IMG/VR virus record: IMGVR_UViG_3300035670_000022
Span: 32,001 to 96,000 of that record
Strand: one strand, 5' to 3'
Length of the DNA: 64,000 nucleotides
From: a virus
A program made the translations under genes and the position numbers. Shown piece by piece: positions 1-64,000 of the stretch (its first letter is position 1; each line of letters starts with the position of its first letter). A model generated the notes under the pieces. It had not been told where the DNA came from, made no database searches, and saw nothing but the letters and a program-made list of their open reading frames with translations.

Positions 1-643
1 CTTTAAACGTCTTACGAATGCGGATAGCAGCGTCTTTAGTAATAGAAGAAGCCAATCCTTGTACAGCGTGGTTCACTGCGCTTCTAGCTGGAGACTCTCC
101 GGACCCTTTTGCATTTGACTCATCTACGTAGCGCCAAGCACCGTAATAGGGAGTGATAGCATATCCTCTAGCAGCCGCGATGTTACCAAAGTTTTGAGCC
201 CAGCCGTGGAAGTTAGCGTAGGTTTTTTTGTGGTTTTCGACCCAGCCTTTGGCGACCTCTTCTTTGACGTAGTTGTTCTGGGAGATGGCAAGAGCGGTTG
301 CCATAAAAATGATAGAGAAGTTTAACCCCTTCGCAAGTTTTCTATCACCACTGTTATCCGCTAACTCTCGCCACTGGTCTTCAGGTACGTCTTTATATCG
401 TTCTGGATTGATACAATATACGGCACTTAAAGTGTGCATATCTGAGTATGGGTTGACATACTTTGTGCCATCAGGGCGAGTTAGGGTACTTTTCACCAGA
501 AACACTTCTGACATAGATTTGTCAGCAGATATGACAGAAGCAATCTGCGCTTCTTGGTTAGAGAAGTCTAGACTCGCAAGAATTTTACCCTTAGGTGCTA
601 CAAGTCCCATCCTCGGGCTTGCTAGCATTTTGATGTATCCCAC
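1..643 (-). CDS. polA: Family A DNA polymerase, C-terminal polymerase-domain part (runs off window edge)
   Basis: Not in the ORF track; translated by hand. GTG at 643 after AAGGAG gives MGYIKMLASPRMGLVAPKGKILASLDFSNQE (motif A)...DMHT...RKLAKGLNFSIIF (motif B)...RSAVNHAVQG, open to position 1. Confidence 0.9.
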   Translation of the reverse strand, partial: MGYIKMLASPRMGLVAPKGKILASLDFSNQEAQIASVISADKSMSEVFLVKSTLTRPDGTKYVNPYSDMHTLSAVYCINPERYKDVPEDQWRELADNSGDRKLAKGLNFSIIFMATALAISQNNYVKEEVAKGWVENHKKTYANFHGWAQNFGNIAAARGYAITPYYGAWRYVDESNAKGSGESPARSAVNHAVQGLASSITKDAAIRIRKTFK

Positions 644-881
644 GATTTAGCTCCTTTAGTCCTTTTTTTGTTAGTCGATAAGGCGCGCGTCCAACTATGC
701 AGTCCTTGCGTCTCAGACTTTCTAGTAGAGCCACGGTCTTTTCATGGGAAAAGCCGCAGTCTACAGGAAAGCCTAGTTCTTTATCCTGGGGAAAGGCGCT
801 AAGAACGAGATACTCTTCTTCACTTAGAGTGCTGAATCCGTATCCTTTCAAAGCAGCACCTCCACACAAGTTGGATGCCAA
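591..881 (-). CDS. Small winged-helix-like protein inserted between the two polA parts
   Basis: 96 aa. LSEEEYLVL...LLESLRRKDCI...YRLTKKG resembles a wHTH wing. Overlaps both polA parts. Confidence 0.6.
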   Translation of the reverse strand: MASNLCGGAALKGYGFSTLSEEEYLVLSAFPQDKELGFPVDCGFSHEKTVALLESLRRKDCIVGRAPYRLTKKGLKELNRGIHQNASKPEDGTCST

Positions 882-2257
882 GCATCCTCTTCTTTAATCT
901 CTATCTCAACCGTGCTCCGTCCTGTGACCTGTTGAAGGTTCGGGCGCTGGCAGCTTGACCGCGAAGTAGCGGCTCCAATAGTCGTTAGAGAGTAATGAAT
1001 ACGACCAGTGACTGGATTGATATACTTCAGCAGATTCATTCCTTCTTGCTTGGTGTATTTTTTAAAGTCAACGATTTTAGCAATGATAGGAGATATCTCT
1101 TTAAGTCTTCCCATCTCAAACATCTCTAATTCGGAAAACAGGTCTTGTTCGTCTTCGTTAATCAGGATCTCTCCTAGACGTTCTTTACCAACGATGTTTC
1201 CTTCTTTATCTTCGCTTTGGTCTACGAAGAGTCTATCAATGATGTCTAGCAGTCGAGTTAGAGTCGCTTTCTGGGTGTTGTCAATTTGTTTCAGTTTAAG
1301 AGCGCGATTAACCGCTTCTAGGAGACCAGAGCTGCTTCTTAGCTTCTTTAGAGTATCAGGCGTAGGGACTAACTCTCCTGTCCAGTCTAAAATCGGCTCT
1401 TCAATCCCTAAGTCTATACAGAGTTCTGCGCCGAGTTGTTTAACTCGTTGGGATACTTCTTGTTGATAAGCCTCTAGCATCGGTTTAGAAACGCCGATGC
1501 CGCGATACTCTATCTCAGCGGCGACGACTACATACTGCAATTCTATCTCTAACAACCTTTCTGCCCCTAGCCCCCATTCTGCTTCGTTATTATTTGAACC
1601 TAGTAATGGGCTGTTAGGGAGCGGATTAGTAATGGCTGGGCGGAGAATGTTCTCTAAAGGGAACAGGTACTTTACGTCATTAGCGGCGTAGGTTACCTTC
1701 TCTGCCCACCACTCATTGTCTAGATTGCGGTGGCTTACAGGCAGATACCAGGTACTCTCCCTTAAGTCTTTTTTACCGCTAATGTGAACATTAAGATGTT
1801 CACGGCATAGGTCTGCGTAGGCATGCCCTGTAAACTGTGCCGCTTTCGACCCAGTCGCATTGCCTAACATCTTGCTATAAATCATCGTGTCTCGAATGTT
1901 CTCTGGCATAAAGCCGAAGGTTGATTGTAAAAACTTTAAATCATACCTGGCATTGTGCCAGAGAGTGTACTCGATGTTTAATAGCAGCTGCTTTAGCGGT
2001 TCAAAGTCAACTTGGTGCTCTTCGAGCCACAGAATGTCTAGCACATAGGGGATTGTCTTTTTTCCTTTTAGAATCAGAAGACTGATCTTAGCTGTGTGGG
2101 GGTCTAGAGCAGACCCCCCTTTACCCTCCCATTCAGGAAGACAATAAGTTTCGGTATCAGCAGCTAGGCAGGTTGACTGCCCTAAGACTCGCAGACAATC
2201 AAGATACTGTTGAGGTGTTGTTACATACTCAAACTTCAGTTTTTGATTAGTCGTCAT
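848..2257 (-). CDS. polA: Family A DNA polymerase, N-terminal part (3'-5' exonuclease plus thumb/palm start)
   Basis: Exo I ADTET, Exo II HNARYD, Exo III YAAND. Ends TGRIHY...TSRSSCQRPNLQQV, then stops before motif A. Confidence 0.9.
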   Translation of the reverse strand: MTTNQKLKFEYVTTPQQYLDCLRVLGQSTCLAADTETYCLPEWEGKGGSALDPHTAKISLLILKGKKTIPYVLDILWLEEHQVDFEPLKQLLLNIEYTLWHNARYDLKFLQSTFGFMPENIRDTMIYSKMLGNATGSKAAQFTGHAYADLCREHLNVHISGKKDLRESTWYLPVSHRNLDNEWWAEKVTYAANDVKYLFPLENILRPAITNPLPNSPLLGSNNNEAEWGLGAERLLEIELQYVVVAAEIEYRGIGVSKPMLEAYQQEVSQRVKQLGAELCIDLGIEEPILDWTGELVPTPDTLKKLRSSSGLLEAVNRALKLKQIDNTQKATLTRLLDIIDRLFVDQSEDKEGNIVGKERLGEILINEDEQDLFSELEMFEMGRLKEISPIIAKIVDFKKYTKQEGMNLLKYINPVTGRIHYSLTTIGAATSRSSCQRPNLQQVTGRSTVEIEIKEEDAWHPTCVEVLL

Positions 2258-3290
2258 ACAAACTTGCTGCCTCCTCTTCTTCTTCTTTGTCTACGGTTTC
2301 GGCGCTATCTTTACCTAATTTGATACTTTCTAAGACTTGTTGATACAAGTACTCAAACAACGCAGCTTCTTCATTTAGATGCGCGGCGGACTTATCTAGG
2401 GTTCTTGGTAAAGCAGGTTCTATTTGTAGTGCCTCTGCCACTTCGGCTGCCAGCGTAAGATAGCCTCCAGCTTTCTGATGAATCAGACCCAGTTGAATAC
2501 AAGCATCTAAGAGAGACCGTCCGCGATCAACTTCTCTGTTATTTAGAATCAGAGAGGTTTTTTTAAGCGGGGTATAAGTCTTATTCTTGGATGTGATGAT
2601 GTTCTGCGTAATGCACTCTGGATTGTTCTTGTCTTTTTTAGCGCCGGTGACGTGTACAGAAATAGACTGCATAAACTTCAGAGCCGAACCACCTGGGTGG
2701 CTAGGAAGAGAATACATATCTTTAGAGGGGCGTTGTTGATTGATAAAGATGAGAACGCCTTCACACTGCTCTAATGTGATAATGATTTTTGACTGAAGTC
2801 TTTCTAACAGCCCGGCGATGCTAGAGACGTCTCTGTACGTAGAGTCTTTTAGCATTTCGTCTAGGACTTTCTTCGGGCGTAAATAGGGGACTGAATCAAT
2901 AACAGCAATTTCTGCACCTTCCATTAAGGCATCTAGGGCGGTGTCGATTGCATCTTCGCCTCCAACTGGACGATAGAAAACCAGTCGGTCTTTGTCTATT
3001 TGGTGGACATCTAGATCCTCTTGGGTGATAGTCATCTCCGCATCTACGTATAGATAATTTCCTTCTGGATTACGAAGTTGACGTCCTTTAATGATAGATA
3101 GACTTAGAGCTGACTTTCCTGTGGACTCAGGCCCCCAGATTTGCATAACTCGTCCAATGGGCAAACCGCCCCCTAGAATACTGTCTAATCCTGCGATACC
3201 TGTCGGTAGACGCTCTAAATACCCCAATTCAGCGCCAGAGACTAGACCTCTTTTACAGCGTTTCAGTAGACGTTTTTTGAATTCGCTCAT
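2247..3290 (-). CDS. recA: RecA/UvsX-like recombinase
   Basis: PTGIAGLDSILGGGLPIGR, Walker A GPESTGKS, VDAE, VIDSV, IFINQ, PGGSALKF, KNKT. Confidence 0.93.
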   Translation of the reverse strand: MSEFKKRLLKRCKRGLVSGAELGYLERLPTGIAGLDSILGGGLPIGRVMQIWGPESTGKSALSLSIIKGRQLRNPEGNYLYVDAEMTITQEDLDVHQIDKDRLVFYRPVGGEDAIDTALDALMEGAEIAVIDSVPYLRPKKVLDEMLKDSTYRDVSSIAGLLERLQSKIIITLEQCEGVLIFINQQRPSKDMYSLPSHPGGSALKFMQSISVHVTGAKKDKNNPECITQNIITSKNKTYTPLKKTSLILNNREVDRGRSLLDACIQLGLIHQKAGGYLTLAAEVAEALQIEPALPRTLDKSAAHLNEEAALFEYLYQQVLESIKLGKDSAETVDKEEEEEAASLYDD

Positions 3291-3780
3291 TTTTGTGTAG
3301 TGAAATTTTTAATCTGGCTAGTATGTCTGTGAATGTTCCTTCTTCAAGCATATAGACGGTTTGTCGTGTGCCTAAAGGGGTCTCTATCTCTATAGCGTAG
3401 ACGTCTATACCTTGTTTCTTACCTTTGGTTAGTTCTTCCCAAGTCAGGTTCCAGCTCTTTCTGCTGCCCCGACGTTTAACCTCTACTCGTAGATCTTCTA
3501 ACACGCATAGATCTCCGTCTCCCAGAGCGGCGCCGCTTCTTAATGTCTGTTTTGCGATTTGCCTCTCTACTGTTTTTTCTGTTTGTTTAGCTTGTCGCTG
3601 AAGACGCCGATTGGTTCTAACTCTGTCCTCACAGGGATGGGTAGCCAAGTGTTGCTCTTCGTTTATAGGGTCATAGTGTAACGTCTTTGCCCTAGGAACC
3701 ATAGCTTTGCACCGTCTACAACGGATCATAGCATGGGAACAATTATTGTAAAACTCATCGGGACAGGATGCTAACGACAT
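3253..3780 (-). CDS. PD-(D/E)XK nuclease, Holliday-junction-resolvase-like, with Cys-rich N-terminus
   Basis: E...SGA..GDGDL...VEVK pattern; adjacent to recA. Confidence 0.6.
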   Translation of the reverse strand: MSLASCPDEFYNNCSHAMIRCRRCKAMVPRAKTLHYDPINEEQHLATHPCEDRVRTNRRLQRQAKQTEKTVERQIAKQTLRSGAALGDGDLCVLEDLRVEVKRRGSRKSWNLTWEELTKGKKQGIDVYAIEIETPLGTRQTVYMLEEGTFTDILARLKISLHKNERIQKTSTETL

Positions 3781-3810
3781 TAGACTTGGTTTAGAATTTG
3801 GAGTTTGTAA

Positions 3811-4239
3811 ATGACTTACACTGTTGTAGCTTCATCTCGGATTTATAGCTCCGATGATATCAATACGCAAAGAACAGACTTTAAGCTACCGTTGACGGAG
3901 TTTAGAGACGTTAGGACTGTTCAGCTGCCTAACGTTTTAAACTTTAACCTCGAAGAGAATACTACGTTTACGGTGGACTTGACGCAACACGGAACCTATC
4001 TGCGGATTCTAGCTTTGAAGTCCACTCGTCCAGTCGGATTGGAGTTGGTAACTGCTCAGGCTACCTACACTTATCCACCTATGACGTATTTTCAACAACT
4101 TTATGACAGTCCAGAACCTATGAGTGTCTCTCCTACTGCTTTGAACATTATTGTTCCGGCAGCGGCGACTGCTTCCATAAGTCCAGCCCCACCGAGATAC
4201 CCTAGGGCGCTGGTGGAGCTGTTTGTCTTTGCGGAGTAG
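3811..4239 (+). CDS. Hypothetical protein (opposite strand to the replication operon)
   Basis: 142-aa ORF preceded by GGAG and a TAGACT-N5-TAG motif. Confidence 0.6.
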   Translation: MTYTVVASSRIYSSDDINTQRTDFKLPLTEFRDVRTVQLPNVLNFNLEENTTFTVDLTQHGTYLRILALKSTRPVGLELVTAQATYTYPPMTYFQQLYDSPEPMSVSPTALNIIVPAAATASISPAPPRYPRALVELFVFAE

Positions 4240-4818
4240 TTACCACTTAAACTTCATCACCATATCGAAGACGTCGTCTTTCGTTAGGTTTAAGAATCTT
4301 AGGTGCTTAAGTTGCTCGTAAGTGTCTTCGACAGCGGAGATGCCTGCTTCGTTTAAAACATCGGCGGGGATGTAGTCTCTTTCCTCATCATAGGTAAATC
4401 CTGATAGGAAACAAGTCATTCTCATTACTGGTTGGTAATACTGAAGCACAAGTCCGTAAGCAAGATCGTCAGGCAGCGTTTTATCTTTAGGGTAAAGAAG
4501 ATCTAACCTGTCTTTATCTCCTTCTGTACACAGCCAACTATACGCAGCTGCTTCTAGAAATACTCGGTTCCAATCTTCCTCGATAGTGTGACCAAAATAC
4601 TCATTAAAATCCTCCTTTAGACCTAAAATCTCAAATTGGTGTTCAGCCATACGGTACATTACAGTCTTGTACCAGTTTCTTTTTGCAACATACTCCACGT
4701 TAGGAAGATACTTGTCAAAAGGTAGCCCTGATTTTTTGTGTTCTACGCAAACTTTAAGAAGTCGTTCTTTAATTAAAGATACAGGGATTTTAACGTAGGA
4801 AAAGTCGAGTGTCTGCAT
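4240..4818 (-). CDS. Hypothetical protein
   Basis: 192-aa ORF tiled in the operon. Confidence 0.7.
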   Translation of the reverse strand: MQTLDFSYVKIPVSLIKERLLKVCVEHKKSGLPFDKYLPNVEYVAKRNWYKTVMYRMAEHQFEILGLKEDFNEYFGHTIEEDWNRVFLEAAAYSWLCTEGDKDRLDLLYPKDKTLPDDLAYGLVLQYYQPVMRMTCFLSGFTYDEERDYIPADVLNEAGISAVEDTYEQLKHLRFLNLTKDDVFDMVMKFKW

Positions 4819-4833
4819 ATGTGTCCGCCACCC

Positions 4834-5241
4834 TTAGTAATTGATAGCAGCGTAACACAGATCGTACACCTTCTTCAATGTATGCAGACTCAACTCTAAC
4901 CGTTCAATTTCATGTCTTACAGTAGGCAGCTCTTTGTTATTAAGCTGTCGCCATTCTTCACTTTCAATCTTTAATGAATTGATAGCAGCTTTTCTTTGAG
5001 TTTCATTAGTAAGTCGTTTATCTTGAACTACTAATAGCTGCATAGAATTCTCTATTTCTGTGAGTTCTTGTTCTAAATCAACCTGCTGGCGCTTCATCTC
5101 TTGTTGTTCATGCTGCAGTTCTATCATTTTCTTTAGGCTTATAGCAGCTTGCTTCCAGTAGTATTCTTTCTTTAGAAGAGAGTCAGTCTCGCTTAGCTTC
5201 AGACTCTCTTCTATAAACGTCTGCATGTCTTCGTAACCCAT
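4834..5241 (-). CDS. Coiled-coil protein (possible recombination mediator)
   Basis: 135-aa helical ORF in the recA/polA operon; function is inferred from context only. Confidence 0.6.
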   Translation of the reverse strand: MGYEDMQTFIEESLKLSETDSLLKKEYYWKQAAISLKKMIELQHEQQEMKRQQVDLEQELTEIENSMQLLVVQDKRLTNETQRKAAINSLKIESEEWRQLNNKELPTVRHEIERLELSLHTLKKVYDLCYAAINY

Positions 5242-5243
5242 AG

Positions 5244-5633
5244 TTAGTCGGATAGTAAAGTGGATACTTGACTAAGGACGGCACTAAGACTTTCAAGAGT
5301 GTCTTTATATTCTCCCAACTCTTCGAAACTACTAAACAGCGCAGTGCGCTTCTTCAGTAACTGTTCGAGGTTGTACTCTATACCTTCAGCGGATTCTTTT
5401 TCAGCTTCTAGTTGCTCTTTTAAACCCGGAAGGGAGTTGGTCAACTCTTGAATTTGGCGTTCAGTGTCGCTTAGTTTAGCCTCGATACCTTCAACTACTT
5501 GTAGTTGCTCTTCGTAGGCTGCCTCAAACGACGCGATGGATGTGTCTATCTCCTCTCTTTCTGGACTAGACAGGACTTTCTGCTGTATCTCAAGCAGTTT
5601 TTGAACAGCTTCTAAGGTTTTGGTTGTTTCCAT
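5244..5633 (-). CDS. Coiled-coil protein, first gene of the replication operon
   Basis: 129-aa heptad-rich ORF directly downstream of the 14-bp motif. Confidence 0.7.
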   Translation of the reverse strand: METTKTLEAVQKLLEIQQKVLSSPEREEIDTSIASFEAAYEEQLQVVEGIEAKLSDTERQIQELTNSLPGLKEQLEAEKESAEGIEYNLEQLLKKRTALFSSFEELGEYKDTLESLSAVLSQVSTLLSD

Positions 5634-5655
5634 AGTTAAGTGTTTTTTTGTCTTT

Positions 5656-5669
5656 TACTCTTCTCTGTT
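5656..5669 (-). promoter_or_regulatory. Putative phage promoter AACAGAGAAGAGTA
   Basis: Exact copy of the recurrent motif, about 22 nt upstream of the ATG at 5633. Confidence 0.75.
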
Positions 5670-5771
5670 TTGTCTAAACACAGTATTGCCCATAGAAGAG
5701 AGAATGTATTCGCTGATAGCACAGCGAACTATGCCAAGCTAGGCTTAGGTTCCAAGCAGCGGCAATAGCGA

Positions 5772-6314
5772 ATGTTTAGAAATCCAATTCCCCAACCTAA
5801 CGGTTTGGAGCTGGTCTACAAAGGAGAGTTCGAGCAGGATCCAGCGTCTGATTTTGTCGTCGACTTTGTTGATAAGCATAACCACAACATGGAGCATCTC
5901 GATAATGCTCTAGGGGACATCGCTGTTTTGAGAGCAGAGATGGCAATACTCGCTGCTCGGGGGTTGTTAAGTGGCTTCGTTAATGGCGGGTTAGCTGGAA
6001 CACCGCCTTCTGTAGAGGAAGAAAATCCGTTGAGTATTTCAAAGATGTATGTCACGCCGATTACTTACAAGGATACGTTGCCGGTTTTATCAGATGGCGA
6101 CTCAGACCCTGGGCTGCCTTCCGATCCCTGTCGCTCTTCTGTTAATCCTTATATGGTTCTTTATGGTGGCATAGACCCACCTCATTTACAGTTTGAAGAC
6201 CTAGACACTTCTAGTGATCCAGAAGACCCGTGTCCACATGGAGATGACTTTGCTGATCCTAATGACCAACCTGTTGAGGATGAAGGACATAATCCGGATG
6301 GGGGTGTTTACTAA
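5772..6314 (+). CDS. Hypothetical acidic/Pro-rich protein, probably structural
   Basis: 180-aa ORF heading the tail gene block. Confidence 0.65.
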   Translation: MFRNPIPQPNGLELVYKGEFEQDPASDFVVDFVDKHNHNMEHLDNALGDIAVLRAEMAILAARGLLSGFVNGGLAGTPPSVEEENPLSISKMYVTPITYKDTLPVLSDGDSDPGLPSDPCRSSVNPYMVLYGGIDPPHLQFEDLDTSSDPEDPCPHGDDFADPNDQPVEDEGHNPDGGVY

Positions 6315-6381
6315 TAGGTTGATAAAGACGTAGTCAGAATAGTGCGACACTTGATTTAGATTTCAAATCCGTTTTTGCGAT

Positions 6382-9300
6382 ATGAACTGCCCTACAGGAT
6401 TTCTTTGGTATCAGAAAGAAGAGAATCGGTTCCTTCTTAACGAGTCACAAACGCCAGATGGCTGGGCGCCTCTACCAGTCTCTGTTCATCCTAAGGACTT
6501 GAGTAAGGAAGATTTAGAGGCGTTAGCGGAGTCTATCAGCCGAGGAAGTCAATATACTATCCACGTTGACAAGAATTGTCCGTACGCTTCAGACGCTAAG
6601 GACAATAGAGGCAACTCTAGGTTTAGACCTTTTCGCTCTATTGAGCGGGCTTTAATAGAAGCGGCGCGGCGATCGTTCGTCGTCGGTAACACTGCTTCTG
6701 GTGGAGCGGATATAACCCAACGAATTTCTATTCATGTAGCTGCTGGAGAATATGAAGTTGAGAATGGCTACGGCGGACAAATATTTCAATCTGACTTTGA
6801 TCAACGCCAGGACGCAGCGAAGCTGTTAATTGCTAACCGCGACTATCTGGTAGAAGTTGCTTACACTTCCTATCAATCTGACCCGTTGTTTGCCCAAGTG
6901 TTGACAGAGGCTGAAGTGCTAGCCTGCAAGCGGGATTTAAGCTTCTTTGTTGATGCAGTCGCTAAAGACATTGCCGACACTGGCAACTTCTTTATGGTTC
7001 AGGCGGCTCGGACTCTTTTTACCACGCCGGGTGCGTTCATTCCTGCTTACTCTTCTTCTCCTAAACGGCAGAGTACTTTGGAGGCTATTCGGGTATTAAG
7101 AGAAGTATCTCGAGTTGTTATTAAGAATCAAGCGGAAGAGAGTAAAGGTGGGATTAGACTGCGGCATATCACTCCTGACCCGACTTCACTTACGAATCCG
7201 TATCAGGAGATTCAACTAGTCTCAGACAGTCTTTATGACATTCTGATTGATACTTTAAGTGGCTCAGTTGACCCGTTTGCTCTAGAGGTTAATCCAGGAA
7301 GCGATACAGCGAACTTCCCTAATGAGGGAGAGCCTGACGACAGAACACTGCGAGCATACAACAGCGTATACACCCCAGGAATTATTCTTCCTAGAGGTGT
7401 CTCTATTATTGGCTCTGACTTACGTAAAGTCATCATCCGTCCCAAGTATGTGCCTGCGGCCCATGATACGACAGTTGGTCGATCAGCAATCTTTAGGATG
7501 ACTGGCGGGAACTTCATATCTGGGCTCACTATCATGGATAAGAGTGGGCTATCGGAGTCGCATCACAAACTTTCCTGTTTTGAGTTCTGCACTAACGGTG
7601 ATCTTGTTTCCTATTACAACAAGGTTGCTTTAGCCTTCCAAGATAGCTCTAAGTTTAACCGTCTTCAAGATGCTGCTGGCTTGATCAAGGCAAACATCAG
7701 TTGGATTCAGAAGAAGACGTTTAAGTCTTTTGTGGCAGAGACTAGTAATCAGAAGAAATATCTAAACATATTTGAGGCTGAGATACCTGGGTTGTTAGCA
7801 GCTATTGCTATTAACTGCACCAAATTCGGTAACGAAGCAGTCTTAGACTTTGCTGACCGCTTTAAGAGATATCATATCGATCCTATTGAAGATCAGGCTG
7901 CTCTAGACAATGCTTTGGTCTTTTACTCTTCTCTGTTTTCACAGTTAGAGTTATATCTGCGTAAGGCTGTGACTAATGAGGCTAATCCGGCAGAGGGTGG
8001 TTATATCGACGAACGCATTAAAACCGACGCGGCTAGTCCGTCTAACCCATGTCAGGATGTGCAGTCTATTATTAACACCTTTATAGATATCATCCTTAAT
8101 ACTCTTAGAGGGGCAACTATTCCCAGAGTTGGTTTCTTTCCTTGGACGGTATTTGATGTTGGTCCTACGGCTTCTGAAAACCAAATTGTAGGTGCTGCTG
8201 GTCAGAATCCGATTGAAGGCGCTTCTCCTTATGTCTACTCAGTCACCCTCCGCAGCCGCTGGGGGATGTGCGGCATCGATGGGGATGGGAGTATTGTCAC
8301 CGGGCTTAAGTCTTTTCTTGCGGCTCAGTTTACTGTTATCTCGATGCAGTCTGATACTCGGTGTTTCACTGCGCTAGACGTTTTAGGAGAGGTAGAAAAA
8401 CGTTATATAGGGACTCGCGCTGCGGATGCGTCTGACTATCGCCACTTTGGCTATAGAGCGACCAATGGAGCCTACGCGCAGTTGGTTAGTTGCTTCTGTA
8501 TTGCTCCTGCAATCCATTTTTGGACAGCTAGTGGTGGTGAGATGTCCATTACAAATAGCACCAGTAACTTTGGGGATGTAGCTCTCTATGCTGAAGGGTT
8601 CTTAAAGAACGGAGAGGGCGGGGGAGCCTATCCTCAAGACCAGGGACACCGTCTTCTGGGTATTAAGAAGCCTAAGGCAGTTAGCCTCATTGAACGGATT
8701 TTTGTCCTGGGTTATCTAAAAGCAGGGGGCACTACGGTAGACCCTTCTGATAGCGCCAAGGGGACGATTACTATTACAGGCGAGGCTAATACCCACGGTT
8801 ATAACATTACTAACCCTGAGTACCCAACTCGTATTTACGCTCGGGTCTCTGGGGGTGTAGTAGCCGCAGAAGTTATTTCTCACAGTCTTAATTCTAATAA
8901 TGAGACAGTCTTTGAAGTAAAGTATATCGATAACTACGCGCTGAACTGGGTGGCTTCTGAGTACGACGTTAATTACCGTCGTGGATTAATTGGGTCTGCC
9001 ATCTATTTTGAGCGCTATGTCGATGTCCGCAGCTATGAAGATACTCTTTATCATTTAATTATTGAAAAGGCACAATCTTCTACAGAGAAGCGTCGGGAGC
9101 CTGTTTCAAAATACATTTTGCGGCTTTCTAGCGTAGCTAGTGCTCTTGACCAGCCTTTTCGCTCTATGTGGGATCCTACTAGAGGGCGGGCTCCGCTGTA
9201 TTTTATTAATAGTGCGACTGAGACTACTGCGATTCAGCCCTTCGAAGGCAAGACGAACTACGAGTTAACACCTTTATCTGCTTACTCTAATATTGAGCGG

Positions 9301-12300
9301 CAAATGGAGTCTATTGAAGATGCATATGTTACTGCTTCCTTAGACACAATGCTTGATCGGGATCCTCGCCACGGCGTTGTTGTTGATCGAGCCGACAACG
9401 TGACCCGCATTGCTGTCGAGCACATACTTGAACTTTTAGGGCTGTCTACCTACATAAGCTCTCTTAGTTTATCGACCAATAACGTTATTTCTTTTACTCC
9501 TTCTGATCGAAAACTGGTTGATTTTAACAAACCTAGTTTGATTCGCTGCTCCGGACATACTTGGGAGTATGTTGGCTATTACAACTATGACACCGCCATT
9601 CCTTCTGTACAGCCTAAGCAGTTAGGCGAAGGGTTATCTGCGGTTAGACGTGAACAGATGCGTTTCAGCAAGCTACAGACTCAAGTCGATGGAGGGCGTA
9701 TTTACGCCACTGGGATGGACGAAGAGGGAAATCTGTATGCAGGCAGCCGTGTTACAGACTTGAAAAATGGCAATCAGCGTCGGGTAAACTTAGGCACCAC
9801 CCCAGAGGTGGATGAGATGTTTCCCACAGACTTTGACATCTTACGCGTGCGTCTTCTCTACGCAGGTGACGTTTTTGTCTCTGGGGATCTCACTGTAGGA
9901 GGAACAATTTATTGCACTAACCTGATCGCGTCAGACCTGGTACGGGGCTATACCGGAGAGTTTGACATTCTCAAAACGCGAGGGGATTGCATCACCTTAA
10001 ACTCAGATGCTCTAGAAGCCAACAACGACTGGCTCTTCCGACTGTGCCGCTCTTTACTTCAAACACAGAATATTACAATTACCTTCCCGCCTAATAACGG
10101 TTTACCCGGACAGACTTTAATCACTGACGGTACCGGAGTCCTTTCCTGGGGAGACGTATCAAATGTGCCAGAAGGATATATTGCCTTTCCAGGTATTAGC
10201 CCACTAATTCCCATCAACGTGCTGCCTAGGGAGACTCCTGGCTGGAATAACGGAGCAATGAATTTAACGTCTAATGGCTGTTTAGAGATAAGTGTTAATG
10301 CAGCTGAAGGACCTTACAGTCTGGGGCCTGTTGCAATTGAAAATGGAGATAGCCTGTGGGTAAATTGGGCTCCGGGCGTATCCTGCGCTGGGGCTGCTCA
10401 TAATACTCCTATTGTGGGAGAGATTATTAGTGACGGCAATCATAAAGTAGACGGCTTGTTGTTGTTGGATAAACTCCCTTATACATTCACGTTCAACAAC
10501 CTAGGGGATCAAGTTAGAAGCAGTGTTGTTACTTCTAATATTGTCACTCTTGGCGGTATAAACGCACACACTCAACTCTGGGCAACAGGGGCTAACACTT
10601 CTAGCCTTGAGGTCAAAATTAACGGAGGCGACTGGACACCCTTGCCTAACGATGGCGAGACGGTTTTAGATATTCTGTTAATCGCCTCTGGGTCCACGTT
10701 GCAATTACGCATGACTAACAGCAGTAGTTATGCCACGGCTACTAATGTTGATATCGCCGTAGGCGATCGGGCGCTTAACCAATATGTCCCTGCTTCTTGG
10801 ACGTCGACTACGCAACAGGAGCTTATTAACGGACCTGCTATTACTAAACAGCCTGTATCTCAAACTGTTGTAGAAGGACAAAGTGCTACTTTTACCATCG
10901 AAGCTACTGGAACAGACATCACGTATCAGTGGCGTCGAGATAATCAGAATATAGCTGGAGCCACTGCTGACTCGTATACGGTATTCGATGCTACTTTGGA
11001 TTCAGCAGCTGCTTATACATGTACGGTTAGCAATGTTGCGGGAAGTGTTACCTCCAGCTCAGCAACGCTAACAGTAACTCTACGCGCTCCTGTAATAACT
11101 TCTCATCCACAAAGTGCCTTTGTGGTAGAGGGAGACCCAGCCAGCTTTAACGTCGCTGCTACCGGAACTAATCTTTCCTATCAGTGGCAGAAGAACTCAG
11201 TCAATATTTCTGGTGCTACAGCGACTTCTTACTCTATTACTGAGACTACACGACTCGATCAAGCTTCTTACCGTGTCATTGTCAGTAACTCTGGAGGCGC
11301 CGTCACCAGTTTAGGGGCTAACTTGACTGTTGAGCCAGCTTTACCTGACCCTCCGGTTATTGTTCAGCACCCGCAGTCTTTGAGTCTTGCAGAAGGAACT
11401 AATGCGACCTTTAGCGTCGTTGCTACTGGCTCCAACTTAAACTATCAGTGGCAGAAAAACAGCAGTAATATTTCAGGAGCTACTAACTCTACCCTTGATA
11501 TTTATAGTATTGATACCGGTGATGCTGCTAATTATCGTGTTGTCGTAAGTAATACAGGGGGTTCTGTCACTAGTAATCAAGCCTCGCTGTCTGTTACTCT
11601 AGCGGCTCCTGTCATTACTCAGCAGCCTCAAAGTATATCTATTAATGAAGGACAGAGCGCTACGTTTACTGTTGTCGCGGTCGGGGCGAGTCTAACCTAT
11701 CAGTGGCAAAGAAACAACACTCCCATTTCTGGAGCGACTTCGTCGTCGTATACCATTTCAAATGCAACCACGTCTTCTGCCGCGAACTATCGAGTTGTGG
11801 TAACCAACGCAGGTGGCGCTGTCACCAGTAATAATGCTACCTTGACGGTTACTATTCCAGCTCCTGTCATTACACAACATCCAGTGTCTCAAAACGTTGA
11901 GCTGGGTAATTCTGCTACTTTCTCTGTAACAGCTACAGGAGCCGCGCTTACGTATCAATGGCAAAAAGACGGAGCGAATATTAGTGGGGCGACATCTTCT
12001 TCGTACAGTATTCCTAGCACTACTAATGGTAATAGCGGATCTTACCGAGTACGGGTTCAAAACTCTGGAGGAAGTGTCTTTAGTAACTATGCAGAGCTGA
12101 GTGTTTATGAGGCGTATATTCCTTTACGAATAGTTACTCAGCCACAGGATGTGTCTGGTGACCCTAATACTCTTGTCACACTTTCTGTTGTAGTAGCCGA
12201 TGGAGATCAACCCTACTCTTATAAATGGTACAAAGTCGGCAGCTCTACTGTATTAGGTACTCAGCCATCGTTTAGCGTCTCTATTACCCCGCAAAACGTG

Positions 12301-13272
12301 GGTGAGTACCAATGCCGAATCGTGGACTATTATCAACAAGGCAACGTACTCACTCGAAGAGCTGTCGTTTCAGTAACTCCTAGGTTAAAACCTGAAGTTC
12401 TTTATAGTGGACCCTCTGTCATTTATAGTGATCTAAATACTGTCAATACTATTGGGTTTGCTGTCTACGATGAGAGCCCAGGAGGCAGTGGTCCGTATAC
12501 TGCACAATTAAGGCGAGTAACAACAACTTTACCTTATCCTATTATTGCGACTTCTGTAGATACTGGGCTTCTTACGTTTACTACGCAAAGTGCCCACTAC
12601 GGACAAACTTTTCAAATTGTTGTTACTAGCGCGTGGGGCGATAGCAATGTCTTCATACCTACTTTTCGCTTAGAGCCCCCACTACCGACTATCACTCAGC
12701 AACCTGCTGATATTGAGGCGTATTATGGAGGTACAGCGACGTTTAACGTAGTCGCTACTGGATCTAATCTTAGCTATCAATGGCTTAAAGGCACAACTCC
12801 TATTGCTGGTAAAACCAGTCCTACTTTATCTCTTTCTAATCTGGAGGCAGACGACGCGGCCTTCTATCAAGTCAGAGTAAGTAATCCATATGGTGAAGTA
12901 GTCAGTCGAAGCGCAAAGCTTACTCTTGTTTACGGACCTCCTATTGTTCTTACCCTAATTACGAATAAAAGTTTGCAGATAGGAAGTGGAGCTCTCATTC
13001 AGGTCAGCATCTCAGCTCTAGGACAGCAACCATTAAGCTACCAGTGGTATGAAAATTTGAATACTACCACTGCTAACGATACGTCTAAGTATGTAGCGAG
13101 TACGCAAATTTATGCTCCGACTTTAGTCCCTAGTGCTACCAGTACCGGAGGTCCTCGTTCTCCTGTTTACTACTTAGTTGACGTTCCCTCTGACCGTGCC
13201 TACAGGTGCAAAGTCTCCAATAGTTTAGGGACTGCATGGAGTGATCCCATCTTCCTCGACGTATATACTTAG
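6382..13272 (+). CDS. Large tail/fibre protein with CxRD helical inserts and C-terminal Ig-like repeats
   Basis: PFRSIERALIEAA and PRGVSIIGSDLRK motifs of cyanophage tail proteins. About 7 Ig (I-set-like) repeats of the form P.IT.QP.S....G..ATF.V.A.G..L.YQW from ~10830. Confidence 0.85.
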   Translation: MNCPTGFLWYQKEENRFLLNESQTPDGWAPLPVSVHPKDLSKEDLEALAESISRGSQYTIHVDKNCPYASDAKDNRGNSRFRPFRSIERALIEAARRSFVVGNTASGGADITQRISIHVAAGEYEVENGYGGQIFQSDFDQRQDAAKLLIANRDYLVEVAYTSYQSDPLFAQVLTEAEVLACKRDLSFFVDAVAKDIADTGNFFMVQAARTLFTTPGAFIPAYSSSPKRQSTLEAIRVLREVSRVVIKNQAEESKGGIRLRHITPDPTSLTNPYQEIQLVSDSLYDILIDTLSGSVDPFALEVNPGSDTANFPNEGEPDDRTLRAYNSVYTPGIILPRGVSIIGSDLRKVIIRPKYVPAAHDTTVGRSAIFRMTGGNFISGLTIMDKSGLSESHHKLSCFEFCTNGDLVSYYNKVALAFQDSSKFNRLQDAAGLIKANISWIQKKTFKSFVAETSNQKKYLNIFEAEIPGLLAAIAINCTKFGNEAVLDFADRFKRYHIDPIEDQAALDNALVFYSSLFSQLELYLRKAVTNEANPAEGGYIDERIKTDAASPSNPCQDVQSIINTFIDIILNTLRGATIPRVGFFPWTVFDVGPTASENQIVGAAGQNPIEGASPYVYSVTLRSRWGMCGIDGDGSIVTGLKSFLAAQFTVISMQSDTRCFTALDVLGEVEKRYIGTRAADASDYRHFGYRATNGAYAQLVSCFCIAPAIHFWTASGGEMSITNSTSNFGDVALYAEGFLKNGEGGGAYPQDQGHRLLGIKKPKAVSLIERIFVLGYLKAGGTTVDPSDSAKGTITITGEANTHGYNITNPEYPTRIYARVSGGVVAAEVISHSLNSNNETVFEVKYIDNYALNWVASEYDVNYRRGLIGSAIYFERYVDVRSYEDTLYHLIIEKAQSSTEKRREPVSKYILRLSSVASALDQPFRSMWDPTRGRAPLYFINSATETTAIQPFEGKTNYELTPLSAYSNIERQMESIEDAYVTASLDTMLDRDPRHGVVVDRADNVTRIAVEHILELLGLSTYISSLSLSTNNVISFTPSDRKLVDFNKPSLIRCSGHTWEYVGYYNYDTAIPSVQPKQLGEGLSAVRREQMRFSKLQTQVDGGRIYATGMDEEGNLYAGSRVTDLKNGNQRRVNLGTTPEVDEMFPTDFDILRVRLLYAGDVFVSGDLTVGGTIYCTNLIASDLVRGYTGEFDILKTRGDCITLNSDALEANNDWLFRLCRSLLQTQNITITFPPNNGLPGQTLITDGTGVLSWGDVSNVPEGYIAFPGISPLIPINVLPRETPGWNNGAMNLTSNGCLEISVNAAEGPYSLGPVAIENGDSLWVNWAPGVSCAGAAHNTPIVGEIISDGNHKVDGLLLLDKLPYTFTFNNLGDQVRSSVVTSNIVTLGGINAHTQLWATGANTSSLEVKINGGDWTPLPNDGETVLDILLIASGSTLQLRMTNSSSYATATNVDIAVGDRALNQYVPASWTSTTQQELINGPAITKQPVSQTVVEGQSATFTIEATGTDITYQWRRDNQNIAGATADSYTVFDATLDSAAAYTCTVSNVAGSVTSSSATLTVTLRAPVITSHPQSAFVVEGDPASFNVAATGTNLSYQWQKNSVNISGATATSYSITETTRLDQASYRVIVSNSGGAVTSLGANLTVEPALPDPPVIVQHPQSLSLAEGTNATFSVVATGSNLNYQWQKNSSNISGATNSTLDIYSIDTGDAANYRVVVSNTGGSVTSNQASLSVTLAAPVITQQPQSISINEGQSATFTVVAVGASLTYQWQRNNTPISGATSSSYTISNATTSSAANYRVVVTNAGGAVTSNNATLTVTIPAPVITQHPVSQNVELGNSATFSVTATGAALTYQWQKDGANISGATSSSYSIPSTTNGNSGSYRVRVQNSGGSVFSNYAELSVYEAYIPLRIVTQPQDVSGDPNTLVTLSVVVADGDQPYSYKWYKVGSSTVLGTQPSFSVSITPQNVGEYQCRIVDYYQQGNVLTRRAVVSVTPRLKPEVLYSGPSVIYSDLNTVNTIGFAVYDESPGGSGPYTAQLRRVTTTLPYPIIATSVDTGLLTFTTQSAHYGQTFQIVVTSAWGDSNVFIPTFRLEPPLPTITQQPADIEAYYGGTATFNVVATGSNLSYQWLKGTTPIAGKTSPTLSLSNLEADDAAFYQVRVSNPYGEVVSRSAKLTLVYGPPIVLTLITNKSLQIGSGALIQVSISALGQQPLSYQWYENLNTTTANDTSKYVASTQIYAPTLVPSATSTGGPRSPVYYLVDVPSDRAYRCKVSNSLGTAWSDPIFLDVYT

Positions 13273-13459
13273 TGAAACAGCGACAAAATAAACAATTTGC
13301 GCTAAGTAGGCGGTATAATTTTTGGACACTCTTTGCACATAAACATAGCTAATCCCTGTATTTATACGGATTTTAGGTGTTTTAAATACCTTTTCTTCAT
13401 TGCTTTGGCAATAAGCTATTTCTTGCTGTAACAGATCACTGAAACCCCTTCTTACTTTA

Positions 13460-13696
13460 ATGCTTAGCTCTACTTCTACTCTTGAAATTCAGCCTTCGGT
13501 TCTAGACGAGGACAAAGCTCTGCTACGTATGTATACCTACGAGTTATCAGAAGGGTTTATTTATCAGACCAAGTCACAAGCTAGAGATGTTGTTAAGAGC
13601 TACTTACGACTTTTGGGGGCAGATATTCTCTATGACCCTGAGTTTCTAGCTATATTCAATCTCTTAGGTAAGCTTATATCAACACTTGATGACTAA
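13460..13696 (+). CDS. Hypothetical protein
   Basis: 78-aa ORF in the gap before 13806. Confidence 0.5.
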   Translation: MLSSTSTLEIQPSVLDEDKALLRMYTYELSEGFIYQTKSQARDVVKSYLRLLGADILYDPEFLAIFNLLGKLISTLDD

Positions 13697-13805
13697 ACTA
13701 AGCTAAATCCTTCTTTAAATCCTGCTTAAGTTCGATATCCTACTTACGCATTCGGGATTTTAGTGCTAATTTAGGCATATTCCCTATGCAGGTTTTAATA
13801 AAGGT

Positions 13806-15086
13806 ATGAGTCAAGTAACTGAAGTCACTCAAGTTGAGAAGGAACTTACTCTAGACCAATTTCAGAAGCTAGACAGCTATGCTTCTGAAATAAATGGTTT
13901 ATTGCGCTCTACGCTTCTGTCAGCGGTGCGCATAGGTGAAATTCTCAAAGATGTCCGGGATAACATCTTACCGTATGGTGAGTGGATTCCTTGGGTAGAA
14001 TCCCAATTTGAGAGTTCTATCACCTGTAACACGGCTACCAACTTTATCAATCTATACAACTTACACAGTAAGTATGCAGACAAGTATGCTCGGGGATTAG
14101 AGGCTCTCTCGTTGAGTTCTCTTTATATTATTTCTCGGCACAACGTAGATGAAGAAATACAACAGGCTGTGCTTGAGATAGCTGAAGAGCAAGAGGAAGC
14201 CCCCCCATCTCGGGAAGAAGTTCGTAATCTTGTGCAGTCTTACCGCCAAATTAAGATGTCTGAGGCGGGACTGTCTGATGAGATTCAAACGGCGCTGTTA
14301 GAGTCACCTGTAGTAGAAGACCCTAAAGAGGTCAATGCTCTAAAGCGATTGTCAAAGGCAAGACAACTAGAGGTAGCTGAACGGTTAGCAGTTGGTGTAG
14401 CATCAACCACAAAAGAGGCCGTGAAGCAGATCTACCAAGAAAAGAAAGCAGCATCTGATGTAAGTGAGTCTACAAAAAAAGAGCAGTCTGTCGAAGTCGT
14501 CTATGAAAAGATGAAACGACAGACCTTTCGGCAACTTTCAGACGTTCCATCTGAGTCCGTTGACCTAGCTTTCGTAGAGGCACCTTTAAAACTAGCTTAT
14601 ACACAAAATGATCTGCACTCTCTTTGTATAGAGCTGGAAAGAGTCCTTGTCCCTAGCGCCTTTGCTGTCATTACAGTGGGGCATAAAGCAGCTATGTTTG
14701 CTGGTCCCCTGATAGACCCACTAAAACCGGTTCATCTGCTTTGCCTTAGACGCCAGCCGGGGCAGACCCGTTCTATTGTCGGGTTAAATATAATGTCTGC
14801 CTCTGTCTTCGCTCTTTTTTGCTACAAGGCTCCCTATTCTCCTCCTGGAAAGATGTTAGCCGACTTACATACATACGAAGTGACCACTAACAGCGAGGCG
14901 ATCGCTGGATTAGACGAAGTCTATTCTGGATTGGAGAAGTGTATCGAGCGGATCTTTACTCCGCTAATTGCCCCGGGCGGCACGTTATTACACGCTTTAG
15001 TTAGTCCCATGCACTTCAATCTGTCTTCTAGTGTTCACGAAACAGCTGAAAAATTAAGTGTGGGCACTGTCTATACAGTGCGCTAA
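13806..15086 (+). CDS. DUF3102-like N-terminal domain fused to a degenerate DNA-methyltransferase-like domain
   Basis: IGEILKDVR...YGEWIPWVE..F...TATNFINLY (DUF3102-like). DVPSESVDLAFVEAPL...LERVLVPS resembles N6/N4-MTase SVDLIxTDPPY...RVLKP. Confidence 0.6.
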   Translation: MSQVTEVTQVEKELTLDQFQKLDSYASEINGLLRSTLLSAVRIGEILKDVRDNILPYGEWIPWVESQFESSITCNTATNFINLYNLHSKYADKYARGLEALSLSSLYIISRHNVDEEIQQAVLEIAEEQEEAPPSREEVRNLVQSYRQIKMSEAGLSDEIQTALLESPVVEDPKEVNALKRLSKARQLEVAERLAVGVASTTKEAVKQIYQEKKAASDVSESTKKEQSVEVVYEKMKRQTFRQLSDVPSESVDLAFVEAPLKLAYTQNDLHSLCIELERVLVPSAFAVITVGHKAAMFAGPLIDPLKPVHLLCLRRQPGQTRSIVGLNIMSASVFALFCYKAPYSPPGKMLADLHTYEVTTNSEAIAGLDEVYSGLEKCIERIFTPLIAPGGTLLHALVSPMHFNLSSSVHETAEKLSVGTVYTVR

Positions 15087-15206
15087 ACAGCTTACTCTTA
15101 CTGGCTGCAGTCGTTGCTTGTCTAATTTCTGAACCGTTTACAATTTGAAGCAGTGGATTCCCCTCCACTGCTTTATTATTTTTTTGTGTCGTTTGGTATT
15201 TCAACT

Positions 15207-16154
15207 ATGAGCAGCTACTACATCACCTCTAAGCGCGATGGATTTGGACAGTATCTTAATGAGATAGGTATGTATCCGACTCTAACTAAAGAGCAGGAGC
15301 AAGAGTACGGCAAGAAAATTCAAAAGATGATGCTTTTTAATAAGCTGCTAGAGTCAATACCTCTAGATAGCGCAGTGCAGCTAAAGGCTCAAGCCTGTGC
15401 GTGCTCTGTGCAGGAGTTTAATCTTGTTTATCGACATGGTGCTATCTCTCGAGACCGGATGTTAAAACACAACCTAAAGCTGGTTGTGCATATTGCTCGT
15501 CGGTATAACAACAGGGGTGTTGATTTGGAGGATCTTGTGCAAGAAGGTAGCGTTGGGCTGATGCGGGCGGTAGAGAAGTTTAACCCAGACCTAGGGTTTA
15601 AGTTTAGTACCTACGCTGGGTGGTGGATAAAACAATCAATTATTCGAGCTATTGCTAATACCTGTCGATCTATTCGTCTTCCTGTTCATATACATGATCT
15701 TCTAAATAAGATTCGTCGAGTTGAGCGGGATTTTTTTCAACAAACAGGAAGGACGCCTAAGTTGTCAGAAGTTGCTGACATCATTGGTGTACCTGCGGGT
15801 AAGATCAGTCGAGTCCAGCAACATTCTAAAAATGTGTGGAGTTTAGATATAGAGAGTTATGACTCAGATGACTCACCTTCGATTGAGGAGTCGTTTGTTA
15901 ATACGGTTGCTACTCAACAAGCTGAATATCTATTTGATATCCAGCATCTTACTGAGTCGATGTTACAGGAGTTGGACGAGTTGGAGCTGGCAGTAATGGT
16001 TCGTCGTTACGGATTAAACACCGGAATTAATCTGTCTTACCAGTCCATAGCTGATGAATTGGGTTTAAATACCCAAACAGTCAGAAAGATCAGTCTTGGC
16101 GCCTTTGAAAAGTTAAAGAACCACGTGGTTCAGTCTGGTATCTCCATGTTCTAA
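15207..16154 (+). CDS. Sigma70-family (RpoD/group 2-like) RNA polymerase sigma factor
   Basis: YLNEIG.YP.LT.EQE, NLKLVVHIARRY, DLVQEG.VGL.RAVEKF.P..GFKFSTYA.WWIKQ, R.IRLPVH. ATG at 15207 preferred over GTG at 15153. Confidence 0.93.
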   Translation: MSSYYITSKRDGFGQYLNEIGMYPTLTKEQEQEYGKKIQKMMLFNKLLESIPLDSAVQLKAQACACSVQEFNLVYRHGAISRDRMLKHNLKLVVHIARRYNNRGVDLEDLVQEGSVGLMRAVEKFNPDLGFKFSTYAGWWIKQSIIRAIANTCRSIRLPVHIHDLLNKIRRVERDFFQQTGRTPKLSEVADIIGVPAGKISRVQQHSKNVWSLDIESYDSDDSPSIEESFVNTVATQQAEYLFDIQHLTESMLQELDELELAVMVRRYGLNTGINLSYQSIADELGLNTQTVRKISLGAFEKLKNHVVQSGISMF

Positions 16155-19100
16155 TTATGCATAGCGCATAATATAGGCTAATGCATAGTAGGGAGGAAGG
16201 TTAGTTATCGGCTCATTCTCCCCTTCAGTCTCAGTTATGACTGTGACCGCTTCTTCTGTATCTAAGCTAGGTACTTGTAGACTTGCCACCAGCGCTAAGG
16301 TCTGTCCTGCGGGAACTTGCGATAAATCTCCCGGCGCGAATGACTCTGGATACTTGACGCCTACAACGTACTCTTGAGCGATATCCAGTTCATGCCCATG
16401 GGAAGGTAGGTGTGACTTTGTTAATCTGGTCTCTTGCTCTCCTCCTGTTGCTGTCAGTCCGTATGATCCGCCAGCACCGATAATAAAGCGATTTCTTAAG
16501 TCTGGAGTGTTGTTTTCTCCATCGCATAAGTAATACCCTACGGGGATCGCGTCGATATCACCACTCCACATGATGATCCCCCCAATAGGTACGGCACCTC
16601 CTGTGCTAACTTGACTCTCAGGGAGTCCGCCAACACCAACTAGCTCATCAATACGGGCGCTTAACGCTTGAAGTAACTCTTCTGCATAGAGATGTCTCTG
16701 TTCCGCTAACTCTGTGTAAAGGTCTTTAATTGTTTTTACCTGCGCCGGAGTCGCTGCCAGGTTACTAGAGTCGAAGTCGGTTGGCTCTGCTATTTGGATA
16801 AACCCAGGTTGAGTAACGGAAGCGTAGGTCTGTGCAGTCTTTGGAATTGGATAGGAGAATCGCGTCTCATTATCTATTAATATTGTTGACCGAGACAGAT
16901 CTAGAGTCGCATTAGCGGCAACATCTAGTCCACTAGAGACCACCATTTTGTTGAAGCGCTGCGTGGCAATCGATCCATCATTAGATAGTGACTCCTCTTC
17001 CCCGGTCAATAGGTTGATGTATTTATCTCCCATGATGTACGTACCGTTATGGTTCATACCTGTGTGATAAATCTTGCCACCCTTAGTCTCTCGTTTTAAT
17101 TTGACTCTTTCTTCTTCTTTTGTCAGAGATACGTCTTGATACTTGAGCAGCCCAGTGTCGTAGTTACCGTAGCCTATCCACTCCGTAGTGGTATTAAATG
17201 CTCGAATGGTAGACGGTTTTGTAAAAGATACCCGTAGAGTAACACTCTCTCCCTGTAAGTTTTTAATCGTTTGTGGCTCTGTCTGAGGAGTCGTATAGGT
17301 AACAGATGTCTCTTCATTGACACCGATCGCCTGCAGAATGGCTTTTACAGCTAAATACGTCAGACTATTCGGAGGGTTGTCATCTGGCTCGTTTGGGTCT
17401 GAGTTTGGATAAAGACTAACCGGCTTCTCTACTATGCTGGAGGCTTTCATTACCCCCAGATAGCAACTGCCACTTGGAGCTGCACTTCCGTCGGGGGCTG
17501 TGCTGGTAACCTCTACTATTGAAATAGGCTCTAAGTTGCTGTAATCGTCCAATCTTAAAACATAACTTTGCGGCGGCAGTCTTTTTGAAGATGTAATACC
17601 AGATAGTTCAAGCCAGAAGATTTTTTGCTGGTTGTTACGCTGATCTGGGAGTCGTTTAAAGTAGACCCGTTTACCCGCCAGGTTTTGAATTTGGCCTGCA
17701 ATCAGATTTTCTTCTGTTTCTACTTGAGCGTAATGAGTGCCGTCAGACTCTACACCAAAGTTTCCTGTCGCTGTGGCTGTGTAAACTGCGCCGTCATCTC
17801 CGTCTACGTATAATTTATCTCCACTCTCTACGATATAGGGAGATAAAGAGGATAGATTAAGTGCTTCAGAGAACAGCAGGCGGAGAGTCCCGTTTACTCC
17901 AGCTAAGGTGCCTAACGTATATTTCACCTCGTTTGTGTCTAGAGGGAGTGGGGGTATAAACCTGGAGATGGTGAACCCAGTATCCTGGGGCATCGGGTTA
18001 AGGCTATGACCCTCTGCACTAAAAGCCGTTTCTCCAAAGTTGGTAAAGCAGTTGGCTAAAGATAATTCCCCGCCTGATTTAACTCTGTAGTGTTCAGCAG
18101 CGCAAACAGTAAACGAGGATAGAATCTGTCCAAAGCCATCATTGGTTGCTTCTATACCTGTATGTCGCCAAGCCTCTTTATAGATGCGAATATCCTGTGC
18201 GGTGGTAGCTTCTAGAAAGGCCCTTTCATCTTCTTGAGTAGAGATGTTGGTGTATTTCTCTATCGTCATTGACTTAAAGCCTTCGACCAAGGCGCCATCT
18301 ATCTTTAGTCCACAGGCGCCAAATCTTGATACCAGAGAGCAGTTAGATAAATAAGGACTTGTGCCAACTATGTTATTTACGTTTAAGAATCCGTCTGAGT
18401 CTCTGTCTTCTTTACCTGCTTCTAAAACAGCAATGCTGGTCTCTAACGCTACAGATGTAAAAGAGGCAGCATCAAAGTCTGGAGAAATCGTTCTTCCTAA
18501 ACCCGCTCCTACTTTGGAGTAGTAACCGTAGTCTGGGTTGCTCAAGTCGGAGGTAGAAGCAAAACTAAAGCCGACACAGAGGTGGTGAGTTTCTCTTTTT
18601 AGAGGATTGTCTTTGAGCGTTATGTTAGCAATGTAGCTAGACCCCGTTAGTTTAAACCGCGACGTAGTTCCCTCTTCGCTACAAGAGCATGGTCCTAAAC
18701 TCTCTTCCCATTTCTCAAAGTCTCCTAGATAACGGGGGCGGACACTACACTTGGCTAAGTCTTGTCCAATAATAGATACACCACGAGGGACTATAACACC
18801 CCCTGTTGGTGGATTAAAAACAGAGTAGTCACTGTAAATAACTGCATCGCCGTTACCCCAGGCTCCTCTAACGCTGCGAACAATGATGACGTTATCTTCT
18901 TCAAAGGCATCAATAATTGCAGAGCCTCCGCTGGTGTTATATATCTGAGTATGACGAAAGACTTGCCCAACGACACTCGTGCTCAAAGTGACTCGCCCCG
19001 TCTGCGGTTCGATCGCCGTGACTGTCGCTTCGCTATCTATAGGATTAATAGGACCTACATTACCAAAATCATGTTTAAAGAGATTCTCTAAGTTAGGAGC

Positions 19101-19871
19101 CCCAGGGCGATTATCTAAGAAGTAATCTCCTGGACGCAGCAGTATAGAGACTTCTTGAAACCGGTCATTATCTTCGTCTTCTTGAGTATCAGCAACATAG
19201 GAGCTAAGAGCCGCTTCGAGGAGCGCACGTTCAATAGTCAAGAAAGGATATCTGGGATCTCTTCCGTCGTTCTCTAGACTGTCGTCACCAATAGCTTGAT
19301 CCACATAGATGGTCGTGCCACTGTGATTCCGAGAGACAAGTTCTCGTTCGTTCTTCCAACTTTCTAGGTAGGACGGAGTCACCGCTGTTAGTTTGCTGGT
19401 CGCACTTAAGACTTCATTCTCTGTAGCGATGCGAATAGTTCCGTCTACTTCTTCTGTTGCCTCTAGCGGCGTTACTCTTAAATACTTGGTGCCATCATGG
19501 ACAAAGAAGGCCTGATCCGTGGTCCGTAACCACATCTCTCCTGTCTCTAGGAGCTTAGCCCGACCTGGACCTTGTCTATGGGGAACAGTGGGAGATGTTG
19601 TCCCCGACGTGTCGTTGGTGACGATTACTTTACCGATACGAATAACTTCGTCTTCCAACGCTTCTTTAGACTCTTCTCCGACGCGGAGATAGATACCCGG
19701 CGCGCTGTTCAATCCTCCCTGTTTACTAAACGAGTTAACTGTAATCTCATTTTTATACATCGCATCGTCGCCGGCGGATCGTGGGATGCCCACGGCGGGG
19801 ACGACATCCTCTTCGGAGGTGCGGCGGAGGATAATTCGCGTCGTATCGTATTCTTGAGGATGCTGCGCCAT
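16155..19871 (-). CDS. Tail protein paralogous to 6382..13272, with C-terminal tail-collar domain
   Basis: PFLTIERALLEAA, PRGVSIIGQDL. C-terminal VPIGGIIMWSG...LCDG...TPDLRNRFIIGAG...NLPPYYALAYIM. Confidence 0.85.
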   Translation of the reverse strand: MAQHPQEYDTTRIILRRTSEEDVVPAVGIPRSAGDDAMYKNEITVNSFSKQGGLNSAPGIYLRVGEESKEALEDEVIRIGKVIVTNDTSGTTSPTVPHRQGPGRAKLLETGEMWLRTTDQAFFVHDGTKYLRVTPLEATEEVDGTIRIATENEVLSATSKLTAVTPSYLESWKNERELVSRNHSGTTIYVDQAIGDDSLENDGRDPRYPFLTIERALLEAALSSYVADTQEDEDNDRFQEVSILLRPGDYFLDNRPGAPNLENLFKHDFGNVGPINPIDSEATVTAIEPQTGRVTLSTSVVGQVFRHTQIYNTSGGSAIIDAFEEDNVIIVRSVRGAWGNGDAVIYSDYSVFNPPTGGVIVPRGVSIIGQDLAKCSVRPRYLGDFEKWEESLGPCSCSEEGTTSRFKLTGSSYIANITLKDNPLKRETHHLCVGFSFASTSDLSNPDYGYYSKVGAGLGRTISPDFDAASFTSVALETSIAVLEAGKEDRDSDGFLNVNNIVGTSPYLSNCSLVSRFGACGLKIDGALVEGFKSMTIEKYTNISTQEDERAFLEATTAQDIRIYKEAWRHTGIEATNDGFGQILSSFTVCAAEHYRVKSGGELSLANCFTNFGETAFSAEGHSLNPMPQDTGFTISRFIPPLPLDTNEVKYTLGTLAGVNGTLRLLFSEALNLSSLSPYIVESGDKLYVDGDDGAVYTATATGNFGVESDGTHYAQVETEENLIAGQIQNLAGKRVYFKRLPDQRNNQQKIFWLELSGITSSKRLPPQSYVLRLDDYSNLEPISIVEVTSTAPDGSAAPSGSCYLGVMKASSIVEKPVSLYPNSDPNEPDDNPPNSLTYLAVKAILQAIGVNEETSVTYTTPQTEPQTIKNLQGESVTLRVSFTKPSTIRAFNTTTEWIGYGNYDTGLLKYQDVSLTKEEERVKLKRETKGGKIYHTGMNHNGTYIMGDKYINLLTGEEESLSNDGSIATQRFNKMVVSSGLDVAANATLDLSRSTILIDNETRFSYPIPKTAQTYASVTQPGFIQIAEPTDFDSSNLAATPAQVKTIKDLYTELAEQRHLYAEELLQALSARIDELVGVGGLPESQVSTGGAVPIGGIIMWSGDIDAIPVGYYLCDGENNTPDLRNRFIIGAGGSYGLTATGGEQETRLTKSHLPSHGHELDIAQEYVVGVKYPESFAPGDLSQVPAGQTLALVASLQVPSLDTEEAVTVITETEGENEPITNLPPYYALAYIMRYA

Positions 19872-19901
19872 AATAAAAAGTTAGATTAAGTCTAAGTTGT
19901 C

Positions 19902-20264
19902 TTAAGCGGTGAATTGAAAGTCTAAGAAGCTATTGTCGTCTAAATACCAGGATGGATAGCCTTGTATAAAGGACACCACGACATCTCCATCTGATTCCAC
20001 ACTTTCCGGCTTAAGAATACTGTTAAAGGTAGCTAACACCCAACTATTGTTAATATACTGCCACCACTCTCCTGTAGCTCTTACATAAACTAATGGCTCT
20101 CCATTGCCGAGTCGAAGAGCTGACAAGGATGAAAGACTCTCTACTGTGTCAACTGCTAGAAGTCCCCCCGCACCGTATTGGGAGAAATGAGTTGGGTAGG
20201 TATCTCGATCATCTAGAGGCGCGATGGGGCCTGTTAGTCCAATGGAGTTAGGTATATTAGCCAT
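19902..20264 (-). CDS. Small virion structural protein
   Basis: 120 aa. The DDRDTYPTH...GG motif and LVYV....WWQY are typical of phage tail accessory domains. Confidence 0.6.
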   Translation of the reverse strand: MANIPNSIGLTGPIAPLDDRDTYPTHFSQYGAGGLLAVDTVESLSSLSALRLGNGEPLVYVRATGEWWQYINNSWVLATFNSILKPESVESDGDVVVSFIQGYPSWYLDDNSFLDFQFTA

Positions 20265-20353
20265 TACTCATTTGCTTCAGTTCTTAATCTAGCTTAGTCG
20301 AGCTATTGGATAAGCTGAGTTTAGGTTCCCTGCTGTTGTTAAATGGTACTTTT

Positions 20354-22792
20354 ATGACTGACTACACTTCATACAAGATAGAGATTATTGAAGGAATCAA
20401 TGATGATCCGGTTCCTGCCAATTTTAACAATAACGGTCGGGGACCTAATGGCTCATACTTTATCCAGAAGTACAACGCATTCCTAGATGCAGCTAGTGCC
20501 ACAGTTGATGCGGATGAAACTGTTAAAACCTCAGCGACTGACACCACAGCTGGCTTTTTACAGGACAAGTTAGTTGCTGGCGATAATATTACGATTACAC
20601 TGACTGCTCCGGGAGAGAACGAGTCTTTAACTATTGCTGGGGCTGAACCCCATGCTATTAAGAATGGATTAAGTGAAGCCGGCTTTTTTACGGTGGATGG
20701 GTTGTTTGAAGTGACTATCGCCGGAGCAACCTATGCACGCTGGGATTTAGGTAATCCAGTAGGATCTACCGGCTGTATAGCTATTGGTGAAGATGCTCTC
20801 TTAACACCAGATGTTGCTGCCTATAACATTGCTATTGGTACCGAGTGCTTAAGATTAACGACTGAGGGAACAGATAATGTAGCCCTTGGGAGTTATGCTT
20901 TATCGGCTAATACTACAGGCTGGCAGAATACTGCCGTAGGATCCTACTCGCTTTTACTCAACACCTCTGGTAGTGATAATGTGGCGATCGGTTGCTTTAG
21001 CCTATGGAATAATACTGTGGGCGTAAAGAATATCGCTTTGGGCGACTATGCTCTGCGGGACGCAGTAAGTGCCAGCGCTAACGTGTGTGTCGGACACTCT
21101 ACAGGATTAAAAACAACTGGTGAGACAAACACTTATGTTGGGTCTGAGTGTGCGATGGCGAATACATCAGGAGGAGCCAACACTGCTCTTGGTTATTATG
21201 CTTTAGCTAACAGCGAAACAGGCAATTGGAATGTAGCTGTTGGTAGGGACGCAGCGTTTGGAACGGCAGGCGTAAGTGTCGGCGGGCTTGTTGCTGTCGG
21301 TGCGCAAGCTCTTAAAGTTACAGCTGCTTCCGACAACACTGCAGTGGGGTATCAAGCACTAACAGATACCACTACTGGGGTTAATAATGTGGCTGTTGGG
21401 CACACCGCTGCTTCAACTTTGACCACAGGCAGCAATGTTATATGTATCGGACAAAACGCTCAGCCCTCAGCGACTACGGTTTCTAACGAGATAACGTTAG
21501 GTAACGCGTCTATCGCTTCTTTAAGAGTGCCTGGACTTGGCTTTGAATTAGGGAATTGCTCTGCTGCTACAGATGGGCAGATTTTAACTTACGATGACGT
21601 GTCTGGTAATTGGATTCCAGGGACAGCAGCGAGCGGTGGAGGAACAGCGGTGCCTCCTGGTTATCTGCAAGTTTACGCTGCAGGTGATGTTATAGGTCTG
21701 ACTAGTAGTAACGAGTGGTACGGTGGAATAGTTGAGCTTGGCTATAACGCATCATTCGAAAGTAACGTATTTTTTGGGCACAATTCTCTAAAAGAAGCGT
21801 ATAACAACATAGATGGTCCGCTTTTCACGTCTGTTGTTAATAGTGTGTCTATTGGACGTGATTGCAATACTCAACCTCTAGCTGATGGATACATCGCTAA
21901 TAGCGTGTCTATTGGTTATTTAGCTGGTACTAGCTACAGTATGCTTAACGGTTGTGTATTTGTAGGTAACACTGTTGGACCGCAGCAAACGGCTGAAGAA
22001 AACGGAATCTGGCTTCAGGGTTCTGTAGTAATCGGTGCAGGCAGTGCTACTAATGCGACTGCGTTGGATGGTTCAGTTATTATTGGCAAATCCGCTGCAA
22101 ACTATTTAACAGACGGTTTAAGTTGGAATACTGTCGCAATAGGCTCTTCTGCTCTTCAAAATACAACAAGTTCAGCAGATGCAGTAGCTATTGGGTCTGC
22201 AGCCGGACAGTATACAACCTCAGGTACCCAAAATGTTTTTGTTGGACGCTGGGCTGGACAAAGATGCACCACAGGTTCTTACAACGTCTATGTAGGTCCA
22301 GAGTCGGGACTTTATGCTTTAGGCACAACTACGAATACAACAGGAAGCAACAATATCTGTATAGGTAGACGAGCCTATTTATCGGCTGCTGATGTCAGTA
22401 ACGAGATAACTTTGGGTAACACATCTATTACTTCTTTACGCTGCGCTGTTACTTCTATTACGTCTCTCTCTGATGTTAGAGATAAAAAGGATATACAAAC
22501 GCTGCCTGTAGGGCTTGACTTTGTTAATACTTTGAATCCCGTCCAATTTACCTGGAACACTCGTGACGGGGCTAAAGTCGGACAGCAGGCAGCTGGGTTT
22601 ATTGCTCAAGATTTACAAGAGGCTCAATCAGGCAATGAGTATCTCAATCTTGTTCTTGATAACAACCCTGATCGGTTAGAAGCCACACCCGGTAACCTGA
22701 TTCCTGTCTTAGTCAAAGCAATACAAGAGCTGGCTGAAAAGGTCGAGCAGCAGTCTTTAGAGATCGAAGCGCTAAAAGCACAAGTTGCTTAG
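20354..22792 (+). CDS. Tail fibre with NxAxG beta-roll repeats and C-terminal S74 intramolecular chaperone
   Basis: Many N(T/V)A(V/I)G..AL repeats. SDVRDKKDI...LNPVQFTW...GFIAQD...LVKAIQEL. Start placed at ATG 20354. Confidence 0.88.
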   Translation: MTDYTSYKIEIIEGINDDPVPANFNNNGRGPNGSYFIQKYNAFLDAASATVDADETVKTSATDTTAGFLQDKLVAGDNITITLTAPGENESLTIAGAEPHAIKNGLSEAGFFTVDGLFEVTIAGATYARWDLGNPVGSTGCIAIGEDALLTPDVAAYNIAIGTECLRLTTEGTDNVALGSYALSANTTGWQNTAVGSYSLLLNTSGSDNVAIGCFSLWNNTVGVKNIALGDYALRDAVSASANVCVGHSTGLKTTGETNTYVGSECAMANTSGGANTALGYYALANSETGNWNVAVGRDAAFGTAGVSVGGLVAVGAQALKVTAASDNTAVGYQALTDTTTGVNNVAVGHTAASTLTTGSNVICIGQNAQPSATTVSNEITLGNASIASLRVPGLGFELGNCSAATDGQILTYDDVSGNWIPGTAASGGGTAVPPGYLQVYAAGDVIGLTSSNEWYGGIVELGYNASFESNVFFGHNSLKEAYNNIDGPLFTSVVNSVSIGRDCNTQPLADGYIANSVSIGYLAGTSYSMLNGCVFVGNTVGPQQTAEENGIWLQGSVVIGAGSATNATALDGSVIIGKSAANYLTDGLSWNTVAIGSSALQNTTSSADAVAIGSAAGQYTTSGTQNVFVGRWAGQRCTTGSYNVYVGPESGLYALGTTTNTTGSNNICIGRRAYLSAADVSNEITLGNTSITSLRCAVTSITSLSDVRDKKDIQTLPVGLDFVNTLNPVQFTWNTRDGAKVGQQAAGFIAQDLQEAQSGNEYLNLVLDNNPDRLEATPGNLIPVLVKAIQELAEKVEQQSLEIEALKAQVA

Positions 22793-22844
22793 GCTTAGGA
22801 CATAGCTAAACTGTATTTATTCCCGTAGGTAAAACTATTATCTT

Positions 22845-23111
22845 ATGCCTCTACATAGCGAACGAACCCCGGAAGAGATTTTGGCGCAAGACATTGCTGG
22901 CATGGACGACAGCAAACTGCTTCTTGAGCAGCTCTTAGCAAATTCAGTAACTGAACAGGACGACTTAGACACTATTTACCGCAATTATAGACATCTTGAG
23001 ATTCTATTACAGCGTGAGAATATTGTCGCTAGTGCCTTAGACGCTGCGCCTTACCAAGTTGTTATTGATTCATCGTCTGCCTATTTGACTTCTCTTAACT
23101 ATGCACCTTAA
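22845..23111 (+). CDS. Small tail-fibre-associated protein
   Basis: 88 aa directly after the fibre gene. Confidence 0.6.
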   Translation: MPLHSERTPEEILAQDIAGMDDSKLLLEQLLANSVTEQDDLDTIYRNYRHLEILLQRENIVASALDAAPYQVVIDSSSAYLTSLNYAP

Positions 23112-23218
23112 TGTGGAAACAGAGAGTAGTACAAAAGCAAACGACCCAGTTCTCGCCTCTGTTACTCTGGGTTTAGGCGTGCTCACAGCCATACCAAGTC
23201 GAGGCGGGAATAAATAAA

Positions 23219-23977
23219 ATGCCTACTGTGTGGAAAGACTTAGCAGGTACTCTGCAGACGATGTTGAAGTTTGGCTCTCATCGTCTGTTTTCGAATGCGG
23301 ATAATAACGCCGTCGAGGTACAGAGCCGCTTTGGGACACAGACTTTGATGACAGTGGGAGTAGACAGCTATGTTTTAGCTGGGGTTAACTTCTACGCAGC
23401 AACTGAACCTCCGACGACTGGAGACTACACAGAAGGTTCTATTGTCTGGAATAAAGAACCAAGTGCTACAGGAATTATTGCTTGGTATTGTCAGGCATCT
23501 GGGACCCCAGGTAGTTGGCTGCCTATCAACTCTTCAGGGCAGTTGTCTGTACAGACTCACGCAGACTTATTAGCTATTAATCCGCTGCTACTTAAGCAAG
23601 GGTACATCGCCTACGTTATAGACGAGGGGCTGCGCTACGAGTATTTAGACGGTAATTGGGTAGTTTTAAATACTGCTGGGAACTTAATCAACTATCAAGT
23701 TATTACGACGGCGAGCATCACCTTAGGTGCTAACTCTTCTTATATTCATCATTTAGACCCTAACGGAGAATCTAGAGATATTTTGATAGATACCGGCTCG
23801 AGCAGAGAGTTTAAGATACTGAATTTAGACGGAGCATATCCTTTAAGAATTATGGATGGAGAGACTGCGGTTTTTGAACTCAGTACTTTATCAAACGTCC
23901 TAGAGGCAACAGTTAGTTTCTCTAATAACACAATACGAGTCTCAACCTATCCAGGGGCGCTATTAACCCTGGGCTAA
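23219..23977 (+). CDS. Tail-associated structural protein
   Basis: PTTGDYTEGSIVWNKEP...W.C..SGTPGSW motif of phage tail proteins. Confidence 0.7.
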   Translation: MPTVWKDLAGTLQTMLKFGSHRLFSNADNNAVEVQSRFGTQTLMTVGVDSYVLAGVNFYAATEPPTTGDYTEGSIVWNKEPSATGIIAWYCQASGTPGSWLPINSSGQLSVQTHADLLAINPLLLKQGYIAYVIDEGLRYEYLDGNWVVLNTAGNLINYQVITTASITLGANSSYIHHLDPNGESRDILIDTGSSREFKILNLDGAYPLRIMDGETAVFELSTLSNVLEATVSFSNNTIRVSTYPGALLTLG

Positions 23978-24003
23978 GCTAGTTTTATCTGAACCCTAAT
24001 TGT

Positions 24004-24588
24004 ATGCCTCTAGTTGCTGTCTTATCACCTGACGACGAGAACCGTATCCTACGCTTTAGTGATACGGACGAAGTGTTGTTTAATGTGCCACTAAACGAGG
24101 GTCTATTTCCTATGGGCTTCACTGTATTTTTGGTCTCTTCTGGAGCAACTACGATCGACGTTGTTCCTGAAGAACCTGGCGTTAGTCTTCCTGTTTATAC
24201 GCCTCAACTGAATAACCCTAATGACTTAGGCGTGCTTCGCAATGTAGACGGCTCAAACTCATGGTCTTACGTGGTAGCCAGACCGTATACCGGGGGTGAT
24301 ATCAACGAAGAGTCTATGACTGGAAACTTAGTCCTCGATGATAGTGCTTCTATGTGGCAGGTGCTTAAGTGTAATGGCAGCAGCCGCGTTGTTAATATTA
24401 CAGCTACGATTCGGAGCAAAGAGTTCTTAATCATCAACGACGATGATAGCGGCGATAACACCTTAACTCTTCAAGACGCGGGAGTCCCGTTTGATACGTT
24501 ACGCCCCGGAGAATCTCTCTGGTGTAAGCGGTTGACCACTAAATGGATAGCATTGAGGTTTGCACAGCATGGCATTTCAAGTACTTGA
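24004..24588 (+). CDS. Tail-associated beta-rich protein
   Basis: 194-aa ORF in the structural operon. Confidence 0.65.
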   Translation: MPLVAVLSPDDENRILRFSDTDEVLFNVPLNEGLFPMGFTVFLVSSGATTIDVVPEEPGVSLPVYTPQLNNPNDLGVLRNVDGSNSWSYVVARPYTGGDINEESMTGNLVLDDSASMWQVLKCNGSSRVVNITATIRSKEFLIINDDDSGDNTLTLQDAGVPFDTLRPGESLWCKRLTTKWIALRFAQHGISST

Positions 24589-25318
24589 TCGCAGGATTAC
24601 TTACCGAACTAAAGAGATAGCCTATTCAGATACAGTGGGTGGGACTTACGTGTTGACCCAAGAGGATTACGCGTATTGGCTAAAAGTTGATACTTCCTTA
24701 GGGCAGATCAACCTGAGTCTCCCCTCAGATTTACAGTCCGGCTATTACAACATTGTCGAAAATGTTGGTCCTTATTATGTCATGTTTGTCACTGATGCCG
24801 GGCAGACTCTACAAGCCACTCATAACTACATAGGCGTTACAAATTGCACGGGTCACGTCTTCTATGAAGGAGACAATATGTGGCGGCTGCAGGGAGCGTT
24901 AGGAAATCTTGATAGCAGTTCTCTAACAGACGTTGTTATTCCTGTTGGGGCTAGACAGGACCGGTCAGTAATGACCTATAACCAGACCGTCGACAAAATT
25001 ATTTTATCTTCTGGTGTACCCCGGCGTTTTCACCGCTTTGAATATAATAACTACACTACAGCGAACAACGACTTCGGCTATGTCTTGTTATTTGACTCTA
25101 CGTCAGCGGGGTCAGATATCACTGTATATCTAGAAGACGGTCTTGAATTTCTGATTGACTATAATATTACCTTTCATAACCTAGGACCCCATAACGTTCT
25201 GATCACTACCAGCGGCTTAATCTTGGGAAGTTCTTCTACTACTATTCCAGTAAACGGACGGGTAGAAGCGGAGCTAGTAGACACAGGTAAATGGGTCATT
25301 TGGGGGGATCTAGTGTAA
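24569..25318 (+). CDS. Tail-associated protein with two similar beta modules
   Basis: Two modules ending WRLQGAL and WVIWGDL. ATG at 24569. Confidence 0.65.
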   Translation: MAFQVLDRRITYRTKEIAYSDTVGGTYVLTQEDYAYWLKVDTSLGQINLSLPSDLQSGYYNIVENVGPYYVMFVTDAGQTLQATHNYIGVTNCTGHVFYEGDNMWRLQGALGNLDSSSLTDVVIPVGARQDRSVMTYNQTVDKIILSSGVPRRFHRFEYNNYTTANNDFGYVLLFDSTSAGSDITVYLEDGLEFLIDYNITFHNLGPHNVLITTSGLILGSSSTTIPVNGRVEAELVDTGKWVIWGDLV

Positions 25319-26196
25319 TGTTCTCCTTTCCTACAGTATTTAAGCAAGGATCCGTTGGGGACCCTGAAGTTTACATCTGGTTCTATGACGGTGAAGGTGG
25401 TTGGTCCTATGGTTATACCTTTGATGGTGTTAACTACACTCCGGCCAGTGAGACCGTTCCTAAGCTGTCAGACTATAATCCTGTGCCTAAACGCCCAGTT
25501 ATAAAACCGCGTAACGTCACAGGAGGCGGAGGCGGAGGCGGAGGCGGAGGGGCGCCCACCAGCACGTTTTCTCCATCTATATCTGTTCCAGATGGGACTA
25601 TAGTTTCTTACTTTCCTCCTGTCAGCTATACCGTTACCTGTGAGGAAGTAACTGTATCCGGAGGGCAAGAAGAGACTCTATATAACTTAGACTTCATTGT
25701 CTCGATGAAAGTTATAGATCCAAACACCCCTAACTACACGAACCCAACTCTGAATGGGCAGGTCATATTAGACGCTTACTCTTCTATAAGAATGTCTTGT
25801 GCTGGACCTATTTGGGGGTACGGTGTCTTTGCAGATAACACAACGCATCCCAGTAGAGTTTATCTCTTCGCTAAACACCAAACAGGAACAACAGTGGATG
25901 AAAACGGAGTAGAGTCTCCTGTGTTGGCGGAGCAAAGAACTTACGTTACCAGCCCTTTTTTAACATCTGATCCTAGGGACGGTGTTAGTCCTGTCGCCTT
26001 TCTTTCTGGAGACTATGAGATATACGACGTTAAGGTCCTTTCTAGTTCTATAAAACGTGCCGATGGACTTGAAGATCCAGTAGGTGTAACTCTCACGGCT
26101 AAAATATGCACTCTAATTATTCGAGATCGAAGCGGTGTGCTCTTTGAAAGGCAATACTACGGTGAGCCCCGTGTAGGATTTGGCTCTTGGCTGTAA
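25318..26196 (+). CDS. Structural protein with poly-Gly linker
   Basis: TAATG coupling to the upstream gene at 25316-25320; GGAGGC repeat encodes a 10-Gly run. Confidence 0.65.
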   Translation: MFSFPTVFKQGSVGDPEVYIWFYDGEGGWSYGYTFDGVNYTPASETVPKLSDYNPVPKRPVIKPRNVTGGGGGGGGGGAPTSTFSPSISVPDGTIVSYFPPVSYTVTCEEVTVSGGQEETLYNLDFIVSMKVIDPNTPNYTNPTLNGQVILDAYSSIRMSCAGPIWGYGVFADNTTHPSRVYLFAKHQTGTTVDENGVESPVLAEQRTYVTSPFLTSDPRDGVSPVAFLSGDYEIYDVKVLSSSIKRADGLEDPVGVTLTAKICTLIIRDRSGVLFERQYYGEPRVGFGSWL

Positions 26197-26254
26197 GCGA
26201 TTAAGCTTGGTGTAGGTCCGGTTCAGGTTGTATTCGAACAAAAAAAAAAAAACA

Positions 26255-26593
26255 ATGACTACTAAAGTTATCCAAGCGTCCTCCGGCGACTTACCCTACG
26301 GGGGTTTTATTGAGTCTATAGCTAATCGGACCTACCCACTTTTTAAACCAGATAAAACCTATATCATTAAGTCTCTACGCGTAAAAAGTGGGAGCGGCAC
26401 TTGTACATGGTCGATTCAAATTGATGACGTTGATGTAACTGGCTTAAGCGCTATTGCTGTTTCAAGTGTTGAGCAGGTATTAACTGCAACAGCAGCCAAC
26501 CTGATCTCCCCTGGACAAAGAGTCACTATTGTCTCCATCAACAACGATAAAGCAATCGATGTTGAGTTCACCATTATGTTAGAGACAGCGTGA
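26255..26593 (+). CDS. Small beta-sandwich structural protein
   Basis: ATG at 26255 after an A13 run. Confidence 0.65.
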   Translation: MTTKVIQASSGDLPYGGFIESIANRTYPLFKPDKTYIIKSLRVKSGSGTCTWSIQIDDVDVTGLSAIAVSSVEQVLTATAANLISPGQRVTIVSINNDKAIDVEFTIMLETA

Positions 26594-27021
26594 TGCGATG
26601 GTACTTTATCCAAAATCTGATCCAACCTGATTGGCCTTTTTACTGCCCTCAGGAAATTCCTGATTACTTAGTAGACTTTAATATAGTCTATAGTTTTACA
26701 GACACTAATTATTGTCTGCAAACACTGCCTGACTATGAGATTTCTGGTGTAGGGGTTATTCAGACTCAAACCGATACAGATTATTGTCCACAGGATACGA
26801 CTGGGTTTTTTGATATTGATTACGAACTTATAACAGAAGTGCAAGCAGATACAGACTACTGTCCACAAAACACTAATCTATTCTTTAATATAGACTTAAC
26901 TTATTGTGCTCAGGACTTAACGGTATTAAATCGGGACATCATAGGTGCGCCGCCTTACAATATGGCTAGTGAATTGGTCTATTGTCAACAAGATTTAACT
27001 GTATTAAATAGGACTCCTTAA
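26590..27021 (+). CDS. Protein with internal YC(P/A/Q)Q(D/E/N) repeats
   Basis: About 6 YCxQ repeats; GTGA/ATG overlap with the upstream stop. Confidence 0.6.
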   Translation: MMRWYFIQNLIQPDWPFYCPQEIPDYLVDFNIVYSFTDTNYCLQTLPDYEISGVGVIQTQTDTDYCPQDTTGFFDIDYELITEVQADTDYCPQNTNLFFNIDLTYCAQDLTVLNRDIIGAPPYNMASELVYCQQDLTVLNRTP

Positions 27022-27023
27022 TT

Positions 27024-27956
27024 ATGCCTTTACCTGATTATTCTCCCCGTTCCGACAGCTTTGGCAATTGGTATTTTGGTGGGTTCCAACTGGATAGTCA
27101 GGTGGAAGCTGGTTATGGGGCAAATATAAATTTAGTTGCAACCGTATCCGATTGGGAAACTTATCTGGATGCTGCTTTAGGATCAACCAATTGGACAAAT
27201 ATTGCTCCTACGACTACTACTGCTAATTGGTATTTCAGGTTTGCTAACCCGTGGGAACCATCTACTGATACAATGAGCCATCTTAATTACAGGTTTTGGC
27301 ATAGTGTCCAGTACAATAGAAACTATTTGAATACCAAACTGTCAGGAACGCCCAATGGAGGCACTTATGGAGGGTCTGGGTTTGCTCCTTATGGGACTGG
27401 CTTTTGTATATTTGCTGTGGCTAACCTGTATGGCCTGTGGATAGTCCGCGCCCAAAATTCAACCAATTTAGGACAGTTGACCTCCAGCGTAAATTCCACT
27501 TACTATGGGTGGGTAAAAGATCCTGTATTCCCCACAAATACCAGCGACAGAATTAGAAACTGCGTGACAGGGCAAGGAATTGGTAACTCAGGCGGAGTCA
27601 GCAGTTCATTTTTAAGCTGCAGCGGTGAAGGCACAGTCGCACTTACACCTGTAGTGACAAACTCAGTAATTACCTGTCAAACATCGACGCCTAACGCAAA
27701 CGTCACTGACCTTTGTGTTCTTGATCCTGCCGTTTCTTACCTAAATATAGGGTCTTTACACAACTCTCTATTCTATCCTGGCACCGGCTTAACCGTTGGG
27801 CAGATTTATCGTATCCCCCCAGCGTCAGACCCCGACGGAAATACCGAACAAAATATATGGCTTTGTGCTGGACAGGTTTATGGATGGAATGGTAGTGCGG
27901 GGACCACTAATGCTGGTTATAAGCTAATCCGTGTCTGGTCTAATAACATCACTTAG
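27024..27956 (+). CDS. Putative receptor-binding/tail-tip protein, paralog 1
   Basis: Distant similarity to the next two ORFs (SD..GN.Y.G N-terminus; TD..V.D...Y..IG; L.R.WS C-terminus). Confidence 0.6.
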   Translation: MPLPDYSPRSDSFGNWYFGGFQLDSQVEAGYGANINLVATVSDWETYLDAALGSTNWTNIAPTTTTANWYFRFANPWEPSTDTMSHLNYRFWHSVQYNRNYLNTKLSGTPNGGTYGGSGFAPYGTGFCIFAVANLYGLWIVRAQNSTNLGQLTSSVNSTYYGWVKDPVFPTNTSDRIRNCVTGQGIGNSGGVSSSFLSCSGEGTVALTPVVTNSVITCQTSTPNANVTDLCVLDPAVSYLNIGSLHNSLFYPGTGLTVGQIYRIPPASDPDGNTEQNIWLCAGQVYGWNGSAGTTNAGYKLIRVWSNNIT

Positions 27957-27969
27957 GAGGTAACTAACC

Positions 27970-28893
27970 ATGACCGTGTATTCCGACGCACTCAACAATA
28001 AGTTTCTGGGTAATTGTAAGTGGGGTAATCATGATATTAATTACTCCACTGCGAACTACCCAAAATTCGTATCTGAAAGGGTTTGGTACACAGATTGGTA
28101 TCAAGATATGATAGACTTATTTTCAGCGGCGAGTTATACAAATATATCTTCTATTGTTCCTACGAGTCGAAATGGGTCTGGTGAATGGAGAGCGACACCT
28201 CCCGACGTCTCTAGCGAGTATTTTTACTACGGTCAAAGTAGTTACAATCTCACAACACTAGGTATTTCAAATAAGTTGATAAAAACTGGACATTACCATT
28301 TTTATGAGAATGGTGGCGGTTCTCCAGGTATTGACTACGCTGCTTGTATTAACAGTAAGTCTTTAGCTTTACAGACACTAACTGTTTCAGACAACAGAAG
28401 TAACACTTTAAGTGCTAGTGCCCGGTTTACTTATATGGGAAAGCTGGAAGACGTCAATAACAATTTTAATTACTATTCTGCAGGTGTTATAAATCATTGT
28501 ATTCTTATTTATCTATACATGAATAATAACCTGTCGTTTTCGTCGGCATCTCTAGTCGGCATCGACTCAAGTCGTAGTAAGCAGAGCCATTATATTGTTA
28601 GTGCCCAAAAAGAGCTACTTCAAACAGGCGATGCCATCTACCCCATAGCTTGTTCTAACGGTGCTACCCCCACAGGGCAATGGGCAACAGATATGTACGT
28701 CTTCGACAATAACCCCGACTTAGGTTATCCCTGTATCGGTCGTGTTCCTAATATGCTATTAGGGGTCGGGACGTTTACTTACCTCAAACCTGTTGAGTTG
28801 ATTACCGCACCCGATGCCGGTAGTAACCTGTGGTTGCCTGTGGGAAGCTGGGGTGGGAGTCGTACATTATTAATGCGCTGTTATTCCGAATAA
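27970..28893 (+). CDS. Putative receptor-binding/tail-tip protein, paralog 2
   Basis: RBS GAGGTAACTAAC; conserved termini shared with 28907..29866. Confidence 0.7.
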   Translation: MTVYSDALNNKFLGNCKWGNHDINYSTANYPKFVSERVWYTDWYQDMIDLFSAASYTNISSIVPTSRNGSGEWRATPPDVSSEYFYYGQSSYNLTTLGISNKLIKTGHYHFYENGGGSPGIDYAACINSKSLALQTLTVSDNRSNTLSASARFTYMGKLEDVNNNFNYYSAGVINHCILIYLYMNNNLSFSSASLVGIDSSRSKQSHYIVSAQKELLQTGDAIYPIACSNGATPTGQWATDMYVFDNNPDLGYPCIGRVPNMLLGVGTFTYLKPVELITAPDAGSNLWLPVGSWGGSRTLLMRCYSE

Positions 28894-28906
28894 GAGGTAA
28901 CTAACT

Positions 28907-29866
28907 ATGACCGTGTATTCCGATGCCGCTGGAAACAAATACCTGGGCGATTGCCGCTGGGGTAATCATGATATTAATTATCCGACGACTAATTGGTTGA
29001 AGTCTAGAGAATATGAAGTTGGAGATGAATTGTGGTTAACAGAGTTGACTCAATTGGTTATGGCAGCAGGATTTACCAACACAACATATACTATGCCCTA
29101 TATACATGGTAGTCCTAGTAGCTCTTCTATTACGCCTTTCTTTACCTCTACTCCTCCGTTTGTTGGAGCTACTTCTTTTACTTTAGGAAGAGGATGGGCT
29201 CAACGTGCTGTTACTTTTCAGAATAGTATTATAGGCAGTTTTCCAAACACATCACAAAATGATGCTTCGGCTTTTTTAGGGACTCATTTTTACTTTAGTG
29301 GTTGCGCTAGTGAGTATGGGCTTCATTTTATATTGCATTCAATAAATACAAATAAAACCCCTAGAACTTTAGGGATTATGACTTTTACTAAATTATTGGA
29401 TGTCAACCCTAACTTTAATTACTATAATGCCACTGTCAACAATCATATTATTTGGATAAGTTTTACGCATGGAACTACTTATGGCGGAATTTTAAGAGAT
29501 ATATCTCTTGACGTAGGAGGAGGTGGGGGTACAGGAACTCTTGGTTATTATCGTCATTACATAGTAAATACCTCAAAAAGTTTATTGCTGACGGATGCAG
29601 CCGCATACACCATTTCTTGTTCCGATGGACAAACCCCTGGCAGTCAATGGGCGACAGATATGTGGGTATATGACAACAACGTCACTTTTGGTTATCCGGT
29701 AATCGGTAGGGTTCCTAACATGCTGTTGGGAGTTGGAGACTATACCTACTTAAAGCCAGTTAAGATTCAAGGAACTGCGTTCCCAGACAACGGTAGCCCT
29801 TGGTATCTCCCGGTAGGCACCTTTAGTGGTAAAGTATTATTGATGCGCTGTTATTCTTCGATGTAG
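28907..29866 (+). CDS. Putative receptor-binding/tail-tip protein, paralog 3
   Basis: Same RBS. MTVYSDA..NK.LG.C.WGNHDINY and QWATDM...GYP.IGRVPNMLLGVG..TYLKPV...LLMRCYS shared with paralog 2. Confidence 0.7.
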   Translation: MTVYSDAAGNKYLGDCRWGNHDINYPTTNWLKSREYEVGDELWLTELTQLVMAAGFTNTTYTMPYIHGSPSSSSITPFFTSTPPFVGATSFTLGRGWAQRAVTFQNSIIGSFPNTSQNDASAFLGTHFYFSGCASEYGLHFILHSINTNKTPRTLGIMTFTKLLDVNPNFNYYNATVNNHIIWISFTHGTTYGGILRDISLDVGGGGGTGTLGYYRHYIVNTSKSLLLTDAAAYTISCSDGQTPGSQWATDMWVYDNNVTFGYPVIGRVPNMLLGVGDYTYLKPVKIQGTAFPDNGSPWYLPVGTFSGKVLLMRCYSSM

Positions 29867-29879
29867 CTGAAGCTATTGT

Positions 29880-30431
29880 TTAGCTCTTGTCATTCTTGTT
29901 AGCCCGGCAAAATAGATTCACTCTAACTGGGTCTTTTAGATACGCAGTCAAGATGGAAGACACTTCTGCGTTGATACTTTCTATGATTGACTCTAACTTT
30001 GTCTCTTGAACTTCAATGCGCGTGTTGATTTTTCCTATCTCTTCTGTAATATAATCTAGCTCCTGTTTTAGTTCTTTGTCTTCTAACTTACCCTGCTTCA
30101 GCTCGTTTACTAGGGTCTGCAGCGCGTATTGAAGTGGCTTTAGACGCTCGTCTATCATTTCTCGACGTTCTAGCTCTATCTCTCTAATTGTGTTGTTTAA
30201 TGAGTCGACGATCTCTTCTTTGAAGAGTCTTCTGCCTAGTTCTTGGTCTTTACGCACGTAGTCTTTTAAAATCCAGGCTAACGCCCCTCCTATGGGAATA
30301 CCTAAAGTGACTATAACTTCCGGCGTATTGAATCTGTTTAACCAGCTGTTCTGGCTGCTTTTAGACTCTTGAGAAAGAATAACGGTCGGGAAGATTAGCG
30401 CTAAAACAATAGACAGTAGCAGGATACGCAT
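29880..30431 (-). CDS. Membrane protein with two hydrophobic segments and a coiled coil (possibly holin/spanin-like)
   Basis: MRILLLSIVLALIFPTVILS and VIVTLGIPIGGALAWIL, then a heptad region. Confidence 0.55.
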   Translation of the reverse strand: MRILLLSIVLALIFPTVILSQESKSSQNSWLNRFNTPEVIVTLGIPIGGALAWILKDYVRKDQELGRRLFKEEIVDSLNNTIREIELERREMIDERLKPLQYALQTLVNELKQGKLEDKELKQELDYITEEIGKINTRIEVQETKLESIIESINAEVSSILTAYLKDPVRVNLFCRANKNDKS

Positions 30432-30484
30432 TGTAAGAGTCCTTAGCAAGATGTTCTTAATCCAGCTTAGGTGTTTAGCGACTA

Positions 30485-31639
30485 TTAGCTGAGAGTCAGA
30501 GTAAAGGCTCCGCTGGTGGCAAACTGCATTCTATAGATTCTGTACGTAACAGACGCCCCTAAACGTGTCTCTGTCGTCTCTGTAACCGATGCCATTACTG
30601 CGTCAATGTTGTTGACTTTGAAGGTGTTGTAGGCGCTGTAAGATGTGGGTAGAAAAATGTGTAAGTACGCGTCGTTATCCGTGATAGGTTTTGTCACTGA
30701 TGTAGGTCTATATAAACCATCTCCTATAAGAGTCAACTCAGCAACAGATGTGACAGGAGCGTCCGCCCAACCCCAAAACGCTCTATGGGCCCACTTCACA
30801 GTGTGAGTATCCCCCAGGTATTCATCCCCGTTAGTGTTTCTTACCACTGCAGACCACGTGCGGGTGGCAGGTGTCAAATAAATATTCGGCTCGGCTGTGT
30901 AGGAAGAGAGTTGATACGCAAAAGTCGTTCCTAACGTTATCTGCGAAGACACTGCTACATTGTCTTCTTCGAAGACACAATAAGATAGATTGTTTGAGAA
31001 CGTAGAGGTGAAACTTAACTCCACATCTGTGTCTACTTCTAGAGCAGCGGCGCCTACTTCTACTGTTGTCGGTAGATTCGTTATCAGCGTGACAACTGGG
31101 TTCACATACGGATAAAGCAGTTTATCTAACACTTCCGTAATCGGAATGTTGTCGAAGGTCTCCCCTGCGCTTATACCCCCTACAGGTAAAGGTACCTCGT
31201 CCGTATTATTATACGTCTCCTGGACAAGTTCGAATAAAGCAGTCCAGGTGCCACTTTGTCTGTTATTAGAGACGTATATGCCTCCCTTGCGGAGACTTAG
31301 TCCTTCAATGTTAAGAGTGAGTTCGTGCCCGTCAGGCGTGGTTAAACTCTCACTGATTCCCGTGTTGTCTTGAATGTGTATCTTGTAGTCTTTTGTCGTA
31401 AACGCTGTGGCAAACGGTACTTCTCTGTTTAGACGCGCTTTTATCTGCGTGTACAACACATCTAGCAACTCTAGAAATTCAGATACAGTCTCTACCCGTA
31501 GGTACTCCTCCGCTTCTAGGGCAGATTCGACAATATCTAACAGCAGCGTCTGCATTACGCTGGCAGTAATCAGATGTTTCTTATTGTCTAAAACCTGCCG
31601 AACGATGGTCAGCTGTAGGTCATTAAGCGGTCTAAGCAT
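30485..31639 (-). CDS. Virion structural protein
   Basis: VGGISAGETF...LDKLLYPYVNP motif, beta-rich C-terminus. Confidence 0.65.
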   Translation of the reverse strand: MLRPLNDLQLTIVRQVLDNKKHLITASVMQTLLLDIVESALEAEEYLRVETVSEFLELLDVLYTQIKARLNREVPFATAFTTKDYKIHIQDNTGISESLTTPDGHELTLNIEGLSLRKGGIYVSNNRQSGTWTALFELVQETYNNTDEVPLPVGGISAGETFDNIPITEVLDKLLYPYVNPVVTLITNLPTTVEVGAAALEVDTDVELSFTSTFSNNLSYCVFEEDNVAVSSQITLGTTFAYQLSSYTAEPNIYLTPATRTWSAVVRNTNGDEYLGDTHTVKWAHRAFWGWADAPVTSVAELTLIGDGLYRPTSVTKPITDNDAYLHIFLPTSYSAYNTFKVNNIDAVMASVTETTETRLGASVTYRIYRMQFATSGAFTLTLS

Positions 31640-31661
31640 AAGAGTAAAAGAGAGGGCTAAG

Positions 31662-32369
31662 TTAGATTCTGTGTCGTTTACGCATCAGACCTGTTAATTC
31701 TTTGTCCCATAGATACTCCAATAGACGTTTGGAGAGCTCCGGCGACAGGGGAATCTTATCTAGGCTGCGATAAGTCACAATTTCATACAGATCCTGGAAG
31801 GTATAACTGGGTGACTTATCTTCGTAAATTATCTCTTCTGTCTCCGGTAGCCCCTCAAAAGATACCTCGTCTAAGTCCTCTTTAGTGTCCTCGACGTAAC
31901 ACTCTAAATAGTCGATCGTGTCGTCGATGGTCTCTTGACTGAGATGCTCCCCATTTACAGCAACGAAAAATAGATAGTTAGCTCCCAAGGCATAGCGCGC
32001 CTCTTGGTGTAGCTCGTTGCTCTTGTTGTGGCAGTAAAGGTGGGCGTCTTCTGTACAGAAAACAACCAGAATACCACTATCAGTAAGCGCAGCATGTTTA
32101 AGTTGCTTTGCCAGGGGCGGGTGGTTCTTTGAAAGAGTCTCCATAAATGACTTAAGTGTTATAGATAGCAACTCAGTCTTAGAACTACTCTTACTGTCTT
32201 TCTTTGACTCATACTTGCCTTTGCCCTCTATGAAGTCTTCTTCGTCGGCTGTTAGCCCTTCTTCAGGTGCGGCGCTGTTAATAAGAGCAGAAGACTCCGG
32301 AGGCTTAAAGGATATGTTTACATTGACGGTCTCTAACAGCGTACAGATCCCTTTAAATAGGTCATCCAT
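31662..32369 (-). CDS. Hypothetical protein
   Basis: 235-aa ORF preceded by AGGAG. Confidence 0.7.
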   Translation of the reverse strand: MDDLFKGICTLLETVNVNISFKPPESSALINSAAPEEGLTADEEDFIEGKGKYESKKDSKSSSKTELLSITLKSFMETLSKNHPPLAKQLKHAALTDSGILVVFCTEDAHLYCHNKSNELHQEARYALGANYLFFVAVNGEHLSQETIDDTIDYLECYVEDTKEDLDEVSFEGLPETEEIIYEDKSPSYTFQDLYEIVTYRSLDKIPLSPELSKRLLEYLWDKELTGLMRKRHRI

Positions 32370-32410
32370 TGATTCTGCTCCTAGATGCTTTTAAGACCAG
32401 CTTACCTAGT

Positions 32411-32427
32411 TTCTGAACGGTTCAGAA
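32411..32427. promoter_or_regulatory. 17-bp palindrome TTCTGAACnGTTCAGAA, copy 1
   Basis: Arms extend to 11 bp (32408-32430); same element at 38154 and 54613. Confidence 0.55.
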
Positions 32428-33786
32428 ACTGAAGCGGCTTTCTGCCTCCATAGATAGGGTAGACCGCACATTCTTCTGAAGGCTGATATGCCCATAGACT
32501 TCACTCCCTTTCCACCTGTCTATCGTTACACTCAGCCCGTTTGAATGCTCGTCTAAAAAACGCGGCGATACACAGTCTATCTGCTTCACATCTCCCTCTA
32601 GCACAACCTTGGCATGTGTCCCCGCTCGCGTGACTAATGTCTTGATGATAGATGGATGGCAGTTCTGCGCCTCTGTCATCACAATATATGAGTCGTAAGT
32701 CGTCCCCCGTACATAGGCTAAGGTCTCCGGAACTACAATCCCTGTCGATAAATAATACTCGTAGGGCTTGTTAATACTCCCGTCTAAGTTCGGTTGGTGA
32801 CTCTTCGCTATCTTATTTAAACAGTGATAGATCCCCTTTAACCACGGATCCTGTTTCTCTTGTAACGGCCCGGGTAACCAAGGCTGCTTCTCTCCCCCAA
32901 CAGCTACCTCCTGTCTCGTTACAATAACACTCTCGTAAACTGAATCCGTTGTCTGCTGTATCCCCGCCGCTAAACTCATCATCGTCTTGCCTGACCCCGT
33001 AGACCCATTAATCGTTACTAACTTGATGTCCGGGTCCAATAGCAAATGCATCGCATACCGCTGCTCACTATTCAACGGCTTCACTCCACACAATCTTGCT
33101 CCCTTAAATGACTTGATTAGAGAAAAGTACTTCGCGTCTCTGCTGATGATACACAACGCCGACTGCTTCGGGTCTGAATCGGAAATTAACGTTAAACATT
33201 GATTCGGATACAACCCCTGCGTATTGTCAAATATCTCTAGCAACGAGTAAATACCCCTCTCCCCCGTCTTATGCCCAGAGTAGATGTCGTCGATTAAATC
33301 CGCCGGGGCTAACGTCTCTATATGCCCGCTGTAATCATTCTTAACTAAGTCATGCTCATACGTCGCATTGTCTATCCCTAACGTCTCCGCTTTGATTCGT
33401 AAATAATTATCCTTACTCACTACTACACCACTATACTGCTCCGCTAACTTCAATAGATAGTCATCTACCTCCACCCCACAGTCCTCTACACTCCCCGGTC
33501 TCTCGATTACTAAAATCCCCCCATACGCGTTAAGCGGTATCCCCTCCCCTAAATCTCCCCCTAAATCTCCCCCTAAATCTCCCCCTCTTCTATGCTGCAC
33601 ACATAAATTTAAAATCGTTCTCGCAACTTGCCTCGAATGCTTACCTATTAGCCCCGGCTCCGTCTTCTTCCTGTCTAACTCCTTAATCACCCCTAAACAA
33701 AGAACGATCCGGTTATCCCCAAAGGCAAAGATAGAATCCGGATCGTGTAACAAGACGTTCGTGTCGAGAATAAACGTTTTAGACAT
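32422..33786 (-). CDS. phoH: PIN-PhoH (PhoH2-type) protein
   Basis: PIN: FILDTNVLLHDP, ELDRKK, VSKD..LRIKA. PhoH: GSTGSGKT, RGTT, EAQN, TRAG...GDVKQID, NGLS. Confidence 0.92.
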   Translation of the reverse strand: MSKTFILDTNVLLHDPDSIFAFGDNRIVLCLGVIKELDRKKTEPGLIGKHSRQVARTILNLCVQHRRGGDLGGDLGGDLGEGIPLNAYGGILVIERPGSVEDCGVEVDDYLLKLAEQYSGVVVSKDNYLRIKAETLGIDNATYEHDLVKNDYSGHIETLAPADLIDDIYSGHKTGERGIYSLLEIFDNTQGLYPNQCLTLISDSDPKQSALCIISRDAKYFSLIKSFKGARLCGVKPLNSEQRYAMHLLLDPDIKLVTINGSTGSGKTMMSLAAGIQQTTDSVYESVIVTRQEVAVGGEKQPWLPGPLQEKQDPWLKGIYHCLNKIAKSHQPNLDGSINKPYEYYLSTGIVVPETLAYVRGTTYDSYIVMTEAQNCHPSIIKTLVTRAGTHAKVVLEGDVKQIDCVSPRFLDEHSNGLSVTIDRWKGSEVYGHISLQKNVRSTLSMEAESRFSF

Positions 33787-33898
33787 GCTGCACACAACAC
33801 TCTGTTGCTGTTTTAATGTTTTACAAAACGCGCGGCTCTAACCTATAGACAAGATAACCCGCCGCGCTAAAGCTATCTCACTTCTTCACACTACTACT

Positions 33899-34186
33899 CT
33901 ACTCCCCCACACTACTCCCCCACTCTAATGTCTTAGATGGACAAAACTTTAATACCTTCTTCGCCGGAATTACTATCTCTTCCCCCGTATTCGGGTTCCG
34001 CCCCCTCCGCTCCTTTCTGTCCATAACCGTAAATCGACCAAACCCAAGCAGCGTTACTTCCTCCCCCTTCTCTATACAGTTGATGATCTCCTGCAACACT
34101 GCATTCACAGATTCCGCAGCTTTCTTGTTACTCGTGTCCATAGACACCGCTACTCGCTCAGATAATTCCTTCTTTGTGACTTTCAT
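33899..34186 (-). CDS. hup: HU/IHF-family DNA-binding protein
   Basis: TKKEL, V.L.GFG.F, R.GRNP.TGEEI.IPAKKV.KF. Confidence 0.93.
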   Translation of the reverse strand: MKVTKKELSERVAVSMDTSNKKAAESVNAVLQEIINCIEKGEEVTLLGFGRFTVMDRKERRGRNPNTGEEIVIPAKKVLKFCPSKTLEWGSSVGE

Positions 34187-34260
34187 AAATTAATAACCTA
34201 GTTAGATTCGATTCCAGACTTCACAGCCTACAAATAGCTTAACTCACTATCCACACTATC

Positions 34261-34314
34261 TTCTCTCTACTCCACTCTCTACTCTCTACTCCACTCTCTA
34301 CTCCACTCTCTACC
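34261..34314. repeat. Short tandem repeat of CTCTCTACTCCA-like units
   Basis: Seen directly upstream of the HU gene in a ~700-bp non-coding gap. Confidence 0.7.
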
Positions 34315-34860
34315 TCAATACAATATTCATATCACTGTCTTGTGACATCTCTCTTTTTTATGTATATTGGACTGTATAAGCTGATTGTTAAGTTGTAGTT
34401 TACGGAGCAGTACATTGTGTATGGATATGAAAAAATGACCTAGAAATACAGCATAGGCTCGTCAATGAGTTCGTGTATTGATATTGTAGTTTCTTGACTA
34501 TATACCTTACTGAGAAGTGCCTACAGGACGTGGATTACGCTATTGCTGTTTTATTGAACGGTTTTGTTTAACTGAACTCCCGATGGATCGTGTGGGAGGA
34601 TATGGTTTAAGCACAAACTGAACTAGAAAATAGTGAAGATAAAAGGTAGGACAGATGACTTGGTTTTGGAAAGATACGGATTTTCCAGCCTAACATAGCT
34701 TTTAGCTTTTCTAATGATGAGTTTACACAAGAATTTGGAAAATGGCAAGGGGTCTGGGAATATTTTTTTTCTGAGTGTGTTGGGGGGTGACGTAAGAGCC
34801 TATTGGTCCGGCTGTCAGGGGAGATACTTAAGAGAGTTAGGGTTCGGCTGTGGCGTCTTA

Positions 34861-34891
34861 AAAAAGAAAAAAAGGGGAGTCAGAGACTCCC
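34861..34891 (-). terminator. Intrinsic terminator
   Basis: GGGAGTC-tct-GACTCCC followed by a T-run on the minus strand, just after the stop at 34902. Confidence 0.7.
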
Positions 34892-34901
34892 GGACAGAAA
34901 A

Positions 34902-36023
34902 CTAGAAAGAAACTGGGACAAGAATAGAGAGAGAGTTAATGGAGTTACCCGCAGGGAGGGTAGCTCGGTTTAGGGAGTAAGTGATAACCCCGACTATTAG
35001 GAGAGGTATGCAGTAGAGCTTTAAGCAGACAACCGCTTGAGTTATAAGAGAGAACAGTAAGAGGTTGCGATAGACCTTGGTAGACACGATAACACGACCG
35101 CGCCAGAAGGCGAATAGCTTAAAACAGAGAAGTAGGACTAGACCGAACAGTAGGAGTAGGTAGAGAGAGAGAGCTACAGGGAACTCTGAAGTACCTGCGA
35201 GAATTGGTTTAGCTGCGAGTAAGTCACCTAAGGGAGTCTTAGCAGCGATGGTATTGCGGGAGAGTTGGTGAAGAACCCAGCCTTCTGTACAGCCTTCTAT
35301 CAGAGAGTGATAGAGAGACCTACCCTGGTTATTAGGGAAGAAAGCGCTACAGATAGCGCCTACTGAGTAACCGGGCGTGCATAGACAGATAGCAATAGCT
35401 AATAGAAGGGAAAGGATTCTAGGGGGACAATAGCGACTCATCTTTGGGTATACGACTCTATCTTCCATAAGAAGAGCGGGTATAGCTAAACAGGAGATGA
35501 GACCTAATGATTGGTTAGGGAGGTCTTGTGGGAGAATAGCCATAACTGCCAGAAGGCAGACAGACTGAATAATAGTGACGATAATAGCTGCTTTAGCGCT
35601 ACCGCGTTCTGGCATAAATGAGACAGAGAGAGCTGCCAGTCCGGCGGCGAGCACAAAGATAATGGGACCAGTGAAGATAACGGGTTTAGGTATAGGAAGT
35701 ATCCATATAGCTAGGATGCCGAGTATCTTAAGAATCAGAGCCTTCTTCTGGATCTTACTAGAGAAGTCTTGTTGGGGACAGACTGCGGCTAGTTGGGAGT
35801 TGGATAACTCTTCTTTAGAGCCTAGAGTCTGAAGAATCAAACAGCACATATATGTGCAGAATACGAGCACAACGAGGCTCATAGCGGAGAGTTTGAATAG
35901 GTAACCCAGTAGGATTACAAAGGCGCAGGCTACGTAGGGAGAGACCAGCCCATAAAGGGCTAGACTTCCCAAAGTTACGCAGCTACCGAATGCGAGCAGA
36001 GTGGCGAGGAGTAGGGGTAGCAT
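34902..36023 (-). CDS. Polytopic membrane protein
   Basis: 373 aa with about 10 hydrophobic segments. Confidence 0.75.
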   Translation of the reverse strand: MLPLLLATLLAFGSCVTLGSLALYGLVSPYVACAFVILLGYLFKLSAMSLVVLVFCTYMCCLILQTLGSKEELSNSQLAAVCPQQDFSSKIQKKALILKILGILAIWILPIPKPVIFTGPIIFVLAAGLAALSVSFMPERGSAKAAIIVTIIQSVCLLAVMAILPQDLPNQSLGLISCLAIPALLMEDRVVYPKMSRYCPPRILSLLLAIAICLCTPGYSVGAICSAFFPNNQGRSLYHSLIEGCTEGWVLHQLSRNTIAAKTPLGDLLAAKPILAGTSEFPVALSLYLLLLFGLVLLLCFKLFAFWRGRVIVSTKVYRNLLLFSLITQAVVCLKLYCIPLLIVGVITYSLNRATLPAGNSINSLSILVPVSF

Positions 36024-36321
36024 CTTTTTCTGTTCCGTATAGTAAAGTGTTGTCTTTAACTGAGAATGGACCTAGACGAAGAACACCCGCTGGCGGGTCT
36101 CCTTTGACAGTAATGTTGTGTTCTTTGCCTTCATAGTCAGTAGCTTCAATCGTATATGTATAGGGTCCAGGGTCCCGAATGATATTGCCTTCTTTGAAGG
36201 TCCCCCGGGTGCTTGTGTTTTCGAACCCTGTTCGCTTGGCTGCTTCATACCTTGGATTCAGCAAGTTAGCTACGAACAGTAAGGCTAAGGCAGTCACAAT
36301 GAATTGAATGGGTTTATACAT
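35983..36321 (-). CDS. Small exported/membrane-anchored protein
   Basis: N-terminal hydrophobic helix; GGAG upstream. Confidence 0.65.
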   Translation of the reverse strand: MYKPIQFIVTALALLFVANLLNPRYEAAKRTGFENTSTRGTFKEGNIIRDPGPYTYTIEATDYEGKEHNITVKGDPPAGVLRLGPFSVKDNTLLYGTEKDATPTPRHSARIR

Positions 36322-36431
36322 GGTTTAGTAGTACTCCAAAATTCAGGATTTTTTCTTTAGAGAGGTACCTATTTGTTAAAACAAGTCTCTCAAACTCTTT
36401 TTAGCTTCCATTTCCTCAAGTACTATTCTGT

Positions 36432-36692
36432 CTATTTACAGATAGTATCTGGACCGGAGATGAGTAGTTTATTAAACAGACCGGGTTTGGTGCATTCCAT
36501 TTTGAGACCGTCGACGTTGGTTGACGTAGTGCGTGGAGTAAGGTCTAGGGAGACATTACGTAGCGAAGCACCTCCGCGTTGATAACGCAGAGACTCTTCT
36601 AAGGAGTCTGGAGTAGCAAAAGACATCAGGGTATGTAACCCTGCGATGAGGTTGATAGCAATAACGACGGGAGTCAGAGAAGAGCCTTTCAT
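36432..36692 (-). CDS. Small membrane-anchored protein
   Basis: 86 aa; directly downstream of the motif at 36717. Confidence 0.6.
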   Translation of the reverse strand: MKGSSLTPVVIAINLIAGLHTLMSFATPDSLEESLRYQRGGASLRNVSLDLTPRTTSTNVDGLKMECTKPGLFNKLLISGPDTICK

Positions 36693-36716
36693 AGGTAGAT
36701 ACCTGTTGATTGCTTT

Positions 36717-36730
36717 TACTCTTCTCTGTT
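36717..36730 (-). promoter_or_regulatory. Putative phage promoter AACAGAGAAGAGTA
   Basis: Exact copy, intergenic. Confidence 0.75.
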
Positions 36731-36737
36731 TAAGTCG

Positions 36738-37226
36738 TTACCTGGTCAAATAGTCGGGGAGTTTATAGGGAGTCTTTCTAGGTTTACTGTATGCTGTGCG
36801 ACACAGCATATCAGCAAGCAGATTGCACTTTCTGGGTATCCAATACATCTCTGGGTTAATCTTTTGAGCTGTAAGGATACTGAGTCCAGTTTTTGCAATT
36901 GACGATAGGAAAGCGGTACGCTGACATTTCGTCACGGAGCTGCCCCGTATGTGTCTAAATAGCACTTGGGAGTCTCCGTAAAATCGGATGATAGACAACT
37001 CGGGGAGTTGTTTTAGTTGGGAGATGACTGTATCTAGGGCTAAGATAAATGCCATCTGTTCTGCCTCGCCAGAGCGCTGGACGGAGAGGTGCTCCCTTCT
37101 TAATAAGAAGGGAGACTTATCTTTCAGGTACAGAACACAGGATGCTGTTGCTCTTTTGTAATCTGGAAGTGATGATCCGTCGAACTTGACGTACAGAACG
37201 GGCGTCTCGACGTCGTTTAACTGCAC
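36738..37226 (-). CDS. rnhA: RNase H (RNase HI-like)
   Basis: FDGS, AEQMA, GDSQV and WIPRKCNLLAD catalytic pattern. Confidence 0.8.
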   Translation of the reverse strand: MQLNDVETPVLYVKFDGSSLPDYKRATASCVLYLKDKSPFLLRREHLSVQRSGEAEQMAFILALDTVISQLKQLPELSIIRFYGDSQVLFRHIRGSSVTKCQRTAFLSSIAKTGLSILTAQKINPEMYWIPRKCNLLADMLCRTAYSKPRKTPYKLPDYLTR

Positions 37227-37795
37227 GGGGATTCACTAGGGGTAGGTGGTTTCTGAGTAAGGGGAGTAGATGCTACAGGAACAGAGTCCTGCACAGCGAT
37301 AGGTACATAATTTAGACGACATAGCGTCGCATTAGACAATCGCCAGATCTTACGACTATTCTCCCAGTTAGGCGGCGCAGAGCGCATATGTAAACCATCT
37401 ACCTTCCGGTATTTAGGCGTTAACTCCAGGTTATTTACAAGAAACTCGAGTTCCACCTGACTATCGAAATTCACTACTAAACTACCTATTTGGGTAATTA
37501 ATTGTAGAACCTTGCTGTCCGGCAGCTTTGGATAACTCATTGTCGAACCATCTTCAAGACGGCACCCACAGATATACTCCGCTAGAAGAGAGTTATATGT
37601 AGTCCCGTCATCGTCTACCTCAATGCAGTCAAGCACCCGCTCCGGCGTTTCTAGGTCAGTAAAGTGTGTTAACAACACCCGTAACTGAAGGGGTTGTACA
37701 TCTTGACCTAAACTGTGACAGAGCCCGGCTTTAAGTCGAGCTGATTTCACAACAGAGATTTCTGTTACGGTGCCTGTATAGATAAACAGAGACAT
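37217..37795 (-). CDS. Hypothetical protein
   Basis: 192 aa, downstream of two motif copies. Confidence 0.7.
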   Translation of the reverse strand: MSLFIYTGTVTEISVVKSARLKAGLCHSLGQDVQPLQLRVLLTHFTDLETPERVLDCIEVDDDGTTYNSLLAEYICGCRLEDGSTMSYPKLPDSKVLQLITQIGSLVVNFDSQVELEFLVNNLELTPKYRKVDGLHMRSAPPNWENSRKIWRLSNATLCRLNYVPIAVQDSVPVASTPLTQKPPTPSESPCS

Positions 37796-37841
37796 AGTAT
37801 CTCAAGGCGGTGTCGCCCTGTATAGTTTTTCTTTTGTCTTT

Positions 37842-37855
37842 TACTCTTCTCTGTT
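37842..37855 (-). promoter_or_regulatory. Putative phage promoter AACAGAGAAGAGTA (1-mismatch copy at 37897-37910)
   Basis: Exact copy; shares 25 nt of context with the copy at 5656. Confidence 0.75.
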
Positions 37856-38153
37856 TGACTAGACACCCTAGATATCCCCTAACCACCCGTTCAGCGTACT
37901 TTTCTCTGTTTTTAAAAAAGGCTAATAAAAAGCCCTCTTATTTTGAGGGCTAACTTGAACGGGTCTTTATCTGCGTGTTAAAATTAACATACACTTCTAG
38001 AAATCTAATATGTGAAAAGTTGTCTATTGACAGTAGACAACTTCTGTACAGAATTATAGCATCGAGTAAAGAGACAAAGCAGTGAAGCTCCTCAGTAATA
38101 GGGGAGCTTCTTGTTTGGGAAAGGAAGAGTCTCTATTACGTAACTCAAAAGAT

Positions 38154-38170
38154 TTCTGAACCGTTCAGAA
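38154..38170. promoter_or_regulatory. 17-bp palindrome TTCTGAACnGTTCAGAA, copy 2
   Basis: Intergenic, just upstream of a TATACT -10-like hexamer. Confidence 0.55.
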
Positions 38171-38218
38171 TTTTACTTGCTTTGTTGGTTTTGTGTATAC
38201 TCTATTTAGACGTAGCAA

Positions 38219-38382
38219 CTGCTTTGTCGAAGTCTCCCAAATGTCAAGGTTATGACCTACGGGCCCGCTGTCGAATTCATCGGAGACTGGAACAAAGAGT
38301 AGGCGCTGAGTCTAGCCTAGATTCTGTAACACTAAAGATTTCCGTCGCACTGGTTGAGAAAGCGATTAGAGCTAAGTGTTAA
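38219..38382. ncRNA. Candidate ~170-nt structured RNA
   Basis: Nested stems CTTTGT..AGTCTCC/GGAGACT..ACAAAG, GAGTCTAG/CTAGATTC and TAACACT..TCGC/GCGA..AGTGTTA; strand uncertain. Confidence 0.35.
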
Positions 38383-38496
38383 AGAAAGTAAGCAACCCAG
38401 TCGATACCCTCTAAATACAGCAAATGCTGAAGACCGTTTAAGAAACGGTCTAAGAAAGCGACCAACCAATTAGGGTTGAGTCGGTTTTGTTGTATC

Positions 38497-38757
38497 TCAT
38501 CCTCTATATCTTTTAAGAGGACGAGGTAATCTATCGTGTTTCCATTGTTGTTTGGTTTCATATAGAGCGGCGATACAAATATCGTCGTAGGGTTCAGGAA
38601 CGTCTCCGAAGAGAGCCCGGTTCCCTAAATTGATTTTGAAGTCAAAGACATCGTCACTGACGATGTCTTTTAGCATAGCTTTTTGCACTTTATGCGGATG
38701 GTTTGCTTGAGTACGCAAACACATCCCGCTGTGGTATTTGCGGATAGTTCTAGCCAT
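38497..38757 (-). CDS. Small basic hypothetical protein
   Basis: MARTIRK start after GAGG. Confidence 0.6.
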   Translation of the reverse strand: MARTIRKYHSGMCLRTQANHPHKVQKAMLKDIVSDDVFDFKINLGNRALFGDVPEPYDDICIAALYETKQQWKHDRLPRPLKRYRG

Positions 38758-38968
38758 GTTGTAATACCTCGTTGATTTCGTCTTGATGTTGAAGCAGGAG
38801 GGCATGCTCCTTATTACCTTTACCAGTATCCATGCCTGTCTGCCGTGGGTTACGGCAAGACCAGCAGTGACACTTCTTCCTGTTTTTGCGGAAGAATTTT
38901 TGTTGTTCGGGGGTTAACCACCAAATCTGTTTAACTTTACGGTCATCAACTACTTTACGGTGCCACAT
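38750..38968 (-). CDS. Small basic protein with CxCxxCxNPR motif
   Basis: AAGGAGG RBS; KCHCWSCRNPR. Confidence 0.65.
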   Translation of the reverse strand: MWHRKVVDDRKVKQIWWLTPEQQKFFRKNRKKCHCWSCRNPRQTGMDTGKGNKEHALLLQHQDEINEVLQHG

Positions 38969-38993
38969 AAGACCTCCTTAGCTTGATGTCTTG

Positions 38994-39007
38994 TATTCTT
39001 CTCTGTT
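38994..39007 (-). promoter_or_regulatory. Putative phage promoter (AACAGAGAAGAATA, 1 mismatch)
   Basis: Lies between a hairpin terminator (39018-39042) and the RBS of 38968. Confidence 0.7.
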
Positions 39008-39049
39008 GTAGCAAAAAACAGCTTGGGGCAATCCAAGCTGTTTGGTTTC

Positions 39050-39283
39050 TTAACGGTAAATAAGATCTTCCCGTTTAGGGAGTTGATCAAGGAGCGTCGC
39101 AGCTCCTATGTAGGCGTCTAGGGCGCCGAATGTGTAAGATAACTCATGTTCACTTACATTTGGGAGACCCATTACAAAAGTGTAGGCTTGGAAGTAACTC
39201 AAGCCGTAGGTGTCTCGTAAGAACTCTTCTGCCGCATCTTCTGATGTGGCTAGCAGCGTTTTGAAAGTAGTGTAGTTATCCAT
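39050..39283 (-). CDS. Hypothetical protein
   Basis: AAGGAGG RBS, 77 aa. Confidence 0.7.
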   Translation of the reverse strand: MDNYTTFKTLLATSEDAAEEFLRDTYGLSYFQAYTFVMGLPNVSEHELSYTFGALDAYIGAATLLDQLPKREDLIYR

Positions 39284-39284
39284 G

Positions 39285-39407
39285 TTAGACCTCCTTTAGT
39301 CTTTTGATTAACTGCTTGGTTTTAGCCTTAACGGCTTTGAACTTGGCAGGAGCAAGGCGCTCCCGCTTCTTCTTGGCACCATCACGGTGCCAGTGTTTAA
39401 CAATCAT
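39285..39407 (-). CDS. 40-aa Lys/Arg-rich peptide
   Basis: Hand-translated MIVKHWHRDGAKKKRERLAP...; ATGA coupling to the upstream ORF and GAGG RBS. Confidence 0.55.
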   Translation of the reverse strand: MIVKHWHRDGAKKKRERLAPAKFKAVKAKTKQLIKRLKEV

Positions 39408-39523
39408 AAGACCTCGTCGGTGTAGCCATTTTTCATGGCGTGGATTAGCACCGTTAAAGTAGCGATGCCGCTACCGAAAATGAATCCAAGTGTCATTCCA
39501 AGTGTGAGTAGAAAAATAGTCAT
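39404..39523 (-). CDS. 39-aa single-TM peptide
   Basis: Hand-translated MTIFLLTLGMTLGFIFGSGIATL...; AGGAG RBS. Confidence 0.55.
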   Translation of the reverse strand: MTIFLLTLGMTLGFIFGSGIATLTVLIHAMKNGYTDEVL

Positions 39524-39533
39524 TATGATACTC

Positions 39534-39695
39534 CTAGTTAGAGTTAGCTAAACAGTTTTCGAGATGCTCCCACACAGCTAGGAGCTGTGCTTTTTGTTGG
39601 GCAATTTCGAATGCATCCTCGTACGATGTACGAGGCGCCGCAGCTAGAAGCTGCAAATATTCGAATAGTGTTATGTTCTCCGGCAGTGTATGCAT
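39534..39695 (-). CDS. 53-aa hypothetical protein
   Basis: Hand-translated MHTLPENITLFEYL...; AGGAGG RBS. Confidence 0.6.
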   Translation of the reverse strand: MHTLPENITLFEYLQLLAAAPRTSYEDAFEIAQQKAQLLAVWEHLENCLANSN

Positions 39696-39714
39696 GGAGA
39701 CCTCCTATATAATG

Positions 39715-40738
39715 ATGGACAATACCCCCAGGTGGACACGATCCACAATTCCAGCCTACCTATGCGGCACTGGGGATCAACTTCGACTTCCTCACGGGTC
39801 TAGCCTTGTACAGTCGTCTAGATATACATTCGGGAGATATCAGCCTATCTACTGCTACCAGTAGCCAACACACAACGTTTTCCCTAATCCCCCGTAGAGG
39901 ATTGTGGGTATCGATCCCACGCCGTTGTGTGGATATATAACTTCTATCCGAAGATATGGCGGCTGGATACCCAGCTTGTGACCAGTCTTTACACGTAGGA
40001 AGGGCGACGGCCCTATAAAGTAGTTGTGGAAATGCGCCGTACAGGTACTGCCCCTGTCTACGCCACCTTATGAGGGTGGAGCCTCCCTTCTCGGCCAACG
40101 GCGCGGGTGTCCGGCTTAGTGTGTACAGCACTTGCCGGGCGTGTGTGACCTATAGAGCCTGTAATCCAACCAGTCACGTTCTCGTTGGCAGACCGCTATT
40201 CCCTTCCTCTACAAACTACTCAGAATAGCCAGTGTAGTTTGCCCCTTAACCCCAGGGCGGGTATACCTCTTAGATGACGAGTCTAAGAGGGATTCTAGCA
40301 GTTCGCTCAATTGAACGTTCACTATCGAGACTCCTTAGTGTGTTAGTGCCTCGATAGCTAGCTAGGAACTACTTATATTTCTGCCCGAAGGGCACGGATC
40401 AACACACTACCGATCTTTCAGTCACGAGGGCGACGGCCCCATTATAAAGATGTGGAGGGGTTTGATACCCCCAAGGATTCTGCAGTTGGTCAGACTACAT
40501 ATCCAACCACAGCTTTGTCTGTTCAAAGTGTCTTGCTCGCCATATCAGGTCCGCACACTCTTTTAGGTGTATATAGCCTTGCGAGCATCACCTAAACTAC
40601 AATCTTGACTGACCAAGCCCTAAGATTCTGACAGATTTGACTGTATCGCGTTACTTCCGCGCACACATCAACGTATCCATTTTAGAAGGCATTATCCCCC
40701 GAATACTAGAGGGGCCCATATGAGAGTTATCTCTCATG
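39715..40738 (-). ncRNA. Structured non-coding RNA cassette (about three ~300-nt units plus one tRNA)
   Basis: No credible ORF, dense hairpins and several 7-9 bp loop pairings. Begins right after a promoter motif. Repeated GGGCCGTCGCCCT unit starts. Confidence 0.6.
40033..40104 (-). tRNA. tRNA with CAT anticodon (probably Ile2, possibly elongator Met) and non-canonical T-loop
   Basis: GCGCCGT/ACGGCGC acceptor, GCC/GGC D-stem, CCACC-CTCATAA-GGTGG anticodon arm, ACAGG-GGCAGTA-CCTGT T-arm, A73. CCA is not encoded immediately after. Confidence 0.82.
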
Positions 40739-40752
40739 TACTCTTCTCTGTT
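40739..40752 (-). promoter_or_regulatory. Putative phage promoter AACAGAGAAGAGTA driving the ncRNA/tRNA cassette
   Basis: Exact copy. Confidence 0.75.
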
Positions 40753-40800
40753 GTAGAAAAAGAAAGAGTATCGGTTAAGACGACACTCTTCTTTGACTAA

Positions 40801-41187
40801 TTAAGCGAAAGATTCAGTTACAACTTTGACTTCAATAAGCCGTTCCCAGCCTGCGAATTCAAAGTAGAACTCACCTTCTCGGTTGACCCGATTGTTTTTA
40901 GCAAAGATAACCGGGCGGTCTCCCGCAATGCCTAAGACTTGTTGTTGTAAGTTGATAGGGCAGACAACTGCCAAGATATCAAACTCAGCTGCTATAGCTT
41001 TGAATGATTCGATTTGTACAGTATTAGGTGCCTCACCATGAGGCGTAATTTCAGCCTCAAACTGAACGTGTACATTAGGCATGGTGCCGTTGACTTGTAC
41101 AACTTCGATAGCGCCTAGTTTGGCTTTTAAAGCAGTAAACTGCTCATAGCTCATTTCATGGCGACTGAACCACATTACTTTGGTCAT
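40801..41187 (-). CDS. Small alpha/beta protein, weak resemblance to Csx16/Csx15/Csx20-type ring nucleases
   Basis: WFSRH...EQ and DILAVVCPINL. The ORF is solid (AAGGAG RBS); the function is speculative. Confidence 0.45.
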   Translation of the reverse strand: MTKVMWFSRHEMSYEQFTALKAKLGAIEVVQVNGTMPNVHVQFEAEITPHGEAPNTVQIESFKAIAAEFDILAVVCPINLQQQVLGIAGDRPVIFAKNNRVNREGEFYFEFAGWERLIEVKVVTESFA

Positions 41188-41209
41188 AAGATATCTCCTT
41201 AATTTCGTG

Positions 41210-41223
41210 TACTCTTCTCTGTT
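41210..41223 (-). promoter_or_regulatory. Putative phage promoter AACAGAGAAGAGTA
   Basis: Exact copy after a terminator hairpin (CTAGCAGGTT/AACCTGCTAG). Confidence 0.75.
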
Positions 41224-41268
41224 GCTTTAAAAAACACTAGCAGGTTATTAACCTGCTAGCGTTTAACA

Positions 41269-41439
41269 CTATCGGAACTTCTTGGTGGCTGCTATATAAG
41301 CAGCCACGTTCCGGCGATGCTCTTCACGAGCCTCCGCCATTTGGCGGATAAACTCCTCCGTCTCCCGACGGACAGCTTCTTTATGTGCTTCAATAGATGC
41401 GGCAAATTCTTCCGGATGATAGACCACAGATGTAGACAT
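41269..41439 (-). CDS. 56-aa helical peptide
   Basis: Hand-translated MSTSVVYHPEEFAASIEAHKE...; AGGAG RBS. Confidence 0.55.
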   Translation of the reverse strand: MSTSVVYHPEEFAASIEAHKEAVRRETEEFIRQMAEAREEHRRNVAAYIAATKKFR

Positions 41440-41470
41440 AGTTTAGACTCCTAATTTGAATATGAATACG

Positions 41471-41492
41471 AAAAGCCCCCGAAGGCGGGGGC
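41471..41492 (-). terminator. Intrinsic terminator
   Basis: GCCCCCG-loop-CGGGGGC plus TTTT after the stop at 41501. Confidence 0.65.
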
Positions 41493-41500
41493 AGTAGCAA

Positions 41501-42271
41501 TTAGCGGCGACGACGACCGCTGGTGACAACTTTAGTCGCGCCACGGTTTACCGCAGGTAAGTCTACTTGAGACTTCCGTGCGGTCGGTGCGCCAGCTTTA
41601 ACGGCGGCTTGTTTGGCAACACCTACGGTACTGCCAATCAATTTACAGTCAGCCCATGCGACATTGGATAAGCCGACGGCGGGTTTTTTGGTCTGCGGAT
41701 TTAACCGCAATACCATGTCAAAGGTGACAATCCCGTCCGGGTTGGCTGCTACCACCCATAACCGCTTCGAAGAATGTTCGGTTGTGTACATGCACCCACG
41801 ACCGAAGTCTTCTTCATACTCTTCCCATAGTTCCGCATAGCGGATCAGGGATTCGAAGTCAGATTGGCTGATAACACCATTGTCAACAGACTCTTGACTG
41901 AATTCGATGGGCAAAGACCGCAGTCCTTTAATCCACTGTTGCCCTTTCGTCAGGGTTTTGCCTGTGGTGGCAGGCTGCATAGACCCATCAGGGTTCATAA
42001 CCCCTGACAGTCGTACTTTGACGGACACTTTTTCGGTGTTTTCGTCGTAGAAGGGGTCTTCTAAGACGATGCGAATCAAGTCGCATGATCCGTCTTCTGG
42101 TGCAAACTGCGAACGAGACATCAGACTTGTGTCAACAAAGAACTGATCGTACGCATCGCGCGCCTGCTCGATAAAACACTCGGGAATCCCCGCCAGTACT
42201 GTTTGCAGATCAGGATCTGCATATAGACCAGCGATGAACATTTCGGTGTTGGCGGCTTTGGCTTCTAACAT
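41501..42271 (-). CDS. Hypothetical protein with basic C-terminal tail
   Basis: 256 aa ending ATKVVTSGRRRR. Confidence 0.75.
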   Translation of the reverse strand: MLEAKAANTEMFIAGLYADPDLQTVLAGIPECFIEQARDAYDQFFVDTSLMSRSQFAPEDGSCDLIRIVLEDPFYDENTEKVSVKVRLSGVMNPDGSMQPATTGKTLTKGQQWIKGLRSLPIEFSQESVDNGVISQSDFESLIRYAELWEEYEEDFGRGCMYTTEHSSKRLWVVAANPDGIVTFDMVLRLNPQTKKPAVGLSNVAWADCKLIGSTVGVAKQAAVKAGAPTARKSQVDLPAVNRGATKVVTSGRRRR

Positions 42272-42300
42272 AGGTATAATCTCCTAATTGTTTATTCATG

Positions 42301-42314
42301 CACTCTTCTCTGTT
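42301..42314 (-). promoter_or_regulatory. Putative phage promoter AACAGAGAAGAGTG (variants at 42373-42386 and 42474-42487)
   Basis: Cluster of three motif copies in a 260-bp gap. Confidence 0.7.
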
Positions 42315-42535
42315 GTTAGACAGGGTAGAGCAGGGCTATTTAGAACCCTAAAGGTTCTTTTTTATTCCCGTTTACTTCTCTCTGTTGTTCGTCTAGGTTG
42401 TTCTAGGTTGTTCTAGGCTTAAGCAGACACGCTCAGGTTGTCTGTCTTTGGGTTTTTAAGGAACGTGGCAACGTACTCCTCTCTGTAAAAAAAGGGGCAT
42501 GCGCCGCTGCATATGCAGGGGCGCATGCCAGCGTC

Positions 42536-43240
42536 CTATTTAGGACGCCGTCCGCTTCCGACCACTTTCGTGGTGGGAGCGGACTTTGCCCCTTTAGGGG
42601 CACCGCCCCCGAAGAGGGCGGAAACGTCCTCTACTGCAACGCAGTCGAGGGCGGCGTGCTCGGAGGGCTCTGCCCCTCCCGAGCCGCAAAAGACTGCATC
42701 ACTGCAGTCGAGGGCTGAGATATACAGCCCGTACTTGCCGCCGGCGGCAAGTTGGAACCGTACGGTTCCTTGCACCCACACAGGGTGCTCCTTTTGCCGA
42801 ACGGCAAAAGACTTCGAGTCTGCTTTAGCCTCGAAGTGATATTTGACCAGTTGGTCAAATATCTCCTCTGCCCCTTCTGGGGCAGAGTCGAACGCCACCT
42901 TGGCGTTCAACGTGAACCATTGGGGTTTACCCCCAAGGTTCGCGTCCTTCTGCGGAAGGACGGATTTTGGGTCGACAGACCCATAATCCACAGCCTTTCC
43001 GTGAAGGCTGATGCACGTAAGTGCAAACGACAGCACGTAAGTGCCGTCGTCGTACAGCGACGCGTCGGTAACGGTAAGCCCGAAGGGCTTCCGTTGACCG
43101 AAGAGATCGGGACCGATCTCTATGCAACTGTGTCCCGTTAGGAGACACAGTTGCATAGGCAGTCCGGAGGACTGCAGGTAGGCAGCGGCTGCTGCTTTGT
43201 CTTCGCCGAAGGTGGAGATAACGGAAGTGACGGTAGTCAT
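42536..43240 (-). CDS. Hypothetical beta-rich protein with basic C-terminal tail
   Basis: 234 aa ending TTKVVGSGRRPK. Confidence 0.75.
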   Translation of the reverse strand: MTTVTSVISTFGEDKAAAAAYLQSSGLPMQLCLLTGHSCIEIGPDLFGQRKPFGLTVTDASLYDDGTYVLSFALTCISLHGKAVDYGSVDPKSVLPQKDANLGGKPQWFTLNAKVAFDSAPEGAEEIFDQLVKYHFEAKADSKSFAVRQKEHPVWVQGTVRFQLAAGGKYGLYISALDCSDAVFCGSGGAEPSEHAALDCVAVEDVSALFGGGAPKGAKSAPTTKVVGSGRRPK

Positions 43241-43277
43241 GACGTTGACGGCTCGTAGAGCCGTAAGAAAGTGCTTG

Positions 43278-43360
43278 CACTTCTCTCTGTTTCTCCGGAC
43301 CCGAAGGGTCTGGAGACTCTCTCGAAGAGAGAGTTAAGAGTGCTTGCACTCTTCTCTGTT
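43278..43360 (-). promoter_or_regulatory. Tandem pair of putative phage promoters (43278-43291 and 43347-43360)
   Basis: Near-identical 22-nt repeats AACAGAGA(AG/GA)AGTGCAAGCACT. Confidence 0.7.
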
Positions 43361-43452
43361 CCGCTCGTTAGAGCGGCATAGAAGACTTAGGGACCCGCGC
43401 GGAATAGGTAATGAGTTAGCTAGTTAGCGGGGCTAACTAGCAGAGGGTGATA

Positions 43453-46400
43453 TTACGAGAATTGGGTCTCCATCCAATCCAAAGCGATATCTGAAGTGTG
43501 GTAGGAGTCGACTAGCATGCTCCACATTTGCTCTGATGTAAGTTCGGAGTTAAATTCACAGTCTGTTGCAAAGTAGACTAAATCAGCTTTAGGAAAGCGA
43601 CTAGGTCCGACATACAAAGCAGCTTTATGCTGAGCCGGAATAGCTGTTACTTTACCTTTGCTGACGTAATACATATGCAGAACTCCCGGGCGGTTTATAG
43701 TCAAACCCTGGCTTTTCATTAGAGTCATAGCAAAACAAGGGTGCGCCGGGATTTGTCGGAAGGTTCCTATGGGACGACCCGACTTATCTTTAGGCCCTTC
43801 AAAGTCTGCATAGTCTAGAGTGATGACTTGCTTAGTAGTGTCTAGACGCACGTTGATAGAGTTTTTACCTAGTTTGGTAACTACTCCTGTGCTTCCATTA
43901 GCTGCAATAAGTGCACCGCCTCCGTTCTGTATGTTCTTACGAATCATTACAGGCATATCGACGCAGAAAGTCATCTCTTCTTCAATTGGATTAAAGATAG
44001 TGACAAACTCTTGCTTCTCGCCGTCGTAGGCTTTCTTCAGATACCAGTCTCCGAATTTACCTGTGACGTGGGCGCGATACGACTTGTTGTCTGCACCGTT
44101 AGCGATCATCTCAGCGGTCTTGCGGCTATTGTGCCGTTTTACTCCGATATTGTTGAAGTAGATGTGGATAGCATCTTCCGGAGCTTTGGTGGTAACACTA
44201 GCATCAAAGCGGTCTTTGATTAAGTTACCTTTCACGCCGGTTAATTGCAGCCGGTCCATACGTAACAGGTTAAGACAATCTACCCAGGCTTTATCTCCGT
44301 CGGCACGGATATTGTGCTTCAGGTTTATCATGACGAAGTCTCGGCGCTTAACAAAACTGCCGTAGCTGACATTGTTCTTTGCCCCTTTGATGAACACAGG
44401 TTCAAAGAAGAGGGAGCCTTTAACAGGTAAGAACTGCATTGGATCCCCTACTAACAGCCATTGAATGTTGATACCTTCTTCTATCGCAGCATCTTCGATG
44501 ATGTTTAAGAAGCGGTTGTCTACCATGCTGACTTCATCAACGATGACCATGAGTGGGCGTTTACCCAGGTAGTTCTTGGCGCTCTTGAAGAAGCGACTGT
44601 CTTTAACGTCTGACTTGAGTAGGTGGTACTCTTCGTACTCGCTACACTTTTTGCTCTCTGTTTTTTCGAATCCCAATTTGAGACCGAACATTGAGTTAAT
44701 TGTGCCGTCCCCACCGACGTTCATCACTGAAGTACCTGTAGAGCCAACAATGACGTAGGGGAGTTTGAGTAAGTCAAAGATGTGACGCGCTACTTCGACA
44801 CTGTAAGACTTGCCGCCTCCGCCTACACCGGTCAGCATAATATTGCTGCCATTAATAGCTTCAGCTACGACGTCTAACTGTCGAGCAGTCATGGTTTCTA
44901 GAGCGGGTAGGTAAGACTCCTCGTCTATAGTCGCATTGACGTTGGTGATTGCGTCGATAGCGGCTTGTAGAGCCTCGGGCTTACGTTTACGGTCTGCTTC
45001 TATCTCCATTTGGACTTTGGTCTCCTCTTGCTTAGCTTTTTTCTGTGCGTGTTTGCGTACCTTTTTAAGTGAGGGTACGATCTTTTTGCCTTTGCTGTTG
45101 ACAACAGGCTTAACAGATCCTACCTCTACTGTTTTAGGTTCTACAGATTTCTGTTTTTCCGCAACAGGGGTGGGAGTCTCTACTTTAAGAGACACTGCTT
45201 TAGAAAGAGGGATGTCTTCTGGTTCATCCTCGGGGGCATACATCTCAAAATCAGAAGATGTATCTTCGTCCTCGATTTGATCTTCAGACTCTTCAGGCGC
45301 TGTTAATACGTCAGACGCGTCTTCTGTGGTCATAGGTTTATCTTCGACCACTTTTACCGATGACAAAGAGACAAAATTAGAGATAGGGATCTCGTCATCC
45401 ATCTCGTAGTCATCATCAAAGTATACGCCTGTAGACTGATCTTCTTCTGTTTCGGGAACAGCAGCGTCAAAGCTGTCGTCTTGAGTACTTGTACTTTTCT
45501 CTGTTTCTACTAGAACCACAGGAATAGACTTGTATAAGTCGGTGATCTTTGTATGTAGAGTCTCAGGCATATCAGGCACTGTCTCAAGAATCATTAGCAA
45601 CATAGCAGCAACTTGGTTACCAGGATCAGGAGTCGACATAGGCTCTGCTTTGATAGCGGCAGAAGTGGGTTCAATCACTTCCGGCTGGTTGGGAGTAGTT
45701 GTTACCTCAACAGCAGGTTGCTCGTCAGCTGCTTCATCAAGTTCTATTAGAGCAGCTAACAAGTCTTCCTTCTTGCCGTTTAACTTAGGAACGGTATGCC
45801 CCGCGTCACGGTACTCTTTTAGCGCCTCTTTGATATCAGAGTAAGACAGAGAGGAGTACACGTCAGAAACAGAAGAGTCAACATCAGCTTCGACTTCAGC
45901 TTCGACTTCAGCTTCGACTTCAGCTTCATCTACTGGTTTAAGAGCAGGGTGATTAGTGTCGACCATCCAGTTGAGCATCTCAATGATGAGATCGCCGTGG
46001 CAAGGCAAAGGTGCGCAGAAGCAGACTAAGTCTTTTTGCTCTGCGTAGAGGCGGGCTAACTCATTCAGCACAACGCTGTCATTAGCATCTACCTTCTCTT
46101 GTAGCCAAACACGGTACAGTTCATAACACTCTTTCCGTGTGCCGTGTTTTCCAACGACAGCCTTGTTTGCTAGAACGCTACCTTTCTTGCCTTTACCAGG
46201 ACGTCCTATATACTCACCAAATACGCTGTCACCGTTTTTGATGTTTAAGACTTTCATAGTGCAGTGTCCTTCAGAAGATGTAGGAGGCTCAGAGTCTGAT
46301 TTAGGTTTAACCATACGTACAGTGACGTTATAGCGGACACCTTCACCACCTTCGTTGCCTTCATAGCCGTGGCGGGCGTAGCGTTTGTTGCCATAGAAGA

Positions 46401-49400
46401 CAATCAAATCACCATCGCCTACCTCGTATTTCTCTCCGTCTATTTGGAAGATACCGCTCTGGCCGAAGCTGAAAGACACAATAGGAGCATCTACTTCTTC
46501 GTCTTTATCGACGTGAAGGTTCAGCTTCTGTGCGCCTGCATATCGATTAATTAGACAGGTTTGAGCCTCGTACCCATCAAAGATGTCCAGTTGGGCGACT
46601 ATCTTTTCAGCAGTCTCTTTTAGAATGTTAGGCATCTCAACCACAGGCGAACCAGACGGCTGAGTGTTAAGGTATCGACCTTTACCTTTATTCCATACCC
46701 AGAATTGCTGACCAGCACAGGTATAACTGTAGCTCTTGGCTGTAAAGCGCGTCTTCTCACCATCTTCAAAGGTCTCTTCAATGGCTGCTCGTAGCTCATC
46801 ATAGATTCCCTCGTCTTGGCAATAGGATTGCTGAATGTACAGCCCGTCTTCGGTGTATACCGTCAACTCTTCTTTGTCGGACTCGGTGCGAAGCGCGTCT
46901 CGAACTTTCATAAGAAGGACGCCTTGCATGTTCTTACCTTGACGTTTCTTATTCACGCCCCAGAACGTGTCCCAGGGAGAGAGGTGTACAAGGTCGATAT
47001 CTTCTGTTTCTAACAGTTGAGTACGAGCAGGCTCATGGCTGAATTTGCCAAGCAGGACCTCGTACATTACATCGACTTTTACTTGTTCCCAGTCTTTTCG
47101 TAGCCTTACTTTTGCACCTTTAGCCTTTGCCTGTTTACCGTTCATAGCCGCGAACTCTTTAATAAGAGCGTGGCTCGGGTTGAGCACTTTGGCACACTGA
47201 TAGGCTCCCTCTGCTGTTGCATACTCTACGCCTTTGTATGTACAGGGTGCCCCCAGGAAGTTACTAAACTCTTTATACGTAGGCGTATAGGAGTTAAATA
47301 AGATGCAGTCGCCTTCCCAAGTGTCTTTATCTGCCGGATGCTCTTGTTGGGCTTCTACTTCCTGTTGTGCTTTAAGCATAGCCACGTTGATCACAGTGGT
47401 GTTCTTAACACGTTTGATGTTCTTCTTGCTACCAGGAGAAACGCCGTCCCAGATGACGAGACTCTCATCACAGTTACGATGCATCTTTTCATCCCGAGCA
47501 GTGAAGTCACCGTAGACAGCATAGGTTTCAAAGTCACCTACATTGTTGCGGCATCCTTTGCGGGAAGAGTACCAAACGCGCACGTTGGTGACACCTTGCT
47601 CAAAGAGATAGCTTTGTACAAGCATGTCTACACCAGCAGCATCACCAACGTTGAAGTTAAAGCCCTGATCGATATAGCTGTCGATCACATCTAAGGCTTC
47701 TTCAGGTAGACGTTTGATAGAACGGCTGCCAGAGATCACCACTTGGGTGTGATTTACCTCTAACTCTTCCGTAGACGTATCCTCTTCAGTGTCAGAAGAG
47801 TCAACAGATTCACCGCCGTCTCCATCGTCGTTAGGCTCATCGTCGGTCGGCTCTACACCGCCGTCAGAGTCATCTTCATCAGAGTCGTCTTCTTCTTCTT
47901 CGGTAATACCATCGTTAAAGTTATGGATCACAGAGAAGAAGTTGTCTTTACTCTCTTCGACAGAGTGGATCTCTTTCAAGAAGAAGTTTAGGTCGGCATC
48001 AGACCACTCGAGAGTGCTGATTTGAGTGTAGTCGTACATCTCTTTACCGAGAACTTCGTCTAGCTGAGAGAGAGACATTAGCGGAACGTTGGTTTGAAGC
48101 ACTTTAGCCCCTGTGGGGTGAGACTTAAGTGCGTTTAGCCACGCTATACTTTCTTGATAGATGACAGTATCCCCAAAGTAGAAGTTACCGCGGCCACCTT
48201 GGAAGATCGTATAAAGCAAGTAGGAAATCCCGTAGGTGGGGGTCTCTTTACCTCGCTTAACTACGTAATAGTCTTGCAGGAGGTGCATAGCAATTGTTAC
48301 CTCTTCCGCTAATTCGCAGTTAGCGCCGAGTTCAGCCAACGTTTCTTCTACTTTGTCCTCTAGGGCACGCTCTAAACGCATTTCTCCCAGCAGGGTTTCT
48401 AGAACTGTGCAGTTAGCAACAGCAACCTCATCGGTAACATTGCATTCTCGCAGGTTCAGAACCATGAGGTCGATCGTCTTGGTGCGAGGCATATCCAGAC
48501 GGGTGCTACGTAGACGATCATAGGCTTCTGCTACATCAAAGCGAATAAACTCGTCATCCCAGTTGGATAGGATTCCATGTAGCTCTTGAGTAACTTCAGC
48601 ATTGGCAAAGTCTTTAATCTTAACGGACTGTTTGCTGCAGCCGTCGTAGATAGATTTACCAAACATGATCGGCTTTAAGAATCGTTCCCAGAGAGATACA
48701 CCGCCGGGGCTGAATCCGCCGAGCATAATCTCGTACACTTCTGCCAAGACCAGCATGAGTTTGTTGATCTGAGTTTGACGATACTTGTCTAGCTCTAAAG
48801 GCACGAATGCACTTAGACCTTCAACACCGTCTTCACCAAACAAGTCCAACTTATCTAACTCGCCGATGATGCTAACCGCAAGCATACCGAGCATGTATGC
48901 AGCGTACATAACACCAACACCGACGTGCTGAATGCTGTATGCCAGGAAGTTGTATTTGACTAGATCTGAGCTGTTGATCATAGCCTTCTCTGGCAGTGCT
49001 TCTGCTAACTTGTTGATAACTACAGATGCATCTTTGTAAGACTTGATGGTGTAGTGGTCAGCAGCGTAATCCCCGCATGTGGGAGAGAACATGTCCATAC
49101 CTATAGCAGCGGAGCGCAGTTCACGAACCTTTTCATAGGTGGTGATGTGCTTAAGGCTCAGGTGCTTACAGTGAGTGATAAAGTGGTTATCACCATCATC
49201 GTCACCACCGTCTAGGTTGACAGACATAGCACTGACGCCGAATTGTACGGGGCTAATCTCGTACGCAAGAAGAGTATTGTCTTGAACCTCATCAGCAAAA
49301 GGTACACGTCGTTGTCCAAGATAGACCTCGACAGTTTCTTTACCGGTTTCGGTCTCGACTTCAACTTTCTCCCATACCTCTTCGATTAAACGAACCCGTT

Positions 49401-52400
49401 CAATCGGACCCATAGGCATAGGCGCACGGTTACCGCACGTAATTACACCTTCGGCTACAGACTGGCGGTCTAGAGGAATACCGCTACGTAGACACTCTTG
49501 ATATGGAGAGGAGACGACGTTGGTTTCTAGAATCCAGACTTCTCCTACAGGAATAGCAGGGTGACCGATACGCTTCGCACCGACTGCTTTATCGCCAGAG
49601 AAATACTTGCGGGAGTTCTTAGATGTAGCTAGAGAGTTAAGCACACCGCCGACCTGGTTAAGGGCGATCTGTTGCTTTTCGCTACCACCATTGATACACG
49701 GGATAAGTATTTCGAAGAAGAACATGGAGACGAAGTCCAAGTTATCATCGCTCTTGCGAGTCAGCTTAGAAAAAGCCAGCATGGCAGGGAGCCACATGGA
49801 CACTTTACCTTCTCCGGTTTCAAAGACGAAGACCATATCCTGAGTTGCTTCGGCAACCAGGCGGAAGAGGTTGTCTTGATGCGGATCAATCTGTCCAGGC
49901 TCAATACCGACTTTGCGTAGACGCTCATCCATAAGATCCTGACACTCGTTGCTGGTGTCATCTCCACCAAAGCAGATGCCTTCTTCATCAACGATGATGG
50001 ACACTACTTTGAGATTAGGATTAATGGTATTCCCAGCATTGAACGCGGCTAGCGCTTTAGCACGGTACAGCGCTTCTTTACCGCAGGACACCATACGACG
50101 CTGCTCAGCCAATACATCTTCGTCGTCCCCAGCTACAATGCTCAAGGACATGATATAAGGCAACAACTGAACGGAGGTCGTTACGGCTTCTGCTACCGTA
50201 GAAGACTCGAATAGCTCTACGTTGTAGAGTTGAGCTTCAGGTACGGAGAGGTACATTACGCCACGTTGTGCGACTTCTACCACTTTTCCGTCTTTAAGAA
50301 CAAAGGCGAGAATGTTGCTTTCCCACTCAATTTCTTTCTGCTCAGAGACTACGTAGAGGTTATCTCCTAAGTTGGCTAATTCAGGTAGGTACTCTAAATA
50401 GTTCTCTACGTGATACCACGCTGCCTTCCGTGCTTTTTCGTTCTCTTCGGTGTCAGGAAGTAATCCGGCGGCTACTTTCTCTTGGTAGAGGTCATACATA
50501 ACACGACCCATACCTTCAGCCTGTATCCAGTGAAGCCAGCGGGCTTGACCGAAGATGCTGTCGAAGTACTTATACATCTCATCATAGATACCAGCAGCAA
50601 CAGCAGCGGGCTCGATGATAAGCACGGGTTTGCCGTCGACCAGATTCTCGTGTCCTACCAACTGACGGTTGATGTCAGAGATATATTCACGAAGGGTCTT
50701 AACCACGTCTGTTTCTACTTCGTTGTAGAACGCAGTGTTGGCAATTATGAAGCACATCGCATAGCCCAAGTCGAGCTTAAGGCTATCTTGCAGGTGTAGT
50801 CCGTGTACAGTGATCTCGTCCGAGTTAAGGTCAGAGTTTAGATCATTGAACAAGATAGCAGGCGTAGCCGTAAAGAACTGCGACTTGTTAACACTACGAG
50901 ACTTCATATCAAACTCGCGGCGTTTGATGAAGTACTCGATGCTGAGATACTCAGTGCTGTTATCCATACCGACAACAACGCGCCAGCGGAAGTAGGTTAA
51001 CTGACCCTCTACACGGTGTTGATGGTAGATGGGAATCGTTCCGTGTACGCCGAAGAGGATCTCTTTACCTGTTCCGTTAACGAGCACCTCATCTTGCGGA
51101 GTGACATACATCCAGCCGTCTTCGCTCTCTACACTGTCCCAGGTGTTTTCGATCACACCGGTAACATTAGTTTGAGTAAAGTCGAACGGAGAACCGTCTA
51201 CTATATCAAACGTGTTACGGACAATTAGAATGCGTTGATCCGGGTTTGCTTCCGGTTTGTCTTTCTGTTCACCCAAGAACGCGGACATACCAGGCAGGTT
51301 AACGTGGCTCGGCGCATAGGCAGTCTTATCTAACCAGCCGTAGGTGGCATACTTCTGGTCGATAAGTTTAGCCGCAGAAGGCTGCTCGTCTTTGACGCTC
51401 TCAGCTTGAGCCATCCACAAAGACACCCGCTTCAGGAGTTTCTTCGCCTTCAACGAGTTGACGATTACTTTTCCTGCTTCGATTTCGCAGCCAAAGTTGC
51501 TGACGATCTTAGCGAACAGGTTCGGTGCATGCTTGCTGACCAAGTCTAGATTGACGTGACCCAAGGCACCAGCAACAAACTGTCCTTTGGTGTGGTGGAA
51601 GTCTAACCCATACTGCTCATGGGCCATTTCCATCACAATGTCCATCACTTCAGCAATTTCGATAGAGTCATCAAAGACAGCTGCAGTTTCGATCATTTGA
51701 AACTCTTCGTCTATGTCTGCCTCTACACCGCTGTAGCGTTCAGGTAGGACTTTAGCAGCCTTACCCTCTAGAGCAACCCACTTCCCATTACTGTTCAGCG
51801 GTGTGCGCTCTTTGAACATCACGGTGGAGAAGGTGTTGATGAGCAAGTGGTGTGCAGCACCGTTTTGGTCTAACACTCGGTCCGTAGTCATCTTAAAGAT
51901 GTTGCCCATCTTTTGCAGACATGACTTCACATTCTCTAATGTGGTAGAGAAAATGCCGGCGCTGCCAGACCAGTTAGAGAGGATAGGCAAGTACACGAGC
52001 CAGATGAAGTACATAAACATACTCAGGCTGGTGACTAACTTGATTTCTACCTCGTAGGGGCTGCCCTTAGGATCGGCTTTCTTCTCTTCTTTTGTCTTTT
52101 TACGTCCGTTGACAACAAGACAGCTATTGAAAGCACGACCACGCCAGTCATAGACAGTACCGTCGTCATCGAAGTAGAAAGCAGCAGCGCCGTCTATCTT
52201 AAGCGCTTTCATGCCATCTATCTCTACGAAGTCCAAGACTCCTTTGATATCGACAGCCTTACGGTTACGGCTCCGCTTTGTCTTCTTACCAGCGACTTCC
52301 ATCATGTCTTGAATGATGGTGATAACACCTTCAATCTCAGACAGTTGCCAGTCGTAGTCTAAGATTGGCATGTCGATGGTTGAGCAGGCATACTTGTCCC

Positions 52401-55400
52401 GCTCAGAGCAGAACCCACGTAAGTAGTAGGCTACTGCGTAAGCAGCTTTTTGAGCAGCACTACATTTCGTAGGGGGCTCTTGTCCCCGGAACAGCTCTTC
52501 AAAGACTGCCGTTTCGTTCAGCATCATGTCGTTTACGACTTCTTCTACTGTATAGAAGTCCTCGCTACGATTTCCGCTGGTCGGGTGATTTAACGCCTCG
52601 TACAGACTTTGTAGCTCTTCAGCGTAACCAGCTAGAACTTTGGGTTCTGCTTTAGCCGCAGGAGGTGTCGGAGGAGTAGAAGTGACAGGAGGAGTAGCGG
52701 GCGGAGCAGCTATTTTAGAAGGAGTAGAAGTAGCTACTTTAGAAGGAGTAGACTTTGTCACTTCCGCTTTAGACTTCACGCGACGACGACCACTCTTAGG
52801 TAGAGAAGTAGTAGTCTTAGCAGAGCGCTCTAAGAACGTGAAGTAGTTGTTATCGCTCCGGGGAGTTTCGAAGTCGATTAACTCTTCTACTACATCGCAC
52901 GGAACGAAGTAGGCTTCAATCCGGTCGCAGTACGGACGGTATTGTCCTTGACTGAGAACACCGTTCTCGTCTGGACGACGATTATCCGTCAGAATATCTA
53001 CTCGTCCGACGAGAAGCAAATAGTATTGCTCCACTTCTAACCCAGGGATGCCTCCATGTTCGCTCTGCAGGTTATCTAACGAGTTGTGGACAACGATCGT
53101 TTGCCCATGTTTTTCTAGAGCGGAAACAAACCGTGTATTTCCTGTGTACACGGCTTTACGGATGATGTTCCGAACGGAAGAAGCGGTAGCGCCTGCTTCC
53201 GCACGACCTGCGACTTTGTCTTTAAGGTCGTGCTCGTTATTAACCAACGACTCGAAGTTCATATGGTGCGACACCTTGTCGTTAAACACCACATTTTCGA
53301 TGTTGGTGTAGGCAGCATCGCGGAACTGCCAACTTGCCTTCTTGGCGTTGGCGATCGGAGCATACAAACGAGCCGGGGTCGCTCCGATAGTAGAAGCAGT
53401 CCAACCTTCTTTAGCTTCTTGTTTGTAGTCGAAGCCTAAGAAGTTGCTGATGGGCAGCACCCGATGTTTGCTGTCGTCCGCCGCAGCATATAACTCGGCA
53501 TAGTGCGGTTTTGCTTTCGGCACAGGGTTAAAGTGTGCGTTAGCGTTACACCGCTGCTCTCCGTAGCGACAGAGGACTACATAGAGAGGATCGCTCTCTT
53601 GAATGGGAGCTGCGTCTACGTGCATTAATGTGAACGCAGGGATGCAACCCATCTCTTCAGGAGACTTAGTAAAGTGCATAGGAGCACCTACTTTTATCTC
53701 CATGTTTTTGTTTGCGCTATTACTGGTGCGACGCTTCATTGTTTGCTCCTTATTAATGGTAGCCAGTCCTATTTCTAGGGGTGTTACGCCTAGTTCGCTG
53801 ACAATGTCAGACCATTTAGATCCGTTTGTCAGCAAGGACCGAATGTTGCTTGCTGTCTCAGCGTCTACCAAGTCAGCTGGGTCAAAATGACCAGCACGGT
53901 AGACCTCCAGCAAATAGCTGGCGACAGTATCATCCTTGGTCTCACTCTTCGCCTCCTTACGGTAGGTAGATGCCAAGTCTGCTAGCATGTCCTCTAGCTT
54001 TTCTTCTGTTTTCAAGACACGTGTCCAGATGTCAATCACGATCTTGTGACGATGACTTAGCTGATTTTGTTCAGCTTTTGGTTTTTCTGTCTTTTTACTC
54101 TTCTCTGTTTTTGCTACAGGCTGTTTGTTAGGCACCCCGTAGTTGAGAGCCACTTCTAGGGAAGTAACTCCCAATTCCGTCTCTAGGTCTTTATAGGCCA
54201 CTCCTTCTGCCTTCAGATCTTGAATCTGCTCGTGTATCTCTGTAGATACATAGGCAGAGCAGTCTACCAACCCAGCGTCGTATGCTTTCTTTAGATACCC
54301 GACGATGGTTGAGTATGCCGCCTCACTTTTGTTAATTGCTCGGTAGCGTCGGACTAAGGAGTCCAACTTCTGCTGCAGATCGACGTTTTTAGCGTCTATC
54401 TTCTCCCACAGTTCAGCTATCTGCTGAATTGATGATGGAGTTTTCTGTGCGGACGTGGTCGGAGTTCCTCGTTTTTTGGCATACTTACTCATTGGACGCG
54501 GAGTTTTGCTCCGCTTGAAGACCATAGTTGCCTCCGGTACACCCTCTGCCGATGCAGCACATCGTGCCTCGGCGAGAGCCATAAACTCGGCCGGTACGGC
54601 CACGGGTTCAGATTCTGAACCGTTCAGAATCTCAGCCATGATGGCTGTCCCTGCGGCGTAGGCGGCTTCTGCCTTTTGTTCTTCCGTCTTATTGGCTAGG
54701 TAGACGGTTTTGTCTACCTTTTTGATGTTGCCAATCATCTTCCGACCTTCCGCCGCCCGGCGACGGTTTTGGATAGCGAGAGGCAACTCCGCCTCCTCTT
54801 GGGCGCGAAGGGCCCGTTGGCGACGGACTACAGAAGCCGGGATGGGGGCCTCGGTGCCGTTCGCCAACCAAATGGCGTTGTTACCTGCACGGAGGGCAGC
54901 GGACTTAGCGGCTTTGGTGATGACCGCATACTTAGCCGCCCGCTCGGATGCAATGTAAGCAGCCAGGAGTTTAGCCTCCGCCCGACGTTGGGCTTTGGCT
55001 AGTTGCTTCTCATACCCGGACTTAGTCTGGGGTTTGAGGTTACGGCGTTGTACCGCTTTGTTGCGACGTTGACGTTTAACCCGCTGGGTGCGGGCAATTG
55101 ATTGATTCACAGTCATTGATTTACGGACACGACGACGTGCCCGGGTAGAGGTGGTACCAACAGTGGTAGCGATGTCGGCAATGACATCAGCTACGGCGAC
55201 CATTACGGTCACGTTGGCATAGGCAAAAGTGCCCACACCGCCTGCACGTTTTTGTGCAGTGCCTTTGCGGGGGGCAGTGAGACGGAGAACCGCGTCCAAG
55301 GTGAATGCGGCACGGTTAGCCGTGCGGCGCTCAGTGTAGTGAGCAGAGATGACATCAGAGATGTCATTGGCTACGGCACCAGCGAATGCCATAGTAGCAG

Positions 55401-56001
55401 CGGTAGTGAGGGTAGCAGGGGCAAAGCGTACAACTTTGTGCGCAGTGTAGACACGGGGAGCACCCGTGGGGGTGCTGACGGTGTGGGTAGGGGCAACCCA
55501 GGAGGGTGCCGGAGTGGTGAATACACCTTTGAATCCGGGGGCAGCTTGCTTAGGAGCAGCTTTGGGAGCCCACACTACACGAGTGTTCCAAGCTGCTGCT
55601 TGGGCTGCCATAGGGTCAGCAACACCCCATCCTTTGATCTCCGCCATGCGGAGGTCAATATCACCAGCAGCGGTGATAGCGTCAGCGGTAGCTACAGCGG
55701 CAGCTACAGAAGAGGAAGCAGGAGCCTTGTAGCCAGTCCAGGTGCGGACTACATCCACCTTCTTGCCTTTCTTCTGCACGTGTACGTGCACTTTCCCGTA
55801 GTAGGAAAGGAACTCTTGGCGGGGTAGGCGGGCACCTACCGCAGAGTTCTTAATTACAGCGCCGGCGTTCCAGCGTTGGCTGGAACGGCTCCAGCTGTTA
55901 GTGTGTACGGTGCGCGGGGAGACCTCACGGACAGCTTGCTGAATCGAGCGAGCGAAGAAAGAGATAACGGAAACGGAAACGGACATTTTGAAGTTAGACA
56001 T
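43453..56001 (-). CDS. 4182-aa polyvalent protein: 2x HTH, putative single-chain two-barrel RNA polymerase, SLOG, NADAR, AlkB-like dioxygenase, DUF4326 and Pif1-like SF1 helicase
   Basis: DMKSRSVNK (~50881-50910), NRAP (49420-49431), GGDDDGD (49189-49209). ISGSR..VGDAAGVD; FSNF..TAEGAYQ..WG..GKNMQG.LLM.VR; LINRY..HVD..HG..RYNVTVR; YIGRP..LVCFCAPLPCHGD; GVGGGGKS, DEVSM, GDPMQF, KSQGLT. Confidence 0.85.
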   Translation of the reverse strand: MSNFKMSVSVSVISFFARSIQQAVREVSPRTVHTNSWSRSSQRWNAGAVIKNSAVGARLPRQEFLSYYGKVHVHVQKKGKKVDVVRTWTGYKAPASSSVAAAVATADAITAAGDIDLRMAEIKGWGVADPMAAQAAAWNTRVVWAPKAAPKQAAPGFKGVFTTPAPSWVAPTHTVSTPTGAPRVYTAHKVVRFAPATLTTAATMAFAGAVANDISDVISAHYTERRTANRAAFTLDAVLRLTAPRKGTAQKRAGGVGTFAYANVTVMVAVADVIADIATTVGTTSTRARRRVRKSMTVNQSIARTQRVKRQRRNKAVQRRNLKPQTKSGYEKQLAKAQRRAEAKLLAAYIASERAAKYAVITKAAKSAALRAGNNAIWLANGTEAPIPASVVRRQRALRAQEEAELPLAIQNRRRAAEGRKMIGNIKKVDKTVYLANKTEEQKAEAAYAAGTAIMAEILNGSESEPVAVPAEFMALAEARCAASAEGVPEATMVFKRSKTPRPMSKYAKKRGTPTTSAQKTPSSIQQIAELWEKIDAKNVDLQQKLDSLVRRYRAINKSEAAYSTIVGYLKKAYDAGLVDCSAYVSTEIHEQIQDLKAEGVAYKDLETELGVTSLEVALNYGVPNKQPVAKTEKSKKTEKPKAEQNQLSHRHKIVIDIWTRVLKTEEKLEDMLADLASTYRKEAKSETKDDTVASYLLEVYRAGHFDPADLVDAETASNIRSLLTNGSKWSDIVSELGVTPLEIGLATINKEQTMKRRTSNSANKNMEIKVGAPMHFTKSPEEMGCIPAFTLMHVDAAPIQESDPLYVVLCRYGEQRCNANAHFNPVPKAKPHYAELYAAADDSKHRVLPISNFLGFDYKQEAKEGWTASTIGATPARLYAPIANAKKASWQFRDAAYTNIENVVFNDKVSHHMNFESLVNNEHDLKDKVAGRAEAGATASSVRNIIRKAVYTGNTRFVSALEKHGQTIVVHNSLDNLQSEHGGIPGLEVEQYYLLLVGRVDILTDNRRPDENGVLSQGQYRPYCDRIEAYFVPCDVVEELIDFETPRSDNNYFTFLERSAKTTTSLPKSGRRRVKSKAEVTKSTPSKVATSTPSKIAAPPATPPVTSTPPTPPAAKAEPKVLAGYAEELQSLYEALNHPTSGNRSEDFYTVEEVVNDMMLNETAVFEELFRGQEPPTKCSAAQKAAYAVAYYLRGFCSERDKYACSTIDMPILDYDWQLSEIEGVITIIQDMMEVAGKKTKRSRNRKAVDIKGVLDFVEIDGMKALKIDGAAAFYFDDDGTVYDWRGRAFNSCLVVNGRKKTKEEKKADPKGSPYEVEIKLVTSLSMFMYFIWLVYLPILSNWSGSAGIFSTTLENVKSCLQKMGNIFKMTTDRVLDQNGAAHHLLINTFSTVMFKERTPLNSNGKWVALEGKAAKVLPERYSGVEADIDEEFQMIETAAVFDDSIEIAEVMDIVMEMAHEQYGLDFHHTKGQFVAGALGHVNLDLVSKHAPNLFAKIVSNFGCEIEAGKVIVNSLKAKKLLKRVSLWMAQAESVKDEQPSAAKLIDQKYATYGWLDKTAYAPSHVNLPGMSAFLGEQKDKPEANPDQRILIVRNTFDIVDGSPFDFTQTNVTGVIENTWDSVESEDGWMYVTPQDEVLVNGTGKEILFGVHGTIPIYHQHRVEGQLTYFRWRVVVGMDNSTEYLSIEYFIKRREFDMKSRSVNKSQFFTATPAILFNDLNSDLNSDEITVHGLHLQDSLKLDLGYAMCFIIANTAFYNEVETDVVKTLREYISDINRQLVGHENLVDGKPVLIIEPAAVAAGIYDEMYKYFDSIFGQARWLHWIQAEGMGRVMYDLYQEKVAAGLLPDTEENEKARKAAWYHVENYLEYLPELANLGDNLYVVSEQKEIEWESNILAFVLKDGKVVEVAQRGVMYLSVPEAQLYNVELFESSTVAEAVTTSVQLLPYIMSLSIVAGDDEDVLAEQRRMVSCGKEALYRAKALAAFNAGNTINPNLKVVSIIVDEEGICFGGDDTSNECQDLMDERLRKVGIEPGQIDPHQDNLFRLVAEATQDMVFVFETGEGKVSMWLPAMLAFSKLTRKSDDNLDFVSMFFFEILIPCINGGSEKQQIALNQVGGVLNSLATSKNSRKYFSGDKAVGAKRIGHPAIPVGEVWILETNVVSSPYQECLRSGIPLDRQSVAEGVITCGNRAPMPMGPIERVRLIEEVWEKVEVETETGKETVEVYLGQRRVPFADEVQDNTLLAYEISPVQFGVSAMSVNLDGGDDDGDNHFITHCKHLSLKHITTYEKVRELRSAAIGMDMFSPTCGDYAADHYTIKSYKDASVVINKLAEALPEKAMINSSDLVKYNFLAYSIQHVGVGVMYAAYMLGMLAVSIIGELDKLDLFGEDGVEGLSAFVPLELDKYRQTQINKLMLVLAEVYEIMLGGFSPGGVSLWERFLKPIMFGKSIYDGCSKQSVKIKDFANAEVTQELHGILSNWDDEFIRFDVAEAYDRLRSTRLDMPRTKTIDLMVLNLRECNVTDEVAVANCTVLETLLGEMRLERALEDKVEETLAELGANCELAEEVTIAMHLLQDYYVVKRGKETPTYGISYLLYTIFQGGRGNFYFGDTVIYQESIAWLNALKSHPTGAKVLQTNVPLMSLSQLDEVLGKEMYDYTQISTLEWSDADLNFFLKEIHSVEESKDNFFSVIHNFNDGITEEEEDDSDEDDSDGGVEPTDDEPNDDGDGGESVDSSDTEEDTSTEELEVNHTQVVISGSRSIKRLPEEALDVIDSYIDQGFNFNVGDAAGVDMLVQSYLFEQGVTNVRVWYSSRKGCRNNVGDFETYAVYGDFTARDEKMHRNCDESLVIWDGVSPGSKKNIKRVKNTTVINVAMLKAQQEVEAQQEHPADKDTWEGDCILFNSYTPTYKEFSNFLGAPCTYKGVEYATAEGAYQCAKVLNPSHALIKEFAAMNGKQAKAKGAKVRLRKDWEQVKVDVMYEVLLGKFSHEPARTQLLETEDIDLVHLSPWDTFWGVNKKRQGKNMQGVLLMKVRDALRTESDKEELTVYTEDGLYIQQSYCQDEGIYDELRAAIEETFEDGEKTRFTAKSYSYTCAGQQFWVWNKGKGRYLNTQPSGSPVVEMPNILKETAEKIVAQLDIFDGYEAQTCLINRYAGAQKLNLHVDKDEEVDAPIVSFSFGQSGIFQIDGEKYEVGDGDLIVFYGNKRYARHGYEGNEGGEGVRYNVTVRMVKPKSDSEPPTSSEGHCTMKVLNIKNGDSVFGEYIGRPGKGKKGSVLANKAVVGKHGTRKECYELYRVWLQEKVDANDSVVLNELARLYAEQKDLVCFCAPLPCHGDLIIEMLNWMVDTNHPALKPVDEAEVEAEVEAEVEADVDSSVSDVYSSLSYSDIKEALKEYRDAGHTVPKLNGKKEDLLAALIELDEAADEQPAVEVTTTPNQPEVIEPTSAAIKAEPMSTPDPGNQVAAMLLMILETVPDMPETLHTKITDLYKSIPVVLVETEKSTSTQDDSFDAAVPETEEDQSTGVYFDDDYEMDDEIPISNFVSLSSVKVVEDKPMTTEDASDVLTAPEESEDQIEDEDTSSDFEMYAPEDEPEDIPLSKAVSLKVETPTPVAEKQKSVEPKTVEVGSVKPVVNSKGKKIVPSLKKVRKHAQKKAKQEETKVQMEIEADRKRKPEALQAAIDAITNVNATIDEESYLPALETMTARQLDVVAEAINGSNIMLTGVGGGGKSYSVEVARHIFDLLKLPYVIVGSTGTSVMNVGGDGTINSMFGLKLGFEKTESKKCSEYEEYHLLKSDVKDSRFFKSAKNYLGKRPLMVIVDEVSMVDNRFLNIIEDAAIEEGINIQWLLVGDPMQFLPVKGSLFFEPVFIKGAKNNVSYGSFVKRRDFVMINLKHNIRADGDKAWVDCLNLLRMDRLQLTGVKGNLIKDRFDASVTTKAPEDAIHIYFNNIGVKRHNSRKTAEMIANGADNKSYRAHVTGKFGDWYLKKAYDGEKQEFVTIFNPIEEEMTFCVDMPVMIRKNIQNGGGALIAANGSTGVVTKLGKNSINVRLDTTKQVITLDYADFEGPKDKSGRPIGTFRQIPAHPCFAMTLMKSQGLTINRPGVLHMYYVSKGKVTAIPAQHKAALYVGPSRFPKADLVYFATDCEFNSELTSEQMWSMLVDSYHTSDIALDWMETQFS
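54096..54109 (-). promoter_or_regulatory. Intragenic copy of the putative phage promoter
   Basis: Exact AACAGAGAAGAGTA inside the giant ORF, upstream of TAAGGAG-N6-ATG at 53739. Confidence 0.55.
54613..54629. promoter_or_regulatory. 17-bp palindrome TTCTGAACnGTTCAGAA, copy 3 (intragenic)
   Basis: Arms extend to 10 bp (54611-54631). Confidence 0.5.
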
Positions 56002-56113
56002 AATAAATGCGCCCCTAATATGGCGCTTTAAGGTTTTTATTTAGACACTTCACTTTTGAGAGGCTGTGAGAACCTACAACGACTAATACGCCTCGTTGCT
56101 GGCAAGACAGCTT

Positions 56114-56347
56114 CTAGCCAAAGTACCGGGGGCTAGCCGTAGCTTTGCCCTCGGTGATGTTGGCAATGACGCTAAAAACAAAGTTGGGGGCCAGTTTAGC
56201 GGCCAAGGAGACCTCGGCCAAGATCGAGGCATAGGTATGCCCCGTAACTTGAGCGATTGCTCGCTCTACTGAGATGGCTACGCCGTAGGCGACGTAGAGT
56301 ACCGCCAAGACGGCGGTGTAGATGAACAGAATGTTGAGAATGTCCAT
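56114..56347 (-). CDS. Small membrane protein
   Basis: ATG 56347 after GGAG; TM helix. YGVA.SV...TGH shared with 57256..57561. Confidence 0.6.
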   Translation of the reverse strand: MDILNILFIYTAVLAVLYVAYGVAISVERAIAQVTGHTYASILAEVSLAAKLAPNFVFSVIANITEGKATASPRYFG

Positions 56348-56515
56348 AGTTGTTTCTCCAACTAGAGGTTTACATGTAGTTTTGAGTGGTTCTACAAACC
56401 AATCGGGACTAATAGCCCACCCGACTGGGCACAACAAAAGGGGACCCGCCTAAGCGAGACCCCTAGATAGACATAGCAAGCTATAATCTACTTATTCAAT
56501 TTAGAGGTAATAAGT

Positions 56516-57136
56516 ATGACTGATATAGCCCGCTTTGAGCAACCCCTTGACTTTGAAGTGCTTCAGCAAAGACTCCAAACAGAGGTTAAAGAGAAGAACG
56601 GAACATACTCTTGCACAATCCGTGGTGTTGCCCGTCTTCTCGGTATCAGTGCAGGCAGTCTTACAGATAACCGCGTGCTTGCTAATGGCTCTCCGCACGG
56701 ACTTCTGCAGAAGGTTAAACACTGTACGCTTGAAGAGTTGCCTTCTTCCTTGAAACCCATACAGGGCTTTGATTTCGCCGATCAGAAAGACGGCGCAAAG
56801 CGTACAGGGAGTCACTGCACTGACATGATGCTGCCTGAAATCGTAGTAAGTTGTATCATCAAATACTATGCCTATGATGCTCGTCTTAAAAGACCTCAGG
56901 CAGTGGTGTTGGATAATCTCTTTTCTGCTATGGGTATCCGTTCCTTCTTTGCTTCTTTGTTGAAGCAGGAGGAGTCGAAAGACGAACAGGTCGTGCATCC
57001 AGTAGCTGTAAAGACTACGCAACCCTGTGACTCCGATAACCGTGTAGCTGTGGTTAAAGAGGTCTTGGACGTACTCTCCAACTGCACCCCAGACTATAAA
57101 GAGAAAGCTCTCCTGACTCTGCTGGGTGTGATTTAA
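56516..57136 (+). CDS. Antirepressor-like DNA-binding protein, paralog A
   Basis: YSCTIRGVARLLGIS...LPEIVVSCIIKYYAYDAR...AMGIR, shared with 61460..62251. Confidence 0.75.
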   Translation: MTDIARFEQPLDFEVLQQRLQTEVKEKNGTYSCTIRGVARLLGISAGSLTDNRVLANGSPHGLLQKVKHCTLEELPSSLKPIQGFDFADQKDGAKRTGSHCTDMMLPEIVVSCIIKYYAYDARLKRPQAVVLDNLFSAMGIRSFFASLLKQEESKDEQVVHPVAVKTTQPCDSDNRVAVVKEVLDVLSNCTPDYKEKALLTLLGVI

Positions 57137-57255
57137 AGAGTATTTGTTGCGGCTGTTACCTGGTTGGGTATCCAAGTCGGTCCAGAAGAACCCAGCCAAT
57201 ATGTTTAGCAGCTTCACCCACTGCATTGTGAGTACCTCGCGGTACAGGGGCAACA

Positions 57256-57561
57256 TTATTGAAAGTACCGCATGCTGCGTGCGGTAGGAGAAGGATTCAC
57301 CTTCTCCATCACATCCCACGCCCAGGTGGGGTTGCATACCCCCCAGACCCAGACGTGATTGATTCCGCCAGTGATGGCGGTGTATGCGCCTTTTAGGAGG
57401 GCAAGGGCCACTTCGTCTATGTGGTGCCCGGTGGACTCCCGCACGGAGCGGGCGACGCCGTAGCAAATAGCGTCGATGAAGTACAAAGCGATCAGCCCGA
57501 GGCAGACGCCCCAGGCTGTTAACAGAATCGTATCGAGAACAAACATCGTGAAATCAGACAT
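57256..57561 (-). CDS. Small membrane protein
   Basis: N-terminal TM helix; preceded by the repeated 42-nt leader. Confidence 0.65.
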   Translation of the reverse strand: MSDFTMFVLDTILLTAWGVCLGLIALYFIDAICYGVARSVRESTGHHIDEVALALLKGAYTAITGGINHVWVWGVCNPTWAWDVMEKVNPSPTARSMRYFQ

Positions 57562-57566
57562 TTAAT

Positions 57567-57636
57567 TAGAGGCCGGGGTAAAGAAGAGTCCGGATGTTCC
57601 TCGTAAAAAGGTGCCCCCTCTATATAGAGGGGGCAC
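57567..57636 (-). repeat. Hairpin/T-run/leader module (26-bp perfect palindrome plus a 42-nt leader repeated at 59868-59909)
   Basis: GTGCCCCCTCTATATAGAGGGGGCAC at 57611-57636; leader 38/42 identical to the second copy. Confidence 0.75.
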
Positions 57637-57809
57637 GGCTGTTATACCTAGGACTGAAGCAAGTCAGTCCTAGGGAACTCAGCCTACCTTTAAGAAGTGT
57701 TTGACCTGTTTCGAGAAACATTAAAGTTGATCACAGCCGTAGGTAAAGAATTGGTGGCTGTCCTCCTGTAAAAGGTGCCCCTATGCTTGTTAGGCACAGG
57801 GGCAATACT

Positions 57810-59183
57810 CTATATACGATTAAGCTCTACCATCGGTGGAGGTCCTGCGCGTCGGGACATCTCTGCGAGGACAACCTCGTGGCGGATTTGACGCTGCCAT
57901 GAGTATGAGTCGCAGAAGCGTTGGAAGTACACTAAACGATTGATGAGTGCACGGTCATCTAGTGTTGCGTACTGTTCCTCAACCTCGAGGCGGAACATCT
58001 CTTCCACCGTAAGGGCCTGTACTATCTCCTGAGGAGCTCGAGACTCGAAACCGCCTAGGGGAGCTTCATATGCCTCCTCGTCGAAGACCTCCCAGCCCCG
58101 GTGGGCGAGGGAGTTTGCTGTGGTGACAGGTGGTGTCTGCCATCCTTCTTTCCACTCTTCCAGCCGACCCATATCGGGAGTGTATTCTGGACAGACCTTT
58201 AGCCACTCATCCATGTGGTCTACCCACGTTTTGATGAGTTTGAGATTGTCCAGTACCCCTTGTGCAGAGGAAGGGGAGAGGAAGGCACGGATCTCCACCG
58301 TGTTTTTGTTCCCCTCATTCAAGGCCACATATCGTGACTCTGAATATTGGCGATACTCGCACCACTTATTGGGATACCGCCCACACAGGAGGCTGATATA
58401 GGGAGTTACAGACCCATCAAACAACCCTCGTAGAAACTCGAGTTGTTCTTGAGTCAAGCCCTTACGGCTCAAATGCACGTGCATCCCAACCCCGGAGTGG
58501 GCGTCGAGAGTGGTATTAGCCGAGAGCAGCTTATCGAAGCTGCTTGCCACCTCGGTAATACGACGAACCATATCGTCATAGGTATAGGGGAGAGTGACAT
58601 ACTCCCCGTCTACCGACGAATCAGCTTTAAAGATGCCCATCCCGAGCAAAGGATAGAGGTCCTGCAAAGAGTAGTTGGAGTGATTAAACTCCAGCTCCAC
58701 ACCGTACAACAACTCTTTCGAGTTGATTACCTCCTCCCGTTTGTGGGAGTGAGCAAGAGACAAGACGTCCTTGCTGTAATTCCACACTTTCTGCTCGGGC
58801 TGAGCAATGTCTCCATACCGTACAGCGGGGACATACTGCTGAGCGGAGGGAAGCAAAGATGCCACCTCCTCTATACAGACCTCGATGAGATCTGACAGAA
58901 TATGGTAGGCCTCCCCGTTTACGCCCATCTCAGGTAGACGTTGCGTGTCATACCCTCCGCATTCGACTCCATTCTCATTCACCTCCATATAGAAGGAGTT
59001 GGAGAATTCGTTATCCCCGAGGGAGATAACGATGGTTTGGGCAGCAGCGTTGGAGGTAGATACGAAAGACATAATTGATCCTGGCACTATTGCAGTTCCC
59101 GCATAGGTTAATAACCTGTCTTCTTTTCCACCGTGTATGGACAGGTAAACACGACAGACTTTGTTTGGAATCGCGTCTGCCAC
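57810..59183 (-). CDS. Putative amidoligase (COOH-NH2 ligase type 2)
   Basis: YGVELEF, DSSV.GEYVT, GMHVHLS, RY.ALN...TVEIR.F. Confidence 0.75.
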   Translation of the reverse strand: MADAIPNKVCRVYLSIHGGKEDRLLTYAGTAIVPGSIMSFVSTSNAAAQTIVISLGDNEFSNSFYMEVNENGVECGGYDTQRLPEMGVNGEAYHILSDLIEVCIEEVASLLPSAQQYVPAVRYGDIAQPEQKVWNYSKDVLSLAHSHKREEVINSKELLYGVELEFNHSNYSLQDLYPLLGMGIFKADSSVDGEYVTLPYTYDDMVRRITEVASSFDKLLSANTTLDAHSGVGMHVHLSRKGLTQEQLEFLRGLFDGSVTPYISLLCGRYPNKWCEYRQYSESRYVALNEGNKNTVEIRAFLSPSSAQGVLDNLKLIKTWVDHMDEWLKVCPEYTPDMGRLEEWKEGWQTPPVTTANSLAHRGWEVFDEEAYEAPLGGFESRAPQEIVQALTVEEMFRLEVEEQYATLDDRALINRLVYFQRFCDSYSWQRQIRHEVVLAEMSRRAGPPPMVELNRI

Positions 59184-59336
59184 GATTACTTACGCCGGTT
59201 CAGATACAGCACCGGGAACTCTCCACTGATTTGACGTGTGTGTCGACACGACCTACTTAGATTTAGGTAGCTGAGCCATCTACCACCCTTTTACTCAGCC
59301 GGGCCTGGCCTATCCTCATACCCGTTGTTGGGTCGT

Positions 59337-59363
59337 AAAAAAAGCCCCTCTATATAGAGGGGC
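59337..59363 (-). terminator. Terminator-like palindrome GCCCCTCTATATAGAGGGGC plus T-run
   Basis: 20-bp perfect palindrome followed by T7 on the minus strand. Confidence 0.65.
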
Positions 59364-59414
59364 AGTCATATAGGTGCAGCTTATTTACCCTCCCCTGCAC
59401 TGGGAGACCAAGCA

Positions 59415-59537
59415 TTACTGCTTGGGTTGGAAGGCCTCTTTGGCCTTCTCTTCGAGTTGAGCTTCCTCCATAGCGGAGGGTGCGCGCCCCCCGCAGAAGA
59501 AGAAACCGAATAAAGCCAGAAGAATGAGCATTTCCAT
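59415..59537 (-). CDS. 40-aa peptide with hydrophobic N-terminus
   Basis: Hand-translated MEMLILLALFGFFFCGGRAPS...; sits within a hairpin-bounded module. Confidence 0.4.
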   Translation of the reverse strand: MEMLILLALFGFFFCGGRAPSAMEEAQLEEKAKEAFQPKQ

Positions 59538-59587
59538 TTTCTAAAGCCGGTTGGTATAAAGAAGCAGCCTATGGCTGTGACCGGCAT

Positions 59588-59620
59588 AAAAAAAGCCCCT
59601 ACACCTAGTGGTGTAGGGGC
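59588..59620 (-). terminator. Terminator-like hairpin GCCCCTACAC/GTGTAGGGGC plus T-run
   Basis: Same stem recurs at ~61062-61090. Confidence 0.65.
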
Positions 59621-59640
59621 AAAGAGTGTACGAGTAGCTT

Positions 59641-59862
59641 CTATTCAGCTACCCGTACGAGGACTGCCAAGCAGTCCTCACGCTTGGGCCACCCGAAGGT
59701 GTGGGGGGTTGTGCATACCCACCCTTCTCCCAGACCGGGGAAAGAGGGGTCGCAGGTACCCCCCGTTTGCCCCCCGCAGGGGGCGTAGGCCCGGCCGATC
59801 GCCCGCCGGGCGATGGTGGTTGCGGGGGTGGTGGAAGCGGAGGTGTTGTTAGCGGTAGACAT
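59641..59862 (-). CDS. Small Cys-containing protein
   Basis: 73 aa with 4 Cys; preceded by the repeated leader. Confidence 0.55.
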   Translation of the reverse strand: MSTANNTSASTTPATTIARRAIGRAYAPCGGQTGGTCDPSFPGLGEGWVCTTPHTFGWPKREDCLAVLVRVAE

Positions 59863-59958
59863 GGTAATAGAGGCCGGGGTAAAGAAGTATCCGGTTGTTC
59901 CTCATAAAAGGGGGCCCCTATACAGGGGGTTCCTGTATAGGGGGACGTGTTAGGTGGG

Positions 59959-60537
59959 CTACATTAGTAGCTTCTTAGCTATAGCCCACTTCTGGGCAGA
60001 TACCTGCCCTTCGAATGAGCGCAGTAGGAGCGCCCAATCGTGTTTTACCCGCTTTTCCCACATGTTAGGTGGGAGGTGGTGCCCCTCCTCCGCAAAGGAG
60101 AGGTCTATCAGTCGTGCCCCTTCGGGCCAGACCAATATGTTGTTCGCATGGCTATCGCCATGCGTCCAACCGTGGGCATGTAGCCCACTTAGGGCTGCAC
60201 AGGCGTGCAGTAAGAGCACGCCAAAGGTATACGGGGAGGTTCCCGTAGAGGTAGCAACCTCTAGCAAGGTGCGCCCCCGCACCTTCTCGAGCACCAGCCG
60301 TGTGCGGCTGGAGTCTGGGTGCATCTTTGGGATGATGCTTCCCTGAAGAGGGTGGAGTACTCCATATATGAGATACTCCTCTTGGAGTTCATCCTCTGCC
60401 CAGCTATCCCCGGGCTTAGCGTTTTTAACCACCCATCCCCGGGTGGTAGATTCGGTCACGAGACCGAATCGCCCCGACCCAATGAGGGGGGTAGTAGCGG
60501 TAGTAGCGGTAGTAGCGGTAGTAGCGGTAGTAGTCAT
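59959..60537 (-). CDS. Ser/Thr protein kinase-like protein
   Basis: IGSGRFG, VVK, E (helix C), HGDSHANN, IDLS. N-terminal (TAT)n from a 9-bp repeat. Start is 60537 or 60561. Confidence 0.8.
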   Translation of the reverse strand: MTTTATTATTATTATTPLIGSGRFGLVTESTTRGWVVKNAKPGDSWAEDELQEEYLIYGVLHPLQGSIIPKMHPDSSRTRLVLEKVRGRTLLEVATSTGTSPYTFGVLLLHACAALSGLHAHGWTHGDSHANNILVWPEGARLIDLSFAEEGHHLPPNMWEKRVKHDWALLLRSFEGQVSAQKWAIAKKLLM

Positions 60538-60616
60538 TTGATATGCACTGTCACAGGGCATGGATTAGCTCGGCTGTGATGGCATAAAAAAGGCCCCCTA
60601 GAAGGGGGCTATATTT

Positions 60617-61018
60617 TTATTCAGAATAGGGTTTGATACTTGGCTTACTCTGTTCTTCGTAATAGAGCTCAGCCATTGCCTCGGCGAGGCGCTTGTTATA
60701 TGCGTCCTCGAGCCAAGTAGACATCTCTACGTAGAGGTAGTAGATGTCAGAATCCTTCCGGATTCTGTCTTCAGAAGGAAAGGTTCCTTCAATGTAGCGA
60801 TGAGCGAAATACGCCATAGCTTCTTTGGTCCGAAGCGTGTTATAGTCGTCGGCGTTTAAGTCCACAAGGGACTTCTTGCCCCAGACTATATAGGCGAGGC
60901 CATGGTCACCGCCATCATGGCGGTCATATCCGGTGCCTTTGTTGGCACCTATTTGTTGGGAGAAGTGTCCCAACATTTCGGACCAAACTAAACGGGCGAT
61001 GGATTTGAAGTTAAACAT
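60617..61018 (-). CDS. Hypothetical protein
   Basis: MFNFKSIAR start fits the module spacing. Confidence 0.65.
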   Translation of the reverse strand: MFNFKSIARLVWSEMLGHFSQQIGANKGTGYDRHDGGDHGLAYIVWGKKSLVDLNADDYNTLRTKEAMAYFAHRYIEGTFPSEDRIRKDSDIYYLYVEMSTWLEDAYNKRLAEAMAELYYEEQSKPSIKPYSE

Positions 61019-61223
61019 TAGGAACTCCGGGGTGTGAAAGGTAATTAGCCCCATAAAAGGGGGCCCCTACACTGATTAGGTGTAGGGGCCAAAGAGAAGA
61101 TGAAGTCTTGCGGATTTATTGCAAAAACGGGTTCTGCATATGGGCAAGACTGTTATATGACCCTCTTAAAAATCGCGGCATATTTTCATTTCCTATACGC
61201 CCATTAGTACAAAATGTAGTAAT

Positions 61224-61363
61224 TGACCAACCAATCGACCAGTGACCAACCAATCGACCAGTGACCAACCAACCAATCGACCAGTGACCAACCAACCAAC
61301 CAACCAATCGACCAACCAATCGACCAACCAATCGACCAGTAACCAACTTAGCCAATTAACCAA
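61224..61363. repeat. Tandem repeat of GACCAA(CCAA)nTC(GACCAGT) units
   Basis: About 5-6 imperfect units in a divergent intergenic region. Confidence 0.85.
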
Positions 61364-61459
61364 TACGTATACAGTCAAACAAAAAGCTCTTTCTAGGCGC
61401 CTAGAAAGAGCAGTAATCACCAAGCTATAATGACCGTGTAATTTATTCACCTTTGAAGT

Positions 61460-62251
61460 ATGACACAGTTGACTGTCCCGCAAACTTCTTTGTCTTATGA
61501 AGAGTTAAACGCTTTACTCCGCTTAGAGTTGAAAAAATCAGACAGTGGCTATCTATGTACGGTTAGGGGTCTAGCTCGATTATTAGGGCTTAGTGTTTCT
61601 ACTATCGTAGATTCTAGGAAACAGCAGAATGGTATACCAAGGGGTGTGCTCCGCCGTTTGTTTGAGTGTTCGCCTAGCATTTTGCCAGAATCGCTACAAC
61701 CTATATCAGGCTTTGATTACAGGAGTTCTGCGTTGTTAGGTAAGGCGAACACTCACACATATCTGTTACCTGAAGTTGTTGTTTCAGGTGTAATCAAGTT
61801 TTATGCGTATGATGCGCGTAAGCCAATTCAGCGAGCTAAGCAACTTGATTATATGCTGAGCGCTATAGGTATAAGAGCGTTGTTTGATAGAGTTATGTCT
61901 TCTGAGTCGTCTTCTTTTGCTGTAGCGGCATTAGAGGTGACTTCTCCTGCTACTGAGGATACGCCGTGTGACAAGTTACTTTATCTCATACAGAAGCTAG
62001 AGTCTTTAAGATTTAGGCGAGAAGAGATTGTTTCCATATTTCGTACGAATGGAGTCGTTCAGCAGGAGTCTGGAGGTAATAGTTCCTATCGTGGTGTAGT
62101 GCCACATAAGAAGAAGTGGCGGGCGCAAATTAATGTTAATGGTGCTACTAGAGTCATTGGTGGCTATGATACCGAAGAAGAGGCAGCTAGGGCATATGAT
62201 GCATATGCTAAGGTTTTGTACGGTTCTGCTGCAAAGTTGAATTTTTGTTGA
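61460..62251 (+). CDS. Antirepressor-like DNA-binding protein, paralog B, with C-terminal AP2 domain
   Basis: N-terminal domain as in 56516. SSYRGV...KWRAQI...IG.YDTEEEAARAYD...YG..AKLNF is an AP2 domain. Confidence 0.85.
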   Translation: MTQLTVPQTSLSYEELNALLRLELKKSDSGYLCTVRGLARLLGLSVSTIVDSRKQQNGIPRGVLRRLFECSPSILPESLQPISGFDYRSSALLGKANTHTYLLPEVVVSGVIKFYAYDARKPIQRAKQLDYMLSAIGIRALFDRVMSSESSSFAVAALEVTSPATEDTPCDKLLYLIQKLESLRFRREEIVSIFRTNGVVQQESGGNSSYRGVVPHKKKWRAQINVNGATRVIGGYDTEEEAARAYDAYAKVLYGSAAKLNFC

Positions 62252-62326
62252 TATCTGTTTATTGATTGTTGGTTAGACTTTTACACATCTATGTGTAGAA
62301 GTCTTTTTTTCTTTGTTTTGCGGCTG

Positions 62327-62340
62327 TACTCTTCTCTGTT
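62327..62340 (-). promoter_or_regulatory. Putative phage promoter AACAGAGAAGAGTA pointing leftwards
   Basis: Exact copy, intergenic, antisense to 61460..62251. Confidence 0.6.
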
Positions 62341-62392
62341 TTTGTTCTGTGCCGTTGTAAGCTAGGTGTAGTATTCTTTCTTTTTTCCGACT

Positions 62393-62827
62393 ATGGACGA
62401 ACAGTTATATAAGGGTTTATCGACTGTGCTTTGTTCTTTGCAGGTATATCGGATTAAGTTGTTAGGGTTTCACTGGAATTGTAGGGGGGACTCATTTTAC
62501 GCCACGCATTTGTTAATGGAGAGGGCGTATGAAGCGGTGGATGGATTCATTGACCGTTTAGCGGAGTGTCTTCGTAAGTTTGGAGTAGTTCCTGCGGCGT
62601 TATCTGTGTATGCGTCATGTAGTGTTATCAAGGATGAGTTGAGTGTGCCGTCTATTCCTAGCATGTTAGTTATGGCTTCGGAGGATGGGGCAGTTTTATT
62701 TGAGTTAGCGCAGAGTATTATCAGTGTTGCTTCGCAGTCTAAACAGGAGGGTGTTGTTAACTTATTAGGAGACTTATGTGAGACGTTAGATACAGTGGTA
62801 TATCTATTGAAGAGTGGGACGCTTTAG
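62393..62827 (+). CDS. dps: Dps-family ferritin-like protein
   Basis: FHWNCRGDSFYATHLLME..Y...IDRLAE ferroxidase signature. Confidence 0.88.
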   Translation: MDEQLYKGLSTVLCSLQVYRIKLLGFHWNCRGDSFYATHLLMERAYEAVDGFIDRLAECLRKFGVVPAALSVYASCSVIKDELSVPSIPSMLVMASEDGAVLFELAQSIISVASQSKQEGVVNLLGDLCETLDTVVYLLKSGTL

Positions 62828-62830
62828 GTT

Positions 62831-63976
62831 ATGGCGGAGTATGACTTTATAGATCCGAAGCACCCTAAGCTTGAGGATACGATGATCTGGGCGGAGATCT
62901 TGCCGTTTGATGTTATTCCGCAGATTGGTTATCTTAACGCCAAGTTTTATTCGGATCAGCAGTCTGCTGTTTATTACGATAGGAATAATGTTAATAGTTC
63001 TGTGGGGGGTGGGGTGTTGCGCACCCACAACAACTATTACATGACTTTAGCGGATTTACCGCTTAAGCTCCGAGCACGGGAGACGTTGGCGGATATGGAG
63101 ATCTATATAGATACACACACGTATGTTACAGGTACGCCGAGCATAACGAAATTTAGCACTGGTAAGGCTAGTCCTCCAATGGGGAACGGTTCGAGGTTAG
63201 AGCGATCTACATCTGTGCATGTATTTAAGGACATTCCGATACCCAAACCCAGCAATATGATTTGGGATGGCAGATTGCCATTTGCCATTAATACAGGAAG
63301 TATAGGAACGTCTTTAGCGTCTTCTATAGGTTCAGTGATTTTAGGGGGAGTTGGGGGTGCGTTAGGATCTGTTGCTGGGTCTTTATTTTCTGGGAGTATG
63401 GTGGAGGCTATTCGAAAGAAAGCGCGGGATGCGTTGGAGTCACCAAATCAAACGCCGTTTATCATATCTCACATAGGCGGGCTAGGGCATACAACTAAAG
63501 CGCCGGCTTTGAACAGGAATTATGACGAGTATGACAGAATCATGCGGAAGTGGTTAGAAGAGACTTACAACGGCTCTGGGATTCCTGCGTTGCCAGGTTT
63601 AGGGAGTATTTTACCAAGTGCTATTATGCAGATCCCTTTTTTAGACACTGATATTTTGTCTGGCACAGGATTTGTGGAGAAAGTGTTTTCCGGTGTTGCT
63701 GCAATTACGGACGGTCCGTATTTTACGGGGTGGAGTAATTTGAGTGTCTTTAAGGAGCTAGGCGAAGAGGTTCTTGACGGAGGATTAGATGCTATTACAA
63801 ATCCTATTTATGAAGTATTAAAGACAGGGTTAGAGGATTATACGTATAATCTGATTTCAGAGGTAGTGCCTCCTGTTGTTGGCGACCAGATACAGAAAGT
63901 TATTTCTCCTGGTATTGACACGGTGCTCGATTATGCACAAACCGGCACAGACATTATAGAGGGTCTATTTAAATGA
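62831..63976 (+). CDS. Hypothetical, probably structural, protein
   Basis: 381 aa with a Gly/Ser-rich central segment; coupled to dps. Confidence 0.65.
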   Translation: MAEYDFIDPKHPKLEDTMIWAEILPFDVIPQIGYLNAKFYSDQQSAVYYDRNNVNSSVGGGVLRTHNNYYMTLADLPLKLRARETLADMEIYIDTHTYVTGTPSITKFSTGKASPPMGNGSRLERSTSVHVFKDIPIPKPSNMIWDGRLPFAINTGSIGTSLASSIGSVILGGVGGALGSVAGSLFSGSMVEAIRKKARDALESPNQTPFIISHIGGLGHTTKAPALNRNYDEYDRIMRKWLEETYNGSGIPALPGLGSILPSAIMQIPFLDTDILSGTGFVEKVFSGVAAITDGPYFTGWSNLSVFKELGEEVLDGGLDAITNPIYEVLKTGLEDYTYNLISEVVPPVVGDQIQKVISPGIDTVLDYAQTGTDIIEGLFK

Positions 63977-64000
63977 GTTTACCTGTTGCTCAATTACACG

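Follow-up and report, generated by a model that had tools for sequence, protein, structure and literature searches.

The window, a 64,000-nt stretch from the 156-kb genome of an uncultured phage (source: metagenomes only), carries on its minus strand a giant ORF of 4182 aa (P0001), about 12.5 kb long, whose full-length homologues (P0002-P0005) share its Met1 and architecture. Its N-terminal part comprises a conserved N-terminal region, a basic stretch and two HTH_40 repeats; the remainder holds a putative two-barrel RNA polymerase (RNAP) core (NRAP ... DDDGD), NADAR, an AlkB-like 2OG-Fe(II) oxygenase, DUF4326 and a PIF1/Dda-like helicase (PHROG Dda-like, aa 3496-4138). The two HTH repeats described in the first-pass annotation are real: Pfam places HTH_40 (PF14493) in two stretches within aa 430-754 at 34.6 bits, against a gathering cut-off of 27 bits. 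The features discussed below, in window coordinates, are:

56040-56100, minus strand: class C element 5' of Met1, a conserved hairpin (10-bp stem, loop GGCGTATTAG) with CTCAAAAGT
43453-56001, minus strand: giant ORF
54613-54629, no strand assigned: 17-nt palindrome TTCTGAACGGTTCAGAA inside the giant ORF (aa 458-463, EILNGSE), a putative operator
54136-54324, minus strand: HTH_40 repeat 1 (about aa 560-622), from alignment and Pfam; window phage and L001 only
54096-54109, minus strand: class A internal copy 1, exact 14-mer (extended match aaAACAGAGAAGAGTAaaaaga), in the linker between the two HTH_40 repeats
53752-53964, minus strand: HTH_40 repeat 2 (about aa 680-750), from alignment and Pfam (best stretch aa 687-726)
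53746-53752, minus strand: Shine-Dalgarno (SD) sequence TAAGGAG, 6 nt 5' of the ATG at 53739
53737-53739, minus strand: ATG in frame (Met755), at which a 3428-aa isoform is predicted to begin
45492-45505, minus strand: class A internal copy 2, one mismatch (AACAGAGAAAAGTAca), located in the acidic linker that precedes the helicase
45007-45009, minus strand: in-frame ATG, Met3665, candidate start of a 518-aa helicase-only product, with GAGGAG 12 nt upstream
43347-43360, minus strand: first intergenic class A copy 3' of the giant gene, for comparison
42301, 41210, 40739, 38994, 37897, 37842, 36717, 5656 and 62327: further class A copies

The polymerase identity of the giant protein is putative, being drawn from short motifs only: NRAPMP (aa 2191-2196) and D-G-G-D-D-D-G-D (aa 2264-2271; DFDGD in relatives), a catalytic DxDGD loop preceded by NRxP as in two-barrel (double-psi beta-barrel) RNA polymerases. 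Within the family N2191, R2192, A2193, P2194, D2264, D2267, D2269, G2270 and D2271 are invariant. A PDB profile search with the giant protein returned helicase and AlkB hits and no RNA polymerase; an AlphaFold model of aa 1640-2480 (pLDDT 38.8) was too poor for a fold search, and hhalign against gp64 of the Thermus phage P23-45 aligned 16 columns around DxDGD with a probability of 0.7%. A second giant RNAP-like ORF lies at 99630-111599 of the genome.

The main promoter-like element of the window phage, here termed class A, is AACAGAGAAGAGTA(aaaga or ca), a contiguous block of about 18 nt, similar in this respect to promoters read by phage-encoded polymerases. Of 30 matches in the genome, 17 are exact and 26 fall on the minus strand; the window has 18 at two or fewer mismatches, with 0.92 expected. 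Most copies are intergenic, 22-50 nt 5' of a start codon on the same strand, and many are directly 3' of a hairpin and T-run resembling a terminator (immediately so at 37897, 38994, 40739, 41210 and 42474); between these terminators and the next start codon, class A is the only conserved element. Analogous terminator-motif-gene modules, with diverged motifs, are found in the related phages L002, L003 and L004. Exact antisense copies also occur within plus-strand genes, at 7924 and at genome position 139812, with no gene nearby for them to drive. From this distribution we infer that class A is a promoter. A k-mer search brought up no second genome-wide motif beside class A; two further classes, B (at about 57636 and 59892) and C, were recognised solely through comparison with relatives. 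In genome order the at least three motif classes run class B, class C, giant gene, class A.

Two copies of this element lie in sense orientation inside the giant gene itself. At 54096-54109 the exact AACAGAGAAGAGTA reported earlier is present on the sense strand of the ORF, where it encodes K-T-E-K-S-K, and the one-mismatch copy reported ahead of the helicase is likewise there, as AACAGAGAAAAGTA at 45492-45505 (aa 3499-3503). Codons for KTEKS alone do not account for the first: given the KTEKSK peptide, the exact motif has a probability of 0.0058, and 200 synonymous shuffles of all coding sequences regenerated it in sense orientation not once. All three TEKS peptides in the proteome are encoded by motif DNA. 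On a position weight matrix (PWM) internal copy 1 scores 27.6, with a training median of 29.4 and a synonymous-shuffle maximum of 21.2; together with copy 2, at 26.8, it makes up the top two hits of the giant ORF, both within the range of real sites and above all 100 shuffles. The peptide-conditional probability, the shuffles, the motif-encoded TEKS peptides and the PWM scores therefore all point to selection of the internal copies at the DNA level. In the protein, T632 and K636 stand out as invariant residues within a linker that is otherwise not conserved.

Downstream of copy 1, TAAGGAG-N6-ATG does lie in frame at Met755, as the first-pass annotation had it, and would open a 3428-aa product; the distance of about 360 nt given there is 356 nt from motif end to ATG. 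With an SD pairing energy of -8.5 kcal/mol, Met755 ranks among the strongest 5% of gene starts in this genome (median -3.0 kcal/mol); it is also one of only two in-frame sites in 4182 codons that combine a six-mer SD with a start codon. It is located 30 aa ahead of the conserved core. Three other in-frame start-type codons have an SD at least as strong: TTG406, ATG493 and ATG3665. Nearer in-frame starts 3' of copy 1 (M672 and L676 in the window phage, V488 in L002, M483 in L003) are not conserved, and for that reason are not preferred. The leader after this first site is 350-470 nt, roughly ten times that of the intergenic class A promoters.

The comparative evidence at the DNA level comes from four genomes, those of the window phage and of L001, L002 and L003, whose proteins are 30-49% identical. 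Their promoter-like motifs have diverged (CACAGAGAAGA in L001, AACAAAGGGTAAAGGA in L002, AACAAAGAATAAAGAATGA in L003), and at the internal site column 785 of the alignment carries each phage's own version (aa 632 of P0001, 662 of P0002, 474 of P0004, 457 of P0005), and each relative's own motif recurs in the linker before the helicase. In the PWM scoring, which covered the window phage, L002 and L003, the internal sites are the top two sense hits of each giant ORF, above all shuffles; the L001 consensus derives from two intergenic sites only. The start site is kept as well. An in-frame AAGGAG(G)-N5-6-ATG/GTG stands just before the conserved core in all four phages (M755 in P0001, V802 with GTG in P0002, V627 with GTG in P0004, M619 in P0005), each ORF of more than 3300 codons having only 2-7 such sites, and the joint probability of the synonymous choices at SD and start is about 9e-5. 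P0003, represented by protein only, has NKEKAM at the place of Met755, with AAGGAG predicted ahead of its M, and D-T-E-G-K-K where its own class A motif is predicted to lie. The four genomes give an unusually clean comparative signal, the internal promoter copies changing in step with each phage's consensus while ribosome-binding site and start are silently conserved. The four-phage comparison strongly supports reading the two elements as an internal promoter and an internal ribosome-binding site with its ATG, and the 3428-aa isoform they would produce is a well-supported prediction.

For the second site the most probable start is Met3665, 482 nt from the motif in the window phage, with a strong SD (-9.1 kcal/mol) at a long spacing of 12 nt. 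The equivalent in-frame ATG follows the motif after 36 nt in L002, 48 nt in L003 and 305 nt in L001, where it reads AAGGAG-N6-ATG; the 36 and 48 nt of L002 and L003 are the usual distance from promoter to start. A 518-aa helicase product from this site is likely on these grounds.

The start of the full-length protein is differently equipped. It had been described as lacking both the motif and a clear SD, and in the window phage that description stands: class A is absent upstream of Met1 (56001), and the SD is a weak AGGGG (-5.6 kcal/mol) within a small hairpin. What does not stand is a start devoid of signals, as the N-terminus is conserved in all relatives, three relatives have strong SDs at Met1, and the highly conserved class C hairpin element precedes it. 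Class C is likely to be the control element of the full-length gene, and the presence upstream of a different conserved element in place of class A makes two control regimes plausible.

Taken with the placement of the motifs, these features suggest that the giant gene is probably a nested expression unit, in which internal class A promoters and in-frame starts would give rise to shorter products. Both sense copies sit in linkers that tolerate them, and each is then followed by an in-frame SD and start at a domain boundary. Early in infection, the hairpin-containing class C element would drive a full-length mRNA, which ribosomes would read from Met1. Activity of the class A polymerase would then add a transcription start near 54095, with ribosomes loading after the 356-nt leader at TAAGGAG-N6-ATG (53739); the stretch that codes for HTH_40 repeat 2 in the long form would be 5' leader in this transcript. 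The resulting 3428-aa form would keep the polymerase core, NADAR, AlkB-like domain, DUF4326 and helicase, whereas the conserved N-terminus would be missing from it along with the basic stretch and the two HTH_40 repeats. Near 45491 a second transcription start would lead to an in-frame ATG, most likely Met3665 (45009), and so to the 518-aa helicase. The reading predicts two internal transcription starts and two shorter proteins; if it is true, the split between long and short forms would indicate which part of the protein does promoter or DNA targeting, and giant ORFs of this kind should not be annotated as single-product genes.

Which enzyme would read class A is a separate matter. We infer its assignment to either giant enzyme from gene order, and the chance that the polymerase encoded by the giant gene is itself the class A enzyme seems to us slightly under even. 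If it is, the first loop would be self-reinforcing, making more core in a form that differs from the founding molecule. The fuller version of this idea, which we regard as possible but rather doubtful, is a natural "autogene": the giant protein would be a non-virion RNAP firing class A promoters in its own gene, with a layout conserved in the group. The first full-length molecules, made from class C, would then amplify an HTH-less core and a free helicase, amounting to an inherent, self-reinforcing changeover from the founding form to the working ones, and the layout would be conserved across a previously undescribed phage group in which two giant single-chain RNAPs go with three promoter classes. 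An enzyme that reads its own internal promoter in this way would constitute a natural self-amplifying polymerase circuit, in an unstudied phage group apparently running a multi-polymerase cascade.

Several other explanations for the internal signals can be set against nested expression. The internal promoters may be real and yet serve only to re-load polymerase along the 12.5-kb gene and the downstream operon, offsetting transcript decay or premature termination, with no shorter protein of any importance; AAGGAG and ATG/GTG would then be the trace of peptide conservation (K-E-x-x-M/V) or of ribosomes pausing at the domain boundary. The long leader after the first site (353-468 nt) fits this, and elsewhere (window -86) a class A sense copy inside an upstream gene serves the downstream one; most genes of the phage have weak SDs (median -3.0 kcal/mol), so that SD strength is no general requirement. 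Against it, the start-type codon (ATG, or the minority valine codon GTG) and the AAG-GAG choices are kept in all four phages (9e-5), at the very edge of the conserved core; a promoter is already available immediately 3' of the giant gene (43347), and in L002 and L003 the second site is only 36-48 nt 5' of an in-frame ATG. We consider re-loading alone unlikely. A role for the motif as some other cis element, such as the site of a phage DNA- or RNA-binding protein (perhaps HTH_40), an RNA processing site or a 5'-UTR translation enhancer, seems to us improbable. Before genes it is always on the mRNA-sense strand, which makes an RNA-level role formally possible, and the exact antisense copies without a nearby gene to drive are in keeping with a function other than that of a promoter; against it stand the position of the motif as sole conserved element between terminators and following start codons, the same modules with diverged motifs in related phages, the contiguous block of about 18 nt like those of phage-polymerase promoters, and the precedent of P23-45, where two phage RNAPs go with two motifs mapped by transcription start site (TSS) sequencing (PMC10770324).

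Both internal sites are at domain borders, as would be expected if they were disused fossils of a fusion between an N-terminal gene, a polymerase gene and a helicase gene, and in the more distant relative L004 a 374-aa gene of its own does lie immediately ahead of a giant gene that is shorter, at 2962 aa. Disused signals, though, would not follow each phage's current promoter consensus, nor would synonymous positions hold across lineages at 30% protein identity, and the upstream ORF of L004 has no similarity to the N-terminus; we give this explanation very little weight. The same dissimilarity to the P0001 N-terminus is why the 374-aa ORF was rejected as evidence for a natural split at Met755. 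Chance, or a by-product of codon use in a K/T/E/S-rich linker, hardly merits consideration: the linker is indeed of low complexity and TEK-like peptides recur in relatives, but motif length and genome size lead one to expect about 0.001 exact copies, the observed state is reached in none of the synonymous shuffles, and co-variation across phages would be left unexplained. The synonymous shuffles and the PWM comparison refute it.

Nested expression of the kind favoured here has parallels. The transposase and inhibitor of Tn5 (Tnp/Inh) form an in-frame nested pair in which the short form has its own internal promoter and lacks the DNA-binding N-terminus, and the long and short Rpn "genes within genes" are reportedly a pair of the same kind. 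Tn5 and, on the nested reading, the giant gene have in common an internal promoter and an in-frame start leading to an N-terminally shortened protein, which in the giant gene would be without the HTH repeats. Unlike Tn5, the giant gene uses a phage-specific contiguous motif and not a host sigma-70 promoter, and at 12.5 kb it holds two nested units; its short form is not known to act antagonistically. Among phages, in-frame nested genes include T7 gene 4A/4B, phiX174 A/A* and T4 gene 49, the last with a class-specific internal promoter. These resemble the giant gene in carrying an internal SD and start within the gene of a replication or transcription enzyme, and in a shorter isoform, predicted for the giant gene, that keeps the catalytic part; the giant gene differs in its co-varying promoters of phage-RNAP type, in a long leader whose sequence the long form translates, and in possible autoregulation.

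Other giant phage polymerases offer a further comparison. N4 gp50 and crAss-like gp66 are giant virion RNAPs, single polypeptides with a core flanked by large accessory regions, and N4 early promoters are hairpins, in which they resemble the class C hairpin before the giant gene. No homology of N4 gp50 or crAss-like gp66 to the giant protein was found, and we know of no description of nested isoforms for either; nested genes with internal promoters are a known device that, to our knowledge, has not been described for giant phage RNA polymerases. Another analogue in organisation may be P23-45, which has virion and non-virion two-barrel RNAPs and two promoter motifs mapped by TSS sequencing: one RNAP, fused to a giant structural protein, transcribes the pre-early genes including the gene for the second, which then uses a different motif (PMC10770324). 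The window phage is similar in that its genome has a pair of giant RNAP-like ORFs and an ordered series of at least three motif classes, and dissimilar in sequence, where only the DxDGD loop shows detectable similarity; moreover, P23-45 gp64, at 616 aa, carries no fused enzymes, and neither internal promoters nor isoforms are reported for that phage (PMC10770324).

The family has about six known members. The GenBank phage collection gave no near and no protein-level match, an IMG/VR scan for relatives gave none, and in JGI metagenomes the N-terminal alignment retrieved nothing and the core alignment only L004; a search for shorter or fragment homologues of the giant protein found none, and an exhaustive representative search added P0005 alone. 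None of the RNA runs searched contained the window sequence. DNA contigs from four runs are either identical to the window or do not cover 53706-53839 and 53974-54241. The contig ends seen at 54093 and 54630 reflect only cross-matching with further copies of the motif and the palindrome.

The giant gene of the window is very probably a nested unit, whose products include a 3428-aa form and, probably, the helicase by itself, since an internal promoter and an internal start within it are, on the sequence comparisons below, very probably functional, conserved signals. Nested in-frame products of the same kind are known from Tn5 (Tnp/Inh), T4 (gene 49) and T7 (4A/4B). The long and short Rpn products, 'genes within genes', belong here too (bioRxiv 10.1101/2023.05.02.539157). 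What would be new here is its occurrence in a giant polymerase gene, together with co-variation of the promoter and a possible self-activating loop, all of it directly testable.

The window, bases 32001-96000, is part of one phage-like contig, 155,913 bp long, from subsurface metagenomes; the gene and its recognizable domains are:

43453-56001, minus strand: giant ORF, encoding a 4182-aa protein (P0001)
aa 2906-3038: NADAR domain
aa 3089-3229: AlkB-like 2OG-Fe(II) oxygenase domain
aa 3261-3341: DUF4326 domain
aa 3496-4138: PIF1/Dda-like helicase

These clear domains are confined to the C-terminal third; two HTH_40 repeats (within aa 430-754) are the only family matches in the first 2700 aa. 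The putative RNA polymerase (RNAP) identity rests on NRAP and DxDGD motifs invariant in the protein family (relatives read DFDGD); it drew no usable support from PDB profile searches, from an AlphaFold model (pLDDT 38.8) or from hhalign against P23-45 gp64.

Class A, the promoter-like motif reported in the first-pass annotation, is by its distribution a genome-wide promoter-like element: the window has 18 matches with at most two mismatches vs 0.92 expected, and the whole genome 30 (17 exact, 26 on the minus strand). Copies are mostly intergenic, 22-50 nt 5' of a start codon on the same strand, with a hairpin and T-run immediately preceding those at 37897, 38994, 40739, 41210 and 42474, and the conserved block is longer than the 14-mer (aAACAGAGAAGAGTA, then aaaga or ca). 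Class A promoters at window 36717-43360 (minus strand) form two subclasses, GTAaaaga sites leading into A-rich leaders without a Shine-Dalgarno (SD) sequence and GTAca(n)g sites into strong AGGAG sites, which may mark two translation regimes. Exact copies also lie antisense at window 7924-7937 (minus strand), within plus-strand ORF 6382-13272, and at genome 139812-139825, within another large plus-strand gene, both genes being probably structural; there is one back-to-back divergent pair (genome 7913/7954), and transcription from such antisense and divergent copies would enter late genes in the antisense direction.

Within the giant gene, three signals reported in the first-pass annotation are correctly placed:

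54096-54109: exact class A copy, AACAGAGAAGAGTA (site 1)
45492-45505: class A copy with one mismatch (site 2)
53746-53752: TAAGGAG, followed after a 6-nt spacer by an in-frame ATG at 53739 (Met755), giving the 3428-aa product

Site 1 fits the extended class A form (aaa upstream, aaaaagaca downstream) and has a PWM score of 27.6; the 20 copies that lie elsewhere than in the giant gene, chiefly between genes, have a median of 29.4. Site 2 scores 26.8, and the third-best sense score in the ORF is only 5.1. The KTEKS codons alone might have accounted for site 1, but this explanation fails: the probability of the exact motif given the peptide K-T-E-K-S-K and the genome's codon usage is 0.0058, 200 synonymous shuffles of every CDS never recreated it in the sense orientation, and the TEKS peptides of the proteome are motif-encoded in 3 of 3 cases, which argues that the peptide exists owing to the DNA signal and not the reverse.

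Further evidence comes from related phages. Only a handful of homologues of the giant protein are known, and the DNA comparison of internal sites covers the window phage and loci L001-L003.

Giant proteins, class A equivalents, internal sites (aa) and shared internal starts
Window phage: P0001; site 1 at 632, site 2 at 3499; TAAGGAG-N6-ATG, M755
L001: P0002, 4038 aa; CACAGAGAAGA; site 1 at 662, site 2 at 3422; TAAGGAGG-N5-GTG, V802
L002: P0004, 3336 aa; AACAAAGGGTAAAGGA; site 1 at 474, site 2 at 2791; CAAGGAG-N6-GTG, V627
L003: P0005, 3301 aa; AACAAAGAATAAAGAATGA; site 1 at 457, site 2 at 2751; CAAGGAGG-N5-ATG, M619
L004: more distant homologue, 2962 aa; GAAACAAAGCA(A/G)A
P0003, 3693 aa: compared as protein only

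Terminator-motif-gene modules lie downstream of the giant gene in each relative with DNA, the motif itself having diverged. Scanned with its own phage's motif, each giant ORF of the window phage and L001-L003 has two sense matches in the same two places: site 1, on alignment column 785 in all four, in the linker immediately before the last HTH repeat, and site 2 in the pre-helicase linker. Conservation in related phages had been suggested as a check, and their giant ORFs do keep their own motif versions at the site 1 column. The L002 sites are one-mismatch copies of a 16-mer (25.8 and 24.7, vs a training median of 25.2), those of L002 and L003 outscore 100 of 100 synonymous shuffles, and the L001 ORF has three internal sites with GCAGACACAGAG common to all. 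T632 and K636, the sole invariant residues of the site 1 linker, fit a DNA motif in which ACA and AAG are conserved. The internal sites track each phage's current promoter consensus, a pattern that, on these alignments, neither shared ancestry nor protein constraint can explain. The L004 giant ORF has two sense copies of its own motif, at aa 52 and aa 147. In that locus the giant gene (6080-14968) comes directly after an ORF (4912-6036) of 374 aa whose tail is basic. The giant protein of L004 has DFDGD, and its first 900 aa cannot be aligned to P0001, so the family varies in its N-terminal architecture.

Under a strict rule (six-mer SD core, spacing 4-10, in-frame ATG, GTG or TTG), each giant ORF of more than 3300 codons has only 2-7 candidate starts, one of which is common to 4 of 4 phages, immediately before the conserved core GCIPAF and 353-468 nt downstream of site 1. 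The choice of AAG-GAG and GTG there has a joint probability of 9e-5 given the peptides; P0003 reads NKEKAM at this position. In the window phage by itself Met755 does not stand out: the SD energies of three further in-frame start-type codons are equal or stronger, so the case for it rests on conservation.

In-frame starts downstream of site 2 in four phages make a helicase-only product of ~518 aa likely. An in-frame ATG follows site 2 by 36 nt in L002 and by 48 nt in L003, the normal promoter-to-start spacing, coding K-K-S-M-V ~50 aa ahead of the helicase motifs. The L001 start, AAGGAG-N6-ATG, comes after 305 nt, and that of the window phage, GAGGAG-N12-ATG (Met3665, at 45009), after 482 nt and an acidic insertion. 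The product is better supported for L002 and L003 than for the window phage.

The start at 56001 had been described as having neither the motif nor a clear SD. Upstream of Met1 in the window phage there is indeed no class A motif, and its SD, strong in L001-L003, is weak (-5.6 kcal/mol) and inside a small hairpin; Met1 and a conserved N-terminus are nevertheless common to P0001-P0005, so this start is real. It is preceded by the ~55-nt class C element, GCCAGYAACGAGGCGTATTAGTCGTTRTAGGTT...CTCAAAAGT:

56040-56100 and 56380-56425, minus strand: class C
L001 800-860, L002 7600-7680 and L003 5090-5150: class C in relatives

The two window copies are the only ones in the 156-kb genome, one preceding the giant gene and the other a small membrane-protein gene just upstream. 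Class C is nearly identical in L001, recognizable in L002 and L003, and kept across relatives at 30-49% protein identity; it forms a hairpin with a 10-bp stem (compensatory changes in 5 of 10 pairs) and a conserved loop GGCGTATTAG, then CTCAAAAGT, and may act either as a hairpin promoter like those of N4 or as an RNA element in the 5'-UTR.

A third motif, class B (AACANCCGG...CTTCTTTACCCCGG), follows terminators at 57.5-60.6 kb:

57467-57809, 59184-59380, 59588-59958 and 60562-60616, minus strand: terminator, then AACA(N)CCGG..CTTCTTTACCCCGG

Confined to a few genes on the upstream side of the giant gene, class B has the same position in L002, L003 and, in a diverged form, L004. The pattern suggests pre-early genes under another polymerase. 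Along the minus strand, class B genes come first, the giant gene and the class C elements second and class A genes last, and a second giant RNAP-like ORF (genome 99630-111599) adjoins structural genes. In P23-45, the virion RNAP transcribes the gene of the non-virion RNAP, which uses a different motif (PMC10770324); the motif order and second giant ORF resemble that scheme. By analogy the 4182-aa protein would read class A, and if so the internal copies would close the positive loop that the first-pass annotation proposed. A third giant reading frame (at least 3533 codons; genome 145313-155911, plus strand, beyond the window) runs off the contig end, so the assembly was cut within a gene.

Two further elements were seen. 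The 17-nt palindrome TTCTGAACSGTTCAGAA has six genome copies with at most one mismatch (window 54613-54629; genome 2267, 25124, 64411, 70154 and 123270), an extra non-palindromic one-mismatch copy at genome 16587, and a counterpart at L001 2306-2322; the giant-ORF copy (peptide EILNGSE) is identical in L001, within a 23-nt identical run. Two copies precede class A promoters by 35-45 nt. A dimeric regulator probably binds the palindrome as its operator. A tandem array of six GGTCGATTGGTTGGT-type units, which may be an origin or iteron-like region, occupies window 61226-61337; it lies in a 96-aa ORF of doubtful status, downstream from the class A site at 62327.
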